This document shows, in pieces, positions 1 to 62,428 of a DNA stretch of 62,428 bases. The DNA lies in the IMG/VR virus record IMGVR_UViG_3300017903_003401, positions 1 to 62,428 of that record; one strand, written 5' to 3'. Source of the DNA: a virus. Its lineage: Duplodnaviria > Caudoviricetes. The notes beneath the pieces are model-generated. The model saw nothing but the letters and a program-made list of their open reading frames with translations. It was not told the origin of the DNA and made no database searches. The position numbers were made by a program, and so were the translations under genes. Each line of letters starts with the position of its first letter. Position 1 is the stretch's first letter.

Positions 1-1
1 C

Positions 2-402
2 GGTGACTCTACAACTCAGGCAGCAACAGAGTTTGCATTGAATGAGGTAAGAAAACTTATTAATACTGGAGGTGTTGATTTCCCTGATGCATCATTAACT
101 CAAAAGGGTATTGTTCGATTAAGTAACTCAACTAACACTGATAGTAACACTTTAGCAGCAACACCTACTGCTATTAACAATCTAAGAAAGATTGCCGCTG
201 ATGCGGATAACCTTACTGCAGGAACAGTCAATAACGCAAGATTGAATTCTGCAACAGTTAATAATAAGGGTATTGTAAGGTTAAGTAACAGAATTAATGG
301 TGACTCTACAACTCAGGCAGCAACAGAGTTTGCATTGAATGAGGTAAGAAAACTTATTAATACTGGAGGTGTTGATTTCCCTGATGCATCATTAACTCAA
401 AA
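2..402 (+). repeat. 104-bp exact direct repeat (2-105 and 299-402) inside the fibre gene
   Basis: Identical sequence ggtgactctacaactcagg...cattaactcaaaa at a 297-nt offset; further near-identical blocks at about 883-964 and 1174-1255. Confidence 0.9.
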
Positions 403-2974
403 AGGTATTGTACAACTTAGTAATTCAACCAATACTGATGATAATACCAAAGCAGCTACACCCACTGCAATAAATTCTGTTAGAAAAATCGCTGCTGATG
501 CAGATAATCTAACTGAAGGAACAGTTTCTAGGGCTAGATTACCTCAGGGATCAACATCTAACAGTGGTATTGTAAAACTCAGTAGTGTCACTAATGGTGA
601 TAGTGTCACTCTTGCAGCATCAGAGAAAGCGATAAACAATGTAAGGAAAATTGCCGCTGATGCTGACAATCTGGCTACGGGTGAAGTTAATGTTGCAAGA
701 TTGCCCAAATCATCGACTACTACAAGAGGTATTGTACAACTTAGTAATCAAATTAACGGTACTGAAACAAATAAAGCTGCAACAGAGTTTGCATTGAATG
801 AGGTAAGAAAACTTATTGATAGTGGTGTTGTAGACCCAACTACTCTTCCTGAAGCGTCTCTCAATACTAAAGGTATTGTACAACTCAGTAATTCTACAAA
901 TAGTGATAGTATTACTCTGGCTGCAACACCTAAAGCAATTAATGAACTTAGAAAGATTGCCGCTGATGCGGATAACCTTACTACAGGAACAGTTGGTGTT
1001 GCAAGATTACCTAAGGCTGCAACAAATGCAAGAGGTATTGTACAACTTAGTAATTCAACAAATGGCGACTCTACAACCAAGGCTGCAACTGAATTTGCAT
1101 TAAGTCAAGTAAAAGACTTAATACCTAATATTGTCATAAATGATGCATCATTAACAGTGAAGGGTATTGTACGACTCAGTAATTCTACAAATAGTGATAG
1201 TATTACTCTGGCTGCAACACCTAAAGCAATTAATGAACTTAGAAAGATTGCCGCTAATGCTGACAACCTGAGTGCAGGTACCGTAAGTGTTGCAAGACTA
1301 CCTAAGGCAGGATTATCTGCAAGAGGTATTGTTCAAACAAGCAATAGTATTAATACTGATGATAATGATGTAGCAGCATCATCGACTGCAGTCAATTCAC
1401 TGAGAAAGGTTGCCGCTGATGCTGACAACCTGAGTACAGGAACAGTCAATAACGCAAGATTGAATTCTGCAACAGTTAATAATAAGGGTATTGTAAAGTT
1501 AAGTAATAGAACTAATGGTGACTCACAAACTCTGGCAGTAACAGAATTTGCATTAAGTCAAGTAAAAGACTTAATACCAATTGTTGATATTAAAAATGCA
1601 TCATTAACTCAACGAGGTATTGTACAACTTAGCAATTCAACTAATACAGACGATAATACCAAAGCAGCAACACCTACAGCAATCAACACTGTTAGGAAAC
1701 TGGCTACAGACGCCGACAATCTGACTTCGGGTGAAGTTAATGTTGCAAGATTACCTAAGGCTGCAACAAATGCAAGAGGTATTGTCCAATTAAGTAACTT
1801 AACTAACGGAACTTCTACTACTAAGGCTGTAACAGAGTTCGCATTAAGTCAAGTAAAAGATTCAATACCTAATATTGTCATAAATGATGCATCATTGACA
1901 GTTAAGGGTATCACCAAATTAAATAATGCAACAAATAGTACTAATCAAACCACTGCAGCGACACCTAAGGCAGTAAATGCCGTCAGATTAGAGTCTCAAA
2001 ATGCAAGTAATCTGAAGGAAGGAAAAGTCAAAATTGATTTGATACAAGATGCATCAACAGTAACTCAAGGTGTTGTAAAACTCAATAACTCAATCAACAG
2101 TGTTGCAACATTTGAAGCAGCAACACCTAAGGCAGTCAATGATGCAAGACTTGCAGCAAAAAATGCTGATAATCTCTCTTCTGGAACTGTTGGAAGAGGT
2201 TTGTTACCTTCTGCAACAACTGGTGCAAAAGGTGTGACTCAACACTATGCAACATTCCCTCCTACAAGCACCTCAAATAGTCTTGCAGCTACAGCAGGTT
2301 TAGTCAAAAAAGTTTATGACAGTGCACAAAAACAGATACCATCTGGTTCAATAATGTTATTTTATCAGGCTGGTGCACCTACTGGTTGGACAAAAATCAC
2401 TACTCAAAATAACAAAGCGATAAGAGTTGTCAGTGGCAGTGGTGGTGGAGGAGGAGGAAATAATACCTTTACTACAACATTTGGAAATAGAAGTGTACCT
2501 CTTCCAAGTCATACACACACTGCATCATCTGGAGATAATGATAAAAATCATAGACATGATGGTACAACAAAGAATAATGAAGGTTCACACTCACATAGTT
2601 TGTTGGACTTAGGACACACACACTTTATTGCGAATAGTGCTGGAGCAGTTTCTAGTCCAACTGATAAGGCCAAATTGAACACTACAACAGCCGCTGGTTC
2701 ACAGGGATTTGGTGGTAATAGTAATAATGAACAACTACGAGATTATGTATTAGAAAGATCTGCTAATGCATTTGCAAATGTTGGATTAACTTCAAAAGTA
2801 AAAACTGATATCACTGTTACAGTTAATAATTCTAATCATAAACATACATTCACCTCTGGTCTTAATAAATCAAATCATAAACATCCCATCACTGTTAACA
2901 CTGCAGGTACAGCATCTGCAGAAATTGATATGAGAGTACAATACATCAATGTAATTATTTGTAGGAAAAACTAA
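2..2974 (+). CDS. Tail fibre protein, 5'-truncated: many ASLTxKGIVxLSN...AATPxA repeats, collar-like domain and His-pair tip
   Basis: Frame is open from nt 2, so the ORF-track TTG start at 38 is internal. Phage tail-fibre repeats; IPSGSIMLFYQAGAPTGWTK collar-like motif; six HxH motifs near the C-terminus. Confidence 0.85.
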   Translation, partial: GDSTTQAATEFALNEVRKLINTGGVDFPDASLTQKGIVRLSNSTNTDSNTLAATPTAINNLRKIAADADNLTAGTVNNARLNSATVNNKGIVRLSNRINGDSTTQAATEFALNEVRKLINTGGVDFPDASLTQKGIVQLSNSTNTDDNTKAATPTAINSVRKIAADADNLTEGTVSRARLPQGSTSNSGIVKLSSVTNGDSVTLAASEKAINNVRKIAADADNLATGEVNVARLPKSSTTTRGIVQLSNQINGTETNKAATEFALNEVRKLIDSGVVDPTTLPEASLNTKGIVQLSNSTNSDSITLAATPKAINELRKIAADADNLTTGTVGVARLPKAATNARGIVQLSNSTNGDSTTKAATEFALSQVKDLIPNIVINDASLTVKGIVRLSNSTNSDSITLAATPKAINELRKIAANADNLSAGTVSVARLPKAGLSARGIVQTSNSINTDDNDVAASSTAVNSLRKVAADADNLSTGTVNNARLNSATVNNKGIVKLSNRTNGDSQTLAVTEFALSQVKDLIPIVDIKNASLTQRGIVQLSNSTNTDDNTKAATPTAINTVRKLATDADNLTSGEVNVARLPKAATNARGIVQLSNLTNGTSTTKAVTEFALSQVKDSIPNIVINDASLTVKGITKLNNATNSTNQTTAATPKAVNAVRLESQNASNLKEGKVKIDLIQDASTVTQGVVKLNNSINSVATFEAATPKAVNDARLAAKNADNLSSGTVGRGLLPSATTGAKGVTQHYATFPPTSTSNSLAATAGLVKKVYDSAQKQIPSGSIMLFYQAGAPTGWTKITTQNNKAIRVVSGSGGGGGGNNTFTTTFGNRSVPLPSHTHTASSGDNDKNHRHDGTTKNNEGSHSHSLLDLGHTHFIANSAGAVSSPTDKAKLNTTTAAGSQGFGGNSNNEQLRDYVLERSANAFANVGLTSKVKTDITVTVNNSNHKHTFTSGLNKSNHKHPITVNTAGTASAEIDMRVQYINVIICRKN

Positions 2975-3306
2975 TTATCTCCTGTGATAAGTAGAGGATT
3001 AATAGGACTTATTTGTGTTGTTGTTATACTTTGTTCTAATGATGAAAGGTAAAGTTGTTGATTAATTCTATTAGTCTCTACTACTTCATTTCTAAAATTT
3101 TCTACTGCAGCACCAGTTTGATTTGACTTCTGAGCGATTTCTACTGCCATCATTGGCATCCAGGAAACAGCACATTGCCATTCATCAATTTCCTGACCTG
3201 TGTTAGGATTAGTTCCTCTCACTTGAGTGTACCAAGCACATTTTTGTCCCACACATTTCTTCTTAATCAGTGGACAGAATTCTCCATCTTTCATAATACT
3301 TATCAC
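2971..3306 (-). CDS. Cys-rich hypothetical protein, probably fibre-associated (likely start ATG at 3294)
   Basis: Only convincing minus-strand gene; CPLIKKKC..KCAW...WQCA; has its own perfect late promoter at 3316-3323 on the minus strand. Confidence 0.75.
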   Translation of the reverse strand: MISIMKDGEFCPLIKKKCVGQKCAWYTQVRGTNPNTGQEIDEWQCAVSWMPMMAVEIAQKSNQTGAAVENFRNEVVETNRINQQLYLSSLEQSITTTQISPINPLLITGDN

Positions 3307-3315
3307 AACTCAAAA

Positions 3316-3323
3316 TATTTATA
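3316..3323 (-). promoter_or_regulatory. T4 late promoter TATAAATA (minus strand)
   Basis: Plus strand reads tatttata, just upstream of the minus-strand gene. Confidence 0.75.
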
Positions 3324-3327
3324 GACA

Positions 3328-3335
3328 CATAAATA
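3328..3335 (+). promoter_or_regulatory. T4-like late promoter CATAAATA
   Basis: ATAAATA core 25 nt upstream of the ATG at 3360. Confidence 0.65.
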
Positions 3336-3359
3336 AAAAGAAGACAATTATAGTTTATA

Positions 3360-6300
3360 ATGTCACTACTTAGAGCGGACAAATTAGCAAATCAAGAAAA
3401 TAATAGTGGTCCCATTATTGTAGGTCCCTCAACAGTAAGTGGTGATTTTATAATTACAAATCAGGCAACAATATTAGGGTTAGCAGTTACTAATAGTGTA
3501 AATGTTGGAGCAGCGGTAACTTCAAGACATCTTACTGCAACAAATACTGCAAATTTATTTCAAACAGTCCTTACTGGGGTAACTACTGCAGGTATAGTAA
3601 CCCAAGCAACTTATTATGGTGATGGAGTAAATTTATCTGGGGTTGTAACTTCAATAAAGGCCGGTAGCAATATTTCTGTCAACAATTCAACAGGAGAAGT
3701 TACCATTAGCGCCAGTGGAAATATGGTTGTAGATGATATTGAAGCAGATACATTAGTTGTATCTGGTATCACTACACTTGGTATTGTTACTGGTGCAACA
3801 TACTATGGTGATGGTTCTAATTTAACTGGAGTTGCAAATACATCAAATGTAAGAAGTAATACTGTGGTTGTTACTGGTGTTTCTACACTTGGTGTGGTTA
3901 CTGGTGCGACATACTATGGCGATGGTTCTAATTTAACTGGAGTTGCAAATACATCAAATGTAATAACTAACACTCTTGTAGTCAGTGGTGTTGCAACTTT
4001 CCAAAGTGATGTTTATATTGAAGGAGAATTGACTTATGAAGATGTAGATAATATTGACTCTGTTGGTATGATCACCGCAAGGTCTGGAATACAAATTCTA
4101 AGTGGTGGATTAGATGTTGTAGGTGTGACCACACTACAGACAGTTGAAGCAGGTTCTTATTTTGGAAATGGTGCAAATTTAACTGGAATAGTTACCACAA
4201 TTATTGCAGGTACTAATATTACTATTGATCCAGTTGGCGGAACTGGAGCAGTTACAATCAATAGTAATGCTGGAAACTTAAATGCAAACACTTTAGTTGT
4301 TTCTGGAGTTTCGACTTTAGGTGTTGTGACTGGTGTTACATCCATTGAGTCAACTGAATACTATGGTGATGGTTCAAATCTCACCGGAATCACCCATACT
4401 CAAGTTGGTGCTATGGGTAATTTGGCTGATGATACTACACCACAACTAGGTGGTAATCTTGATATCAATAACAAATATATCACTGGAACTGGTGGTGTAG
4501 ACATTACTGGTGTCATTACTGCAACATCATTTACAGGAAACTTAGTAGGTGATGTAACAGGAGACCTTACAGGTAATGCAACAACTGCAACTGATGCTAC
4601 TAATGCAACTAATATTGAGGTTGATTCAAATTCTAATTCAACATTTAGGAATGTTGTTTTTGTCAATGGAACTGATGGAAATCTAAAACCACAAATCAAT
4701 ACAAGTATTCAAGTACAACCATCAACAGGTATTCTTACTGCAACAAAGATAAGTGGTGATGGTTCTTTATTGACCGGAATCACCCATACTCAAGTTGGTG
4801 CTATAGGTGATTTGGTCGATGACACGACACCACAACTGGGTGGTAATTTGGATGTCAATGGAAATGACATTACTGGAACTGGAGATATAAACCTAACTGG
4901 TACTATTACTGCAACATCATTTAGTGGAGATGGTTCAACATTATCAGGAATTGTAACTCACATTATTGCCGGTAATAATATCACATTAAGTCCAGGAAGT
5001 GGGGTAGGAGAAGTAACTATCAATAGTAGTGGTGGATCTGGTCCTGGAAACAACTTAAATGCAAATACACTTGTTGTATCTGGTTTCTCTACACTTGGAG
5101 GAGCATCTTTCTCCAGTGGTGTAAATGTTACAGGTATTGTAACAGCATCATCGTTTGTTGGTGATATATCTGGTACAGCTACTAATTGTTCTAGGTCAGT
5201 AGTAGCTGGTGATGGTTTAACTGGTGGAGGATCATTAACCGCAAATAGAACATTAAATGTTGGAGCTGGTGATGGTATAACAGTCGGTGAAGATGCGGTG
5301 GCCGTTGACTCTACGGTAGTCAGAACAACTGGTGCTCAAACTATTAGTGGTACAAAAACCTTTAGTAATACTATATCTGGTAGTATTGATGGTAATGCAA
5401 ACACAGCAAATTCTGCTACAAGTGCAACTACTGCTACTAATTGTACAAGATCAATAGGTGCAGGAAATGGTCTTACTGGTGGTGGTTCATTAAATGCAAA
5501 TAGAACATTAAATGTTGTTGGTGGTGATGGTATTACTGCTAATGCAAATGATATTGAGGTTGATAACACTGTAGTTAGAACCACTGGTAACCAGTCTATA
5601 GGTGGTACAAAGACATTTACTTCAACAATATCTGGTGATATTAATGGAAATGCAAATACTGCAACCACTGCTACAAGTGCAGGTACTGCTACTAATTGTT
5701 CAAGATCAGTCGTTGCAGGTAATGGTTTAACTGGTGGTGGTTCATTAACTGCAAACAGAATATTAGATGTTGTTGGTGGATCTGGCATAAGTGTAACAGG
5801 AGATGCAGTTGCCGTTAACTCTACGGTAGTTAGAACTTCAGGTAATCAAACTATTGGTGGCACAAAGACATTTACAAGTCCAATAAAATTAAATGATGGG
5901 GTTGAATTAATTTTTGGAACAGGAAGTGATTCTCATTTACAATTCAGCGGATCAAATACTATCTTAGATCTTGTTGCAGGTAATTATCTCATTAGAGATA
6001 TTTCAGGTAGTGCAGTGACAAGACATACATTTTTTAGAAATGGTAATTATACAGCTACGGGTACTGTTACTGCAAATGCGTTCAGTGGAGATGGTTCATC
6101 AATAACAAATATCACTGCGACTAATGCCACTAATTGTTCAAGATCAGTCGTTGCAGGTAATGGTCTTACTGGTGGTGGAGTATTAAATGCAAATAGAACA
6201 TTAAATGTTGTTGGTGGTGATGGTATTACTGCTAATGCAAATGATATTGAAGTTGATAACACTGTAGTTAGAACTTCAGGTGCTCAAACTATTGGTGGTA

Positions 6301-7781
6301 CAAAAACTTTCTCTAATAATATTGTTGGTACTTTATCTGGTACTGCTACTAATGCCAATAATATTAATGTTTCCCCCAATTCAAGTACCAATTCAAGATA
6401 TTTAATTTTTACTAATGGTACAAGTGGCAATTTAGGTGCTCAAGCTATTTCAACTATTTTAGTAAATCCATCTGCAGGTAGAATACAAGCCACAATTTTC
6501 CAAGGAAGTGGTGCCAATTTAACTAACCTGAATGCATCCCAATTATCAAGTGGTACTGTTCCTTCTGCAAGACTTTCAAATGTTAATGCAACAACATTAA
6601 CAGTTACTGGAACTAATAGTAATGTTAATTACAGGGTAATGCTCACAGATGGAACTGGAAATAAGAGCGCTTTCAGTGATGGTGGACTTCTTTACAATGC
6701 AAGTACAAATGTTATAACTGCATCTGGTGGTTTTTCTGGAGATGGTTCAGCTCTGACTAGTCTCAATGCAACAGCAATTTCAGATGGTGTAATTGATAAT
6801 CTTTACTTACCGGGAACTATTTTCAGTGACATCACCGGCACTGCAACAAATGCAACTAATGTAAATCTTAGATCAAGAAATACCAATAATGCAACACATT
6901 ATGTAACATTTGGAACTGGCACAAGTGGAAATCAAAGAATAAACACAGATAGTAATTTAACTTATAATCCATTTACCAATACATTGACTGTTGCAAATCT
7001 TACTGGGGTTGCATCTGGACTCAAAGCTAATGGAAATGGAGCCAACAGTAGTTTTCCAATTGTTGTTGTTAACGGTACAACTCCCCTGACTAGTTCTGGT
7101 GGTGCCACCATTAACGTAGGAACTGGTAAAATCACTGCAGTTAAGTTCCAAGGTGATGGTTCTTCACTAACCAGTCTTCCTGCAGGACAACTCACAGGAA
7201 CTATTGCTGATGCACGACTTCCTAATAGTATCAGTAGTGACATCACTGGTAATGCTGCAACATCAACACAAGTTCAATGTAATTTGAGTACAGACCAATC
7301 TGTTAATGTTCTCTTTGCAAATAATGCAACTTCTGGTAAAAAAAGTCCAATATTTAGCTCATTGATTACTGGAAATCTGAACAGTGGTCGTATTAATGTG
7401 GCGCAATTTAAAGTTTCTGATCTTGCAGGAAGTGGAAATCGTGCCGTTTATTCAAACCAGAATGGAATTCTGACCAATTCGTCATCTGATGAGACATTGA
7501 AGACGAATGTGACCTCTATGTCCACACAATATAATATTGTGAAGCAACTTAACCCTGTTACATATAATTGGATTGATACTGAAAATTTAGGAACACAGCA
7601 AGAAATCGGTTTTATTGCTCAACAAATGCAAACACATGTACCACAAGTTATCGGTACAAATAATGATGATACATTAACGATTGACTATCCAAAACTTACA
7701 GCAGTTCTTACTAAAGCATTACAAGAAGCAATTACAAAAATTGAAAATCTTGAGGCAAGACTTGATGCAGCTAGTTTATAA
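3360..7781 (+). CDS. Long tail fibre with C-terminal intramolecular chaperone (peptidase S74-like) domain
   Basis: Gly/Thr-rich repeats (GDGSNLTG, DTTPQLGGNLD, four ATNCSRSVVAG...GTKTF units); C-terminal SDETLK...LNPVTYNW...GFIAQ...IDYPKL followed by a coiled coil. Confidence 0.85.
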   Translation: MSLLRADKLANQENNSGPIIVGPSTVSGDFIITNQATILGLAVTNSVNVGAAVTSRHLTATNTANLFQTVLTGVTTAGIVTQATYYGDGVNLSGVVTSIKAGSNISVNNSTGEVTISASGNMVVDDIEADTLVVSGITTLGIVTGATYYGDGSNLTGVANTSNVRSNTVVVTGVSTLGVVTGATYYGDGSNLTGVANTSNVITNTLVVSGVATFQSDVYIEGELTYEDVDNIDSVGMITARSGIQILSGGLDVVGVTTLQTVEAGSYFGNGANLTGIVTTIIAGTNITIDPVGGTGAVTINSNAGNLNANTLVVSGVSTLGVVTGVTSIESTEYYGDGSNLTGITHTQVGAMGNLADDTTPQLGGNLDINNKYITGTGGVDITGVITATSFTGNLVGDVTGDLTGNATTATDATNATNIEVDSNSNSTFRNVVFVNGTDGNLKPQINTSIQVQPSTGILTATKISGDGSLLTGITHTQVGAIGDLVDDTTPQLGGNLDVNGNDITGTGDINLTGTITATSFSGDGSTLSGIVTHIIAGNNITLSPGSGVGEVTINSSGGSGPGNNLNANTLVVSGFSTLGGASFSSGVNVTGIVTASSFVGDISGTATNCSRSVVAGDGLTGGGSLTANRTLNVGAGDGITVGEDAVAVDSTVVRTTGAQTISGTKTFSNTISGSIDGNANTANSATSATTATNCTRSIGAGNGLTGGGSLNANRTLNVVGGDGITANANDIEVDNTVVRTTGNQSIGGTKTFTSTISGDINGNANTATTATSAGTATNCSRSVVAGNGLTGGGSLTANRILDVVGGSGISVTGDAVAVNSTVVRTSGNQTIGGTKTFTSPIKLNDGVELIFGTGSDSHLQFSGSNTILDLVAGNYLIRDISGSAVTRHTFFRNGNYTATGTVTANAFSGDGSSITNITATNATNCSRSVVAGNGLTGGGVLNANRTLNVVGGDGITANANDIEVDNTVVRTSGAQTIGGTKTFSNNIVGTLSGTATNANNINVSPNSSTNSRYLIFTNGTSGNLGAQAISTILVNPSAGRIQATIFQGSGANLTNLNASQLSSGTVPSARLSNVNATTLTVTGTNSNVNYRVMLTDGTGNKSAFSDGGLLYNASTNVITASGGFSGDGSALTSLNATAISDGVIDNLYLPGTIFSDITGTATNATNVNLRSRNTNNATHYVTFGTGTSGNQRINTDSNLTYNPFTNTLTVANLTGVASGLKANGNGANSSFPIVVVNGTTPLTSSGGATINVGTGKITAVKFQGDGSSLTSLPAGQLTGTIADARLPNSISSDITGNAATSTQVQCNLSTDQSVNVLFANNATSGKKSPIFSSLITGNLNSGRINVAQFKVSDLAGSGNRAVYSNQNGILTNSSSDETLKTNVTSMSTQYNIVKQLNPVTYNWIDTENLGTQQEIGFIAQQMQTHVPQVIGTNNDDTLTIDYPKLTAVLTKALQEAITKIENLEARLDAASL

Positions 7782-7807
7782 GGCCAGTTAATAAGGTGTC
7801 CACTCAG

Positions 7808-7833
7808 CCCTTCGGATTCGTCCGAGGGGTTTT
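7808..7833 (+). terminator. Rho-independent terminator after the fibre gene
   Basis: Stem CCCTTCGGA / TCCGAGGGG, TTCG tetraloop, followed by TTTT. Confidence 0.8.
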
Positions 7834-7859
7834 ATAGTATGTTCAGTTACTCAAAGGAG

Positions 7860-7970
7860 ATGACCACCTCACATAAAGTAATCTTCATCGCATCATTTGT
7901 ATGGATGTTGCAATGGGGAACTAAAGTCACTTCACTTATTATCAATGCACTCTATCAGTATCTACCCTGA
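7860..7970 (+). CDS. Small hydrophobic protein (36 aa, MTTSHKVIFIASFVWMLQWG...), not in the ORF track
   Basis: Read manually; AAGGAG immediately upstream, TATAGT -10-like hexamer at 7833. Confidence 0.55.
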   Translation: MTTSHKVIFIASFVWMLQWGTKVTSLIINALYQYLP

Positions 7971-8280
7971 ACCCCCTCAATCGTCCTGTAGGACACTTAT
8001 AGAGTGGTTCATGAAGGAATACCTATCTGACTATAGTTTACACGTCTGTGTGGTCTACATGGACTTATCTGACGAAGGTGTATGTGGATGGTGTATGAGG
8101 GATGATGACAATGAGTTCATGCTTCAGATTGATCACAATCTATCTGGTGAAGAGCATGATAGAACTGTCCTCCATGAAATGTATCATGTCTTTCAATATA
8201 TGAACAACATTCCAAGATGTGAAATGTGTGCATATCTGTCAGAATCATTGTCACTTGACAAGATCAGTAAGACCCTATAG
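7945..8280 (+). CDS. Putative zinc metallopeptidase-like protein (HEMYH)
   Basis: HExxH motif TVLHEMYHVFQ; ATG at 7945 preferred over the TTG at 7897. Confidence 0.6.
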   Translation: MHSISIYPEPPQSSCRTLIEWFMKEYLSDYSLHVCVVYMDLSDEGVCGWCMRDDDNEFMLQIDHNLSGEEHDRTVLHEMYHVFQYMNNIPRCEMCAYLSESLSLDKISKTL

Positions 8281-8283
8281 ACT
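8255..8283 (+). promoter_or_regulatory. sigma70-like early promoter
   Basis: TTGACA-17 nt-TAGACT. Confidence 0.65.
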
Positions 8284-8334
8284 GGGCTTGTCCCGGAAGA
8301 TAGGAACAGTTTAAGTACCTTAAAGACCCCAATT

Positions 8335-8529
8335 ATGAAAACAAAGTTCATCTGTGTTTCTCCTCTCAACTCAAAGTCCAAGAACCGATTTTGTAATCTT
8401 ATGAATGAATTACATTCATGTAAGGTAGAACAAGAGACATCAGATAAGATGTTCTTGAGTTCAATTAGTGGACGGTATCACTTCTGGATGAGTAAAGAAT
8501 CTGATCCGAATTGGAAGATTGTAAAGTAG
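8335..8529 (+). CDS. Hypothetical protein
   Basis: ATG ORF downstream of the promoter, in a co-oriented gene cluster. Confidence 0.7.
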   Translation: MKTKFICVSPLNSKSKNRFCNLMNELHSCKVEQETSDKMFLSSISGRYHFWMSKESDPNWKIVK

Positions 8530-8585
8530 ATTTACATTTATGTTGAAATTCTCATATTTTTATATAAAATATAGATACTTAACAA

Positions 8586-8813
8586 ATGTTAAACATGACT
8601 CTGCCATCTGAAGGACAAAAGCTTACAGACCAAGAGATTCAATCGATGAATAGTGCAGTTGAGGAGGCTGGTATTCAAGCGATTCACCCCGACAAAATGG
8701 AAGCATTTGCACACCACCTTGTCAATCAACTCAATGAAAGACACACAAACACTACTAAAAAATCTTGCGACTGCACATGCGCAAGTGGAAAATCTAATTG
8801 TAATGACCAGTGA
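8586..8813 (+). CDS. Hypothetical protein
   Basis: ATG ORF; overlaps the next ORF. Confidence 0.55.
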   Translation: MLNMTLPSEGQKLTDQEIQSMNSAVEEAGIQAIHPDKMEAFAHHLVNQLNERHTNTTKKSCDCTCASGKSNCNDQ

Positions 8814-8898
8814 ATTTGAATACTCAAGTTATTTGGAAGGTAAACTTCTTGGTGTCAAATATGAATTAGAAAGACAAATTAAAGTTCTAACCATTTGA
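8734..8898 (+). CDS. Hypothetical protein (MKDTQTLLKNL...)
   Basis: Internal ATG of ORF 8653-8898; helical sequence. Confidence 0.6.
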   Translation: MKDTQTLLKNLATAHAQVENLIVMTSEFEYSSYLEGKLLGVKYELERQIKVLTI

Positions 8899-8923
8899 CA
8901 ATCTCATATAATTAGTTTATACT
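8895..8923 (+). promoter_or_regulatory. sigma70-like early promoter
   Basis: TTGACA-17 nt-TATACT; AGGAG RBS before the ATG at 8946. Confidence 0.75.
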
Positions 8924-8945
8924 TTTACAGTCATTTTAGGAGTCA

Positions 8946-9176
8946 ATGAAGTACCTTTTTATTGTTGATCATTATGTTCCATTTCCTCAATCAGAATATG
9001 GTGGAGTATGGAATGTAGTTGCAGAAGATGAAGAAGAATGTTTTGATCTTATTACAGAATATGATGATAATTATCCAGAATACAATGGTAAATTGAGAGA
9101 AAATATTCAAAAATCCCCTAAATACTCGTTATTAGATGAACTTCCATCTAAAGTTGTATCTTCATTTCTAACATAA
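8946..9176 (+). CDS. Hypothetical protein
   Basis: RBS and promoter upstream. Confidence 0.75.
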   Translation: MKYLFIVDHYVPFPQSEYGGVWNVVAEDEEECFDLITEYDDNYPEYNGKLRENIQKSPKYSLLDELPSKVVSSFLT

Positions 9177-9177
9177 T

Positions 9178-9408
9178 ATGTCTGAACCACTTCAAAGAGA
9201 TGTCAATGATCCTCTCTATGATCCAAATGATAAGTATAATGCTTATAAGGTAGATTTTCATGCGAATGAACCTCATGCAGAGGACGAATGGGACTCAGAA
9301 CATGATGGTAAGATCGCAGATTGGCACAACAGACATCAAGATAAAGTCTTAGATAAGTTCTGTGATGACCATCCAGGAGCCCCTCAATGTAAAGTATTCG
9401 ATGACTGA
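9178..9408 (+). CDS. cp12: CP12-domain protein (C-terminal Cys pair)
   Basis: Ends LDKFCDDHPGAPQCKVFDD, matching the CP12 C-terminal C-x8-C...DD signature; acidic, His-rich. Confidence 0.65.
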   Translation: MSEPLQRDVNDPLYDPNDKYNAYKVDFHANEPHAEDEWDSEHDGKIADWHNRHQDKVLDKFCDDHPGAPQCKVFDD

Positions 9409-9577
9409 ACCTGAAAAACGTGCACTTGGTCTTATGATTGAAAGTGTACTCAAACCTGATTCTAAACTTCGTGGTTGTGCACACAATCAAGACTGTTATG
9501 ATGAATTGATGTACTGGCGTCAGAAGATGCTTGACCTACTTTATGGATTTGAAAAAGACAATGGAATTTCCTCATAA
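9401..9577 (+). CDS. Hypothetical protein (MTEPEKRALG...)
   Basis: ATG overlaps the end of the CP12-like gene. Confidence 0.65.
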   Translation: MTEPEKRALGLMIESVLKPDSKLRGCAHNQDCYDELMYWRQKMLDLLYGFEKDNGISS

Positions 9578-9842
9578 AGCACCTGAAGGTTTCAAATATG
9601 AAACTGATGACTATTCAAAGACTATGATTCGAATTTGGATTCGTAATTGTACTCGTGAATTTATTGGAACATCTGAAGTTCATCCACGTTCAGTGTGGGG
9701 ATTCTTTTGTAGGAAAAAAGGTCAGTTCATCGCACCAGTAAATAAGAACAAACCAGGTAAAGTTGTCAAAGCAGAAGATACAACCCCATATTCTGCAATG
9801 CAATTGAATCTGAATCCACTCATGTATGCATTTTACCAATGA
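9561..9842 (+). CDS. Hypothetical protein (MEFPHKAPEG...)
   Basis: Coupled ORF in the early cluster. Confidence 0.7.
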   Translation: MEFPHKAPEGFKYETDDYSKTMIRIWIRNCTREFIGTSEVHPRSVWGFFCRKKGQFIAPVNKNKPGKVVKAEDTTPYSAMQLNLNPLMYAFYQ

Positions 9843-10042
9843 ACTCACCAGATCCATCTGCCATATCATTAAGCACACCATCAAAGGCATTTGCCTACGA
9901 AAAGATTTCTCGTGAAATTGATAATTGTAGTGATATTGTTACTATCAAAGAAATGCTTCGTTGTTATGTAAAACTATATTTCAAACAACAGGAAACTATC
10001 TCTACTATCGGATTGCCTAGTATTAGTGATGAAAAGATTTGA
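9839..10042 (+). CDS. Hypothetical protein with an NblA-like pattern (low confidence)
   Basis: ATGA overlap with the previous gene. LSTPSKAFAYEKISREI...LYFKQQ loosely resembles the short helical NblA/phycobilisome-degradation fold; unverified. Confidence 0.45.
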   Translation: MNSPDPSAISLSTPSKAFAYEKISREIDNCSDIVTIKEMLRCYVKLYFKQQETISTIGLPSISDEKI

Positions 10043-10331
10043 TGTTCAGGTCAATGATTATGTGAAATGGTATGCAAAAGGTGTAAATCATGAAGGATGG
10101 GTTTACTTTGTAGATGAAGAATATATAACTATTGAGATTGGTGTTAAGCCAAGACCATATTGTGACAGGGTAAGAAGTATTTTACACTGTAATGATCATC
10201 TTTTACTTCTTTGTTACAATCAATTTTGGGATGAATTAGAATACATAAAAACTAGGAAATCTATCCATGAAACTGAAGAGTTTTTTATTAGGGATGTCAC
10301 TTATGTTGACACCCCCTGCAATAGCAGATGA
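10026..10331 (+). CDS. Hypothetical protein
   Basis: Overlapping co-oriented ORF. Confidence 0.65.
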   Translation: MMKRFDVQVNDYVKWYAKGVNHEGWVYFVDEEYITIEIGVKPRPYCDRVRSILHCNDHLLLLCYNQFWDELEYIKTRKSIHETEEFFIRDVTYVDTPCNSR

Positions 10332-10950
10332 AAGTAAAATCACCAAAGGATACAATACCTATGATTCACTGGGTTGTATGCTTCTGAAAGAGTGTACCGA
10401 AGGAGTCATAGAAGTTGTATCCTTGTTGGATATTTCATCTCAATATGATAATACAATAGATTTCACTCCAATTGCATTAGAATTCAATAATATTTTGAAT
10501 TCACTGAATGAAGTTGGTGTCAAAGTATATCTTGCAGATTCAAAATATTTCCCTCCGAATAATCGTGGTGTATATCATACAGTAGGTAATAATTTCTTTT
10601 TGAATAAGTATTACATGGGTAATCCTGGTGTCTTGATGTCGGTTGTAAGACATGAAGGATGGCATGCGGCTCAGGATTGCATGGCAGGAACCATTGATAA
10701 TAGTTTAGTTGCAATTATAAAGTCTGAGGAAGATGTTCCTTATGTTTGGAGAACCCTTGCAGAAAGAACTTATCCTAAAAGTGCAGTGCCTTGGGAAGCA
10801 GAAGCAGGGTGGGCAGGTAGAACAGAAGGAATGACAGAAAGAGCACTCGAAGCATGTGCCAGAGGTAGAATGTGGGAAGATCCCAATTACCCACCGACAC
10901 CAAAAACTCGTGAATGGTTAGTTAAAAACGGATATATTAAAGATAGGTGA
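10267..10950 (+). CDS. Signal-peptide-bearing HExxH metallopeptidase-like protein
   Basis: Hydrophobic N-terminus ending PPAIA; VVRHEGWHAAQDC and a downstream EAEA glutamate. Confidence 0.7.
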   Translation: MKLKSFLLGMSLMLTPPAIADESKITKGYNTYDSLGCMLLKECTEGVIEVVSLLDISSQYDNTIDFTPIALEFNNILNSLNEVGVKVYLADSKYFPPNNRGVYHTVGNNFFLNKYYMGNPGVLMSVVRHEGWHAAQDCMAGTIDNSLVAIIKSEEDVPYVWRTLAERTYPKSAVPWEAEAGWAGRTEGMTERALEACARGRMWEDPNYPPTPKTREWLVKNGYIKDR

Positions 10951-10952
10951 CA

Positions 10953-11153
10953 ATGTGGAGAGTATGGGCAAAGTCTCTCGGACAAAAGGACGGGAGAAGT
11001 GATAAAGAAGCTGATAAGATTGCAATTATCAGAACACTCATCATGTTTCAGTTGATTGTCACAAATGGATTCATCATTGCGGGTAATGTCAAGAACTTAT
11101 GGTATGCCAGTCCACAAACCTGCACAATATCCTTGACATCATCTGATAAATAA
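10953..11153 (+). CDS. Small membrane-associated hypothetical protein
   Basis: MWRVWAKSLG...IAIIRTLIMFQLIVTNGFIIAG hydrophobic segment. Confidence 0.65.
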   Translation: MWRVWAKSLGQKDGRSDKEADKIAIIRTLIMFQLIVTNGFIIAGNVKNLWYASPQTCTISLTSSDK

Positions 11154-11161
11154 CCTATATT
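11133..11161 (+). promoter_or_regulatory. sigma70-like early promoter
   Basis: TTGACA-17 nt-TATATT; AGGAG before the ATG at 11188. Confidence 0.7.
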
Positions 11162-11187
11162 ATTAAGGTAGTCAATCAGGAGTTCTC

Positions 11188-11373
11188 ATGTCTGCCACCT
11201 ATTCAACTTATTTTTCTAGGAAGACTCGTTATCGCGTTACCCTTGAGTTGGATGTAATGGAAGATTTCTCACCACATAACATTGATTGGGGTAAACTTCT
11301 TGATCTTGAAGGAAGTGAGAATGTAGAAGCCTATGTTGAGGATCTGTCTGTTCCCGATTCCTTCTACTCCTGA
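11188..11373 (+). CDS. Hypothetical protein
   Basis: RBS and promoter upstream. Confidence 0.7.
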   Translation: MSATYSTYFSRKTRYRVTLELDVMEDFSPHNIDWGKLLDLEGSENVEAYVEDLSVPDSFYS

Positions 11374-11380
11374 TGATGTT

Positions 11381-11411
11381 GAGGGTGATAAATAAAAAAT
11401 ATATCACCCTC
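11381..11411 (+). promoter_or_regulatory. Perfect 10-bp hairpin containing a late promoter (ATAAATA 11388-11394)
   Basis: GAGGGTGATA-11 nt-TATCACCCTC; the 3' arm ends 4 nt before the ATG at 11416. Confidence 0.7.
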
Positions 11412-11415
11412 TATT

Positions 11416-11607
11416 ATGGCTTTTTATCTCACCAAACCATCAGTGATTAATCCTGACATTACATTGTATTATGCAGGTGGTAAAAGATGGTCTGATCAAG
11501 TATCTGAAAAAGCGACATTTGCATCAAGAGAACCACTTGATGATAAGATTGCAAATGTTGATAATATGAGTGGTGGATTCAAAAACGCTACCGTAGTAGA
11601 AGAATGA
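11416..11607 (+). CDS. Hypothetical late protein
   Basis: Downstream of the late promoter; ATGA overlap with the next gene. Confidence 0.7.
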   Translation: MAFYLTKPSVINPDITLYYAGGKRWSDQVSEKATFASREPLDDKIANVDNMSGGFKNATVVEE

Positions 11608-12437
11608 AAACATTCAAACAGTTTGTTGAGCAGACAAATAACAAACAAAAGGATTTTGAAAAATCCCAGGATACTTCTACTGGAAATAGCGGCTCTGAAA
11701 CATTTGACTCAGAAAATGTATCTAACTCTGTAAAAGAAAGAAGAGCAAAGGAAGAAAGAAGGCAAAAGGCAGATGAAATTAGGGCAATTCTTGCCAGTGA
11801 AGTTTATGATCCTGAGATTCAAGGTAGATCTCAGATCACACAAACTGGTGAAGGTGGTAGAAAACAACCTAAAAGAGATACTGAGAGTAGAAGAAAGCCA
11901 GGACAATCACCAAGAATGAAGGCAGTTGGTGGTGGTAAAATGGTGCCTGTAGGTTCATATAAAGACAGAAAGGATATTGGTTCAACAAAGGCACGTTCTG
12001 AAAGAGAACAACAACCTGAAAAGGAGCGTGGTTCTACTGAAGTCAAACAATCTTATGCTGATAAGGTAAAGGCAGAAAGAAGGGCTGCAGCACAAGCAAG
12101 AATTGCAGCAAGAAAGTCAGGTCAACAGGTAAAATCAACAACCACATCTTCTAAAGATGCAGAAAAAAAAGCAACACAACTCCTGAAGACAAAGAAAGCA
12201 GAACCTAAGAAGACTGAACCTGCAAAGCCACGTCGTAGCTGGAAGACTGCAGAAGGTGGTGGAATGACAAGAAAGGAAAGAGACTCTGCACGTAATAAAG
12301 AAAGAGGCCAAAGTCAGGCAGAAATCAAAGCCCGTTTGAGAGCAGAATTTGAAAAGAATAATGGTAGAAGACCAAACAAAAAAGAAGCCATTCAACTAAC
12401 AGCTAAGGCTATCGCTGCAGCAAAGGCATCCTCCTGA
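11604..12437 (+). CDS. Basic low-complexity protein with a T4 capsid-targeting-like N-terminus (putative internal head protein)
   Basis: Begins MKTFKQFVE, resembling the T4 internal-protein leader; K/R/A/E-rich. Confidence 0.6.
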   Translation: MKTFKQFVEQTNNKQKDFEKSQDTSTGNSGSETFDSENVSNSVKERRAKEERRQKADEIRAILASEVYDPEIQGRSQITQTGEGGRKQPKRDTESRRKPGQSPRMKAVGGGKMVPVGSYKDRKDIGSTKARSEREQQPEKERGSTEVKQSYADKVKAERRAAAQARIAARKSGQQVKSTTTSSKDAEKKATQLLKTKKAEPKKTEPAKPRRSWKTAEGGGMTRKERDSARNKERGQSQAEIKARLRAEFEKNNGRRPNKKEAIQLTAKAIAAAKASS

Positions 12438-12500
12438 TAATTCACAGTCACAAAGTTACTCACCTTGAAATGTCCTCCATAGTACAGGACACACTACATT

Positions 12501-13382
12501 ATGACAAACACACACATCGAACATCCAGAAGATTGCATCCTTACCGGAGATTTGTCAGTCCTGAATCTTCTTTATGATAAAGCATTCATCTCTATGAAGA
12601 TGGATGGGATGTCATTGGTATGGGGTACTAACCCTGCCAATGGTAAGTTTTTTGTGTGTACAAAATCTGCATTCAATAAGAAAAAGATTCGTCTCTGTTA
12701 TACACAAGAGGACATCTTTACTCACTTTGGACATCAGATTGAAGTTGTAGATATTCTTTCAAGTTGTTTGACACATCTTCCTCGTACTGATAACATTTAT
12801 TGGGGAGATTGGCTTGGGTTTGGTAAGACTGATGTTTTCACACAAAACACTTTGACTTATGTTTTTCCAGATGCAATTGACCAACAACTTGTCATTGCGC
12901 CACATACACAAGTAAATGTTATGGGTGAGATGTATGAATCTATCTGTACTCCACTCACAGAAACATTTGAGGATACAGTGATGGTAAAATGGGTTCAACC
13001 ATCTGTTGACCGTGTTCCTCCGACACAAACTGCACCCATTATCAATAAGAAAGGTATCAAGTTTCTGACTAAAAAGGAAGCAACTAAGGCAAAAATTGCA
13101 ATCAATGCATTGATCAAGTCAGGAGAATACATTGATGATGTCACACTGACTGATATTCTTGGTTGTCAACATCTTGTCAATCTGTATCAGTATGTGATGG
13201 AAATCAAACTGGACATTATGGACAATTTGATTATCAATGATGCACCAATTGCATATCTTCCTAATGGAAAACAATGTAATGGTGAGGGTTATGTTTTTCA
13301 CTCTGAGACCTATGGTTCAGTCAAACTGGTGAATCGTACTGAGTTTGCCTACGCAAACTTCCATAATGGTTATGGCACTTGA
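12501..13382 (+). CDS. Nucleotidyltransferase/ligase-like protein (DUF6267-like)
   Basis: HIEHPED N-terminus; KMDG (motif I KxDG), EGYV (motif IV) and VKLVNR (motif V) of the covalent nucleotidyltransferase superfamily. Confidence 0.6.
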   Translation: MTNTHIEHPEDCILTGDLSVLNLLYDKAFISMKMDGMSLVWGTNPANGKFFVCTKSAFNKKKIRLCYTQEDIFTHFGHQIEVVDILSSCLTHLPRTDNIYWGDWLGFGKTDVFTQNTLTYVFPDAIDQQLVIAPHTQVNVMGEMYESICTPLTETFEDTVMVKWVQPSVDRVPPTQTAPIINKKGIKFLTKKEATKAKIAINALIKSGEYIDDVTLTDILGCQHLVNLYQYVMEIKLDIMDNLIINDAPIAYLPNGKQCNGEGYVFHSETYGSVKLVNRTEFAYANFHNGYGT

Positions 13383-13406
13383 CATGTAATTTACTTCTGG
13401 TATAAT
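13379..13406 (+). promoter_or_regulatory. sigma70-like promoter
   Basis: TTGACA-16 nt-TATAAT with TG extended -10. Confidence 0.75.
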
Positions 13407-13456
13407 GTCCCTATATTGAGCATCCTAGATGCCTCAATGATCTTTACTAAATTCAA

Positions 13457-14512
13457 ATGAAACAAGTACCCATTCATCATAATACGAAAATTGAAGATTT
13501 AATGCTCAATGCTGATAGAGCTCCAAATTATTTGGGATTAGAATTTGTACGTTTTAAGTTAGTTACACCCACAAATGTTGAAAAAACCACAAATCATCCT
13601 AGAATGGTTGAGAAAAAGAGTGGAAATTGTGACGCAATTTCTGCCTCATTAAAAAAAGGATGGACTGTCGGAAGTTTTCCACCTAGTTTTGTTTTAGAAC
13701 CTGATAAAACAAGATTATTGAATGGCAGACATACTCTTGATGCATTTATCCAAAATCAATATCATGTTATGCCTGCTGCAATATATGTTAGAGTTGAATC
13801 AGGTGACAAGGATTTTGATGCATTGTCTGACGAATGTCAAGATATGATCAATGGTACGAGGGCAAATGTCGATGGAACATGTAATACTGTAAAAGATGAT
13901 TTTCAATATGTTGCAAATCAAGTTATATTGACAGATAAATTAGATAGAAATGCCGATGTAATTGATCAAATTCTTGATTGGTGTAATATTCATGAGAGAT
14001 ATAATTATTCTGGGACTATTACTGAAATTAGGAACAAGGTACTCGACTTAAAAGGTAAAACTTCTCAAAAAGTTTTTAACACTACAAAAGAAGAAAGTAC
14101 ATATTGGATGAGTAACAATAGAAATTTTGGTGAAAATAATTATTCAGAAGAAGGATATAGACTTAGATCCACTTCTATTAAAAAAGAAAGTAATCTTAGA
14201 GATTATGCACATAGGATAATTGATAGTGCTTATAATGCAGTAGAAAAAGGTTGCATTGAAAGACGTATTATTTGGTCTACTTCTACTAACCCAGATCAAA
14301 TTAAACTTGATAGGCAAAAACTTGTTGAAACGGTATATGATTGTCACAATATCCCAAGAGATTATTTTAATAACTTTATTAAATCAGAATTAGAGAAAAT
14401 TCCCTTTTTTGAGAAATTTTCACTTCCTAAATGTGAATTGGTCAATCTCCCTTTAGAATTGTGGGCTGGTCCCCAAATTGATGGTGAGACTGAGGCTATC
14501 AGACTTATTTGA
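13457..14512 (+). CDS. Hypothetical protein with a ParB/Srx-like N-terminal motif
   Basis: ISASLKKGW...PPSFV...LLNGRHTLDAF resembles the ParB I.DG.HR..A box. Confidence 0.5.
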   Translation: MKQVPIHHNTKIEDLMLNADRAPNYLGLEFVRFKLVTPTNVEKTTNHPRMVEKKSGNCDAISASLKKGWTVGSFPPSFVLEPDKTRLLNGRHTLDAFIQNQYHVMPAAIYVRVESGDKDFDALSDECQDMINGTRANVDGTCNTVKDDFQYVANQVILTDKLDRNADVIDQILDWCNIHERYNYSGTITEIRNKVLDLKGKTSQKVFNTTKEESTYWMSNNRNFGENNYSEEGYRLRSTSIKKESNLRDYAHRIIDSAYNAVEKGCIERRIIWSTSTNPDQIKLDRQKLVETVYDCHNIPRDYFNNFIKSELEKIPFFEKFSLPKCELVNLPLELWAGPQIDGETEAIRLI

Positions 14513-14568
14513 TTTTGACAGAGTTACTCACCTCCAAATGTCCACTGTAGTATAGACACCACCATTTG

Positions 14569-15747
14569 ATGATTCAACTTCGTCCTCATCAGGAAGAAGC
14601 AGTGACTGCACTTCGTAATAACACCATCGGTCAGGTAATTGTACCTACTGGTGGAGGAAAGACCTTGATTGCTATCATGGATGCAGTCAAACGGTTTGAG
14701 TCAAAAACTCCTCGTACTATTGTTGTTGTCGCTCCACGTATTCTGTTGGCAGAGCAACTGTCTTCAGAGTATCTGGAGCACATTAGCAATGCAAATGTTC
14801 TTCACGTTCACAGTGGAGAGACAAAGCATTTCAAGACAACAAAGTCTGATCGTATCAAACTGTTTGTTGATATGTGTCAAACTATGAGTGAGCATGTAAT
14901 TATCTTCACCACATATCACTCTCTTCATCGTGTTCAGGAGTCTGGTATTGCCGTAGACACAATCTACTTTGATGAGGCACATAACTCCTGTCAGAATAAC
15001 TTCTTCGGGCCCACTGATTACTTCAGTAAGAAGGCTGACCGTTGTTTCTACTTTACTGCAACGAGGAAGACATCAGTCACCATGCGTAAACATGGTATGA
15101 ATGAGGTAGAAACCTATGGACAGGTGATTGCACGTGTCTCCGCACCAGAACTGGTGGAGAATGGTTACATCTTGCCTCCTAAAGTGAAGGTGATTGAGAT
15201 GGATAAGATTGACAAAAAGTCACTCACTCCTCATCTTGAGGGTAACAATGTTCTCGCATCTATTGATCAGATCAATCTTAAAAAGATTCTGGTTTGTGTG
15301 AAGACTACCCGCCAACTTCAGAATCTGTTCATGACAGATTTTGCTGACCAGTTGATTGAACGTGGTTATTCTTACCTCTACATTACATCAAAGACTGGTG
15401 CAATCATCGATGGTAAGAAGGTGTCGCGTGAGGAGTTCTTCAATGTGTTGAACACTTGGGGTAAAGATCCTGACAAAAAGTTTGTCTGTCTCCACAGAAG
15501 TATCCTGTCTGAGGGTATCAATGTGAGTGAACTTGAGGGTGTGGTTTTTCTTCGTAACATGGACACAATCGAGATGCTCCAGACTGTTGGACGTGTGATT
15601 CGTGTGGGTTCAAAGAGTAAAACCTATGGTATGTTGTGTGTACCTGTCTACAACAACGTTGGAGTATCTACCGAGAGAACATTGCAACGTTGTGTTGACA
15701 TTGTGTTTGAAAAGGGTGAGATGTGTGATTCTGTAGTGAGGCGTTGA
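14569..15747 (+). CDS. Superfamily 2 (ResIII/DEAD-like) helicase
   Basis: LRPHQ Q-motif, PTGGGKT Walker A, DEAH, TAT, LSEGINV, QTVGRVIR. Confidence 0.9.
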   Translation: MIQLRPHQEEAVTALRNNTIGQVIVPTGGGKTLIAIMDAVKRFESKTPRTIVVVAPRILLAEQLSSEYLEHISNANVLHVHSGETKHFKTTKSDRIKLFVDMCQTMSEHVIIFTTYHSLHRVQESGIAVDTIYFDEAHNSCQNNFFGPTDYFSKKADRCFYFTATRKTSVTMRKHGMNEVETYGQVIARVSAPELVENGYILPPKVKVIEMDKIDKKSLTPHLEGNNVLASIDQINLKKILVCVKTTRQLQNLFMTDFADQLIERGYSYLYITSKTGAIIDGKKVSREEFFNVLNTWGKDPDKKFVCLHRSILSEGINVSELEGVVFLRNMDTIEMLQTVGRVIRVGSKSKTYGMLCVPVYNNVGVSTERTLQRCVDIVFEKGEMCDSVVRR

Positions 15748-15992
15748 TGTTTACTAATTCACATATTCTTGATGCTCAACCAGGCCCACTACCTATCGTG
15801 GTGGGTGATGGTTACCTTGCTGCAATTCCTGTATTAGGTTCAACAACTAAACTCATGGTGATTCACAATGGAAACCCGGTGAAGGTGTGTCGAAACCACA
15901 AATCTGCAATGAATTTAATCAACAAACTTAAGAAGACTCATAGTTACTCACCTCGAAATGTCCCCAATAGTGTAGACGTGACCAACTTCTAA
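15744..15992 (+). CDS. Hypothetical protein; C-terminus reads through repeat copy 3
   Basis: Overlaps the helicase stop codon. Confidence 0.6.
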   Translation: MMFTNSHILDAQPGPLPIVVGDGYLAAIPVLGSTTKLMVIHNGNPVKVCRNHKSAMNLINKLKKTHSYSPRNVPNSVDVTNF

Positions 15993-16059
15993 AATGTTCT
16001 CTATGACCCTATAAATGGTCTCTAAGGTCACTTAAATCACTGCTAAGTATCAAACCATT

Positions 16060-16266
16060 ATGAACATTGATTCTCAACTCTTGACAATTATTGAGTCTCT
16101 TGAAGACAGTGTGAGAGTATGTAATAAAGTGAAAGACGATCCTAAAAAAGGTTATCCATATGTTACTGGCTATTCTCTTTCAACAATGGATTATGCCATT
16201 GGGGAGTTAAAGAATGTCGTCGAACAATATCGTTCTATTATTCAAGAGGAGGAGTGTATGAGTTAG
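16060..16266 (+). CDS. Hypothetical protein, paralogue of 19139-19354
   Basis: Shared VCN...DP..GY.Y.TGYS.S.M pattern. Confidence 0.7.
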   Translation: MNIDSQLLTIIESLEDSVRVCNKVKDDPKKGYPYVTGYSLSTMDYAIGELKNVVEQYRSIIQEEECMS

Positions 16267-16312
16267 AATTACTCACCTCTAAATGTCCACTGTAATGTAT
16301 CAATCAAACATC

Positions 16313-16522
16313 ATGAACAATTCTTCTCAAATCCTCCGTGAACTTCAAGAACTTCGCAAGACTTGGCGTGTTCAGAACTATTCTTACACTCAATCACAAC
16401 AATCTCGTTATGATGAATTGATGATGCTTCGTCGTGCATTTATCAACAAGTGGGAGGAAGATGGTTTGGTATGGAAAGGCCCTTCTAATGTAGGTAAGGC
16501 AACAACTGAAACCGAGAGTTGA
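16313..16522 (+). CDS. Hypothetical protein (MNNSSQILRELQ...)
   Basis: ATG 14 nt after the TAATGT box of repeat copy 4; the ORF-track start lies inside the repeat. Confidence 0.7.
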   Translation: MNNSSQILRELQELRKTWRVQNYSYTQSQQSRYDELMMLRRAFINKWEEDGLVWKGPSNVGKATTETES

Positions 16523-16547
16523 CATAAACTCTCTTTTTCCATACAAT
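16519..16547 (+). promoter_or_regulatory. sigma70-like promoter
   Basis: TTGACA-17 nt-TACAAT. Confidence 0.7.
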
Positions 16548-16568
16548 ACATTCAATTGCAGATTTATT

Positions 16569-16892
16569 ATGAAGTTTGATCCTGAACTCAGTGAAGTTTT
16601 TACTACAGAGGGAGTAACTTTTGAATTCAATCATGCACGAACCGAATACTTATCTAATGATATTCTAGACCAGTATAATACTCAAATGAATAATTTGGGT
16701 AAGATATTCAAGAAGGCAAAGAAAAAGAATAAGAGTAATAAAGCTGAGGACATCATTGCACTACATTCTGAATGGAATGTCAATGATAATAATGAAACAA
16801 TGTATCTTGTATTCAATGATGATGATAATTCCTTTACCCATGTGACTACTGAGAATTTGTTTTACTCAGAAACTAATGAGGTACAAGAATGA
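16569..16892 (+). CDS. Hypothetical protein
   Basis: ATG ORF after the promoter. Confidence 0.7.
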   Translation: MKFDPELSEVFTTEGVTFEFNHARTEYLSNDILDQYNTQMNNLGKIFKKAKKKNKSNKAEDIIALHSEWNVNDNNETMYLVFNDDDNSFTHVTTENLFYSETNEVQE

Positions 16893-17032
16893 TTTACAAT
16901 ATGGCATCAGACATTGATACTCGTAAGATTGTGTGGATTTGTCAACAATATCAGACCAGACACAGTAGTGTTGAAGTTGCGACCATCAATCGTACAAGTT
17001 CAAAGTTACTCACCTCCAAATGTCCTCTATAG
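16889..17032 (+). CDS. Small hypothetical protein (MIYNMASDIDTRKIVWIC...), stop codon inside repeat copy 5
   Basis: Read manually; ATGA overlap with the previous gene. Confidence 0.45.
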   Translation: MIYNMASDIDTRKIVWICQQYQTRHSSVEVATINRTSSKLLTSKCPL

Positions 17033-17048
17033 TGTAAGAAGCAATTCT

Positions 17049-17384
17049 ATGATCACCCAAACCAAACCACAATTCTTGACTGAATGTCTGATTGAGACTC
17101 TCAACAATGAATGGAAAGTCAATTCGATTGAATCGGGTCACAATACTTATACTCAACTAGAGTGTGAAATTGGTCGAAAATACATCAAAGTGTGGAGTTA
17201 TCTTGTCAGTGATGGTGAGAGACTTCGTGGTCGTAGTTGTTGGATGTTTGTTGATAAGAACTCTGGAGAATGTTACAAACCTGCATCATACAAAGCTCCT
17301 GCAAAAGGTGTTCGTTATCTCATAACACAACTGACAGATAATCCACATATCTGTGACGCATACGGTAGTTTTCTTTACTTATGA
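17049..17384 (+). CDS. Hypothetical phage protein (GRKYIKV...FVDK..G..YKPASYKAPAKGVRY)
   Basis: ATG 13 nt after the TAGTGT box of repeat copy 5; the TTG start at 16914 is unlikely. Confidence 0.75.
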   Translation: MITQTKPQFLTECLIETLNNEWKVNSIESGHNTYTQLECEIGRKYIKVWSYLVSDGERLRGRSCWMFVDKNSGECYKPASYKAPAKGVRYLITQLTDNPHICDAYGSFLYL

Positions 17385-17408
17385 TGCATACTTTACGATT
17401 CTTTTATT

Positions 17409-17666
17409 ATGTCTTCTGTGGTGTATTCTTTACCACAATTATCAAAATTCTCTCAAACTGACATGGCACTTTCTGCACAATGTGTATCAAGAATGGCTGA
17501 TGCACTCAAAGAAGAAATCATTGAACACATCTACATGAGTGAAAAGTATTCAGAGGTAATGCATGACCTTGTAGCTGATGCATTAGACTCTAAACTTGGT
17601 GAAATTGATGAAGATCTGTTTTTCGAGTTAGGTATGTGTATTATGGACAGAATTGAACTCAAATGA
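17409..17666 (+). CDS. Hypothetical acidic protein (start may be the later MALSAQ)
   Basis: Co-oriented ORF. Confidence 0.65.
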   Translation: MSSVVYSLPQLSKFSQTDMALSAQCVSRMADALKEEIIEHIYMSEKYSEVMHDLVADALDSKLGEIDEDLFFELGMCIMDRIELK

Positions 17667-18019
17667 AACTAAAGAATCTCGTTCCGGTGTTATCAACTCT
17701 CGTATGTTGTCTTGGTAACCCATCACAAGTTGAGGCAAGAACTCCTGCAATTATTAATGGAACATGCGACTACATCTCAGGGTATATTATTGGTCGAAGA
17801 AGCGTCAATTGCGTTGTGATTGATGAGGGTGATGGTGGTTACACAACTAACATCATCGACGCACAAGTTCATGTCAATGTAAAGACAAACGAAATGTATG
17901 TCAATGGTAAGGAATGTGATCCACCGATTCTCGCAGTAGTCAACAATGAAAAACCACATGTTTACAGTATATGTGGAGGGACTGATGATGATTTTACAGT
18001 CGTAATTCCCACCCGATAA
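17663..18019 (+). CDS. Putative exported protein
   Basis: Signal-peptide-like N-terminus ending VEA; paired Cys. Confidence 0.65.
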   Translation: MKLKNLVPVLSTLVCCLGNPSQVEARTPAIINGTCDYISGYIIGRRSVNCVVIDEGDGGYTTNIIDAQVHVNVKTNEMYVNGKECDPPILAVVNNEKPHVYSICGGTDDDFTVVIPTR

Positions 18020-18068
18020 AATTACTCACCTCGAAATGTCCCCTATAGTGTAACCACGCTTCAAATAA

Positions 18069-18224
18069 ATGCAAGAAACTAAATTCCTTAGCAATTTCTG
18101 GGACAATGTGTTAAAGCAAGAAGAATGGAATGATGATCTGAAACGGTGGGAAAATACTCATCCTGAGTATAAACCATTCAAGGAAGATTCTGATTCACAA
18201 CGTCAACAAAATCTCTCAAACTGA
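18069..18224 (+). CDS. Small hypothetical protein (MQETKFLSNFWD..., 51 aa), not in the ORF track
   Basis: ATG 17 nt after the TAGTGT box of repeat copy 6; TGATG coupling to the next gene. Confidence 0.65.
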   Translation: MQETKFLSNFWDNVLKQEEWNDDLKRWENTHPEYKPFKEDSDSQRQQNLSN

Positions 18225-18505
18225 TGAACTACACTCTCGGACAACTTCAAGATCGTATCACTAAGATGATCGAACTGCAAGGTGAAGATGCACATTGTGC
18301 GGCATGGATTTACACTAAGGAGGATGTTCCTGCAGTCGTGACAAAAGAGGGAGATGAGTTATTTCCTTGTGACGAACATCCTGAACTTGCTGAAAGAATT
18401 TTCAACGATGTTGGCAACAATGATTACATCTATCAGGTGATTCAAGAATGTGTAGATGAATTTGCGGAAGAACAGTTTATGTTACTTCAGCAAGAATTGG
18501 TCTGA
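18224..18505 (+). CDS. Hypothetical protein
   Basis: Ends just before repeat copy 7. Confidence 0.75.
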   Translation: MNYTLGQLQDRITKMIELQGEDAHCAAWIYTKEDVPAVVTKEGDELFPCDEHPELAERIFNDVGNNDYIYQVIQECVDEFAEEQFMLLQQELV

Positions 18506-18557
18506 CACAAAGTTACTCACCTCGAAATGTCCCCTATAGTGTAATCGTTCAACCCTG

Positions 18558-18719
18558 ATGACTTATCCACTTGGCATCGACAATCCTATCAAGGTCAAAG
18601 GTGTTATGGGCTCACATAAGTGGGCATTGTATTGGAAAGATGACATGACAAAAATTGCAACATTTCCGAATGAATTTGTGGCAATGGAGTGTCGTCGTTC
18701 AATTATTGAGTCTCTTTGA
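18558..18719 (+). CDS. Small hypothetical protein (MTYPLGIDNPIKVKG..., 53 aa), not in the ORF track
   Basis: ATG 15 nt after the TAGTGT box of repeat copy 7. Confidence 0.65.
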   Translation: MTYPLGIDNPIKVKGVMGSHKWALYWKDDMTKIATFPNEFVAMECRRSIIESL

Positions 18720-18907
18720 TGATTACTAGAACTGCAACTTATCAAATTGAGGTAACAACTGACGAGGGTTCATTGTCAGTTATGAGGGTTATGCCCACTC
18801 GACCCAAAACACCTAAGGGTATCAAATCCCAAAACAATAAGTTAGAAAAGTGGGCCATGAATCAGTATCCTAATTGGACTGAAATCAACATCAAACTTAT
18901 GGACTGA
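18716..18907 (+). CDS. Hypothetical protein
   Basis: Coupled ORF. Confidence 0.65.
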   Translation: MMITRTATYQIEVTTDEGSLSVMRVMPTRPKTPKGIKSQNNKLEKWAMNQYPNWTEINIKLMD

Positions 18908-19074
18908 TGATTACATCAAAGAAAAAAATGATTGACATTATGTCAAAGTGTGAGGGTGCTGATACTCTCACAAGAGAGGAAAAGTTTCAAGTATTCTGCC
19001 GAGTATGTGATAACATGCTCAAAGAAGGTAGAATGACAAAGGTAACACACAAACGATTTACAGAGATTTGGTGA
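18907..19074 (+). CDS. Small hypothetical protein (MITSKKKMIDIM..., 55 aa), not in the ORF track
   Basis: TGATG coupling; read manually. Confidence 0.6.
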   Translation: MITSKKKMIDIMSKCEGADTLTREEKFQVFCRVCDNMLKEGRMTKVTHKRFTEIW

Positions 19075-19138
19075 TGTTCACCTAGAAAGTTGTTTTATAC
19101 AACAAAAGAGCCTAATTTACTTCAAACAATTCTACATT

Positions 19139-19354
19139 ATGAAACTCGAACTCGAACTTCAACTTCAAATCCAAAGACTCAGTGAGGCAATCACTGTGTG
19201 TAATGAATCTCCGCAAGATCCATCGCAAGGTTATGCCTATGCAACTGGATATTCAAGGTCTGCGATGAATGGTGTGATGGAAGATCTTATCAAAGTTCTG
19301 GAAGGATTAGAGAGTGACAAAGTTACTCACCTCGAAATGTCCACTATAGTGTAA
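19139..19354 (+). CDS. Hypothetical protein, paralogue of 16060-16266; reads through repeat copy 8
   Basis: GYAYATGYSRSAM motif. Confidence 0.65.
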   Translation: MKLELELQLQIQRLSEAITVCNESPQDPSQGYAYATGYSRSAMNGVMEDLIKVLEGLESDKVTHLEMSTIV

Positions 19355-19366
19355 GAAACGATCATC

Positions 19367-19528
19367 ATGACACTCACTGAAAAGAATCGACAACAATACG
19401 ATCTCCGCCAGGAGATGTATAAGGCTCAACAGAAAGTTGAGTTCTGCAAACAACGTATTGCACAACTTCAAAGAGAATATGAAATGCAATTTGAGCCACC
19501 AATGTTTGATCAAATGTTCGGAGGTTGA
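19367..19528 (+). CDS. Small coiled-coil hypothetical protein (MTLTEKNRQQY..., 53 aa), not in the ORF track
   Basis: ATG 14 nt after the TAGTGT box of repeat copy 8. Confidence 0.65.
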   Translation: MTLTEKNRQQYDLRQEMYKAQQKVEFCKQRIAQLQREYEMQFEPPMFDQMFGG

Positions 19529-19732
19529 ATGAAAAAAATCACTTACGACATTCCTTACACTATGATGATCAATTCTGACCTTGAGACTCTCAACAAAAGA
19601 GAACAATTAATGGAGGACATTGATTGTATTATTGAATCAAACTTCGGCGAAGTTGAGTATAAGGACGATGTGATTCGTCAATTATGTGACGCCGTCTGTC
19701 GTAATTTTCCAGTACAAAATACCTCACCTTGA
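19529..19732 (+). CDS. Hypothetical protein; stop codon inside repeat copy 9
   Basis: GGAGG upstream. Confidence 0.65.
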   Translation: MKKITYDIPYTMMINSDLETLNKREQLMEDIDCIIESNFGEVEYKDDVIRQLCDAVCRNFPVQNTSP

Positions 19733-19768
19733 AATGTCCATTATAGTGTAACCCTTTGATTCTTCCTT

Positions 19769-20077
19769 ATGTTTTTCACTTTTGCTCAATCCAATCCTGA
19801 GTTCTCAGGTGCATATATTGCAATTGCAGATGATGACATCTCTACAGTCAAGTTGTTTGACTGTAAGACTGAAATGTATGGATGGATTAAAGATATGTTG
19901 GAGATCAAAGGATATGGTAAAGTGACATCAACTGTGATGGGGAATGATGGATCTGTTGATAAGAGATTAAATCATAAGTCCGCAATTTATGAGATTGATG
20001 AGGATATGTGTTACAAGTGGGGTCCAGTGGAGCCTGAAATTTCCACCAACATTCGTGTCACTTATCAGGAGATTTGA
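19769..20077 (+). CDS. Hypothetical protein
   Basis: ATG 19 nt after the TAGTGT box of repeat copy 9. Confidence 0.7.
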   Translation: MFFTFAQSNPEFSGAYIAIADDDISTVKLFDCKTEMYGWIKDMLEIKGYGKVTSTVMGNDGSVDKRLNHKSAIYEIDEDMCYKWGPVEPEISTNIRVTYQEI

Positions 20078-20409
20078 TCATGCCCAGATTTGAAGCACAG
20101 ATTTGGCTGCCGAATGAACATCCTTATCAGGTTGAAACTTCTGCAGCAAATATTTTTGCAGCAAAAGAAATCATCGCTCGTAGAGAAGGTGTTGATGAAA
20201 AGTATGTCAATCGAATATTTCTCATCAATGAGAGTGAAAGTGAATCAAGTTCACAAAATGAATCAGGAGGAAGTATCGATTCTGGTGGACTTATAGGGCT
20301 TATATTAATCATATGTGGTGGAATGATTTTAATCAACTTCTGGCCAATTATTCTTGGATTGAGTATTCTTGGATTGATCATTTGGATTATCAAGGTATTC
20401 AATGAATAA
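20074..20409 (+). CDS. Membrane protein with two C-terminal hydrophobic helices
   Basis: GLIGLILIICGGMILINFWPIILGLSILGLIIWII. Confidence 0.7.
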   Translation: MIMPRFEAQIWLPNEHPYQVETSAANIFAAKEIIARREGVDEKYVNRIFLINESESESSSQNESGGSIDSGGLIGLILIICGGMILINFWPIILGLSILGLIIWIIKVFNE

Positions 20410-20611
20410 GTTAAATTCAGGAGATGAAGTTGAATTTATCGGTGCAATTCCACAACAAGTGATGTGGTCTAGTACAGATTATCCATCGCATTTAATCATT
20501 GGAAGACGATACATTGTGAAGGAAGTGTTTACCTATCCATGGTATACCAAGGTCACAATTCTCAACAAATCAGGTACATTCAATTCAATTCATTTCAAGA
20601 AAGTAGGCTGA
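20402..20611 (+). CDS. Hypothetical protein
   Basis: Coupled ORF ending before repeat copy 10. Confidence 0.7.
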   Translation: MNKLNSGDEVEFIGAIPQQVMWSSTDYPSHLIIGRRYIVKEVFTYPWYTKVTILNKSGTFNSIHFKKVG

Positions 20612-20676
20612 AAATTGACTCTCTACAAAGTTACTCACCTTGAAATGTCCACTCTAGTGTAAGACGCTTCCACATC

Positions 20677-21006
20677 ATGCGAAAGATCGAAAGTCAAATG
20701 ATCAATGCCATTCAGAACGGTATTGATTGGAAATCTGCAAACACTGAGGTAGTTTCTCAACAAGATGGGGTCTCTTATGTGTATCTCCACGGTAACAAGA
20801 TTGCAGAAGTTGGTGATGATTTCCTGAGACTTTATGACGGTGGTTATCAATCAAACACCACGAAGTCTCGTCTGAATGCCATACTTGAAGCATGTGGTGA
20901 AGTTGGTGATAAAGTGTTCGCAAAGAATTTTGAATGGTTTGTTACAATGAACACTGTTCAAGGTTTATCAACAGTTCCATTCTTTAATTCGATGCGACTT
21001 GGATGA
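20677..21006 (+). CDS. Hypothetical phage protein (MRKIESQM...TTKSRLNA)
   Basis: ATG 16 nt after the TAGTGT box of repeat copy 10. Confidence 0.75.
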   Translation: MRKIESQMINAIQNGIDWKSANTEVVSQQDGVSYVYLHGNKIAEVGDDFLRLYDGGYQSNTTKSRLNAILEACGEVGDKVFAKNFEWFVTMNTVQGLSTVPFFNSMRLG

Positions 21007-21054
21007 TTATCCTCATCGTTTATCTTTTATTCATTACACTTGTTATTCTGACCA

Positions 21055-21255
21055 ATGATGATCACAACCGAACGCCTTGACCAACTGAAAGATGATTATG
21101 CATGGATGATTGTTGATGATATGGATTTGAAGACTTTATGTCAAATCGCTGCAAATGCAATCGCGGATAACATCAAGGATTATGATTATGATGATTTGAG
21201 AGAAGAAATCATTGATTGTTATGGTGAAGAAACCTGGACAGATATGGAATCATAA
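21055..21255 (+). CDS. Hypothetical acidic protein
   Basis: Stop codon abuts repeat copy 11. Confidence 0.7.
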   Translation: MMITTERLDQLKDDYAWMIVDDMDLKTLCQIAANAIADNIKDYDYDDLREEIIDCYGEETWTDMES

Positions 21256-21303
21256 AATACCTCACCTTCAAATGTCCTCTATAGTGTCACCACGCAATCA
21301 AAC

Positions 21304-21501
21304 ATGATGAAAAAGTTTTATCAACTGTCACACATTGAATTTGATTTTGATGGTGAGGATCTTTCTGAAGAAGTCAAGGATTGTATCACTTATGAGGCAA
21401 AAGAGACTCTTTGGGATTCACCAACTGAGGAGCAATTAGTTGATATGATCGCAGATAATGTTGGCTATTGTGTTAAGTCTTTATCTTACGATTTGGTCTA
21501 A
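21304..21501 (+). CDS. Hypothetical acidic protein (single-gene cassette between copies 11 and 12)
   Basis: Fills the inter-repeat space. Confidence 0.75.
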   Translation: MMKKFYQLSHIEFDFDGEDLSEEVKDCITYEAKETLWDSPTEEQLVDMIADNVGYCVKSLSYDLV

Positions 21502-21555
21502 CAGAATCACTCACCTTCAAATGTCCACTCTAGTGTCACCACGCAATCAAACATT

Positions 21556-21807
21556 ATGATCACTCTTTCCTTCGACATTCAAGCTCCAAATTATCTTCAG
21601 CTCATTGATGAGCTCATCACTGAATCAAACATCAATCGTAAGGATCTGCTCAATGTTAAAGTTATCCTTCGGCATGATCATCCTTATGATGAGTTCCAAT
21701 TGACTGTTGCTAATCAACAATCAGCTATTCAGTTGGTATCAACGTATGATGGTATCAAACCCACATGTGTGACACCTGAAGACATCGAAACTCATCAAGT
21801 TGTCTGA
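21556..21807 (+). CDS. Hypothetical protein (single-gene cassette)
   Basis: Lies between copy 12 and the half copy at 21812. Confidence 0.7.
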   Translation: MITLSFDIQAPNYLQLIDELITESNINRKDLLNVKVILRHDHPYDEFQLTVANQQSAIQLVSTYDGIKPTCVTPEDIETHQVV

Positions 21808-21898
21808 GTACAAAATACCTCACCTCCACTGAATTATTCTTGACAGAATAACTCACCTTCAAATGTCCTCTATAGTGTACCCAATCAATTCAACCATC

Positions 21899-22144
21899 AT
21901 GACTTCCACTTACCAAACTCAAACCACTGACACCACTTATAACGGTTGGACGAATTATGAGACCTGGAATGTAGCTCTCTGGATTGGTAATGATGAGGGT
22001 CTTTATCACATGGCTCGTCGTTGTTATTCTTATCAGGATTTTCTTGATCGTTATGATGATGATTCCGAAACACCTGATGGCGTAAAGTTCAATGATTCAA
22101 ACATTAATCATGTTGAGATGGATGAAATGTTTGATGAACTTTGA
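21899..22144 (+). CDS. Hypothetical phage protein (YNGWTNYETWNVALW)
   Basis: ATG 20 nt after the TAGTGT box of repeat copy 13. Confidence 0.75.
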   Translation: MTSTYQTQTTDTTYNGWTNYETWNVALWIGNDEGLYHMARRCYSYQDFLDRYDDDSETPDGVKFNDSNINHVEMDEMFDEL

Positions 22145-22199
22145 TGTATTATAACTCAAAAACACGTCCATTCTATCTTTTTGCATTCTTTATTGAATT

Positions 22200-22463
22200 A
22201 TGACTCTTTCTCACTTTGATACAAATCTTTCCAAAATTAAACCAAAGTTTAGAACAACAGGCAACATCTCAGGTAACTTCGGAAAGGCTAAAGTGAAAGC
22301 CGGTAGTTCACTCAATGAGATCGGAGTTTCAACAAAAGAAACAATTCACGTCACTAAACGTAGTGATTACATTGACAGAATGATTTCTCTGTTTTATAAT
22401 ACTGAAGACACAAAGATGAGACATTTCGCTTATACTGAACTTCATCGATTACATGCCATCTGA
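22200..22463 (+). CDS. Hypothetical protein
   Basis: ATG ORF. Confidence 0.7.
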   Translation: MTLSHFDTNLSKIKPKFRTTGNISGNFGKAKVKAGSSLNEIGVSTKETIHVTKRSDYIDRMISLFYNTEDTKMRHFAYTELHRLHAI

Positions 22464-22555
22464 TTCTTCAAATTGACCCCCAAATTTCTTCTAGTATGAT
22501 TCTCACATTCAGTCACCCAACTGTCATTCTCGAAGAAAAGATTTACAACACTCAA

Positions 22556-22798
22556 ATGAAAACAGAAACACTCACTTTCCGTGAAGCACTTGTCATTCTT
22601 GAAGATCAATATGATTCCACTTATCGCGGTGTTAAAACTGTACGCGAAATGTGTTCAGATCTGACAGATGCGATGTATTGGGATAAGGAAGATCCTAACA
22701 CAATCTATCATCAATTCGAGACTCAAGAAGGTCCGAATCGTATTGTTAAAGATGATCAAATCATCGCTCTTGCTCTTCACTATGTTCCTACAAAATGA
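22556..22798 (+). CDS. Hypothetical protein, paralogue of 23585-23794
   Basis: Internal ATG preferred because TTGACC-16 nt-TATGAT (22473-22500) covers the first ATG. Confidence 0.65.
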   Translation: MKTETLTFREALVILEDQYDSTYRGVKTVREMCSDLTDAMYWDKEDPNTIYHQFETQEGPNRIVKDDQIIALALHYVPTK

Positions 22799-22807
22799 TC
22801 TTTACCA

Positions 22808-23164
22808 ATGCAACAAGTTTATTTGCTCAAAGATCATGACATGAACTTGTTCAAGATTGGTCTGCGTAGTATTGGCTCACCTCGTTTTCTGAAAGAGTCA
22901 TCATTGATCAAAAATGGTTATGCTACTGATATTCAACAGATCACATGTAGCGAACCAGTATCTAAAGAAGTTGCAAAGTCATTAGAACAGACTCTGCACC
23001 ATATGTTCTCCGATAAGAGAACTGATTACCCCGCAACTACAGTGACAACAACTCTCCCAAATGGTAACACTAAGTCTATTGAACGTTATCCCAACGGCCA
23101 CACCGAATGGTTTAAATTAAACCCCGAAGACATCACTATCATTTCTGAAATCCTGGCCAAATGA
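22808..23164 (+). CDS. GIY-YIG-related T5orf172/MUG113-like domain protein
   Basis: VYLLKD...FKIG...LEQTLHHMF...R...TEWFKL. Confidence 0.65.
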   Translation: MQQVYLLKDHDMNLFKIGLRSIGSPRFLKESSLIKNGYATDIQQITCSEPVSKEVAKSLEQTLHHMFSDKRTDYPATTVTTTLPNGNTKSIERYPNGHTEWFKLNPEDITIISEILAK

Positions 23165-23552
23165 CCAACACAATCAATTGTAAGTATGAGGTCTATCTGT
23201 AAACAAGAGGAGTCAATTATCGACCCCAAAAAACACCATAAATAACATGTTTTGCATTAAAAAACGTTTATAAATGTATTAATAAATGTATTTGAGTGTT
23301 TTATAGTTTTCCACAATATGTGTGGAAAAGTAGAGTTAATGTGTGGAAAAGTATCACAAATACCTTGTAAATGTCTGATTATATCCTCACAAATACCTTG
23401 TAAAGCCTTCGAGTTATTGTGATCTAAGGCCGTAGTCTATCAGGCTTTTCTGATACTGTCAACCCCCAATCCGTGTCAAATCAGTGTTACTTATGAGTCA
23501 CCAATCTCACAAATCTCAGAAACACATAAGAAACACATATAAGGGCCCCTAC
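23165..23552. other. Non-coding region with an AT-rich tract, three TTTTCCACA (DnaA-box) sites and direct repeats; candidate origin
   Basis: TTTTCCACA at 23307-23315 (+), 23321-23329 (-) and 23342-23350 (-); repeats of 11, 15 and 18 bp. Confidence 0.5.
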
Positions 23553-23584
23553 AAAGTTACTCACCTCGAAATGTCCACTATGGT

Positions 23585-23794
23585 ATGAATAAAACACAAG
23601 CTCTCTCAGTTCTCTCCAATCACTACAACGCCGAGTATCTTGGCACTTATGTGATTCCTGCATGTTCAGGTAATCTCATCGAAGATATTATGAATGAGGA
23701 CATCATTGGCGAAACATTTCACCAATGGAACACAACACCAAAAATGATGGTGAATGACAATGATGTAATTGCCCTTGCAAAACATTATGTTTGA
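23585..23794 (+). CDS. Hypothetical protein, paralogue of 22556-22798
   Basis: TFHQW...MVNDNDVIALAKHYV versus IYHQF...IVKDDQIIALALHYV. Confidence 0.65.
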   Translation: MNKTQALSVLSNHYNAEYLGTYVIPACSGNLIEDIMNEDIIGETFHQWNTTPKMMVNDNDVIALAKHYV

Positions 23795-23859
23795 TCTCTG
23801 AGTTTATAACACTCTGAGACACGGCTTAAGCCACTCTAGAACAGTCCTTTTCTCCTTTG

Positions 23860-23979
23860 ATGATGAATTCCTACCAACAACTGCTAAAGTCCATTGAAGA
23901 GGTCAAATCTACTGGTAAGAAAGTTACAGTCACTGTGTTGCCTTCTCAAGTGAACCGCAAACGTAAATCACTGCTCTGA
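23860..23979 (+). CDS. Small basic hypothetical protein (39 aa), not in the ORF track
   Basis: MMNSYQQLLKSIEEVKSTGKKVTVTVLPSQVNRKRKSLL, read manually. Confidence 0.5.
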   Translation: MMNSYQQLLKSIEEVKSTGKKVTVTVLPSQVNRKRKSLL

Positions 23980-24279
23980 GACAGTCATTCAGACCCGTTG
24001 AATAAGCACTAAAAAAACGGGGCTTACTCCGCATCTTTTTTAATTCTGTTGTCTGCTATTTGTCTCTCCTATGTGTGTTTAACTGTTGTGTTTGTGAGTG
24101 ATAGTCTGACCCTTATTCCTTCACCTGGTAAACAGTCTGTTAGGGGGTTCAGTGTTAGAAACTCACAAGACAGTCAGTGACACTAACGGAACAAATAACA
24201 GGTTTATTTATAACACTTACTGTATGACCTGAACATGTCACTAAACTGTTCAATGTTCACCTCTATCTCACTCAAACAT

Positions 24280-24429
24280 ATGTCCCGCGAAATCATGATC
24301 TCTCTGCTCCGTAGGGGTAACACTGGAGCACAAATCCTTGAGATTCTTGATAGTATTGTAGCTGACACTGATAACACTGAACCAGCTACATTCAACAGTG
24401 AGCCAACACTCCACGAGCTTGAGTTCTGA
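24280..24429 (+). CDS. Small hypothetical protein (MSREIMISLLRRGNTGAQILEILD...)
   Basis: Internal ATG of ORF 24235-24429; co-oriented with its neighbours. Confidence 0.6.
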   Translation: MSREIMISLLRRGNTGAQILEILDSIVADTDNTEPATFNSEPTLHELEF

Positions 24430-24430
24430 T

Positions 24431-24506
24431 CACTTAGTGAGGCCACAGTGATTGACACTTAGTGGCCTCACAGTTCTTGACACTTAGTGGGGCTAAATGT
24501 TATAAT
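24431..24506 (+). promoter_or_regulatory. sigma70-like promoter with three CACTTAGTG operator-like sites and a hairpin
   Basis: TTGACA(24477)-18 nt-TATAAT(24501), with TG extended -10; CACTTAGTG at 24431, 24456 and 24481; inverted repeat TGAGGCCAC/GTGGCCTCA. Confidence 0.65.
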
Positions 24507-24752
24507 TACAGTATTATCGAAATCGACAGTATTTCGGGGGTTTTGTGATGTCCGCGCGGCGGGCAAAGCGGTTATAAGGTTATAAGGTATTTGGATAATA
24601 AGGTATTCGAGAATATGCCCCCCTTAAAGAAAATGCGGCTTTCCTAACCTACAAAGGTGACAATCCGGCCTTATATTATTGCGTCTTAAAAAAATCCCGT
24701 GGGAAAAAAATTTCTCTCCGAGGGCCGATATATAAAAAAACTCCGTGATAAA

Positions 24753-24920
24753 ATGAGTGTATCTAAGGTTTATCGAATATTTTTAAAGGGGAAGTGTGTA
24801 TTAGAGGATAATCGTGAGGAAGTATTCCGAGAGAATTGGAAGACATTGAATAATCTGGTCGGCCTTGTAAGGACTGACTATGTGTCTGAGGATCTCTCAT
24901 ATGAGATAGTATCAGAGTAA
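24753..24920 (+). CDS. Hypothetical protein (MSVSKVYRIFLKG...)
   Basis: Internal ATG of ORF 24699-24920. Confidence 0.6.
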   Translation: MSVSKVYRIFLKGKCVLEDNREEVFRENWKTLNNLVGLVRTDYVSEDLSYEIVSE

Positions 24921-24949
24921 TTGACAGTGTTATACATACTTGGTATAAT
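24921..24949 (+). promoter_or_regulatory. Consensus sigma70 promoter
   Basis: TTGACA-17 nt-TATAAT, with TG extended -10. Confidence 0.85.
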
Positions 24950-24978
24950 AAAGATTGAAATGGAGTGATTTCAAATTC

Positions 24979-25764
24979 ATGGCAAAAGGATTTACAGTGA
25001 AGGCAGCAACACCGAAGACTGCTAAGAAAGAGAAAAAGGAAGAGTGGGATTATCAAGCAATTAAGGAAAGGATGAGAGGGAAGGCAATTGTATTTTGTCT
25101 TCCAGGGCGTGGATGTAGTTATGCATTTCTGAAAAATTTTGTACAATTATGTTTTGATCTTGTACAAAACCAGATGAGTATTCAGATTAGTCAAGATTAC
25201 TCAAGCATGGTGAATTTCGCACGTTGTAAGTGTCTCGGCGCAAATGTATTGAGAGGGCCTGACCAAATTCCATGGGACGGGAAGCTCAAGTATGATTATC
25301 AGTTATGGATTGATAGTGACATTATTTTCAGCACTGAGAAATTCTGGCAGCTTTGTGACATGGCCGTAAACTCTGAGGGCGAGGAGAAGGAGATTGTTGC
25401 TGGATGGTATTCAACTGAGGATGGGCGCACAACCTCTGTTGCTCATTGGTTAGAGGAGGATGACTTCAGGAATAATGGTGGAGTGATGAATCATGAGATG
25501 GTTGATGGTATTAGTAAGCGTAAGAAGCCTTTTACTGTTGACTATACAGGATTTGGATGGGTGATGATTCAACGTGGTGTCTTTGAGAATGAGAAGATGA
25601 AGTATCCATGGTTTGCACCAAAGATGCAAGTTTTTGAAAGTGGTGCTGTTCAAGATATGTGTGGAGAGGATGTATCATTCTGTTTGGATGCTATTGAAGC
25701 CGGATATGATATCTGGTGTGATCCACGAATTCGAGTAGGACATGAAAAGACAAGGGTCATCTGA
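24979..25764 (+). CDS. GT-A-fold glycosyltransferase-like protein
   Basis: LWIDSD (DxD), TGFGWVMI, GEDVSFC, VGHEK motifs; GGAG upstream of the ATG at 24979. Confidence 0.7.
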   Translation: MAKGFTVKAATPKTAKKEKKEEWDYQAIKERMRGKAIVFCLPGRGCSYAFLKNFVQLCFDLVQNQMSIQISQDYSSMVNFARCKCLGANVLRGPDQIPWDGKLKYDYQLWIDSDIIFSTEKFWQLCDMAVNSEGEEKEIVAGWYSTEDGRTTSVAHWLEEDDFRNNGGVMNHEMVDGISKRKKPFTVDYTGFGWVMIQRGVFENEKMKYPWFAPKMQVFESGAVQDMCGEDVSFCLDAIEAGYDIWCDPRIRVGHEKTRVI

Positions 25765-25888
25765 TTATCATCCAGTTTGTAATGAATGTGGTGGTAAAGG
25801 ATGTAAGAAGTGTCATAAGGGTTGGGAATGTCTCGGCCCTGGATGTAAGAAGTGTATAATATTTGGTAAGATAGAAGAAAGGAGTTGA
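25742..25888 (+). CDS. Small Cys-rich putative zinc-finger protein (48 aa), not in the ORF track
   Basis: CNECGGKGCKKCHKGWECLGPGCKKC; duplicated ggatgtaagaagtgt. Confidence 0.5.
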   Translation: MKRQGSSDYHPVCNECGGKGCKKCHKGWECLGPGCKKCIIFGKIEERS

Positions 25889-25913
25889 CAAGACTCCTTT
25901 TTTTGTATAGAGT
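25878..25913 (+). promoter_or_regulatory. Overlapping terminator hairpin and sigma70 promoter
   Basis: AAAGGAGT-tgacaag-ACTCCTTT followed by TTTT; TTGACA(25885)-17 nt-TAGAGT. Confidence 0.65.
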
Positions 25914-25936
25914 ATCAAAGTCGTCTGGATGAAGTT

Positions 25937-26083
25937 ATGGCAAAGGTTAAAAAGTCTCTGACTGGTCAATCAATGATTGAGTCGCGTCCAAAGAAAACTC
26001 GACAGGGTTCAGGTCAACATACAAAGTATGCAGCATCATCACGTAATGGAAAACCAAAGAGGTATCGTGGACAGGGACGTTAA
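25937..26083 (+). CDS. Small very basic protein (MAKVKKS...KRYRGQGR), not in the ORF track
   Basis: 48 aa, read manually; follows the promoter. Confidence 0.7.
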   Translation: MAKVKKSLTGQSMIESRPKKTRQGSGQHTKYAASSRNGKPKRYRGQGR

Positions 26084-26086
26084 TGT

Positions 26087-26242
26087 ATGAATCTAATTCT
26101 TCGACCACTCAATGATGTTAATGATGTGACATGGAGTGTTATCATATGTTTGATAATACTTTTACTTGGAGTGAGCTATTATATAGTAATGATACTTAAA
26201 TTATCATTTCAAGAATTAGAAGATGATTCAAATAGAAGATAG
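26087..26242 (+). CDS. Small membrane protein (51 aa), not in the ORF track
   Basis: WSVIICLIILLLGVSYYIVMIL hydrophobic helix. Confidence 0.6.
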   Translation: MNLILRPLNDVNDVTWSVIICLIILLLGVSYYIVMILKLSFQELEDDSNRR

Positions 26243-26822
26243 ATATAGTACAGAATATGAATGGGTATCAACTCATCCATATGATTTGTGGGTCTATAAT
26301 AAATTACAAGTAAGTCGGGTATTAGGATATGAGTGTGGACCAGCTGGTCTCGCCGTTCCTAAACCCGACTTTTATATTGTAAGACCATGTATTAATTTCA
26401 TGGGTATGAGTCGAAATGCTCGAATAGAACACTTAACAGAAAATACAGAAAATTTACATCCTGCAGAATTTTGGTGTGAGATATTTGAAGGTGAGCATAT
26501 ATCAGTTGATTATTATCAAGGACAACAGGAACTCACTGTAAAGGGTGAGAGAGACCCTCAGGATCCATTGTACAAGTGGAAGAAGTGGTATAAGGTAGAA
26601 AGAGACATACCATTACCAAAAGTTTTTGAAGAAATAAGTGAGAGATATGATTGGATTAATTGTGAGTATATTGGTGGTAAATTAATTGAGATACATTTGA
26701 GAGGTAATCCAAATTTTAATTTTGGAGGTGATTCAATTTCTCCTGTATGGGAGGGAGATAATATATCGGAATATATAGAACAAAGAAATTATAAAAGGTT
26801 AGGATTTATAATAGATGGATAA
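26223..26822 (+). CDS. Hypothetical protein, possibly ATP-grasp-like
   Basis: IVRP..N..G, EIFEGEHISVD and INCE...LIEIHLR patterns resemble ATP-grasp motifs. Confidence 0.55.
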   Translation: MIQIEDRYSTEYEWVSTHPYDLWVYNKLQVSRVLGYECGPAGLAVPKPDFYIVRPCINFMGMSRNARIEHLTENTENLHPAEFWCEIFEGEHISVDYYQGQQELTVKGERDPQDPLYKWKKWYKVERDIPLPKVFEEISERYDWINCEYIGGKLIEIHLRGNPNFNFGGDSISPVWEGDNISEYIEQRNYKRLGFIIDG

Positions 26823-26970
26823 GAATTTTCTTAGAGAGATCAATCACGATCAGAAGACACCCAAGAACAAGAAGAAGGTAAGAGAAGATGGTTTTTATGA
26901 AGCCAGTGAGGCAGATTATAAAGATTTTTGGGAGAATGAGGATAATCAACCAGATTTACTAACTGAATAA
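26815..26970 (+). CDS. Small hypothetical protein (MDKNFLREIN..., 51 aa), not in the ORF track
   Basis: Read manually; fills the gap before the late promoter. Confidence 0.6.
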   Translation: MDKNFLREINHDQKTPKNKKKVREDGFYEASEADYKDFWENEDNQPDLLTE

Positions 26971-26987
26971 TTTTTTTTAATATCGTA

Positions 26988-26994
26988 ATAAATA
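26988..26994 (+). promoter_or_regulatory. T4-like late promoter (ATAAATA) before the baseplate operon
   Basis: Same core seen at 41572, 44351, 54364, 56666, 58118 (TATAAATA) and 59698, each shortly before a structural gene. Confidence 0.7.
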
Positions 26995-27019
26995 ATGATA
27001 GAATTGTTGTAACAGATCT

Positions 27020-27421
27020 GTGCCCGTCCAAAGAGTCAGTCAAGGTTTCAAGGACGTAAGTGCTACGTTTAAGGTCAACCCTATTAATTTTGATATCATT
27101 GCAGTTCGTAATGAAAATGCAATTGCTCGTTCAATTCGTAATTTAGTTTTGACTGCACCTGGGGATGTACCTTTCAATCCACAACTTGGTTCAAGAGTTA
27201 ATGAACTGTTATTTGAAAATTTAGATAATCTAACAGCATCTTCAATTGCATCTGAAATTGAAAATACTATTACAGTCTTTGAACCAAGAGTGAATTTAGA
27301 GGAAGTAGTGGTTACTGCCAACTTTGATAATAATTCATTTGATGTCAGAATTCTGTACGAGATTATTGGTATACCTTTAGACCTACAACAATTAGAATTT
27401 GTGTTACTACCCACCAGGTAA
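27020..27421 (+). CDS. g25: Baseplate wedge subunit gp25
   Basis: AIARSIRNLVLT.PG..PF.P.LGS, FEPRV motifs; directly precedes gp6. Confidence 0.9.
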   Translation: MPVQRVSQGFKDVSATFKVNPINFDIIAVRNENAIARSIRNLVLTAPGDVPFNPQLGSRVNELLFENLDNLTASSIASEIENTITVFEPRVNLEEVVVTANFDNNSFDVRILYEIIGIPLDLQQLEFVLLPTR

Positions 27422-29380
27422 ATGCCTTTAGTCAACTTTAGCAACTTAGATTTTGATCAGATCAAGGAATCCATTAAGGATTACCTTAGAGCAAATTCGA
27501 ATTTCACTGATTATGATTATGAAGGATCTAATCTAAGTACAATTATAGACACTTTAGCATATAATACTTACATCACCTCATACAATGCCAACATGGTATC
27601 GAATGAGGTGTTCATTGATAGTGCAACATTGAGAGAAAATGTTGTATCTTTGGCTAGAAATATTGGGTATGTACCGAGATCAAGAAAATCAGCAACTGCA
27701 AATATTTCATTTGTTGTAAATTTATCAGGAACAAGTGCTGTAACTGCAACTCTAAAGGCGGGTATTAATTTTACATCAAGATCAATTGCACCAAATACGA
27801 CAAGAAATTTCACATTTTCAACTTTAAATGATATTACAGTTCCTGTAGACTCTACAGGTAGAGCAAATTTCTTAAATATTGACATTTTTGAGGGTACTTT
27901 TGTCACCCAGACGTTTAAAGTTGATTCAAAAAACTTTCAACAGAAATTTATTTTACCAAATTCAGGAATTGATACTGATTTATTATCAGTCGTTGTAAGA
28001 GATACTGAACAATCAACAGTTTCAAGGACATTTAAAAAATTTAATAGTCTTTTTGATGTCACAAAAGACACAAGAGCATACTTCATTCAAGAAATTGAGC
28101 AGGAAAGATACCAATTATTGTTTGGAGATGGTGTTTTTGGTACAAAATTAGAAGATCAAAACTTCATTGAGGCAAGTTACATCACTTGTAATGGTGAAAT
28201 TGCCAATAATATCGGTCGATTTACGTTTGTTGGTACTATTGTAGACAATAACGGAGCATTTGTTACCAATGGAATTTCATTGGTGTCAACAAATACTCGA
28301 TCAGGTGGTGGAGAAAGTATAGAATCTGTTGAATCTATCAAAAAATATGCACCACAAATCTACTCTTCACAAAATCGTGCCGTAACAGCAGCAGATTATG
28401 AGGCATTGATCCCTCAAGTCTACCCAGAAGCAGAGTCTGTATCTGCTTTTGGAGGTGAGGACTTGTCTCCACCAAGATTTGGTAAGGTTTTTATAAGTAT
28501 CAAGCCATATAATGGAGTTTTTATTCCATCAAGTATTAAACAAAATCTACAGAAGAGTATTAAACAGTATTCTGTAGCAGGAATCATGCCTGAAATTATT
28601 GATTTGAAGTTTCTTTTTGTTGAAGCTGACTGTGAAGTCTATTATAATACAAATCTTGCACGAAATGCATCATCAGTACAAGACTTAGTTACTTTAAATA
28701 TTGAAAAATATGCAGATTCTTCTGAATTAAATAGATTTGGTGCGAGATTTAAGTATTCAAAGTTTCAAAATGTGATTGATAGAAGTGATAGTTCTATTAC
28801 ATCTAATATTACTAATGTGAATATGAGAAGAGACATTGTTGCTCAACTAAATCAATTCGCAGAATATGAGTTATGTTTTGGTAATCAAGTTTATGTGAAG
28901 AATAGTACTGGAAATCCCGTATTCGATGGTAATCTTATTGGATACAATATCAAATCATCTGGTTTTGTTGTAAGTGGAATAAGTGGAGTTGTATACCTTG
29001 GGGATATCCCAACAGGAAATCTTGAGCAAGGTTCGTTATTCTTGTTTAGACTTATTACTCCTACTCAACCAATTTTAGTAAAACAAAATGTTGGTACTAT
29101 TGATTACTTGAAGGGTGAGATTAAATTAAATCCAATTAATATTATTTCAACAGTTGTAAATCAAGATGCACCGTTGATTCAAATATCGACAACACCATTT
29201 TCAAATGATGTCATTGGTCTCCAAGATCTCTATCTACAACTCGATGTAAATAATACAACAGTTGATGTTATTGCTGACAACATTTCTTCAGGAAATGATG
29301 TTTCAGGTACAAATTACATTGTATCATCAAGTTACGGAACAAAAGGTATAGTAAGGGGAACACCTATTACTAATGTTTGA
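27422..29380 (+). CDS. g6: Baseplate wedge subunit gp6
   Basis: LDFDQIK...DYDYEGSNLS..ID.LAYNTY...DSATLRENVVSLA; QNRAVTAADY. Confidence 0.92.
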   Translation: MPLVNFSNLDFDQIKESIKDYLRANSNFTDYDYEGSNLSTIIDTLAYNTYITSYNANMVSNEVFIDSATLRENVVSLARNIGYVPRSRKSATANISFVVNLSGTSAVTATLKAGINFTSRSIAPNTTRNFTFSTLNDITVPVDSTGRANFLNIDIFEGTFVTQTFKVDSKNFQQKFILPNSGIDTDLLSVVVRDTEQSTVSRTFKKFNSLFDVTKDTRAYFIQEIEQERYQLLFGDGVFGTKLEDQNFIEASYITCNGEIANNIGRFTFVGTIVDNNGAFVTNGISLVSTNTRSGGGESIESVESIKKYAPQIYSSQNRAVTAADYEALIPQVYPEAESVSAFGGEDLSPPRFGKVFISIKPYNGVFIPSSIKQNLQKSIKQYSVAGIMPEIIDLKFLFVEADCEVYYNTNLARNASSVQDLVTLNIEKYADSSELNRFGARFKYSKFQNVIDRSDSSITSNITNVNMRRDIVAQLNQFAEYELCFGNQVYVKNSTGNPVFDGNLIGYNIKSSGFVVSGISGVVYLGDIPTGNLEQGSLFLFRLITPTQPILVKQNVGTIDYLKGEIKLNPINIISTVVNQDAPLIQISTTPFSNDVIGLQDLYLQLDVNNTTVDVIADNISSGNDVSGTNYIVSSSYGTKGIVRGTPITNV

Positions 29381-29408
29381 TCTAACTCAACAATAATTAA
29401 AAAATAAA

Positions 29409-32400
29409 ATGGCAGTAGATAGAGTAAAATTTCAGGAAATTGTTTCAAGTCAACTTCCAAGATACGTAAGAGAAGATTTTCCTCTCTTAGTGGAGTTTTT
29501 GGAGCAATATTATGTATCACAAGAGTATGAAAGTGGTCCTATTGACATCATCAGTAATATTGACAAATATGTCAAAGTAGAACAACTCACTAATCTTGTA
29601 GACTCTACTAATCTTGATCAAGATTTAGAAATTTCATCATTTGATTCTGAGATAACTGTAGACTCAACTGTTGGTTTTGCTGAAAATAACGGTATCATCA
29701 GAATTGATAATGAAATCATATTATATGAAACAAAGACATCAAATAAATTTCAAAATTGTACCAGGGGATTTAGTGGTATTACCACTTATGTGACTACTGG
29801 TAAACCAAATGAACTTACCTTTAGTGAATCAGAAGTAGATACCCATTCAGATGGTGCTGTTGTTGAAAATCTCAATATATTATTCCTCAAACAGTTCTTA
29901 ATAAAGTTAAAGAAACAGTTCACTCCAGGATTCTCAGAAAGATCTTTTTTCAGTGGAGTGAATGCTCAGAACTTCATTTATAACGCCAAAAGTTTTTACA
30001 GTTCTAAGGGTTCAAATCAGTCTTACGAAATCCTTTTTAGGGCACTGTATGGAGAGGATGTTGAAGTAATTCTTCCCTCCAGATTTTTATTAACACCATC
30101 TAATGCTGACTATAGAGTTACCAAGGATTATATTGTAGAAAGACTTCAAGGCAATCCTCTTGATTTAAAAAATCTTACAATTTTTCAAAAGGGAACTAAT
30201 GCAAGAGGATCTGTATCTAATGTCAAACAGATACCTTATGAAAATTTTCAGTACTTCCAAATTAGTATTGACTCAGGAACATCAATTGATAGTGATGTAA
30301 ATGGTTCTATCTATGGTGAGTTTAGAGCAAATCCACTCACAAAAGTTTTAGATACTGTTAGTATTGGTGCGTCTATAATAAACGTTGACTCAACAATAGA
30401 TTTTCCTGAGTTTGGTGAGTTGATTGTTAGGGATATTGATGATGACCAAGTTTCTATTGCATATAGTGGTAAAACAATAAATCAATTTTTCAATGTAAGT
30501 GGAGTTACAAATACAATTAACAAAAAAACTGACATTAAGTTAGACTCGTATTCTTATGCTTATGTTGGTATTGATACATCTCAAGAGATCAGAGTTAGAT
30601 TTACATCTTCTTTGAAGAATTTTGTGCAGAACGATCCAACTCGTTATTTTAGAAAAGATGACACGATTGAAATCAAGTCTTTGGGGTATGAAGCACCAGG
30701 AAAGAAAAATAATGCTTATGTTCTAAATGTAAAGACTAAATTTAAGATTGCAGAGACTGAAATAGTTGACGAATCTAATGTTTATAAATTTACCTTATAC
30801 GACAAAACATTCTTCAAGGAAGGTTATATTGTAAGATACGAAAATTTTGATCAATCCATCTCAATAGAAGGTAGGGTAACAAGAGTATCATCAGATGATG
30901 TCATAAATGTTCAATTTAGTGCTCCAATACCTATGATTGGTGAGTACTTTATTGAAAATCAATTACTTAAGGGTAAATCCTCTAAGTATCCATATCTCAA
31001 CAATTTTGTAGCAAATGTCCAAAACACATATTCAAGATTTGATCAGAGTTTAGTCATTGCATCTAACTCATTACCAAGATACGACAATGTAGAGACCAAT
31101 ACATATGACAAGAAGATCACGTTCTCTGCATCACTACTTAGTACAGACACTCTGAGTCTTCCCACCAATCCAACTACACTTCCTGACCACGGATTCTACA
31201 CTGGTGATGCTGTCTATTACGAATCTAATGGTAATGGTTTCCAAGGTGTATCATCTGGTTCTTATTTTGTTTTTAGAGTCGATAAAGATAATATTAAACT
31301 TGCAAGAAGTAAGTCAAATTTAGGAAAAGAGATTTATATCACATTTAATGGTTCTGTAGTCAATGCATCTATTAGTTTATTAGAAAATTTTGATAAAACC
31401 ATTGAACCTCAAGGTTTGTATAGATCAGTTCTTGATCCATTAAACAGATCTGAGAGTATAGAAACAAGGTTTGGTTATACGGGTATCTTTGTCAATGGTC
31501 TTGAACTACTTAACTACAAGTCATCCAATAGTGTTTACTATGGCAATATACGTAATCTAACGATTACTGATGGTGGTTTAGGTTATGATGTTATAAATCC
31601 ACCAGTTCTTAATATTAAGGATAGTGTAGGGGTTGGAGCGACTGGAGTATGTAATGTAAGAGGTGTTTTACAAAGAATTGACGTTTCAGATCCAGGTAGA
31701 TATTATGATGTACCTTCTATCAAGATAAGTGGTGGTAATGGTAGAGGTGCAATAGCATTACCTCGATTAAGTTCGACTAGAAGGACAAATACATTTATTG
31801 CAAACAGTCCTGCAGTTGATATATCAAACAATACAATCAAATTTAGTGAAGATCATAGATTTTTTGATGGTGAGGGTGTAATATACGAACCACAAGGAAA
31901 CAAGATAATAGCAGGTCTCTCGACCAATGCTGAATATTACGTATTTGTTAAAACTTCAGATAAAATTTCATTACATAGAACAAAAAATGATGCACTTTTA
32001 GGTAAAAGTCCAATTGCACTTACCGAACAAGGTAAAGGTTTGCAACAATTTACTTCAGTTGACCTAAAAATCAATGTTTCAAGTATTTTAGTTGTAAATC
32101 CTGGAATTGACTACGAAAACAAGAAAAGAACAATTCCATTTACAGGCGTAAACACTGCATCAAACCAAGTTGAAATTGTCAATCATGGTTTTGAGACGAA
32201 AGAGAAGGTTCAATACACATTAGGTAGTCCTCGAATAGAGGGTTTAAAAGAGAATACTGATTATTATGTTGTAAAGATAAATGATAATGCATTTTCACTT
32301 ACAGAGGTTGGTGTAGGGACTATAAAAGAAGACTTTTTCTTTAATAGAAACTTACTTATTGATTTTAAAAATCCGGGTAATGGTTCTTTCAATTATCCAC

Positions 32401-35400
32401 CAATTAATGTAGAAATTCAGGGTAATCCTGTTATATTTGATAAAGCCAATACTGATATTTTTGATAACACTATTGTTATAGAATCTCCTATTGAAAATAA
32501 CACTGTAGTAGCTGAAAGAACACTTGCATTTACTCAAAATGAGGCAAAGATCTTAACTAATTCACTCTTCCCGACAGATTATTTTGTTGAAATTGAGAAA
32601 ACTGGTGTTTATTTGATTAGTGATGCGAACTTTATTTCAAATACAATCACTTATGGTGCAAAAATTGAACCTGTGTTCAGAGGTTACATAGATTCTGTTG
32701 ATATTACTGATGGTGGTGTAGGATATGGATCATCCACAATTATTGACTTTGTAAGACAACCTGAAATCACATTTGAATCAGGAAAAGGTGCTAAAATTGT
32801 CCCCATCATTAATGATGGTCAAATAGTTGAAGTTATAGTTACAACACCAGGATCAGGATATAATTGTCAACCAGATATTCAAATTGTAAGTGAAACTGGT
32901 AAGTTTGCACAATTGGTTCCTATTGTAAAAAATGGAGTCATTGATAGTGTTGTAGTACAGAGTGGTGGTGTTGATTATGTAGATGGAAAGACATTCTTGA
33001 ATGTAATTTCACCAGCTACTGGTGCTAATTCAATTGCAAACATCAATTCATGGAATGTTAATCTTTTTGAGAAGAACTTTGCAAATATTTTAGATGATGA
33101 TTGTATACTTCAAAGCAATTTAAAAAATAATTCACTTCAATTCTCATCAATTTATGCACCTAGACCATTAAGATCATCAATTAATGTGGTTTCAGGATTT
33201 AATAAAGATAATGTCAAGTATGGTATATTTGACATCACACTCAATAATTCAGGAGAAGAGGAAGATAATGTTTTCCACTCACCCATTTTAGGATGGGCCT
33301 ATGATGGAAATCCAATTTATGGACCATACGGTTTTAGTAATATTGATGGTACTGGTTCTATCCGTAGAATGAAGAGCGGATACAAATTATTGAATACTCC
33401 GATCAACAGACCATCATATGATGCATTTCCAAATGGTTTCTTTGTAGATGACTTTATTTTCAGTGGTGATGGTGATTTGGATGAGTCAAATGGAAGATTC
33501 TGTGTCACTCCAGACTATCCAAACGGTGTATATGCTTACTTCTGTACTGTTTCTGATACTATTGACAATTCAGGACCATTTAAAAAATATAGAAGACCTG
33601 TATTCCCATACGTAATTGGTAATAAATTCAGATCTACACCTAACAGATATAATTTTGTTGGTACATCTAATCAAACAGATTATGATATTACACAGGACGG
33701 TTTATTCAGAAATACAAGTTATTACTTTACAAATGGTGGTAATTCTGGTTATGACTATATCTTCAATTCTGATCTCATAATCAACCAAACACTTGATGTA
33801 ACATCTACAACATCTGGTTCTGTTGATGGATTGAATATTATTGATGGGGGAGATAATTATAAAGTTGACGATAATGTTATTCTCGATTCAAGAGGAACCG
33901 GGGGAAGAAATGCAAAGTTCAAAGTATCCGATATTTCGGGTAAGTCAATCACTAATGTAAGTTTAGCAAAAACAGTCTTTAATGATGTTGAATTCACATC
34001 ATCTTCAAATAATAATGTTTTTATAGGTATAACTTCAACACCCCACAATTTCCTATCTAATGAAACCATTTTTATTGATAATGTATCTCAATATTATAGG
34101 GGGTTCGAAGGTGCATATAATGTTGGAGTATCAAGTCTAAGTGGTTTATTATCAGTTGGTTTAAATACGTGTACCACTACCGGAATCGTTACTTACATAA
34201 GTCTTTCAGGTTCTCTATTATTTAATGTTGCATCTAATGATATACTTAAAATTGAAAGTGAAAAGGTAAAAGTTCTTAACATCGATAGAAAATCAAGTAG
34301 AGTCAGAGTATTAAGAGAAATTGATGGTACACTCGGTGTTGCCCATTCCGTAGGAACTATAGTAAGAGATGATTCTAGATTGATCTCATTTGCATCATTA
34401 GGAATCAATACAACAAAGAGTCTCCCTTTTAATAAACAATATTACTTTGAACCAAATGAATCGATTGGAATAGGTTCGGATTCGGTGGGGACTGCAACAA
34501 CTATTACTTTCGCAAATCCTGGCTTAGGTGATACTCAGATTGTATTAGAACAACAACAGGTTTATATTCCTGACCACAATTTATCATTGAATGTTCCACT
34601 AATTTACTACACAAATGGAGGAACATCTCTTACTGTTTGGAGTGGCATTGAGAATACACCAATTTACAATCTGGACCAAACCAGAAATCTATTTGCAGTT
34701 CCATTGACTAAAGATATAATTGGAGTATCAACTCAAAGAGTTGGTGTCAATTCAGAGGGAACATTTGTTGGTGTTAATAGTGAGGCAGGAGGTTTATTAT
34801 ATTTTATTAGTAAAGTTGGGTTAGGAAGTTATCATAGTTTTAATACTAACATTGATGATGTATTGAGGGGTCGGGTCTCTAAAAACATTGTCACAGTATC
34901 TACTGGTCAAACTCATGGTTTGAAGAGAAATGACTTAATAAACATTGACGTAAATCCAACTACAACCACAACTATTAAGGTAACATATGATGATTTCAAT
35001 AGGAGGATTGTTTTTGACTCTGACACTATTGAACCTGAAGATATAAACACAGGAGAAAATACCTTTAAAGTTCCAGCAAACAAATATAATAGTGGTGATA
35101 AGATAATTTATTCTTCATCTGATCCATCATTGAACCTTACTGCATCATCGATGTATTATGTGTTCAAAAATAATGAAGATACTATTAGGATAGTTAAAAA
35201 TAAAAATGAACTTTCTAATGAAAATCCCAATTTCATAAACATTGGATCTGCAACAACTGCAATAATCTCAAGAATAAATCCAGGAGTATTTGTTCAAAAA
35301 AATCAAAATATAAAATTTGATTTATCAGACCCTTCATTATCTTTCTCTGCAGGACCACTTAAGTTCTCTGCATTTGACATGTTCATTTACAGTGACAATA

Positions 35401-38400
35401 AAAAACAAAACAAATTTTACACTACAAAGACAACACGTAATTTTGAAGTCACAAAGTCTGGTAAGATTGGTATAGACTCTACTGCATTCCTTAATATTAA
35501 AATTAGTAATAATATTCCAGAGGTTCTTTATTACGGATTTGAACCTGATAATATAGATCTTATTCCTTCTGTAAAATTAGATATTTACGATGATGTAGAT
35601 GTACCTGACAATAATACTTTAAATCTTGTTAAGAACAAATTTGATGGTTCTTATACAGTTGTTGGAGTAACTTCTGATACGTTCACATATAATATTCCTT
35701 TTGATTCTGATGATGTGATATCTTATGGATCATCAGATTCAAATGCCACTTATTTTACTAATTCACCTAATGCAATAGGACCTATCAATAAATTGTCACT
35801 TATTGATAGTGGTATTGGATACTTAACCCTTCCTGATTATTTTAAAGTTGATAGTAAAAAAGGCACCGGTGCACTTTTAGAACCAGTTAGTAAGTCAATT
35901 GGTAATATTATAGGAACCAGATTTAATAATATTGGTTTTGGTTATCCATCTGATAGAACACTTAATGCTGTTGCAAACTTACCACAGATATTATTGGTAA
36001 CACCCCTTGGTAAATTTGAATCTATTGGAATATCTTCTGCAGGTGTAAATTATAGTCAACCTGCTGATCTTATCGTAATTGATGGATTGAGTGGTGAACA
36101 ACTTGATGTTGAATTGAGATATGAGCTGGAGGATTCTCAGGTAGAGATTATAAGAAATACAAATTCAATTAACTCTGTTCCCCCAATATTCATTCCTACT
36201 AATAATACCAACGGGTTTAATGTAAATTCAGTAACTTATAATGATTCGACCAAAATCGTTCGTATTGTCTTTACAAATGAATTCAGCGAAGAGAAGGATT
36301 GGCCATTTAAGGTTGGAGAGAAAGTTCTTGTAGAAAATATTGCTGTTGGTTTTACAACAACTGGTAAAGGATACAATTCAGAAGATTATGGTTATGCACT
36401 ATTTGAAGTAACTTCTCTTGATTCACAACTTGGTGGTGCTGGAGCATATATTGAATATGATCTGACTGATTATCTTGGTCCAAATGAATTCCCCGGTGAT
36501 ACTACATCTCTATTTGCTGGGTCAGTTACTCCTCAATCATTCTTCCCGATTTTTGATTCAAATGTTATTGTAGCAGATTTCTTCAAGAATGAAAGAGTTG
36601 TAAATCCTGGTGGTGTTGGTATTGTAGAGAGATTTGATCCATTCACAAGATTCCTTTATGTTCAATCTGAGGATGACTTTGAGGTTGGTACAATTATAAC
36701 TTCAGATACCTCTGGAAATAAAGCAATTATTGAATCAAGATTGGATTTTGATGCTACAATAAACCTTGGTGTGGGTGTCACCGTAATTGATGGATGGCAA
36801 ACAAATTCTGGTTTCCTGAATGACAATTTACAAGTTATACCTAATAATGAGTACTATCAAAACTTCTCATACTCACTTAAATCAAGAGTCCCCTTTGATA
36901 CTTGGAATGATTCCGTAAGTGCACTCAATCATATTGCAGGTTTCCAAAAGTTTGCAGATCTTGTTATTGATAATGATGCAGTTGGTCTTGTAACAGCAAT
37001 TGGCGTTGAAGTTGAAACTGTAATTGACATTATTGGAGTTGAGTCACTATATTGTTTCCCTGATTTTGATGGTGGAACAGAGAGAACAATTGACATTTCT
37101 AACAACAAAGTTGTATCAAATGAAATTGTTTTTGAGAACAAGATTCTTCTTGATTATTTTGAATCAAGAGGTAACAGAGTTCTGAACATTGATGACTTTA
37201 GTGGCGAATTTAATTCAAATGCAAGAGAGACAAGATATTCAATTATTGACTTTTTTGATAATAAGTATGCCTGGAATAAGATATTCACACTCGTACAGGA
37301 CACAGAGATTAGAAATAGAAAACAATTTGGTATTGTAACAATCCTACAAGATGGAACAATTGGTTACTCAAATCAATATGGTACTCTTGATACTGGTAAA
37401 TTATTAGGTTCTTTTGATTACATTGGTGCTGGTACTAGTCAATGGGGATTAACATTCTTCCCCAATCTATTTGAATTCAACAACTATGAAGTATCTTACT
37501 TCTCATTCAGTGGTGTTGAAAGTGTTCTTGAAGTTGGTTCAAAAGATATTGGTGATATCATTTCAATTGGATCTTCTTCTGTCAGTGTTCCAGTCTCTAC
37601 AGAGACAACTTTGATTCAAATCCCAACAAGTAAAAGATCAGCAAAACTTCATGTACAACTTGAAAAAGGTGATAATGAGTATTTCTATACAGAATTGAAT
37701 GTTCTTCATGATGGTACCGATGTTGAACTGCTACAATATGGAAGTATTGACTCAACTCCTGGTATTTCAGATGGTTTTGGAACATACGATGCTGAAATTT
37801 CTGGTGGTAATGTTAATGTTAAGATTACTCCTACTGTAGGAACTGCATTAACTGCAAATATTTTATCTATTGAAACAGATGCGACCGCAACTGGTGTTGG
37901 TACAACGAGTTTGGTTACTACAAATCTTTCTTCTTACTATAAACAAATTTCGGCATCGGCATCTCCAGTAGCTCATGAAGTTGCATCATATGAAGATCCT
38001 TTTGCCTGTGAATACTTCATGGTTACGGTCCATGATACTACAAATAATGAGTATGAATTGTTTGAATGCCATGTACTCGATTCAAACAATTTAGGTATTG
38101 TCAAATATGGTAGTATTATCAGTTTTGTAGGACTTGGAACGATAGGTGTTTCAAAATCAAGTGAGACAGTTAGTTTGGTATATACACCAAATGAAAATAT
38201 TGCAGTTGATGTAAGGGTCTTTGGTATAAGTCTAAAGAACTTTGATAATATCACTGGCATTTCTTCAATTAGTGATCTTAACAACAATATCCTTTTCTCT
38301 GACTATGGAACTTACACAGGAACTGAATTTGATAAGAAGAGGTCATTTAGTCTTAAGAATAATGAACTACCCATCTTCCAAAGATCATTCTTAGGAAATA

Positions 38401-41400
38401 ATTCTACAGTAGTTGACGTTACTAATAATCAAGTAACAATACCAAATCACTTCTTTGTTACAGGTGAGAAGGTAGAATATAGTTATGAAAATTCAAATGT
38501 ATCTACACTTAATGCTATCAATATCACATCAACAGATATTGGTGGCATAACCACCGACAAACTTCCTACAGAACTCTATGTTGTGAAGTTCAGTAATACA
38601 AAAGTTGGTTTTGCACAAAGTGCATTTGATGCATTATCATCTTCTCCAACATTATTAGACTTTAGTTCTGTTGGTATTGGAACATTCCACAAAATCACAG
38701 CAACCAATCAAAACGCAAAAGCATTAGTTGCAATTGATAATATTATTCAAGCACCAGTAACTGAAGCCAATGTTAAAACTGAGTTGGATGAGGACATTAT
38801 TTTTGATATTGATTTTGAAGTTGTTGGTATTCAATCATTCAAAGCCAATGACATTATTAAGATAGACAGTGAGTTTATGCTCATCCAGGACATTGGAGTT
38901 GGACAAACTAATTCCTTTAGAGTTTTGAGAGGGCAATTGGGATCTGGAGTAGCAACTCATGGAGTTGGAACAACAGTTAACTTGATGGTAGGTAATTATA
39001 ATATTACAGATAATATCATCAATTTTGTTGACGCACCATTTGGTTCTACACCTATTGGCACAACTACAGGTAATCCCGATGAAAGAGACTTCACAGGTCT
39101 CTCTACCAATTCAACATTCCAGGGTAGAACATTTATAAGAAGTGGAATTAGGGATGCTGATTATGATACATACTCCACTAATTACACCTTTGACAATATT
39201 CAAAGTCAATTCAATGGTCAGAAGAAGTCATTCTCACTACTTAATGGTGGAAATGATGTCATAGGTTTCTCAACACAACAGGCAATTATTCTCAATTCAA
39301 ATATTCTTCAAGAACCACAAGGTGCTCAGGCAACAACTGGTGATTTTAGACTTGAAGAAACTTCTGGTATAACAAGTATTACTTACCTTGGGGACTTCTC
39401 ATCTTCTGAAGATGATCCAAATAAAGCTGATATACCAAGAGGTGGATCAATTATATCAATTGGTTCTAGTAAGGGTTTTGGATATCAACCACTTATTGCA
39501 GCTGGTGCAACTTGTACTGTATCTGCAGCAGGAACAATTCTTTCAGTTACAATTGGCAACAGTGGATCTGGATATAGGGTTGGAGTTCAAACTGTAAATG
39601 TTGGTTATGCAGTATCCTCAGTTGGTTTATCAACTGTGGTTAATATTGGAACTGCAACTGTACAAAATGGTAGTATTGTTGCTATCACTACATCATATGA
39701 AGGTGCAAATCTTGATGAAAATAATCCTCCTTTGATTGTTATTGATAAACCACTGCCCTATGGTGGTATTCCACTTGTATATGCTGATGGAAGTAATGGA
39801 ATTGGTACAGGAGCAAGGGTAGATGTCACTGTAGGTCAAGGATCAAGTGTAATCAATTTTGAAATTATAAGTGGAGGATTTGGTTATGGTAACGGTGAAA
39901 GTCTAAGACTTGCCATTGGTGGTACAACAGGTATTCAAACAACTGGAAGTTCTGACTTTGCACACTTTGAAATAAATGTTACTGATGTTTATCGAGATAC
40001 ATTCAATGGATTTACTATTGGTGAACTTGATGTCTTTGACAAATTGGATGATGAGTTTGATGGTAAGACCACCAAATTCCCACTCAAAATTGCTAACACT
40101 CAATTCGCAATTGAGGTTGAAAAAGGTTCTGAAATCGATATAACACAGACTCTGATTATCACCATCAATGATATCCTCCAAGTTCCTAATGATGCGTATA
40201 AATTCAATGGTGGTAGTATTATTGAATTCACTGAACCACCTAAGAAAGGTGATACCTCTAAGATTTTATTCTACAAGGGAACTCCAGATGTGGATGTCGC
40301 TTTTGTTGATGTTCTTGAAACTGTCAAGATAGGTGATACACTTCAACTTAAGAATGATGCAATTAGAGGTCAAGACTTTGGTTTATTACAGGAGGAAAGA
40401 ATTGTAACTGGTATAACAACACTTGATACTACTACTACCTTCTCATATAATGGACCAGGTCTATCAACCAGTCTTGCACTTGTAAGACCTATCACTTGGT
40501 GTAAGCAAACTGATGATATAACAATCAATGGAGAGTTTGTTACTAAGGATAGAGTTTCTCAAGAACCCTCTATCTTCCCTGCATCATACTTAACATCATT
40601 TGTAGGTTTATCAAGTAATTATGCATATGTTGATACTGCAAGACCCTTCTTTGACTCTAGAAGAGAAACAAACCTTCTTGAGTATCAAGATTCAATTACT
40701 ATTACAGATCAAACATCCATCAAATCAGCTATCGCTACTGCAGTTATTCATGATGGTGGTGTAACGAGTTTACCACTTTCAGATGGAGGAGAAGGATACA
40801 GTATTATTGGTAATCCAACTGTTTCAATTTCATCTCCTCATGTAGTTGGTGGTGAGACAGCAACAGCAGAAGCAATTATTGATGGCAGTGTTGTTTCATT
40901 CATTAATATAACCAATCCAGGATCAGGTTACACACAACCTCCAAGTGTTCTTATTGAACAACCACATATCAAGAGAGAAACTATTGGTATATCTTCTTAC
41001 TTTGGTGATCAGGGCAATATTGTTGGATATGCTCGTTCTTCTAATGGTTTGACCACATTTGAACTTTATATTCCTCAAGATTCATTTATGAGAGATCCTG
41101 ATGTTGTTGGAACAGCAGTCACTATAAGTCAATTATCTGAGGATGATTTATTTGTAGTAAATCTTTCAAATATTGGAGTCTCAGCCAATTCTAATTTTGA
41201 CGGTATTTACAAAGTGACAGCAGCATATAACCAATCTAGGGATTTATCTTATATTGGATTGGGTGTTACAACAATTAGAAGAGTTGAATTTATAAACTCT
41301 TCTTCTATTGGATCAACAAGTTTCTCATCAACTGAAATTACATTTGATGGTACTGGAAAAACATTTGATAATAATCCAAGTCCTTTAGGTGGTGATGGTT

Positions 41401-41570
41401 TATTTTATAATGAAAGAATATATGGAAAGTATACATGGGGTAAACTTGAATTCTTGAATAGAGTTACTTCTACTGCTGTAGAATTTACACAAAAACCCTA
41501 TAACCAACTTACTTCATCTCCTCTTATTCAAAGAACAAATCCATTGAAGTTCAATAACTATACATCATAG
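29409..41570 (+). CDS. g7: Giant baseplate wedge initiator (gp7-like), 4053 aa
   Basis: SQLPRYVREDFP..VEFLEQYY N-terminus, FYSSKGS..SYEILFRALYG, YYQNFSYSLKS...LNHIAG; lies between g6 and g8. Confidence 0.8.
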   Translation: MAVDRVKFQEIVSSQLPRYVREDFPLLVEFLEQYYVSQEYESGPIDIISNIDKYVKVEQLTNLVDSTNLDQDLEISSFDSEITVDSTVGFAENNGIIRIDNEIILYETKTSNKFQNCTRGFSGITTYVTTGKPNELTFSESEVDTHSDGAVVENLNILFLKQFLIKLKKQFTPGFSERSFFSGVNAQNFIYNAKSFYSSKGSNQSYEILFRALYGEDVEVILPSRFLLTPSNADYRVTKDYIVERLQGNPLDLKNLTIFQKGTNARGSVSNVKQIPYENFQYFQISIDSGTSIDSDVNGSIYGEFRANPLTKVLDTVSIGASIINVDSTIDFPEFGELIVRDIDDDQVSIAYSGKTINQFFNVSGVTNTINKKTDIKLDSYSYAYVGIDTSQEIRVRFTSSLKNFVQNDPTRYFRKDDTIEIKSLGYEAPGKKNNAYVLNVKTKFKIAETEIVDESNVYKFTLYDKTFFKEGYIVRYENFDQSISIEGRVTRVSSDDVINVQFSAPIPMIGEYFIENQLLKGKSSKYPYLNNFVANVQNTYSRFDQSLVIASNSLPRYDNVETNTYDKKITFSASLLSTDTLSLPTNPTTLPDHGFYTGDAVYYESNGNGFQGVSSGSYFVFRVDKDNIKLARSKSNLGKEIYITFNGSVVNASISLLENFDKTIEPQGLYRSVLDPLNRSESIETRFGYTGIFVNGLELLNYKSSNSVYYGNIRNLTITDGGLGYDVINPPVLNIKDSVGVGATGVCNVRGVLQRIDVSDPGRYYDVPSIKISGGNGRGAIALPRLSSTRRTNTFIANSPAVDISNNTIKFSEDHRFFDGEGVIYEPQGNKIIAGLSTNAEYYVFVKTSDKISLHRTKNDALLGKSPIALTEQGKGLQQFTSVDLKINVSSILVVNPGIDYENKKRTIPFTGVNTASNQVEIVNHGFETKEKVQYTLGSPRIEGLKENTDYYVVKINDNAFSLTEVGVGTIKEDFFFNRNLLIDFKNPGNGSFNYPPINVEIQGNPVIFDKANTDIFDNTIVIESPIENNTVVAERTLAFTQNEAKILTNSLFPTDYFVEIEKTGVYLISDANFISNTITYGAKIEPVFRGYIDSVDITDGGVGYGSSTIIDFVRQPEITFESGKGAKIVPIINDGQIVEVIVTTPGSGYNCQPDIQIVSETGKFAQLVPIVKNGVIDSVVVQSGGVDYVDGKTFLNVISPATGANSIANINSWNVNLFEKNFANILDDDCILQSNLKNNSLQFSSIYAPRPLRSSINVVSGFNKDNVKYGIFDITLNNSGEEEDNVFHSPILGWAYDGNPIYGPYGFSNIDGTGSIRRMKSGYKLLNTPINRPSYDAFPNGFFVDDFIFSGDGDLDESNGRFCVTPDYPNGVYAYFCTVSDTIDNSGPFKKYRRPVFPYVIGNKFRSTPNRYNFVGTSNQTDYDITQDGLFRNTSYYFTNGGNSGYDYIFNSDLIINQTLDVTSTTSGSVDGLNIIDGGDNYKVDDNVILDSRGTGGRNAKFKVSDISGKSITNVSLAKTVFNDVEFTSSSNNNVFIGITSTPHNFLSNETIFIDNVSQYYRGFEGAYNVGVSSLSGLLSVGLNTCTTTGIVTYISLSGSLLFNVASNDILKIESEKVKVLNIDRKSSRVRVLREIDGTLGVAHSVGTIVRDDSRLISFASLGINTTKSLPFNKQYYFEPNESIGIGSDSVGTATTITFANPGLGDTQIVLEQQQVYIPDHNLSLNVPLIYYTNGGTSLTVWSGIENTPIYNLDQTRNLFAVPLTKDIIGVSTQRVGVNSEGTFVGVNSEAGGLLYFISKVGLGSYHSFNTNIDDVLRGRVSKNIVTVSTGQTHGLKRNDLINIDVNPTTTTTIKVTYDDFNRRIVFDSDTIEPEDINTGENTFKVPANKYNSGDKIIYSSSDPSLNLTASSMYYVFKNNEDTIRIVKNKNELSNENPNFINIGSATTAIISRINPGVFVQKNQNIKFDLSDPSLSFSAGPLKFSAFDMFIYSDNKKQNKFYTTKTTRNFEVTKSGKIGIDSTAFLNIKISNNIPEVLYYGFEPDNIDLIPSVKLDIYDDVDVPDNNTLNLVKNKFDGSYTVVGVTSDTFTYNIPFDSDDVISYGSSDSNATYFTNSPNAIGPINKLSLIDSGIGYLTLPDYFKVDSKKGTGALLEPVSKSIGNIIGTRFNNIGFGYPSDRTLNAVANLPQILLVTPLGKFESIGISSAGVNYSQPADLIVIDGLSGEQLDVELRYELEDSQVEIIRNTNSINSVPPIFIPTNNTNGFNVNSVTYNDSTKIVRIVFTNEFSEEKDWPFKVGEKVLVENIAVGFTTTGKGYNSEDYGYALFEVTSLDSQLGGAGAYIEYDLTDYLGPNEFPGDTTSLFAGSVTPQSFFPIFDSNVIVADFFKNERVVNPGGVGIVERFDPFTRFLYVQSEDDFEVGTIITSDTSGNKAIIESRLDFDATINLGVGVTVIDGWQTNSGFLNDNLQVIPNNEYYQNFSYSLKSRVPFDTWNDSVSALNHIAGFQKFADLVIDNDAVGLVTAIGVEVETVIDIIGVESLYCFPDFDGGTERTIDISNNKVVSNEIVFENKILLDYFESRGNRVLNIDDFSGEFNSNARETRYSIIDFFDNKYAWNKIFTLVQDTEIRNRKQFGIVTILQDGTIGYSNQYGTLDTGKLLGSFDYIGAGTSQWGLTFFPNLFEFNNYEVSYFSFSGVESVLEVGSKDIGDIISIGSSSVSVPVSTETTLIQIPTSKRSAKLHVQLEKGDNEYFYTELNVLHDGTDVELLQYGSIDSTPGISDGFGTYDAEISGGNVNVKITPTVGTALTANILSIETDATATGVGTTSLVTTNLSSYYKQISASASPVAHEVASYEDPFACEYFMVTVHDTTNNEYELFECHVLDSNNLGIVKYGSIISFVGLGTIGVSKSSETVSLVYTPNENIAVDVRVFGISLKNFDNITGISSISDLNNNILFSDYGTYTGTEFDKKRSFSLKNNELPIFQRSFLGNNSTVVDVTNNQVTIPNHFFVTGEKVEYSYENSNVSTLNAINITSTDIGGITTDKLPTELYVVKFSNTKVGFAQSAFDALSSSPTLLDFSSVGIGTFHKITATNQNAKALVAIDNIIQAPVTEANVKTELDEDIIFDIDFEVVGIQSFKANDIIKIDSEFMLIQDIGVGQTNSFRVLRGQLGSGVATHGVGTTVNLMVGNYNITDNIINFVDAPFGSTPIGTTTGNPDERDFTGLSTNSTFQGRTFIRSGIRDADYDTYSTNYTFDNIQSQFNGQKKSFSLLNGGNDVIGFSTQQAIILNSNILQEPQGAQATTGDFRLEETSGITSITYLGDFSSSEDDPNKADIPRGGSIISIGSSKGFGYQPLIAAGATCTVSAAGTILSVTIGNSGSGYRVGVQTVNVGYAVSSVGLSTVVNIGTATVQNGSIVAITTSYEGANLDENNPPLIVIDKPLPYGGIPLVYADGSNGIGTGARVDVTVGQGSSVINFEIISGGFGYGNGESLRLAIGGTTGIQTTGSSDFAHFEINVTDVYRDTFNGFTIGELDVFDKLDDEFDGKTTKFPLKIANTQFAIEVEKGSEIDITQTLIITINDILQVPNDAYKFNGGSIIEFTEPPKKGDTSKILFYKGTPDVDVAFVDVLETVKIGDTLQLKNDAIRGQDFGLLQEERIVTGITTLDTTTTFSYNGPGLSTSLALVRPITWCKQTDDITINGEFVTKDRVSQEPSIFPASYLTSFVGLSSNYAYVDTARPFFDSRRETNLLEYQDSITITDQTSIKSAIATAVIHDGGVTSLPLSDGGEGYSIIGNPTVSISSPHVVGGETATAEAIIDGSVVSFINITNPGSGYTQPPSVLIEQPHIKRETIGISSYFGDQGNIVGYARSSNGLTTFELYIPQDSFMRDPDVVGTAVTISQLSEDDLFVVNLSNIGVSANSNFDGIYKVTAAYNQSRDLSYIGLGVTTIRRVEFINSSSIGSTSFSSTEITFDGTGKTFDNNPSPLGGDGLFYNERIYGKYTWGKLEFLNRVTSTAVEFTQKPYNQLTSSPLIQRTNPLKFNNYTS

Positions 41571-41604
41571 GATAAATAAATTTAGAAAAAGGAACCTCTC
41601 GTAA

Positions 41605-42456
41605 ATGTCATATCAAGGTATTAATACCGGTACTACCCCTAATGATGGGACAGGCGATTCCCTGTTGGTTGGTGCCGATAAGATTAATGATAATTTTGGG
41701 GAATTATATAATCTCATCGGTGATGGAACAGATTTACCTGTTGGTATCGTAACGGAGATAACAGCAGGTTCAAATATATCAATATCAACAAGTTATGGAT
41801 CTGTTGAAGTTTCAATAGATGAAATTACAAATATAGATATCACTGCAACTTCATTGGTGGTATCTGGTATCACTACACTTGGTATTGTTACTGGTGCAAC
41901 ATACTATGGTGATGGTTCTAATTTAACTGGACTTGGTGAAACTGCTAATGTAAGAACAGATACTTTGGTTGTTACTGGAGTGTCAACTTTAGGTGTTGTA
42001 ACTGGTGTTACTGCAATTGAAGCAACCACATATTATGGTGATGGTTCTAATTTAACTGGAGTTGCAGATGCACTACAAAGCAGAACAACTGTTTCTGGAT
42101 CTACAACATCAATTATAAATAATGGTATTGGAAATACAGACATTACTGGATTTAAGTCTTATGCCTTGATGAAAGTTGGTCTATCCACCGCAGGTTGGTT
42201 GAGAATATATACTGATAGTGCATCAAGATCTGCTGACGCAAGCAGAAGTGTTGGAGAAGATCCAGCAGCAGGAAGTGGTGTTATTGCTGAAGTTGTAACT
42301 ACAGGAATTTCAACTCAACAGAATATTTCACCATTCACAATTGGTGGAAATATGGATGATCCAGTTGATACTACAATTTATGTTGCAATTACAAATCAAT
42401 CTGGAACAACACAATCAATTGCTGCAAACTTAACCATTCTTAAATTGGAGGAATAA
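41605..42456 (+). CDS. Fibre-like structural protein with a gp9/gp10-like N-terminus
   Basis: INTGTTPNDGTGDSL..GADKINDNFGELY; GDGSNLTG repeats. Confidence 0.75.
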   Translation: MSYQGINTGTTPNDGTGDSLLVGADKINDNFGELYNLIGDGTDLPVGIVTEITAGSNISISTSYGSVEVSIDEITNIDITATSLVVSGITTLGIVTGATYYGDGSNLTGLGETANVRTDTLVVTGVSTLGVVTGVTAIEATTYYGDGSNLTGVADALQSRTTVSGSTTSIINNGIGNTDITGFKSYALMKVGLSTAGWLRIYTDSASRSADASRSVGEDPAAGSGVIAEVVTTGISTQQNISPFTIGGNMDDPVDTTIYVAITNQSGTTQSIAANLTILKLEE

Positions 42457-42462
42457 GAAACA

Positions 42463-44001
42463 ATGGCAATCACAACAACTACAATTACAAAGGCAGCAGG
42501 TTGGGCAAGAACTGATGTTATTGATTCATTAGAACAAGCATTCACTTGGTTAGGAATGCACGGAACTGAAATCTCAGGATTAGTTACGAGTATTAGTGAT
42601 TATAGTGGAGGTGGAACTGTTGGTTCTGCTGGCACTGATTATTTTGATGTTCCTGTTGCAACAACATCTGGTATTGGAACTGGTGCAACTTTTGAGGTTT
42701 ATAGAAGTGGTGGGACCGTAAATACAATTTATGTAAATCGTCCTGGATATGGTTATACTGATGGTGAATATGTGACTCTATCTGCAGAAGATATTGGTGG
42801 TTCTGCTAATGGTGCTGTTGCAATTGGTATTACAGTAGCAGTTGATGGTGGTGCAACTCCTGTTGGTTATGGATCAACTAATCAATTCTTTGATAAGAAT
42901 TTTTCTCCTGTTAGTGATTCAACTCGTCCTTGGGGAGTATTAAAACAAGACTTTGATACAAATAAAAGATTTGGAGTGACTTACAGAGGATTTAAACCCT
43001 ATGATGATTATAGGATGAGTTTTACTACAGGATCTTCATTTTTTCCATTTGACACAACTAATACTTCAGATAAAGGTGGAAGATATAGAGATTCATTCAA
43101 AGGAACTGAACATTTAGACATCGCAGTATTCTCTGATTCTAATTCTAATTCGTTAGATTATGATATAGATATTAGATCACAAATTTCTGCAGTATATGAT
43201 GGTTTTCAATATGCAACAACTAACTCCCCAACAACTCATGATTTAAAATTAAATATCTATCGTTCATCTATTGATTCTTCCTTTGCAGTTCTTTCTTTTA
43301 ATCAACCATCTGTCAGTGGCGTTATAAATGAAAGTACATTTAGTACTTTTATTATTCATAATTTCACTTCAGATCTTTGGGATTTGGATGAAGTATTTTC
43401 TGCGGGAATGACTTTTATTGATGTGGATCCATCATTAAATCAATCTCAAGGAAACACTACAATGATAGGATTTAAAACTATATTAGTTGGAAATAGAAAT
43501 ACATCAGGTGATGATAGTACCAGTACAAGAACTGCGGAAGCAGGATGGGCACAAATTTATGATAGTGCTAATCAAGACGCGAAACCAATAAAAACTTATA
43601 GCATAACTTCATCACAAACAAATTATACAAATTCTGCTACCATCTCTGATGGGTATAATACTATAGATCCATCACACGCAACAATTTATTCAAGAACTGG
43701 TGGATTTAAAGATCGAGGAATAATTGAAAATAATGCTACTGATTATGGAAACAGATATCCAATCACAACATATCGTTCAGTGATTAAAGGAATTCCAATT
43801 AATGGAAATCTGATTCCTTGTCCTTATTATATGCCTGATGATTTTGTAGTAATTGATTTAAAACTCGATGCATCAGGACAAGATATTCTTCAGGGTGATA
43901 CGATTACAATCAGTGGATCTGAAGTTTATACTGTAATTACTGGTTCTTATAATAAGAGTAATGAAACTGCTGGCGTATTCTTCTGTGCGAGGACTGTTTG
44001 A
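42463..44001 (+). CDS. Putative virion structural protein
   Basis: 512 aa, Gly/Thr/Ser-rich, within the late operon. Confidence 0.7.
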   Translation: MAITTTTITKAAGWARTDVIDSLEQAFTWLGMHGTEISGLVTSISDYSGGGTVGSAGTDYFDVPVATTSGIGTGATFEVYRSGGTVNTIYVNRPGYGYTDGEYVTLSAEDIGGSANGAVAIGITVAVDGGATPVGYGSTNQFFDKNFSPVSDSTRPWGVLKQDFDTNKRFGVTYRGFKPYDDYRMSFTTGSSFFPFDTTNTSDKGGRYRDSFKGTEHLDIAVFSDSNSNSLDYDIDIRSQISAVYDGFQYATTNSPTTHDLKLNIYRSSIDSSFAVLSFNQPSVSGVINESTFSTFIIHNFTSDLWDLDEVFSAGMTFIDVDPSLNQSQGNTTMIGFKTILVGNRNTSGDDSTSTRTAEAGWAQIYDSANQDAKPIKTYSITSSQTNYTNSATISDGYNTIDPSHATIYSRTGGFKDRGIIENNATDYGNRYPITTYRSVIKGIPINGNLIPCPYYMPDDFVVIDLKLDASGQDILQGDTITISGSEVYTVITGSYNKSNETAGVFFCARTV

Positions 44002-44213
44002 TGACTAATTTTACAATTCCAAATTTATCAAGTGCTGTAGTTGGATTTGCAACTACAGCATTTTCTCCAACAGAAACATCATTTACTGTTGAGAATACAG
44101 AACCAGTCTCAAAAAATCGTGATATAACAGTAGAAGAAACCAGAAGAGGATGGTTGACTGGTAGAAGACCACAATCTGGTCAAATGTACCCAAGAGGTGT
44201 ATATAATAAATAG
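43998..44213 (+). CDS. Small hypothetical protein
   Basis: Coupled to the previous gene; ends GWLTGRRPQSGQMYPRGVYNK. Confidence 0.65.
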   Translation: MMTNFTIPNLSSAVVGFATTAFSPTETSFTVENTEPVSKNRDITVEETRRGWLTGRRPQSGQMYPRGVYNK

Positions 44214-44267
44214 CAGATTTAGAGAAACTAAATACTCTTAAGATCCCCAGTTGGGAATAATAGATGA

Positions 44268-44351
44268 CTAGGGGTTCATATTACTGTTTCTGGATCAACA
44301 TTGACCTTTAATGTTCCTGGAGTTGGTTCTACTAGCCTCACATTATTCTAA
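44268..44351 (+). pseudogene. Start-less fibre C-terminal remnant (LGVHITVSGSTLTFNVPGVGSTSLTLF*)
   Basis: Protein-like beta-strand sequence preceded by an in-frame TGA and ending at the gp8 late promoter. Confidence 0.45.
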
Positions 44352-44377
44352 TAAATATAAAAAAAGTCCCATAAAAA

Positions 44378-45937
44378 ATGGCTGCGATAATTACTGATCA
44401 ACTACGCATTTTAAATGCGAAAAACTTTGTAAGTTCTGTACAGGACACTTCAAATTCTTACTATGCTTGGATTGGTCTTCCAGACGCCACTGACTTTCAG
44501 AGTGACTGGAATACCAACCCGCCAGCTCCTAGAGATAGTTTGGATGACTCCAACTTTTATTGGGACACAATGATTGCTTTAAAGAAAATCAATCCTGGTG
44601 ATGTGAGCCAAGTTGTCAGAAAGAAAACATGGCAATCTGGTATTACATATGATATGTGGAAAAATGATATTACCAGAACAAACCCATCACAACCTTCTGG
44701 GGCTTTTGACATTTACGATGCAAACTACTATATCATCAATAGTGAGTTCAAGGTCTATATTTGCTTGTTCAATGGAGCAAGTCCAGAAAATAGTTTTAGA
44801 GGTGTACCCTCACTGGATGAACCAAACTTTACTGATTTAGAACCAAGAGAAGCAGGAAGTAGTGGAGATGGTTATATTTGGAAGTACCTTTATACCATCA
44901 AACCAAATCAAATTATCAAATTCGATTCAACAAATTATATTGCAGTTCCAACTGATTGGGATACAAATGCAACTTATGCACCAATAAGAGAGAATGCCAA
45001 GACTTCTGGTCAAATCAAAATTGTTACGATCAAAAATCGTGGAGTTGGTATTGGAACTGCAAATGTTACCTATACAAGAGTACCCATTTTGGGTGATGGA
45101 CGTGGTGCAGAGGCAACAATTGTTATCAACAATGATTCAAAAGTTGAGTCAGTCACTGTTTCTTCAGGAGGTAATGGTTACACATTTGGAACTTTAAATC
45201 TATCTAAAGGTGGAGTTCCTACTGGTAGTACTGAACCTACGTTTGATGTCATTATACCCCCTCCTGGAGGTCATGGAGCAGATATTTATCGTGAGTTGGG
45301 TGCATATAATGTACTCTCTTATGCAAGATTTGAAAATGACACGCAGAATCCAGATTTTATCACAGGAAATCAATTTGCACAAGTTGGAATTGTAAAAAAT
45401 CCAAAGAACTTCAATTCAACAACTAATCTCACTCTTGATAAAGTCAGTGCACTTTATGCATTGAAACTTGTAGGTAGTGGAAGTAGTAGTGCCATTTTTG
45501 ATCCTGACAGTTTTGTTACTCAAACTGTAGGTCTTGGTTCTACTGCAGTTGGTAGAGTAATTTCATATGACCAACAAACAGGTGTCCTAAAATACTGGCA
45601 AGATAGAAGAACTGCTGGTTTCAATACTAATGGCACTGATGATATTAATCCTGTATATGGTTTTGAGCAATTAGCATTTACCTCCAGTCCCACTAATGGA
45701 GGAAGTTTACAGATCAGTCCATCAAGTGGTAGTACATTACTTATCGACAAAGGATTTTCTGGTGTAAGTACTACAATAAATAGTAGGACATACAACCTGG
45801 GTCAAGAATTCATCAGTGGAATTTCAAATCCAGAGTCACAGAAATATTCTGGCGACATCATTTATGTTGATAACAGACCCTCTGTTACCAGATCATCTTC
45901 ACAGAAAGAAGACGTTAAAGTTATCTTGCAATTCTAA
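44378..45937 (+). CDS. g8: Baseplate wedge subunit gp8
   Basis: MAAIITDQLRILNA, VYICL.NG, DGYIWKYLYTI, SGDIIYVDNR motifs. Confidence 0.9.
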   Translation: MAAIITDQLRILNAKNFVSSVQDTSNSYYAWIGLPDATDFQSDWNTNPPAPRDSLDDSNFYWDTMIALKKINPGDVSQVVRKKTWQSGITYDMWKNDITRTNPSQPSGAFDIYDANYYIINSEFKVYICLFNGASPENSFRGVPSLDEPNFTDLEPREAGSSGDGYIWKYLYTIKPNQIIKFDSTNYIAVPTDWDTNATYAPIRENAKTSGQIKIVTIKNRGVGIGTANVTYTRVPILGDGRGAEATIVINNDSKVESVTVSSGGNGYTFGTLNLSKGGVPTGSTEPTFDVIIPPPGGHGADIYRELGAYNVLSYARFENDTQNPDFITGNQFAQVGIVKNPKNFNSTTNLTLDKVSALYALKLVGSGSSSAIFDPDSFVTQTVGLGSTAVGRVISYDQQTGVLKYWQDRRTAGFNTNGTDDINPVYGFEQLAFTSSPTNGGSLQISPSSGSTLLIDKGFSGVSTTINSRTYNLGQEFISGISNPESQKYSGDIIYVDNRPSVTRSSSQKEDVKVILQF

Positions 45938-45942
45938 GAGAT

Positions 45943-48900
45943 ATGCCACAGGAAACTAATCTCAATGTCGCTCCCTATTTTGACGACTTTAATTCGGACA
46001 ATAATTTCTATAAAGTATTATTCAAGCCCGGGTTTCCAGTTCAGGCAAGGGAGCTGAACGGGTTACAATCAATACTTCAAAATCAGGTTGAAGAATTTGG
46101 TAACTTCTTCTTTAAGGAAGGATCAAAAGTTATTCCTGGTGACTTAACTTATGTAAAAGACTTTTTTGGTATTCAGATTAATCCAGAATTTCTTGGAGTA
46201 CCTGTAGGTGTATATCTTGACCAGATTATTGGAACAACAATCTCTGGTGCATCATCTGGTGTTACGGCAAAAGTAGTTACTTATATTACCGATCAAGAAT
46301 CAGAGAGAGGTGTATATACTCTTTACTTAAATTATGAGAATTCATCATCATCTGATGAGAGTGTTACGACATTTTTTGATAACGAAGTTCTTAATACAAG
46401 TAATAATATTACATTTGCATCAACCTTCATTTCTGCAGGTGATGGATTTGCAACAACACTTCCATTAAATTCTTCATGTGTAGGTTCATCATTTAATATA
46501 GCACAAGGTGTATATTACCTTAGAGGATACTTTGTAAATGTTGATCCTCAAACTCTTATTCTTGATCAATATAGTAATATTCCTTCATACAGGGTTGGTC
46601 TTGATGTTTTTGAAGAACTGGTATCTTCGGATGAAGATCCCACACTCAATGATAACGCACAAGGTTTTAATAATTTCACAGCTCCTGGGGCAGATAGATT
46701 AAGAATTACTACAAATCTTGCTAAAAAACCACTTGATAGCTTTGATGAACCAAATTTCGTCCAATTATCAGAGGTAAAGGAAGGTGTTTTACGTGTTATA
46801 AACAAAAATACTGAATTTAGTTTTATTGGTGATGAATTCGCAAGAAGAACTTTTGATGAATCTGGAAATTATTATGTAAAAGAATTTGTAACCACTGTTA
46901 AGAATAGTCTTAATGATCTTGAAGGTAACAGAGGTATATACAACTCAAATCAAATAACAGATAATGGTAACGTACCAAGTGACAATATTGGAGTTTACAG
47001 AATTTCTCCGGGAAAGGCATATGTTAGTGGATTTGAAGTAGAAACTATTTCCCCAACTCTTCTTGACTTTCCTAAACCAAGAACAACTAAAACTTTAGAA
47101 AATCAATCTATAAATTTTGGATTTGGTCCAACTTTAAATTTAGATAGAGTTAGTGGTTCTGCAACAATCGGTATTAATACGACTTTGACTCTTAGTTTGA
47201 GAGATCAAAGGATTGGAATTAATTCTCTATCTTCTTCTGGTAAAGAAATTGGTGTAGCAAGAATATATGACTTTGCTTTGGAAAGTGGTTCTTATGATAC
47301 CAACTTCCCAGACTTGAACGTTTTTGATCTTTCATTATTTGACGTTCAAACATTTACTGATATCACCTTAAATGAACCAGTAACTCTCAATACATCAACA
47401 TTTATTAGAGGTCAATCTAGTGGTGCAACAGGTTACCTTAGAAGTAGTGTAAATGCAGGCACAGCGATCACTGCATATAATGTAGAGGGTGACTTCATCA
47501 AGGGTGAGAGACTTATCTTCAATGGTGTATTAGAAAATGCTAGATTTGTTGTAGAAGATAGAAATTTCTCACTTTCTGATGTAAAATCAGTATTTGGACA
47601 AGTAGGTACAGCAGCAACATTTACAGGAGATACTGTACAATCTCAGGTGCGTAGTTTTGGTTCTGCTGACATATCCAATGGTTCGGGTGGTACCTCTGAC
47701 ATTTCTATACCAGTAACTCCAGGATTTACTTTTGTTGGTATTGTAACCTCAGGTAATATTGTTAGATACTCTAGACCTTCTTTAGATGTTGTAAGTTATG
47801 CAAGAGTTACAGGTGTTGGTAGAACAAATATTACTGTTGAGGCAGTAACCTCTGTTAACGGTATATGTGATGGTGATCTTCCAACTTCACCAGAGACTAT
47901 TTCAAATATTGAACTTCTCACAACAAAGGGTGCTGACGGAAATGATTCAGGAAATTCTGCTAATAATCAAACTCTTTACAGTATATTTCCGAAAGAAAAT
48001 ATATCATCAGTCAACATTGTTGGTTCAGACCTTGTAATTAGAAAGCAATATACCACATCTATCTCCAATAATTCAACTCCGATAATTAATGTAGATGATT
48101 CCAGAGAGTCATTTTTACCATTCGATGAGGAGAGATATACTCTCATTAGATCAGATGGTGGCACAGAACCACTTACAGAAGATAAATTTTCTTTTACAAA
48201 TGGTTCACAATCTCTTCAAATTAATGGTCTTGGTGAGAACGATAGTGAAACTAAGTTAATTACAACTCTTAGAAAGAAAGATATTAAAGCTAAAACAAAA
48301 CAAAGAAATGTCGTAAAAGATCTTATCATTGATAAATCTAATGATTCTGCATCAGGTATTGGAACTACTAGTCTCAATGATGGTTTAACATATGGTAATT
48401 ATCCATTTGGTACAAGAGTACAGGACGAAATTATTTCATTGAATACGGTCGATGTCTATGACATTTATGGTATCTATGAGTCTGAAGATAATAATGATCC
48501 AACATCACCATTCATGACTCTTTCTCAATTGGATGGTATTACTGCAACAACAAACGACTTAATTATTGGAGAAATATTAATTGGTCAAACTAGTGGTGCT
48601 AAGGCAATTTATATTCAAAAACTCAATGATACTCAAATATATTTTATATACTTAAATGAATCAACATTCTCAAATTCGGAAGTTGTCTCTTTCCAATCGT
48701 CAACTGTAAGTGGTATCTCTGCAAATGTCAATATTGGTTCAAAGAATATAACTAGTGACTTTAAGTTTTTCAATGGTCAAACTGATACATTTTATGACTA
48801 TTCTAGAATTATAAGAAGAGGTGATGTTGGGATTCCATCAAGAAAATTACGTGTTTATTTTGCATCTTCATCTTATTCTGGTACTGATAGTGGTGACATT

Positions 48901-51900
48901 ACGATTGTCAATTCTTACCTTGGATACGACTATTCAACAGAAATTCCATCAGTCGATAATGTAAGAGTAAGTGATATAATTGACGCAAGACCAAGACTCG
49001 TTGACTATGTAATTGAGGAGGGAGCAAGATCTCCTTTAGAATTTGATGGTAGAACATTCTTCGACAATGAAAATGGAAACTTACAGTCATCAAGAGATAT
49101 TATTGCCTCTGATGAATCACTCAACTTAAGTTATAGTTATTTTCTTCCTAGAGCTGATAGAATTTATATTGATAAAGAAGGTGATATAGGTATTCAATTT
49201 GGTTCACCTGCTGACGATCCAAGATTACCGGATAGTTTAAGTAATGTAATGAATATTGCAAATGTGTTTTTACCACCATTTGTATTCGATATATCAGATG
49301 TAAAAGTTAATTTTATTGAGAATAAGAGATATCAAATGAGTGATATTTCTAAACTTGAGCAAAGAATTAAGAATTTAGAATACTATACCTCACTCAATCA
49401 ACTTGAGACAAATACCTTAAATTTATTTGTTGAAGATGCTAATGGAAACAATAGATTTAAGTCAGGTATTTTTGTTGATAACTTTACAACACTTGAACCA
49501 CAAGACACATCAGTTGGTGTTAGAAATAGTATAGATCCTGAAAAGGGTGAGTTAAGACCATCTCATTACACTACAGCATTAAATCTTCAAGTTGGTTCAA
49601 CATTGATTGGTGGTTTATCTGCCACATCAGACTCAAGTCAAGATGCAGATGCTGCAAATATTGTAGGTGTCAATGTTAGAAAATCTGGTAGAATCTTAAC
49701 ACTCAACTATTCGGATGATATATGGCTTGAGCAACCATTTGCAACCAGAGTTGAAAATGTTACGCCATTCCTGGTTAACTTCTATCAAGGAAATATTGAA
49801 TTAACTCCAGAAACTGATGTTTGGATTGATACCAATGAACTTCAAGTTAATGATGTTTTAACAGAAGGAAGTTTCAGAGGTGTGGCTGAAGCCTTAGGTG
49901 CAGAAATAACAACAAATATTGATGGAACAAGAGCAGGTGTATCTCCTGTCGTTTGGAACTCATGGGAGACTGTAGGTGTACAAGTCAATACATCCCTTTC
50001 TAATAATCAGTCATCCTCAACCAGGTCATCCAGAACAGTCAATAATTCAAGAGGTAGGATAGAATCAAGGAGAGGACGTAGAGGACAAACAAGAACTACT
50101 ACCACAACTACAACCACTACAACACAGAATAGAATTTCTGCAACAACATCGACAAGTTTAACTCAGAGTAGAAGTGGTCAACAATTCTTTGTAAATGAAA
50201 GAATCGATACTGAGTCTCTTGGTAGTAGGGTTGTAAGGAGAGAGTTAATTAATTTTATTAGATCTCGTAACATTTCTGTCAAAGGAACTTCTTTCAAACC
50301 ATTTACTAGGTTGTATACATTCTTTGATGATGTTGATGTTAATAAGTTTGTAACACCAAAACTTATTGAAATTGAGATGCTTAATGGAACCTTTGTTGTA
50401 GGCGAAACAGTTAGAGGAAGAATGAATGATGGTGGTTCTCAAATCATCAATAGCGCAACTGTCCCTTCAATTGATTTCAGAGTAGCAAATCCAAATCACA
50501 AATATGGACCATATAACATCCCAACAGATGTTTATGATAGTAATCCATATAATAGAACTATTCTTATTCCTCCATCTTATTCGGAATCATCATCAATTCT
50601 GAATATTGATACATTCAGTCTTCAGTCATTGGACTTTCCACAATATAGTGGATTCATTGCAAACTCTATGATTTTGACTGGAAGTACAAGTGGAGCACAA
50701 GCAAGAGTCACTAATGTAAGATTTGTTACTGACAGAGTTGGAACTTTACAACTGTCTTACAGCATTCCAAGTTCCAATAATCCTGCAAATCCAATATTTG
50801 AAACTGGTAGGTCTAATTTCAGATTGACAAGTAGTAGCACAAATAGTTCCATTGAAGGTACTGTATCTACTGCAGGTGAATCAATTTATTATTCACAAGG
50901 TAGTGTCGATGTAACTCAAGAAACCACACTTTCTGTCAGAAATGCAACTGTTAGAAAAGAAGACTTTAGTCAAGCAAGAACACTTAGAGATACTGATACC
51001 TCAAATACCGTCAACATTACGTCTACATCACAAGATGTGGATGTAAGAGTAAACTTGGGAACTCGTAGAATTCGTCGTCCAACACCTACTCCACCCCCAC
51101 CACCACCAACTCCGGCACCTCCTTCACCACCTATTATCAATCGTCCGATTGTAAGACCAACTCCACCACCTCCTCCGGCCCCTCTTCCTCCTCCGCCGGT
51201 ACCTATTCCTACGCCATTACCACCTCCACCACCACCTGTTGTAGTACCAGAAGTTATTACACCACCACCACCTCCACCACCAGTTGTGTTGCCACCGGCC
51301 CCAGAACCTGTTCCGCCGCCGCCACCACCAAGGCCTGTTCCGCCCCCACCTCCAGTTCCAGAGCCAGAACCAGAACCAATACCTGTTTCTGTACCAGTAC
51401 AACCTACTCCACCACCTCCACCACCGGCCCCTGCGGAACCTGTTGTTCCACCTATAGTATCGGCCATTGGAAATTTCTTCCGAGGAGTATTAGGAGGAGC
51501 AACTAGACCACCTTCAACACCAGTAGGTCAATTAGAAAGACCAGCTAATGTCGGTTCTGAAAGGGCAGAACAGTTCCGTCGTCCCCCAAGAGGTGATGGA
51601 CCAACACCAGAGCAACGGGAACGTCGTCAAAATCGCCGTGCCAACGGCCGCGGTCGAAGAGATCCACTTGCTCAAACTTTCATTGTTGACGATCTAACTG
51701 GAGTCTTTATTACTAGGGTAGATCTTTTCTTCATCCAAAAGGATGATAATATTCCAGTACAATTTGAAATAAGAGAAACAACTCTTGGAACTCCAAATGA
51801 TCGTGTTGTACCATTCTCTTATAAGAGTATTGATCCACAGGATATTAATTTAAGTCTTGATGGATCTGTTGCAACAACTATTACTCTTGATTCACCAGTA

Positions 51901-54138
51901 TATCTGAATCCTCAAAAAGAATATGCCCTTGTGCTTCTTTCGGATTCGACTAATTATCAAGTCTACATTAGTAGATTGGGTGAAGCAGACATTTCAACAC
52001 TTGGTCAAGAGGCAGGTCAGGTATTAGTAACTGAACAACCACTTCTTGGTTCTCTGTTCAAATCACAAAATGCATCAGTATGGACACCTTCACAGTTTGA
52101 GGATCTGAAATTTAGACTTTATGCAGCTAGATTTGTCTCACAAGGTTCTGTATCATTCTATAATCCAGATTTACCATCAGATCTTTCACAAATTGATCCG
52201 AATGGTTTGACAATCAATTCTAGAAAGATAAGAGTTGGTCTTGGAACAACTGTTGTTGATGATGATCTTGAATTTGGAGTTACTGTCAAACAATTGGGTA
52301 TTGGTGCAGAGGGTACACTTGTTGCTCTTGGTGGGTCTGCTACTTCAGATCTTACTATAACCAATGCAGGTGTTGGTTATACACCATCGGCAGGTAGATT
52401 TACATATAATGGTATTGGTCTTACTGCAATTACTGGTGAGGGTGTTGATGCAACTGCTGATATTACTATTGAGAATGGTGTAGCAATTGCAGCTACTGTA
52501 AATAATGGGGGTACAAATTATGTAATTGGTGATGTGTTGACCCCGGTATCTATTGGATCTAAGAGTCTTGGAGATGGTATTCAATTATCTGTTGAAACTA
52601 TTCTTGGAAATAACACTCTCGTACTTGATAATGTTCAAGGTAATTTCACAACTAATTCTTCGTATCCTATCTACTATGTGAAGAAGACTGGAATCACCAC
52701 AGAACTTAATTCTGGTGTGGGTGGTGATGTTGTTCCAGTATCTCCAATTGTGATTTCTGAACAAGGAAATTACATCAAAGTGTTCCAAAGAAATCATGGT
52801 TTATACTCTAATGTGAATAGAGTTACTATTAGTGATGTGAGAAGTGAAAAAGTTACATCAAAACTCTCTAATGATTTCAACTTTGATTCATCTGGATCTA
52901 TTGGTGGTGATAATGTCTCAACCGATTTTGAAACTTTTGAAAATATTGGTGTAGCAGCAACTAATCCTGGTTATATCAAGATTGGTGAAGAACTTATCAG
53001 TTACACTGGTGTTAGCGGTAATAGCTTTACAGGAATCACAAGAGGAATAGACAATAGTGTCATTTCAAGTCATTCAAGTGGTGAACTTATTTACAAATAT
53101 GAACTTGATGGTGTTTCATTGAGAAGAATCAATACTACTCACCTTCTTTCAAATGTAGTTCCTAGTGAGATTGATGAACCGGCTATTGGTTTAGATTACT
53201 ATTACATAAAGGTTCAAATGAACGCCAATGGAACTAATAGAGCTCCTGGAAATTCTGAAAAATTCACTCCACTCTTCTTTAATGAAAATAGTATTGGTGG
53301 AGGTCCATTAGTCAAGGGAACTTATAATCTCCCATTCAATTTGATAACTCCAAAAATCAATACCGTACTACCCGTGGGTACAGCTATTGAATCAGAAGTA
53401 AGAACTATTTCTGCAACCAGTGTTTCAGGAAGTCAAGAATCATACATAGATCAAGGATTTGACTTGATTAATATTTTTGAGAAAAATTACTTTGATTCTA
53501 TGAGAATGATACCATCAAGAGAAAATGAATTAGCATTATTGAATGGTGATCTTTTCCCTGGTAATAAATCATTTACAATTAATTATAGTCTGGGATCTAA
53601 TAATTCAAGAATCAGTCCTGTGATTGATCTTGACAGTTCTGCGGTTGTATTTACAATGAGTAGAATTAACAATCCAGTTAGTGACTATACTACTGACTTC
53701 AAAGTAAATACAATTGAAGATGATCCTAACAGATTCATTTATGTTTCAAAAAATGTAACTCTTGAAAATCCTGCAACATCACTACAAGTTCTTCTAGATG
53801 CTTATGTATCAAACTTCAATGATATCAGAGTGTTATATGCACTCAATCAGGATACTGTAGTTGAAGATACTATATTTACATTATTCCCTGGGTATTCCAA
53901 CATTGGTACAAATAACTCAGTCATCAGCATGTCCTCAAATAATGGCACTTCTGATGTAAGAGTTCCTAAAGTTGATTCATATGTCCCTGAACCAACTGTA
54001 GATCAATATAGGGAGTATAAGTTTAGTATTGATGATTTGGCACCATTCAAGTCATTCAGAATCAAAATCATTGGTACTTCAACAGACCAGTCTAATGTCC
54101 CAATGATTAGAAACCTTAGAGCGATATCATTTGCATAA
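45943..54138 (+). CDS. Large VrlC/DUF4815-like virion structural protein, 2731 aa
   Basis: NLNVAPYFDDF, VLFKPGFPVQARELN.LQSILQNQ, APGADR, RIKNLEYYTSL, DPLAQTF motifs. Confidence 0.8.
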   Translation: MPQETNLNVAPYFDDFNSDNNFYKVLFKPGFPVQARELNGLQSILQNQVEEFGNFFFKEGSKVIPGDLTYVKDFFGIQINPEFLGVPVGVYLDQIIGTTISGASSGVTAKVVTYITDQESERGVYTLYLNYENSSSSDESVTTFFDNEVLNTSNNITFASTFISAGDGFATTLPLNSSCVGSSFNIAQGVYYLRGYFVNVDPQTLILDQYSNIPSYRVGLDVFEELVSSDEDPTLNDNAQGFNNFTAPGADRLRITTNLAKKPLDSFDEPNFVQLSEVKEGVLRVINKNTEFSFIGDEFARRTFDESGNYYVKEFVTTVKNSLNDLEGNRGIYNSNQITDNGNVPSDNIGVYRISPGKAYVSGFEVETISPTLLDFPKPRTTKTLENQSINFGFGPTLNLDRVSGSATIGINTTLTLSLRDQRIGINSLSSSGKEIGVARIYDFALESGSYDTNFPDLNVFDLSLFDVQTFTDITLNEPVTLNTSTFIRGQSSGATGYLRSSVNAGTAITAYNVEGDFIKGERLIFNGVLENARFVVEDRNFSLSDVKSVFGQVGTAATFTGDTVQSQVRSFGSADISNGSGGTSDISIPVTPGFTFVGIVTSGNIVRYSRPSLDVVSYARVTGVGRTNITVEAVTSVNGICDGDLPTSPETISNIELLTTKGADGNDSGNSANNQTLYSIFPKENISSVNIVGSDLVIRKQYTTSISNNSTPIINVDDSRESFLPFDEERYTLIRSDGGTEPLTEDKFSFTNGSQSLQINGLGENDSETKLITTLRKKDIKAKTKQRNVVKDLIIDKSNDSASGIGTTSLNDGLTYGNYPFGTRVQDEIISLNTVDVYDIYGIYESEDNNDPTSPFMTLSQLDGITATTNDLIIGEILIGQTSGAKAIYIQKLNDTQIYFIYLNESTFSNSEVVSFQSSTVSGISANVNIGSKNITSDFKFFNGQTDTFYDYSRIIRRGDVGIPSRKLRVYFASSSYSGTDSGDITIVNSYLGYDYSTEIPSVDNVRVSDIIDARPRLVDYVIEEGARSPLEFDGRTFFDNENGNLQSSRDIIASDESLNLSYSYFLPRADRIYIDKEGDIGIQFGSPADDPRLPDSLSNVMNIANVFLPPFVFDISDVKVNFIENKRYQMSDISKLEQRIKNLEYYTSLNQLETNTLNLFVEDANGNNRFKSGIFVDNFTTLEPQDTSVGVRNSIDPEKGELRPSHYTTALNLQVGSTLIGGLSATSDSSQDADAANIVGVNVRKSGRILTLNYSDDIWLEQPFATRVENVTPFLVNFYQGNIELTPETDVWIDTNELQVNDVLTEGSFRGVAEALGAEITTNIDGTRAGVSPVVWNSWETVGVQVNTSLSNNQSSSTRSSRTVNNSRGRIESRRGRRGQTRTTTTTTTTTTQNRISATTSTSLTQSRSGQQFFVNERIDTESLGSRVVRRELINFIRSRNISVKGTSFKPFTRLYTFFDDVDVNKFVTPKLIEIEMLNGTFVVGETVRGRMNDGGSQIINSATVPSIDFRVANPNHKYGPYNIPTDVYDSNPYNRTILIPPSYSESSSILNIDTFSLQSLDFPQYSGFIANSMILTGSTSGAQARVTNVRFVTDRVGTLQLSYSIPSSNNPANPIFETGRSNFRLTSSSTNSSIEGTVSTAGESIYYSQGSVDVTQETTLSVRNATVRKEDFSQARTLRDTDTSNTVNITSTSQDVDVRVNLGTRRIRRPTPTPPPPPPTPAPPSPPIINRPIVRPTPPPPPAPLPPPPVPIPTPLPPPPPPVVVPEVITPPPPPPPVVLPPAPEPVPPPPPPRPVPPPPPVPEPEPEPIPVSVPVQPTPPPPPPAPAEPVVPPIVSAIGNFFRGVLGGATRPPSTPVGQLERPANVGSERAEQFRRPPRGDGPTPEQRERRQNRRANGRGRRDPLAQTFIVDDLTGVFITRVDLFFIQKDDNIPVQFEIRETTLGTPNDRVVPFSYKSIDPQDINLSLDGSVATTITLDSPVYLNPQKEYALVLLSDSTNYQVYISRLGEADISTLGQEAGQVLVTEQPLLGSLFKSQNASVWTPSQFEDLKFRLYAARFVSQGSVSFYNPDLPSDLSQIDPNGLTINSRKIRVGLGTTVVDDDLEFGVTVKQLGIGAEGTLVALGGSATSDLTITNAGVGYTPSAGRFTYNGIGLTAITGEGVDATADITIENGVAIAATVNNGGTNYVIGDVLTPVSIGSKSLGDGIQLSVETILGNNTLVLDNVQGNFTTNSSYPIYYVKKTGITTELNSGVGGDVVPVSPIVISEQGNYIKVFQRNHGLYSNVNRVTISDVRSEKVTSKLSNDFNFDSSGSIGGDNVSTDFETFENIGVAATNPGYIKIGEELISYTGVSGNSFTGITRGIDNSVISSHSSGELIYKYELDGVSLRRINTTHLLSNVVPSEIDEPAIGLDYYYIKVQMNANGTNRAPGNSEKFTPLFFNENSIGGGPLVKGTYNLPFNLITPKINTVLPVGTAIESEVRTISATSVSGSQESYIDQGFDLINIFEKNYFDSMRMIPSRENELALLNGDLFPGNKSFTINYSLGSNNSRISPVIDLDSSAVVFTMSRINNPVSDYTTDFKVNTIEDDPNRFIYVSKNVTLENPATSLQVLLDAYVSNFNDIRVLYALNQDTVVEDTIFTLFPGYSNIGTNNSVISMSSNNGTSDVRVPKVDSYVPEPTVDQYREYKFSIDDLAPFKSFRIKIIGTSTDQSNVPMIRNLRAISFA

Positions 54139-54371
54139 TGGAAAATTTTATACCAGTAGAAGGAATGGATGGTCTCTTTAGAGACCCCCATTCTGGTGCT
54201 ATTATTAATAGTAACAAACTTGACTATGAAACCTATGTGAGACATAGGCAAAAACTGAATAATGATAGAGAAGATTTTGAAAAACTTCAATCAGAAGTTA
54301 CAAATATGAAAAGTGATGTGGATCAAATTAAGTTTATGTTGAAAAATATCACTGATTTATTAAATAAATAG
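54138..54371 (+). CDS. Small hypothetical protein with a C-terminal coiled coil
   Basis: VEG..GLFRD..SGAIIN; TAATG coupling. Confidence 0.75.
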   Translation: MENFIPVEGMDGLFRDPHSGAIINSNKLDYETYVRHRQKLNNDREDFEKLQSEVTNMKSDVDQIKFMLKNITDLLNK

Positions 54372-54395
54372 ACATATAGATAGGTCTAATAATAA

Positions 54396-55268
54396 ATGGC
54401 ACAGCCTAGTACTAGACAAGAACTAATTGATTATTGTTTAAGACAGTTAGGTGCTCCTGTTTTGGAGATCAACGTGGCTGATGAACAACTTGAAGACCTG
54501 ATAGATGATGCGATACAATTCTTTCAAGAGAGACATTTTGATGGTGTCACTCAGGTTTATCTTAAGTATCAAATTACTGAAGATGATATAAAAAGAGGAA
54601 GGGCAAGACCACCTGGTGCACCACAAACAGAAAATGGTAGTGTAGGAATTGCATCGACTTCTGCATCATCAAATATTGTTGGTACTGCAACTACATTTAC
54701 TTATTATCAGAACAGTAATTATATTCAAATCCCCCCATCAATCATTGGTGTAAATAAAATTTATCAATTTGATGGTGGATATGGTCAAGGAATGTTCAAC
54801 GTAAAATATCAATATATGTTGAATGATTTTATAGGTTTGAATGGTTGGGGTGCATCTGGATTCGATTTATTGTCATACACAATGACAATGTCTTATTTGG
54901 AGACTATTAATTATTGTCTGAATACTCATAAACAAATTAGATTTAATCAAAGAACAGATAGATTGTATATTGATATTGATTGGCATGATCTAACGGCAGG
55001 AGAGTTTTTAGTCATTGATTGTTGGGCTATGAATAATCCTAATGATTATCCAAGAGTATATAACGATTCTTTCTTAAAACCATACCTGACTGCACTTATC
55101 AAGAGACAATGGGGTCAGAACTTAATCAAATTCCAGGGAGTTAAACTTCCAGGTGGTATTGAATTTAATGGAAGACAACTTTACGATGACGCACAGACTG
55201 AACTTGATAAGATACAAGAAAGGATGTTGAGTACATATGAATTACCACCATTAGATTTAATTGGGTGA
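54396..55268 (+). CDS. g13: Neck protein gp13
   Basis: LIDYCLRQLGAPVLEINV...HFDG; QWGQNLIKF.GV.LPGG..FNG. Confidence 0.92.
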   Translation: MAQPSTRQELIDYCLRQLGAPVLEINVADEQLEDLIDDAIQFFQERHFDGVTQVYLKYQITEDDIKRGRARPPGAPQTENGSVGIASTSASSNIVGTATTFTYYQNSNYIQIPPSIIGVNKIYQFDGGYGQGMFNVKYQYMLNDFIGLNGWGASGFDLLSYTMTMSYLETINYCLNTHKQIRFNQRTDRLYIDIDWHDLTAGEFLVIDCWAMNNPNDYPRVYNDSFLKPYLTALIKRQWGQNLIKFQGVKLPGGIEFNGRQLYDDAQTELDKIQERMLSTYELPPLDLIG

Positions 55269-55274
55269 TGACGT

Positions 55275-56669
55275 ATGCTAAATCCTTTCTTTCTAAATGG
55301 TTCATCTAGTGAACAAAACCTTATACAAAGTCTTGTCAATGAACAGTTGAAGATGTATGGGGTAGAAGTATATTATCTACCTCGAAGATACATCACTACC
55401 AATACAGTTATAAAAGAAGTCATTCAATCTGACTTTACAAATGCATATCCAATTGAGGCATATGTTGATAATTATGAGGGATACACTGGACAAGGAACAA
55501 TTCTGTCAAAATTTGGTATTGAAAATCAAGACGACCTTCAACTCATAATCTCAAAAGAAAGGTATGAAAATTATATCACTCCTTTGATAAAAGATGTACC
55601 TGATATTCAATTAAGTGCCAGACCAAAAGAAGGCGACTTAATATATTTTCCATTAGGTGATAGACTATTTGAAATTAAGTTTGTAGAACACGAACAACCT
55701 TTTTATCAACTCAAGAAAACCTATGTTTATGAGTTGAGATGTGAACTCTTCAGATACGAAGATGAAGTTATTGATACTGGTGTTGAAACAATTGATGATG
55801 AGGTTGAACAGATTGGTTACATACAAACTCTGAACTTGATTGGTGCAGGAAGAACTGCTACGGCAAGTGCAACTGTATGTCCTTCTGGTGCTATCAATAA
55901 GATTGTCATCAGTAATATGGGTAAGAACTTCAAATCTACCCCCACAGTAGGATTTTCATCAGCACCTTCAGGAGGAGAAACTGCGGTAGGCATCGCATCA
56001 GTATCTTATAATCATCCAGGATGTAAGGGAAAATCAGGTGTTATATCTGCAATATTGATTACTAATGCAGGATGTGGGTATACAGTAGCTCCGATGATTA
56101 CTGTTTCTGGGGGTGGTGGAACTGGTTTTGCAGCTACAACTGGTATTTCAACTAATGGATCCATACAGACTATCACTGTGAGTGATGGTGGAAAAGGTTA
56201 TATCAATACTCCAAAAGTGTCTATTGCATCTACAATATCAAACACCAAAGATGCAGTTGCTATCTCAACTATATCTTCTGGTATTGTAACAGATATTTAC
56301 ATTATTGGTGGTGGAGACGGATACGGATCTAGTCCAATTATAACTATCGATCCACCACTTTCTGCCGATGATGATGTTTCTCTTGGTGGTTCATTCACCT
56401 TTAATGAAGTTGTCACAGGTTCAAAGTCTGGAACTACTGCAAGAGTTAAGGAATGGAATGGTAATACAGACATAATCGAAGTTGGTATAATCTCTGGTGC
56501 TTTTGTTGATGGAGAGTATCTCACGGGATCTGATTCTGGTGCAAGATACCTCATTAGTGGTATAGATACTGATGATAAGGTAACACCTTATGCAGACAAT
56601 GATAATATTGAGAGGGAGGCTGACTCAATTATTGACTTCTCTTCCTCCAATCCCTTTGGTATGCCATAA
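55275..56669 (+). CDS. g14: Neck protein gp14 with a Gly-rich internal insertion
   Basis: EQLKMYGVEVYYLPR, RPKEGDLIYFP, FYQL, NPFG end. Confidence 0.9.
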   Translation: MLNPFFLNGSSSEQNLIQSLVNEQLKMYGVEVYYLPRRYITTNTVIKEVIQSDFTNAYPIEAYVDNYEGYTGQGTILSKFGIENQDDLQLIISKERYENYITPLIKDVPDIQLSARPKEGDLIYFPLGDRLFEIKFVEHEQPFYQLKKTYVYELRCELFRYEDEVIDTGVETIDDEVEQIGYIQTLNLIGAGRTATASATVCPSGAINKIVISNMGKNFKSTPTVGFSSAPSGGETAVGIASVSYNHPGCKGKSGVISAILITNAGCGYTVAPMITVSGGGGTGFAATTGISTNGSIQTITVSDGGKGYINTPKVSIASTISNTKDAVAISTISSGIVTDIYIIGGGDGYGSSPIITIDPPLSADDDVSLGGSFTFNEVVTGSKSGTTARVKEWNGNTDIIEVGIISGAFVDGEYLTGSDSGARYLISGIDTDDKVTPYADNDNIEREADSIIDFSSSNPFGMP

Positions 56670-56693
56670 ATATAAGTATATAATCTTAAGATA

Positions 56694-57692
56694 ATGTTTG
56701 AGTATTTTTACAACGAGATTTTCAGATCTGTTATCATTGGATTTGGATCCCTTTTCAATGGTATTCAAATTAAACATAAAGATAGTGGTGATGATACTAC
56801 AAGTGTTATCAAGGTACCACTTGCATATGGACCTACACAAAAGTTTCTTGCTAGACTGAAGCAAAGTCCAAATCTGAATGCACCAGTCCAAATGACACTT
56901 CCAAGAATGTCATTTGAGTTTACTAATCTTAAATATGACTCCTCACGGAAATCTACTCAAACACAGCAGATGGTTGTCACCTCTGCAGATGGTACAGAAG
57001 AGAAAAAGAGTTATCTTCCAGTACCATATAATATGACGATTACACTTTCAGTTTATACAAAACTGAATGATGACATGTTACAAATTGTGGAACAGATAGT
57101 CCCATACTTCCAACCTGGTTATACTCTTCCAATTAAATTTCTTGGTAATTTAGAAGAAGTCCAAAATGTTCCTGTTATATTAGACAACATAGATATGTCT
57201 GATGAATATGAGGGAAATTTTGATACAAGAAGGGCTCTAGTATATACATTCACATTCACTGCCAAAACCTTTGTATACGGTCCTCTCAGAGATGTATCTT
57301 CTGATATCATTAAGAAGGTCACTGTTGGTTACATTGCTGGTCATAGATCAAGTAATTATGATAGGGACGTTACTTATCAGGTTACACCAAGAGCAATCAA
57401 GGATTATGATGGTGTTGTAGTTACACTTCTTGGTGAGAATGTTGATATGGTGGAGAATGTTATTGAAGTTGATGACTCATCATCTATCTCTGAAGGTTCA
57501 TACATCTACATTGACCAAGAAGAATTGTATGTCGAGACGATTACAGGTAATAAGTTACTTGTAAGAAGAGCTCAAGACAATACACCTCTCCAAAATCATG
57601 TCTTGGGTTCTAAGGTATTCAAGATTGATAATCAGGATAATTCTATGATTGAACTGGGAGATGACTTTGGATTTGATGGTAATATATTCTGA
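56694..57692 (+). CDS. g15: Tail sheath stabiliser / tail terminator gp15
   Basis: FGSLFN.I, VPLAYGP.QKFLARL, LPRMSFE, QIVEQIVPYFQP. Confidence 0.92.
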   Translation: MFEYFYNEIFRSVIIGFGSLFNGIQIKHKDSGDDTTSVIKVPLAYGPTQKFLARLKQSPNLNAPVQMTLPRMSFEFTNLKYDSSRKSTQTQQMVVTSADGTEEKKSYLPVPYNMTITLSVYTKLNDDMLQIVEQIVPYFQPGYTLPIKFLGNLEEVQNVPVILDNIDMSDEYEGNFDTRRALVYTFTFTAKTFVYGPLRDVSSDIIKKVTVGYIAGHRSSNYDRDVTYQVTPRAIKDYDGVVVTLLGENVDMVENVIEVDDSSSISEGSYIYIDQEELYVETITGNKLLVRRAQDNTPLQNHVLGSKVFKIDNQDNSMIELGDDFGFDGNIF

Positions 57693-57701
57693 GGTTAGTA
57701 T

Positions 57702-58130
57702 ATGGACAAGTATGAAAAACTCAATGAGACCTTTGATGTAGAACCTATTCAATCAAAAAGTGAATTAAAAGAAAACTTTGAAACCGAGATTACAAAATAC
57801 GAAAGTTCAACAGAAGATATAAAGAAAGACTACGAGTATACTAGAGGTAATCTATATTCAATCATTGAGAAGGGCCAAGAAGCAATAAATGGTATTCTTG
57901 AACTTGCACAAGAAAGTGAAATGCCAAGAGCGTATGAAGTCGCAGGACAATTAATAAAGAGTGTTTCTGACGCGACAGATAAGTTAATGGATCTTCAGAA
58001 GAAACTGAAGGATGTGAATGAAGATAAAGAAACTAAAGGACCAACTACTGTCAATAATGCTCTATTTGTAGGATCAACGGCAGACCTCCAAAAGATGCTA
58101 AAGAGTGTTAGTAAGGATATAAATAGTTAA
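57702..58130 (+). CDS. g16: Terminase small subunit gp16
   Basis: DYEYTRGNLY, PRAYEVAGQLIK, NNALFVGSTADLQK. Confidence 0.92.
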   Translation: MDKYEKLNETFDVEPIQSKSELKENFETEITKYESSTEDIKKDYEYTRGNLYSIIEKGQEAINGILELAQESEMPRAYEVAGQLIKSVSDATDKLMDLQKKLKDVNEDKETKGPTTVNNALFVGSTADLQKMLKSVSKDINS

Positions 58131-58142
58131 AAATGATAGAAG

Positions 58143-58475
58143 ATGGCAGCGGAATCAGTAAATATACAGATCGATAAAGGAACTGATTTTTCACAAAAAT
58201 TTGTGATGAAGAATCCTGATCAGACCATCATTGATTTGACAGGTTATACTGCTGTTTCTAAAATTAGAAAATATCCTGAGGATACTAAATTCCAACCATT
58301 TGCAGTTGGTATTGCTTCCACAACTGGAACCATTACATTGTCAATGGGAACAACTGTTACGAGTCAATTGAATGTTGGTAGAAACTATTATGATATATTA
58401 GTTACTACGGCATCATCATCAGTATCAAAGGCGTTTGAAGGGTCCGTAATTGTTAATGCTTCTATATCTGTATAA
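58143..58475 (+). CDS. Putative structural protein
   Basis: IDKGTDF...DLTGYT..SKIRK...GRNYYDI pattern; perfect late promoter at 58118. Confidence 0.7.
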   Translation: MAAESVNIQIDKGTDFSQKFVMKNPDQTIIDLTGYTAVSKIRKYPEDTKFQPFAVGIASTTGTITLSMGTTVTSQLNVGRNYYDILVTTASSSVSKAFEGSVIVNASISV

Positions 58476-58477
58476 AA

Positions 58478-59698
58478 ATGGAGAATCTTGATGATTTTTT
58501 CTCTCTAATTGGGGAGGGGAAAAAGAAAAAAGAGGAAGAAAAAAAAGACCTTATAGGTGAGGTAACTCTTGGTGATCTTTTTTCTTCACTCAGTGAAGAA
58601 AAAAAGAAATTAAAAATAGAAGAAGAGAAAAGAAAAAAAGAAAAAGAAGAATTAATTCATAAAGCAAAAATATTTGAAAAGTTTTTATATTCAGAAAACT
58701 CGAAAGAAAATAATAATATTTCAGAGGTTATAAAAGTTCTCGAAAAAGAACTTTTAAATTTAAAAAATACTTCATATAAGTCTATTGATAGACTAATGAA
58801 GGGTATTTGTTCTGATTATGATATAACACCCAGACTACTTCACGATAAATTTAAAGAAAAACATAATCTCATACCTGATGAATGGGTAAAACAACAAAAT
58901 GAGGTATTTGAAGATTCTAATGATATTTCCGATTCTGTTTCAGAAGAAATAAAAAATACAAATATTATTGAATCTGAGTCACCTGATAAAGAAGAACTTT
59001 CTGATAATATCAAAAAGTCAATGGAAATTCTGGAGCAACTTAATCCAGAAGAAGAATATGAAAGTGATTCTGAAAATGAAATTATAAAATTGAAAAAGGA
59101 GATGGAACAACTTCGTAAGATGGTTTACGAAAGTGTTCGAACTGCAACATCTCAGGGTGGTGGTGGAGAAGTTCGTTTAGAATTTTTAGATGATGTTGAT
59201 AGAGAATCGGCAAAATCAAATGGAAAGTTATTGTCATATAACTCATCCACTGGAAAATTTATTGGAACATCCCTATCAGCTGTAAGTGGTGTAAACTCAT
59301 TAATTGCCGGTGATAACATCACCATTAGTGGTTCTACTGGTGATGTCACTATCAATGCAACTTCTTCAGTAGGTTCGGGAGATACTGCACACATCAATGC
59401 AGAATCTTTGGTTGTTTCGGGAATATCAACACTTGGAGAAGTAAATATATCAGATCTATCTGTAAGTGGTGACGCAACAATAGTCGGTGTTCTTACTGTT
59501 GGAAGTTCTTCTTTAACTCTTGATGGTGATAGTAATGAAATTCAAGTTGGTGCTGCATTAACATTGGGTCACGATATAGGACTTCAGTATCATGAACAGT
59601 TTTTACATGTCGCTGGATTTGATGTCAACAATATTAATGCATCAGGTATTATCACTGCATCATCATTAAGTGGTGATATGGATTTTGGTAATTTCTAA
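58478..59698 (+). CDS. Hypothetical protein: charged N-terminal half, GGGGEVRLEFLDDVD motif, fibre-like C-terminus
   Basis: Sharp compositional switch near 59150. Confidence 0.7.
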   Translation: MENLDDFFSLIGEGKKKKEEEKKDLIGEVTLGDLFSSLSEEKKKLKIEEEKRKKEKEELIHKAKIFEKFLYSENSKENNNISEVIKVLEKELLNLKNTSYKSIDRLMKGICSDYDITPRLLHDKFKEKHNLIPDEWVKQQNEVFEDSNDISDSVSEEIKNTNIIESESPDKEELSDNIKKSMEILEQLNPEEEYESDSENEIIKLKKEMEQLRKMVYESVRTATSQGGGGEVRLEFLDDVDRESAKSNGKLLSYNSSTGKFIGTSLSAVSGVNSLIAGDNITISGSTGDVTINATSSVGSGDTAHINAESLVVSGISTLGEVNISDLSVSGDATIVGVLTVGSSSLTLDGDSNEIQVGAALTLGHDIGLQYHEQFLHVAGFDVNNINASGIITASSLSGDMDFGNF

Positions 59699-59729
59699 TA
59701 AATAGATAAATGATAAGATAGTTAATAAT

Positions 59730-62428
59730 ATGGTGTCTCCTGTTTTAAAATTTAAGAGAGGTTTATTATCAGACCTTCCTTTGTTAAATGAAGGAGAACC
59801 AGGATTTACCACTGATTATTATGAACTATACATTGGTAGTGCAGACGGAAATAAACTCATAGGAAGTGGGAGATATTGGAATAAAGAAACTTCATCTTCT
59901 GGTGGTTCAGTAAAAGTTTTTGAAGCAACATCAAATGGAACAAATTTTGTTGGTCTTGCAGCGTCAACAAATGTTCCATCCTCTATAACATTTACATTAC
60001 CCAATACTGATGGTTCAAGTGGTGATGTTTTAGTAACTGACGGATCAGGAAACTTATCATTTTCACCTTCTTCATCCTCATCATTCACTATTTCTGGAGA
60101 TAGTGGATCAAATGATACATTTAATACTGGAGAAACATTAACATTCTCAGGTTCTTCCAATGAGATAATCACAACAATCACGAATAATCAGGTTGAAATA
60201 GGTCTGAGAGATACTGTAAATATTACCACCGAACTTGATGTTCCAACAATTGAAGTTAGTAATATAGAGGCAAAAGATGGATCATCATCCATCACAATCG
60301 CTAATTCGACTGGTTCAGTCTCGATAGCAGATTCACTATCAGTCTCAGGAAATACAATATTAGATAGTGTAACTGCAACGAGTTATTCTGGTGATGGTGC
60401 TGGAATTACAAGTGTTGATGCAGATCAACTTGATGGTCAAGAGGGGACATATTATCTCGATTATAATAACTTTACAAATACTCCAACAATCCCTACAAAT
60501 AATAATCAATTAATCAACGGTTCTGGTTATATTACCACATCATTCACTAACACAAATCAACTCACAAATGGTGCAGGTTTTATTACTGCAAGTGATGATA
60601 TTACAGGAACAGCAGCTGGACTCAGTGGAAATCCGAGCATTTCTGTGAATGTGATTACGGCGTCTTCCGCAGAGTTTTCTAATAATGTCAGTATAGGAGG
60701 AACTCTTACATATGAAGATGTATCCAATGTTGATTCTGTTGGTCTCATTACTGCAAGAACTGGTATTGATGTATTAGCAGGTGGTATTAATGCTGTTGGA
60801 GTGGTGACAGCAACATCATTTGACGGTAGTTTAGCAACAACTGATCTTACAGGAACCATTACTAATGCTCAGTTAGCAGGTTCTATTGAAAACAGTAAGT
60901 TATCTAACTCAACCGTATCCTATGGCGGAGTTCAATTAAGTCTTGGTGGTTCTGATGCAACTCCAGCATTTGATTTGAGTGATGCAACTAATTATCCTTA
61001 TAGTTCCCTTACAGGAATTACAACAAATATTATAGGAGACACGACACCACAATTGGGTGGTAATTTAGATGTTAATAATAATGATATTACTGGAACAGGT
61101 AACGTTAATCTTACTGGTGTTGTTACTGCAACCACATTTTCTGGTTCTGGTGCATCTTTAACAAATATTCCAAACAGTTCTTTAGATAACTCATCAATAT
61201 CTTATGGTGGCGTATCATTAAGTCTTGGTGGTTCTGATGCAACTCCTGCATTTGATCTTTCTGATGCCACAAATTATCCAACATCATCTTTGAGTGGAAC
61301 AATTACCAACGCACAGTTAGCAGGTTCCATTGAAAACTCTAAACTATCCAACTCATCAGTATCTTACGGTGGAGTCCAACTGAGTCTTGGTGGTTCTGAT
61401 GCAACTCCAGCATTTGATTTAAGTGATGCAACTAATTATCCATATAGTTCTCTTACTGGAATCACTACTAATATTGTGGGTGATACTACTCCACAACTTG
61501 GTGGAAATTTGGATGTCAATGGTAATGATATTACTGGAACTGGTAACATTAACCTAACTGGAGTTTCTACCTTATCAAAACTTCATGTTGATCCTGTAGG
61601 TTCTGGTATTACATATAATGAAGATTTGGTTGTTCTGGGAAATGCAAGAGTAACTGGTATTTTAAGTATTGGAACAAGTTCTATTGTTCTTGACGCTAAT
61701 GCAAAAACAATTCGGGGTCTTAATGAGATTCGTCTTGATTCTACTGAAACCGATGAACAACCAGTTATTATTAAACAAACAGACGGGAAAATCAGTTTCC
61801 GAAAAACAAGTAGAAATGAAAATAATCAAATTGTAGAGGTTGAACAAGAAGCATCAGTTGGTATTGGAACAACAGTTTCAGTAAACACTAGTGGTATAAT
61901 TACTGCAACATCATTCTATGGTGATGGGTCCAACTTAACTGGATTAACTAATTCCCAAGTGGGTGCTATGGGTGACCTAGTTGATGACACTACTCCCCAA
62001 CTAGGTGGTAATTTAGATCTCAATAGTAATAATATTACTGGAACTGGAAATGTAAATCTTAGTGGTATTGTTACTGCTACGACTTTTAGTGGTAATCTTC
62101 CAACAACTGATCTTACAGGAACCATTACTAATGCTCAGTTAGCAGGTTCTATTGAAAATAGTAAGTTAGCAAACTCTACAGTATCTTATGGTGGTATCCA
62201 ACTGTCTTTAGGTGGTTCTGATGCAACTCCAGCATTTGATCTTTCGGATGCTACCAATTACCCAACATCATCTTTGAGTGGAACCATTACTAATGCTCAG
62301 TTAGCAGGTTCTATTGAAAACTCTAAACTATCCAACTCAACAGTTTCTTATGGTGGTATACAACTAAGTCTTGGTGGTTCAGATGCAACTCCAGCATTTG
62401 ATTTAAGTGATGCTACCAATTACCCAAC
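59730..62428 (+). CDS. Tail-fibre-like protein, 3'-truncated by the window edge (absent from the ORF track)
   Basis: MVSPVLKFKRG...GEPGFTTD...LYIG (Mtd N-terminal-like). The same frame reads SYGG.LSLGGSDATPAFDLSDATNYP repeats (five copies) up to the window end. Confidence 0.8.
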   Translation, partial: MVSPVLKFKRGLLSDLPLLNEGEPGFTTDYYELYIGSADGNKLIGSGRYWNKETSSSGGSVKVFEATSNGTNFVGLAASTNVPSSITFTLPNTDGSSGDVLVTDGSGNLSFSPSSSSSFTISGDSGSNDTFNTGETLTFSGSSNEIITTITNNQVEIGLRDTVNITTELDVPTIEVSNIEAKDGSSSITIANSTGSVSIADSLSVSGNTILDSVTATSYSGDGAGITSVDADQLDGQEGTYYLDYNNFTNTPTIPTNNNQLINGSGYITTSFTNTNQLTNGAGFITASDDITGTAAGLSGNPSISVNVITASSAEFSNNVSIGGTLTYEDVSNVDSVGLITARTGIDVLAGGINAVGVVTATSFDGSLATTDLTGTITNAQLAGSIENSKLSNSTVSYGGVQLSLGGSDATPAFDLSDATNYPYSSLTGITTNIIGDTTPQLGGNLDVNNNDITGTGNVNLTGVVTATTFSGSGASLTNIPNSSLDNSSISYGGVSLSLGGSDATPAFDLSDATNYPTSSLSGTITNAQLAGSIENSKLSNSSVSYGGVQLSLGGSDATPAFDLSDATNYPYSSLTGITTNIVGDTTPQLGGNLDVNGNDITGTGNINLTGVSTLSKLHVDPVGSGITYNEDLVVLGNARVTGILSIGTSSIVLDANAKTIRGLNEIRLDSTETDEQPVIIKQTDGKISFRKTSRNENNQIVEVEQEASVGIGTTVSVNTSGIITATSFYGDGSNLTGLTNSQVGAMGDLVDDTTPQLGGNLDLNSNNITGTGNVNLSGIVTATTFSGNLPTTDLTGTITNAQLAGSIENSKLANSTVSYGGIQLSLGGSDATPAFDLSDATNYPTSSLSGTITNAQLAGSIENSKLSNSTVSYGGIQLSLGGSDATPAFDLSDATNYP

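Follow-up and report, generated by a model that had tools for sequence, protein, structure and literature searches.

What is a sequence of about 41 nt doing when it recurs 14 times in one orientation within a single region of a phage contig? The window analysed here is the whole of IMGVR_UViG_3300017903_003401 (62,428 bases), which is, judging by its gene content, a contig of an uncultured T4-like marine cyanophage (Kyanoviridae). Family scans of its ORFs detected Kyano_Gp96, gp25, gp6, tail fibres, gp8, gp15 and a neck protein, and the gene order, which runs from the fibres through small genes with a helicase to gp25/gp6, is shared with Syn9 and other cyanophages. The copies form an array in this small-gene region, flanked by the tail fibres and gp25/gp6. 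Most of the cargo proteins match only families with no assigned function. An earlier, sequence-only reading of the locus, which suggested a candidate library for host takeover or anti-defence, had described small genes only; the array also encodes larger products, namely a helicase of 393 aa, a DUF6267 protein of 293 aa and an ORF of 351 aa.

Searching the contig with CTCACCTNNAAATGTCC returned 14 exact matches, all on the + strand (chance expectation, 0.13), reproducing the 14 same-strand copies of the sequence-only reading as CTCACCT-NN-AAATGTCC from 12459 to 23560. Our match starts correspond to the first C of CTCACCT (C1) and equal that reading's copy starts plus 7. The sole additional match at two or fewer mismatches, at 26479 on the - strand, is not followed by TATAGT and lies within an ORF, and was therefore taken as chance and rejected as a fifteenth copy; none of 100 shuffles of the sequence got to 15 matches. 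A 46-column weight matrix derived from the 14 copies found no extra site of at least 18 bits in the 62,428 bases, in agreement with the earlier statement that no copy lies outside these 11 kb.

Conservation extends upstream (ACA-R-A-R-TTA) and downstream (GTAA) of the core of the element. Positions 1–7 and 10–17 are invariant in all 14 copies, position 8 is C in eight and T in six, position 9 is G in eight, C in five and T in one, and position 18 is A in seven, C in three and T in four. Such interleaving of invariant columns with free columns (8, 9 and 18) would point to selection rather than homogenisation. Given the variability of position 18, the exact 10-nt palindrome CACTATAGTG, which had been thought frequent, is found in just one copy. 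The TATAGT-like box has the features of the -10 hexamer of a sigma-70-type promoter: the A at its second position is A in ten copies, C in two and G in two, the third-position T and the last T are found in 14/14, and the second A and the G in 13/14 each. At the -35 place, where the sequence-only reading had seen no TTGACA, the hexamers are GTTACT or TTACTC, with only 2–3 of six consensus matches, and the place is occupied by the element's lineage-specific upstream half; a sigma-70 consensus scan did not list any of the 14 copies among its best sites. The spacing to the start codon was also as previously noted, with an ATG 13–20 nt past the box in 12 of the 14 copies, opening ORFs of 51–392 aa; the exceptions are the copies at 15947 (86 nt) and 23560 (ATG overlapping the box).

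Along the array, all on the + strand, copy 1 (12450..12490, C1 at 12459) heads the DUF6267 gene 12501-13382 (PF19782), followed by ORF 13457-14512. Copy 2 (14518..14558, C1 14527) heads the helicase gene 14569-15747, recognized by family matches, and ORF 15744-15992, whose 3′ end is overlapped by copy 3 (15938..15978, C1 15947), the next long ORF being 16060-16266. Downstream, ORFs 16313-16522 and 16569-16892 are headed by copy 4 (16263..16303, C1 16272), and the DUF7717 ORF 17049-17384, then 17409-17666 and 17663-18019, by copy 5 (17000..17040, C1 17009). Copy 6 (18016..18056, C1 18025) precedes ORFs 18069-18224 and 18224-18505; copy 7 (18507..18547, C1 18516) precedes 18558-18719, 18716-18907, 18907-19074 and 19139-19354; and copy 8 (19317..19357, C1 19326), the closest to consensus, precedes 19367-19528 and 19529-19732. 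Three ORFs (19769-20077, 20074-20409 and 20402-20611) follow copy 9 (19714..19754, C1 19723), and copy 10 (20625..20665, C1 20634) heads the Kyano_Gp96 ORF 20677-21006 and the DUF7326 ORF 21055-21255. Copies 11 (21252..21292, C1 21261) and 12 (21501..21541, C1 21510), with almost the same leader, head ORFs 21304-21501 and 21556-21807, respectively. The DUF7249 ORF 21899-22144, then 22200-22463, 22496-22798 and the T5orf172/MUG113-like 22808-23164, stand behind copy 13 (21843..21883, C1 21852). Copy 14 (23551..23591, C1 23560), preceded by 390 nt without genes, has a weaker box, TATGGT, which the ATG of ORF 23585-23794 overlaps.

Other promoter-like sites occur nearby. The interspersed TTGACA promoters of the sequence-only reading proved to be perfect TTGACA-N16/17-TATAAT sites, two within the array (13379 and 22372) and two just past it (24477 and 24921). 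The one at 13379..13406 (+; 12/12 positions, spacer of 16, with TG) stands in front of ORF 13457-14512, which lies between two element copies without an element of its own, is missing in most relatives and is skipped in one Logan contig; that at 22372..22400 (+; 12/12 positions) lies upstream of ORF 22496-22798. Further repeated sites that resemble operators lie beside the array (23318-23404 and 24422-24493). A search for terminators gave 11 candidate sites where shuffled sequence gives 8.7, none of them adjoining an element copy; this lack of enrichment makes read-through between cassettes likely.

The explanation we consider probable is that the copies are promoters of the early-gene region of this T4-like cyanophage and, as a by-product, seams at which groups of genes are reshuffled. 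A sigma-70-type -10 box (TATAGT) would set the start about 7 nt downstream, leaving leaders of some 7–14 nt with no Shine-Dalgarno, and a conserved 30-nt module, AAAGTTA / CTCACC / TC-N / AAATGTCC, would stand in for the -35 hexamer, its probable reader being the host RNA polymerase assisted by an additional, putative factor. Since the element is repeated 14 times, each group of one to four genes would have its own start signal. The direct repeats of 35–45 nt would also offer homology to T4-like phages, which recombine readily, so that units of promoter plus genes could be moved, lost or gained there. The anatomy is consistent with a dedicated class: a -10 box without a -35 box, fixed bases in the stretch that varies freely as the spacer of ordinary sigma-70 promoters, a short and constant distance to the ATG and strict co-orientation. 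To this extent the dedicated promoter class with a specific reader, proposed in the sequence-only reading, fits, and so does a box that keeps one form throughout a genome and changes between genomes. A search among RNA runs returned none containing the stretch. The anatomy, its conservation, the confinement to one part of the genome and the permuted units of relatives are observed; transcription initiation, early timing and the reader we infer.

The same architecture is found in relatives. The exact pattern occurs in 86 IMG/VR stretches, and of 80 IMG/VR loci anchored on the helicase, 72 contain matrix matches, 414 altogether and without exception on the gene strand. Because the loci compared are mutually related, some of them nearly identical, the counts exaggerate how many independent events there were. 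The first ATG lies 12–20 nt past the box at 225 of 293 unique related sites. Five complete cultured genomes contain the motif, and in the two that were searched genome-wide, RB11-B and S-B05, every copy is confined to one region (13 copies inside 12.6 kb of 210 kb in RB11-B; 15 copies in S-B05). One box within the element has two forms, CTCACC or GT(A/T)ACC, which differ between lineages, and the form is pure in 57 of the 59 loci having three or more sites. The orthologous promoter of the helicase is of the C class in 35 loci and of the G class in 21, agreeing with the rest of the contig in 50 of 51. Across 185,579 prokaryote genomes the shared core had one match, in a Pelagibacteraceae contig and without the upstream half; the composite motif is absent from these cellular genomes, and the upstream module is specific to this phage lineage, not a host signal.

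The box classes also offer a way to look for the reader. Gene trees show 1–6 changes of class label per family, that is, exchange of genes between classes. Trees of 20 flanking gene families compared with box class yielded no candidate reader: of two families with a single change, one resembles a small membrane protein, while in the other no residue distinguishes the classes. It is possible, if doubtful, that the upstream half is read by a specificity factor supplied by the phage, either delivered in the virion or made at once, rather than by the host sigma alone, with at least two forms of the factor co-evolving with the CTCACC and GT(A/T)ACC boxes. Boxes that stay uniform despite gene exchange between classes, the interleaved invariant and free columns and the absence of the motif from cellular genomes are all compatible with such a factor, which would give T4-like cyanophages of this lineage a private, switchable system for early transcription, functionally comparable to the sigma appropriation of T4 except that early genes would be its targets.

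Gene order shows how the copies behave as seams. Groups of genes starting exactly at an element have been moved, lost or gained in relatives. In the related locus L107, four units of the window are permuted, each beginning at an element in both genomes. Among 342 blastn homology blocks, 170 begin within -15 to +5 of an element, where 8.8 would be expected, and the self-expressing, exchangeable cassette of the sequence-only reading is supported by this comparison. Adjacency of genes is broken in 86 of 192 locus-by-junction comparisons across elements versus 31 of 161 elsewhere. The seams are not exclusive to the elements: of 11 informative junctions that lack an element, six are likewise disrupted in one relative or another. 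Gene-sized indels in Logan contigs, which represent natural populations, touch an element with their right end only, their left end falling at the end of a gene.

Several other explanations of the copies have to be considered beside promoters that serve as seams. The bases between the -35 place and the -10 box may also, or mainly, form an operator, through which an early phage protein binding all 14 promoters shuts the class off at the middle-gene switch. The invariant AAATGTCC lies exactly where a spacer normally drifts and repressors commonly bind, boxes that are uniform per genome but differ between lineages fit a phage-coded DNA-binding partner, and the operator-like repeats at 23318-23404 and 24422-24493 adjoin the array; however, scans of the window's proteins detected no DNA-binding domain, no flanking gene family convincingly tracks the box class, and the box lacks both palindrome and dyad symmetry. 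We regard an operator as unlikely. A role at the RNA level, as a processing site or translation signal in read-through transcripts rather than a start signal, would agree with the fixed distance to start codons and with the likely read-through between cassettes (terminators, 11 versus 8.7), but is very unlikely considering that the most conserved bases, a textbook -10 box included, lie 25–55 nt upstream of the ATG, that no conserved fold is seen and that Rfam has no family matching the element.

The 3′ half, C-N-CTATAG-T, resembles the core of T7-type promoters, whose specificity bases are located where the variable box of the element lies. The element might be a promoter for a single-subunit (T7-type) RNA polymerase encoded by the phage, or for another polymerase that is not the host's, which would suit its compactness (about 25–40 nt), its very high conservation and the way its boxes, a few bases before CTATAG, differ from lineage to lineage. 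The Pfam family RNA_pol (PF00940) was found in none of the five complete element-bearing genomes, a weak negative since control genomes were silent too; no polymerase gene appears in the portions of the carriers' annotation tables that were examined, and Kyanoviridae use the host polymerase, according to a review. Such a polymerase strikes us as more improbable still than a role in RNA. The least credible explanation of all is that the copies are sites of dedicated site-specific recombination, integron-like or attC-like, that capture and excise cassettes. The repeats do bound groups of genes, relatives show permuted units and blocks of homology begin at the repeat, and integron arrays resemble the present one in being one-directional series of short cassettes with a recurring site between them. 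Yet no integrase or recombinase family was detected when 69 window ORFs were compared with Pfam, and the consensus fold of the 14 copies and their flanks has 0 predicted pairs, nothing like a folded, imperfectly palindromic attC. The element sits at the 5′ end of each cassette with a -10 box, giving every cassette its own promoter-like signal, whereas integron cassettes are promoterless, share one promoter and have attC at their 3′ end. The natural indels with one end at the element and the other at a gene end, and the tight ATG spacing, which points to an expression signal, also argue against the integron-like site that the sequence-only reading had entertained.

For the promoter explanation, the closest comparison by position is with Syn9 and P-TIM40, in which Doron et al. 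2016 (ISME J 10:1437) reportedly found that a novel element drives the early genes and host-like promoters the middle genes, these elements being, it is said, conserved among T4-like cyanophages. The early region of both phages is, like that of the window, a cluster of small genes with a helicase between tail fibres and gp25/gp6, and their element is likewise repeated, non-host-like, on the gene strand and ended by a -10-like box shortly before start codons. The sequence-only reading had allowed that its motif might match a characterized cyanophage early-promoter motif; no such match was found in Syn9, where the window motif gave six matches at three mismatches versus three for a reversed control, which is chance level, and the repeats in the Syn9 and P-TIM40 genomes are built differently. 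As read from their sequences, Syn9, P-TIM40 and S-SKS1 have a longer element, GTGACA ... (A/T)AGTGTC(A/C)C ..., with a -10 box 25–40 nt on. Only a short TGTCCAC-like box is similar between the two kinds of element, and this may be chance. As Syn9, whose early starts are mapped, has a differently built element and lacks the window motif, it is by position that function would be carried over to the window.

Among T4 systems, the middle promoters (MotA box, AsiA-remodelled sigma-70), as described in PMC5780444, likewise combine a -10 box with a phage-specific upstream box that replaces the -35, and come closest as a mechanistic model of promoters that depend on a factor. The box in the window is different and longer and heads presumed early genes, and cyanomyoviruses have neither motA nor asiA (review). 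The PeSLs (promoter-early stem-loops) of RB49/phi1, T4/PST and KVP40/nt-1 (Arbiol et al. 2010, PMC2839356; Comeau et al. 2014, PMC4122927) consist of a near-consensus TTGACA-N17-TATAAT promoter and a terminator stem-loop, and are described as having no dedicated recombinase, the phage's own recombination machinery being presumed to act; exchange between neighbouring PeSLs gives mini-circles. Like the presumed promoters of the window, they recur in the variable region of a T4-type genome as early-promoter units, each heading small genes of unknown function, and it is at these units that gene groups differ between relatives; the window element, by contrast, lacks a -35 box and a stem-loop and has a long lineage-specific module instead. 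The likeness to T4-coliphage promoter cassettes drawn by the sequence-only reading thus extends to behaviour but not to the two defining parts, the -35 half of the promoter and the stem-loop. With no integrase, stem-loop or folded site found, the array is neither integron-like nor a strict PeSL system.

A repeated promoter that is also a recombination seam is an already known kind of arrangement, and the gain here is incremental. It bears on how T4-like cyanophages, which according to a review lack the Alt/Mod and MotA/AsiA proteins of T4, begin their infection programme. Beside the Syn9/P-TIM40 element, the window presents a second architecture, compact and very clean, which contigs of uncultured marine phages often contain and which five cultured phages make accessible to experiment. 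The box, with two states and one form per genome, is a concrete handle for finding the reader, and the repeats would also explain the reshuffling of accessory early genes in abundant ocean viruses. Just past the array, at 24644..24661 (+), lies a sequence related to the element but degenerate, CTAACCT-AC-AAAGGTGAC; its -10-like box is farther off, and ORF 24699-24920 follows. In RB11-B and S-B05, too, the corresponding end of the array has an odd copy of this sort.

Judged by its gene content, the contig is a T4-like cyanophage (Kyanoviridae). It encodes phage tail-fibre repeats (38-7781), Kyano_Gp96 (20677-21006), gp25 (27020-27421) and gp6 (27422-29380), together with a giant fibre-like protein, gp8, a neck protein, gp15 and the small terminase. 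Its nearest cultured phages are the Synechococcus phages RB11-B, S-B05, S-B43 and RN05-S, with about 80% nucleotide identity in places. The order of fibres, small genes with a helicase (here a DEAD/ResIII helicase, 14569-15747) and gp25/gp6 is common to Syn9, P-TIM40 and SynMITS9220M01. A tRNA scan and Rfam gave 0 matches in the window.

Searching the contig with the pattern CTCACCTNNAAATGTCC returned 14 exact matches, all on the + strand, from 12459 to 23560. By chance 0.13 matches would be expected, and none of 100 shuffles reached an equal count, which confirms the array of same-strand copies described in the sequence-only reading. The sole extra match with two mismatches (26479, - strand) lies inside an ORF with no box behind it and was not counted as a copy, and a weight matrix derived from the copies detected no further sites in the whole record. 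Aligned with their flanks, the 14 copies define an element composed of ACA-R-A-R-TTA, CTCACCT, Y-N, AAATGTCC, N-C, TATAGT and GTAA; the repeat reported earlier is thus real, with a length of about 41 nt instead of 35 bp. Positions 1-7 and 10-17 are invariant in all copies, and positions 8, 9 and 18, interleaved with the invariant columns, are free to vary. The palindrome said to occur often at the -10 box is exact (CACTATAGTG) in only one copy. In 12 of the 14 copies an ATG follows 13-20 nt after the TATAGT box, opening an ORF of 51-392 codons. Behind the elements lie about 30 ORFs, 1-4 per group, the majority matching solely PHROG/Pfam families of unknown function. The neighbouring small-gene block (7.9-12.4 kb), which includes a CP12-domain ORF (9178-9408; a cyanophage auxiliary metabolic gene), is devoid of the element and carries sigma-70-like sites with 11 of 12 matching positions at 8895 and 11133.

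The 3' end of the element constitutes a good sigma-70-type -10 box, hexamers at the -35 distance match the consensus at 2-3 of 6 positions, and the stretch from -35 to -13 is filled with bases that never vary. Free columns are interspersed with invariant ones over 35 nt, and sequence transfer from one copy to another could not leave out individual columns; the invariance would therefore reflect selection on each copy. When the core shared by the element and its relatives was compared with 185,579 cellular species, a single match was obtained, in a Pelagibacteraceae contig and without the upstream half; this is near the chance number and probably due to chance. Cellular genomes thus lack the composite core, which rules out a host promoter class of this form; together with the strict strand orientation and the short, constant spacing ahead of start codons, this points to a phage-specific promoter class. 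The promoter claim of the earlier reading therefore finds support in the -10 box, the invariant spacer bases, the orientation and the ATG distance. The predicted leaders would be about 7-14 nt long, without Shine-Dalgarno. Early expression of the cassette genes seems plausible from the cluster position and from Doron et al. 2016, where a novel element reportedly drives early genes and host-like promoters drive middle genes. Within and next to the array, four sites match TTGACA-N16-18-TATAAT perfectly and would belong to the second (middle, host-like) class.

No stem-loop was detected at the copies; their consensus fold contains 0 pairs. Terminator-like sites show no enrichment (11, compared with 8.7 in shuffles), and none adjoins an element copy. 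An sRNA complementary to the element tail found no support: the word GTGGTTAC occurs five times (1.7 expected), never in a gene-free stretch that could be linked to an RNA.

The element is shared by a group of related phages. BLAST with one copy against 50,697 phage records retrieved S-B05, S-B43, RN05-S, RB11-B and SynMITS9220M01; matches in Vibrio and Klebsiella phages were short and attributed to chance. The complete genome of RB11-B has 13 copies (at most two mismatches) on one strand, all within 12.6 kb of 210 kb, and that of S-B05 has 15. In the S-B05 record MK799832 (L095 and L097 among our related loci) one part of the array is at about 156 kb (+) and the other at 30.8-40.4 kb (-). The break falls at an annotated repeat of 102 bp within the ORF 15744 homologue and matches the point where a separate S-B05 record of 40.5 kb ends, so the split probably reflects record assembly and not biology and was left out of account. 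The exact pattern was present in 86 IMG/VR stretches. In 80 IMG/VR loci taken around helicase homologues, a matrix threshold of at least 15 bits gave 414 sites in 72 loci, all on the helicase strand. They represent 293 unique sites, and at 225 of these the first ATG comes 12-20 nt downstream of the box. Their common layout runs TTA, [CTC or GTA]ACC, TC-N, AAA, a variable 5-mer ending in CC, N-C, TATAGT and N-TAA-N-CA. Where the helicase is more distant, the loci have additional variants (AAAGTGGACC in L118 and AAAGTGTCC in L148) or, as in L127, a different, Syn9-like element.

Units (an element copy plus the genes behind it) were compared between genomes by blastn of positions 7001-27000 against 86 related loci, retaining blocks of at least 100 nt inside the array (n=342). 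Of these blocks, 170 start within -15 to +5 nt of an element, with 8.8 expected under uniformity, and only 18 run through one. In locus L107, the units of copies 5, 4, 2 and 1 of the window stand in the order 5-4-2-1, and the blocks start at an element in both genomes and stop at the end of the last gene. Similarly, the homologue of ORF 20402 lies after the gp96/DUF7326 pair in RB11-B and before it in the window. Among window gene pairs with both homologues present in a locus, adjacency was lost in 86 of 192 cases where an element lies between the genes and in 31 of 161 where none does; many of the loci are close relatives or overlapping contigs, and these cases are not independent events. At the level of informative junctions, all 10 with an element were broken somewhere, as were 6 of the 11 element-free ones. 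The permuted units and the block starts support the earlier proposal of exchangeable units.

Population data (Logan contigs from four coded runs of three studies) showed gene-sized gaps relative to the window at 13369-14519, 18233-18499, 19528-19730, 20409-20623 and 21356-21513. On the right each gap ends within -17 to +7 of an element, and on the left at or in a gene; therefore, genes are also gained or lost one at a time, at the position immediately preceding an element. Longer joints in these contigs, going back or skipping several kb, were not accepted as circles or deletions: their sides of 24-38 letters end in or beside an element copy, and they are ambiguous because the copies are near-identical and the likeness was set at 88. 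One such gene, ORF 13457-14512 (351 aa, no family match), is located between two cassettes with its own perfect sigma-70 promoter, the insert spanning 13379-14512. Almost none of the related loci has it, one population contig skips it, and it looks like a recent, moron-like insert. Copies 11 and 12 (21252-21580) share, besides the element, a near-identical 16-nt leader (caccacgcaatcaaac) ahead of unrelated ORFs, as expected if promoter and leader had been duplicated together or the ORF had been swapped behind the leader.

Repeated promoter units in a variable region where modules are shuffled are also found in T4-type phages as promoter-early stem-loops (PeSL). Unlike the element of the window, PeSL as described in PMC2839356 and PMC4122927 has a stem-loop and a -35 box, so that two of its defining parts are absent here. 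The integron-like recombination site proposed in the sequence-only reading did not hold, because a family scan of the window proteins revealed no integrase and the site is not folded; shuffling would presumably proceed by the phage's own homologous recombination. The window motif was not found in Syn9. The early regions of Syn9, P-TIM40 and S-SKS1 carry a longer element (GTGACA, about 7-10 nt, (A/T)AGTGTC(A/C)C and further conserved boxes), with the -10 box 25-40 nt further on. A TGTCCAC-like word occurs in both types, at different distances from the -10 box. By this comparison of the phage sequences themselves, the compact architecture of the window is a second type, which occupies the position of the Syn9-type element and presumably shares its role. 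The full texts and paper passages searched contained no printed sequence of a cyanophage early element and no description of the window motif. The proposed promoter-plus-seam arrangement of the window is a variant of an already known one.

The upstream box (box 1) exists in two states. The unique sites comprise 147 with CTCACC (C-class), 145 with GT(A/T)ACC (G-class) and one point mutant, with no intermediate combination among the 293. Of the loci with at least three sites, 57 of 59 are pure for one class. The impure ones are L101, with the point mutant, and L113, the sole mixed-class contig, where a C-class helicase promoter with a C-type upstream flank (804) precedes the helicase and five G-class sites (2777-5656) follow it; L113 may have arisen by natural recombination between the classes or by chimeric assembly. 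The second conserved box is less strict, being uniform in some contigs (TGTCC in 14/14 sites of the window, TGACC in 12/13 of L158) and mixed in others. For the orthologous helicase promoter, 35 loci have the C-class and 21 the G-class box, and in 50 of 51 loci it agrees with the other sites of the same contig. The class does not track helicase similarity: L146 is G-class at 90% identity. The box also differs between L114 (C) and L122 (G), which have upstream flank and helicase in common. Mapping box class onto gene trees gave 5 changes for the helicase and 1-6 for each of 19 other families.

Uniformity of the box inside each genome, combined with differences between genomes exchanging genes, suggests a reader with matching specificity. 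The same pattern could also arise without such a reader, either if exchange took place mostly within one class or if crossovers inside the element preserved the resident box. A matching reader would be phage-coded or host-lineage-specific. Comparing the trees of 20 flanking gene families with box class, we found two that split cleanly with a single change, w10947 and w8335. The former has a hydrophobic core and the look of a membrane protein, the latter lacks class-specific residues, and both were discarded. DUF6267, encoded by the first cassette gene, is not element-specific, being also present in Syn9, P-TIM40 and S-SKS1 and hence in phages of both architectures. No DNA-binding family was detected among the window's proteins, and neither these nor the 20 flanking families yielded a candidate reader. 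A T7-type polymerase had no match in five complete element-carrying genomes, with the control silent too.

At 24422-24506, three tandem copies of a CACTTAGTG-GGCC-like word, with a 25-nt period, run into a perfect TTGACA-N18-TATAAT promoter (24477-24506), followed by about 190 nt without an ORF that begin with a small hairpin and a T-run (24520-24548). This resembles an operator array attached to a strong promoter and is reminiscent of the GTGACA/TAGTG boxes in the early elements of Syn9 and P-TIM40. Upstream of the last element copy, 390 gene-free nt (23165-23550) contain an exact 18-nt repeat in two copies 33 nt apart (TCACAAATACCTTGTAAA) and an exact 15-nt repeat in two copies 21 nt apart (ATGTGTGGAAAAGTA), with inverted partners at 23303-23315 and 24580-24612; these repeats are candidate protein-binding sites. 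The last ORF of the 13th cassette (22808-23164) has weak T5orf172 and MUG113 (GIY-YIG-like) matches and may be a small homing-endonuclease-type gene. HNH or homing endonucleases are encoded elsewhere in the same array of RB11-B, S-B05, S-B43 and RN05-S.
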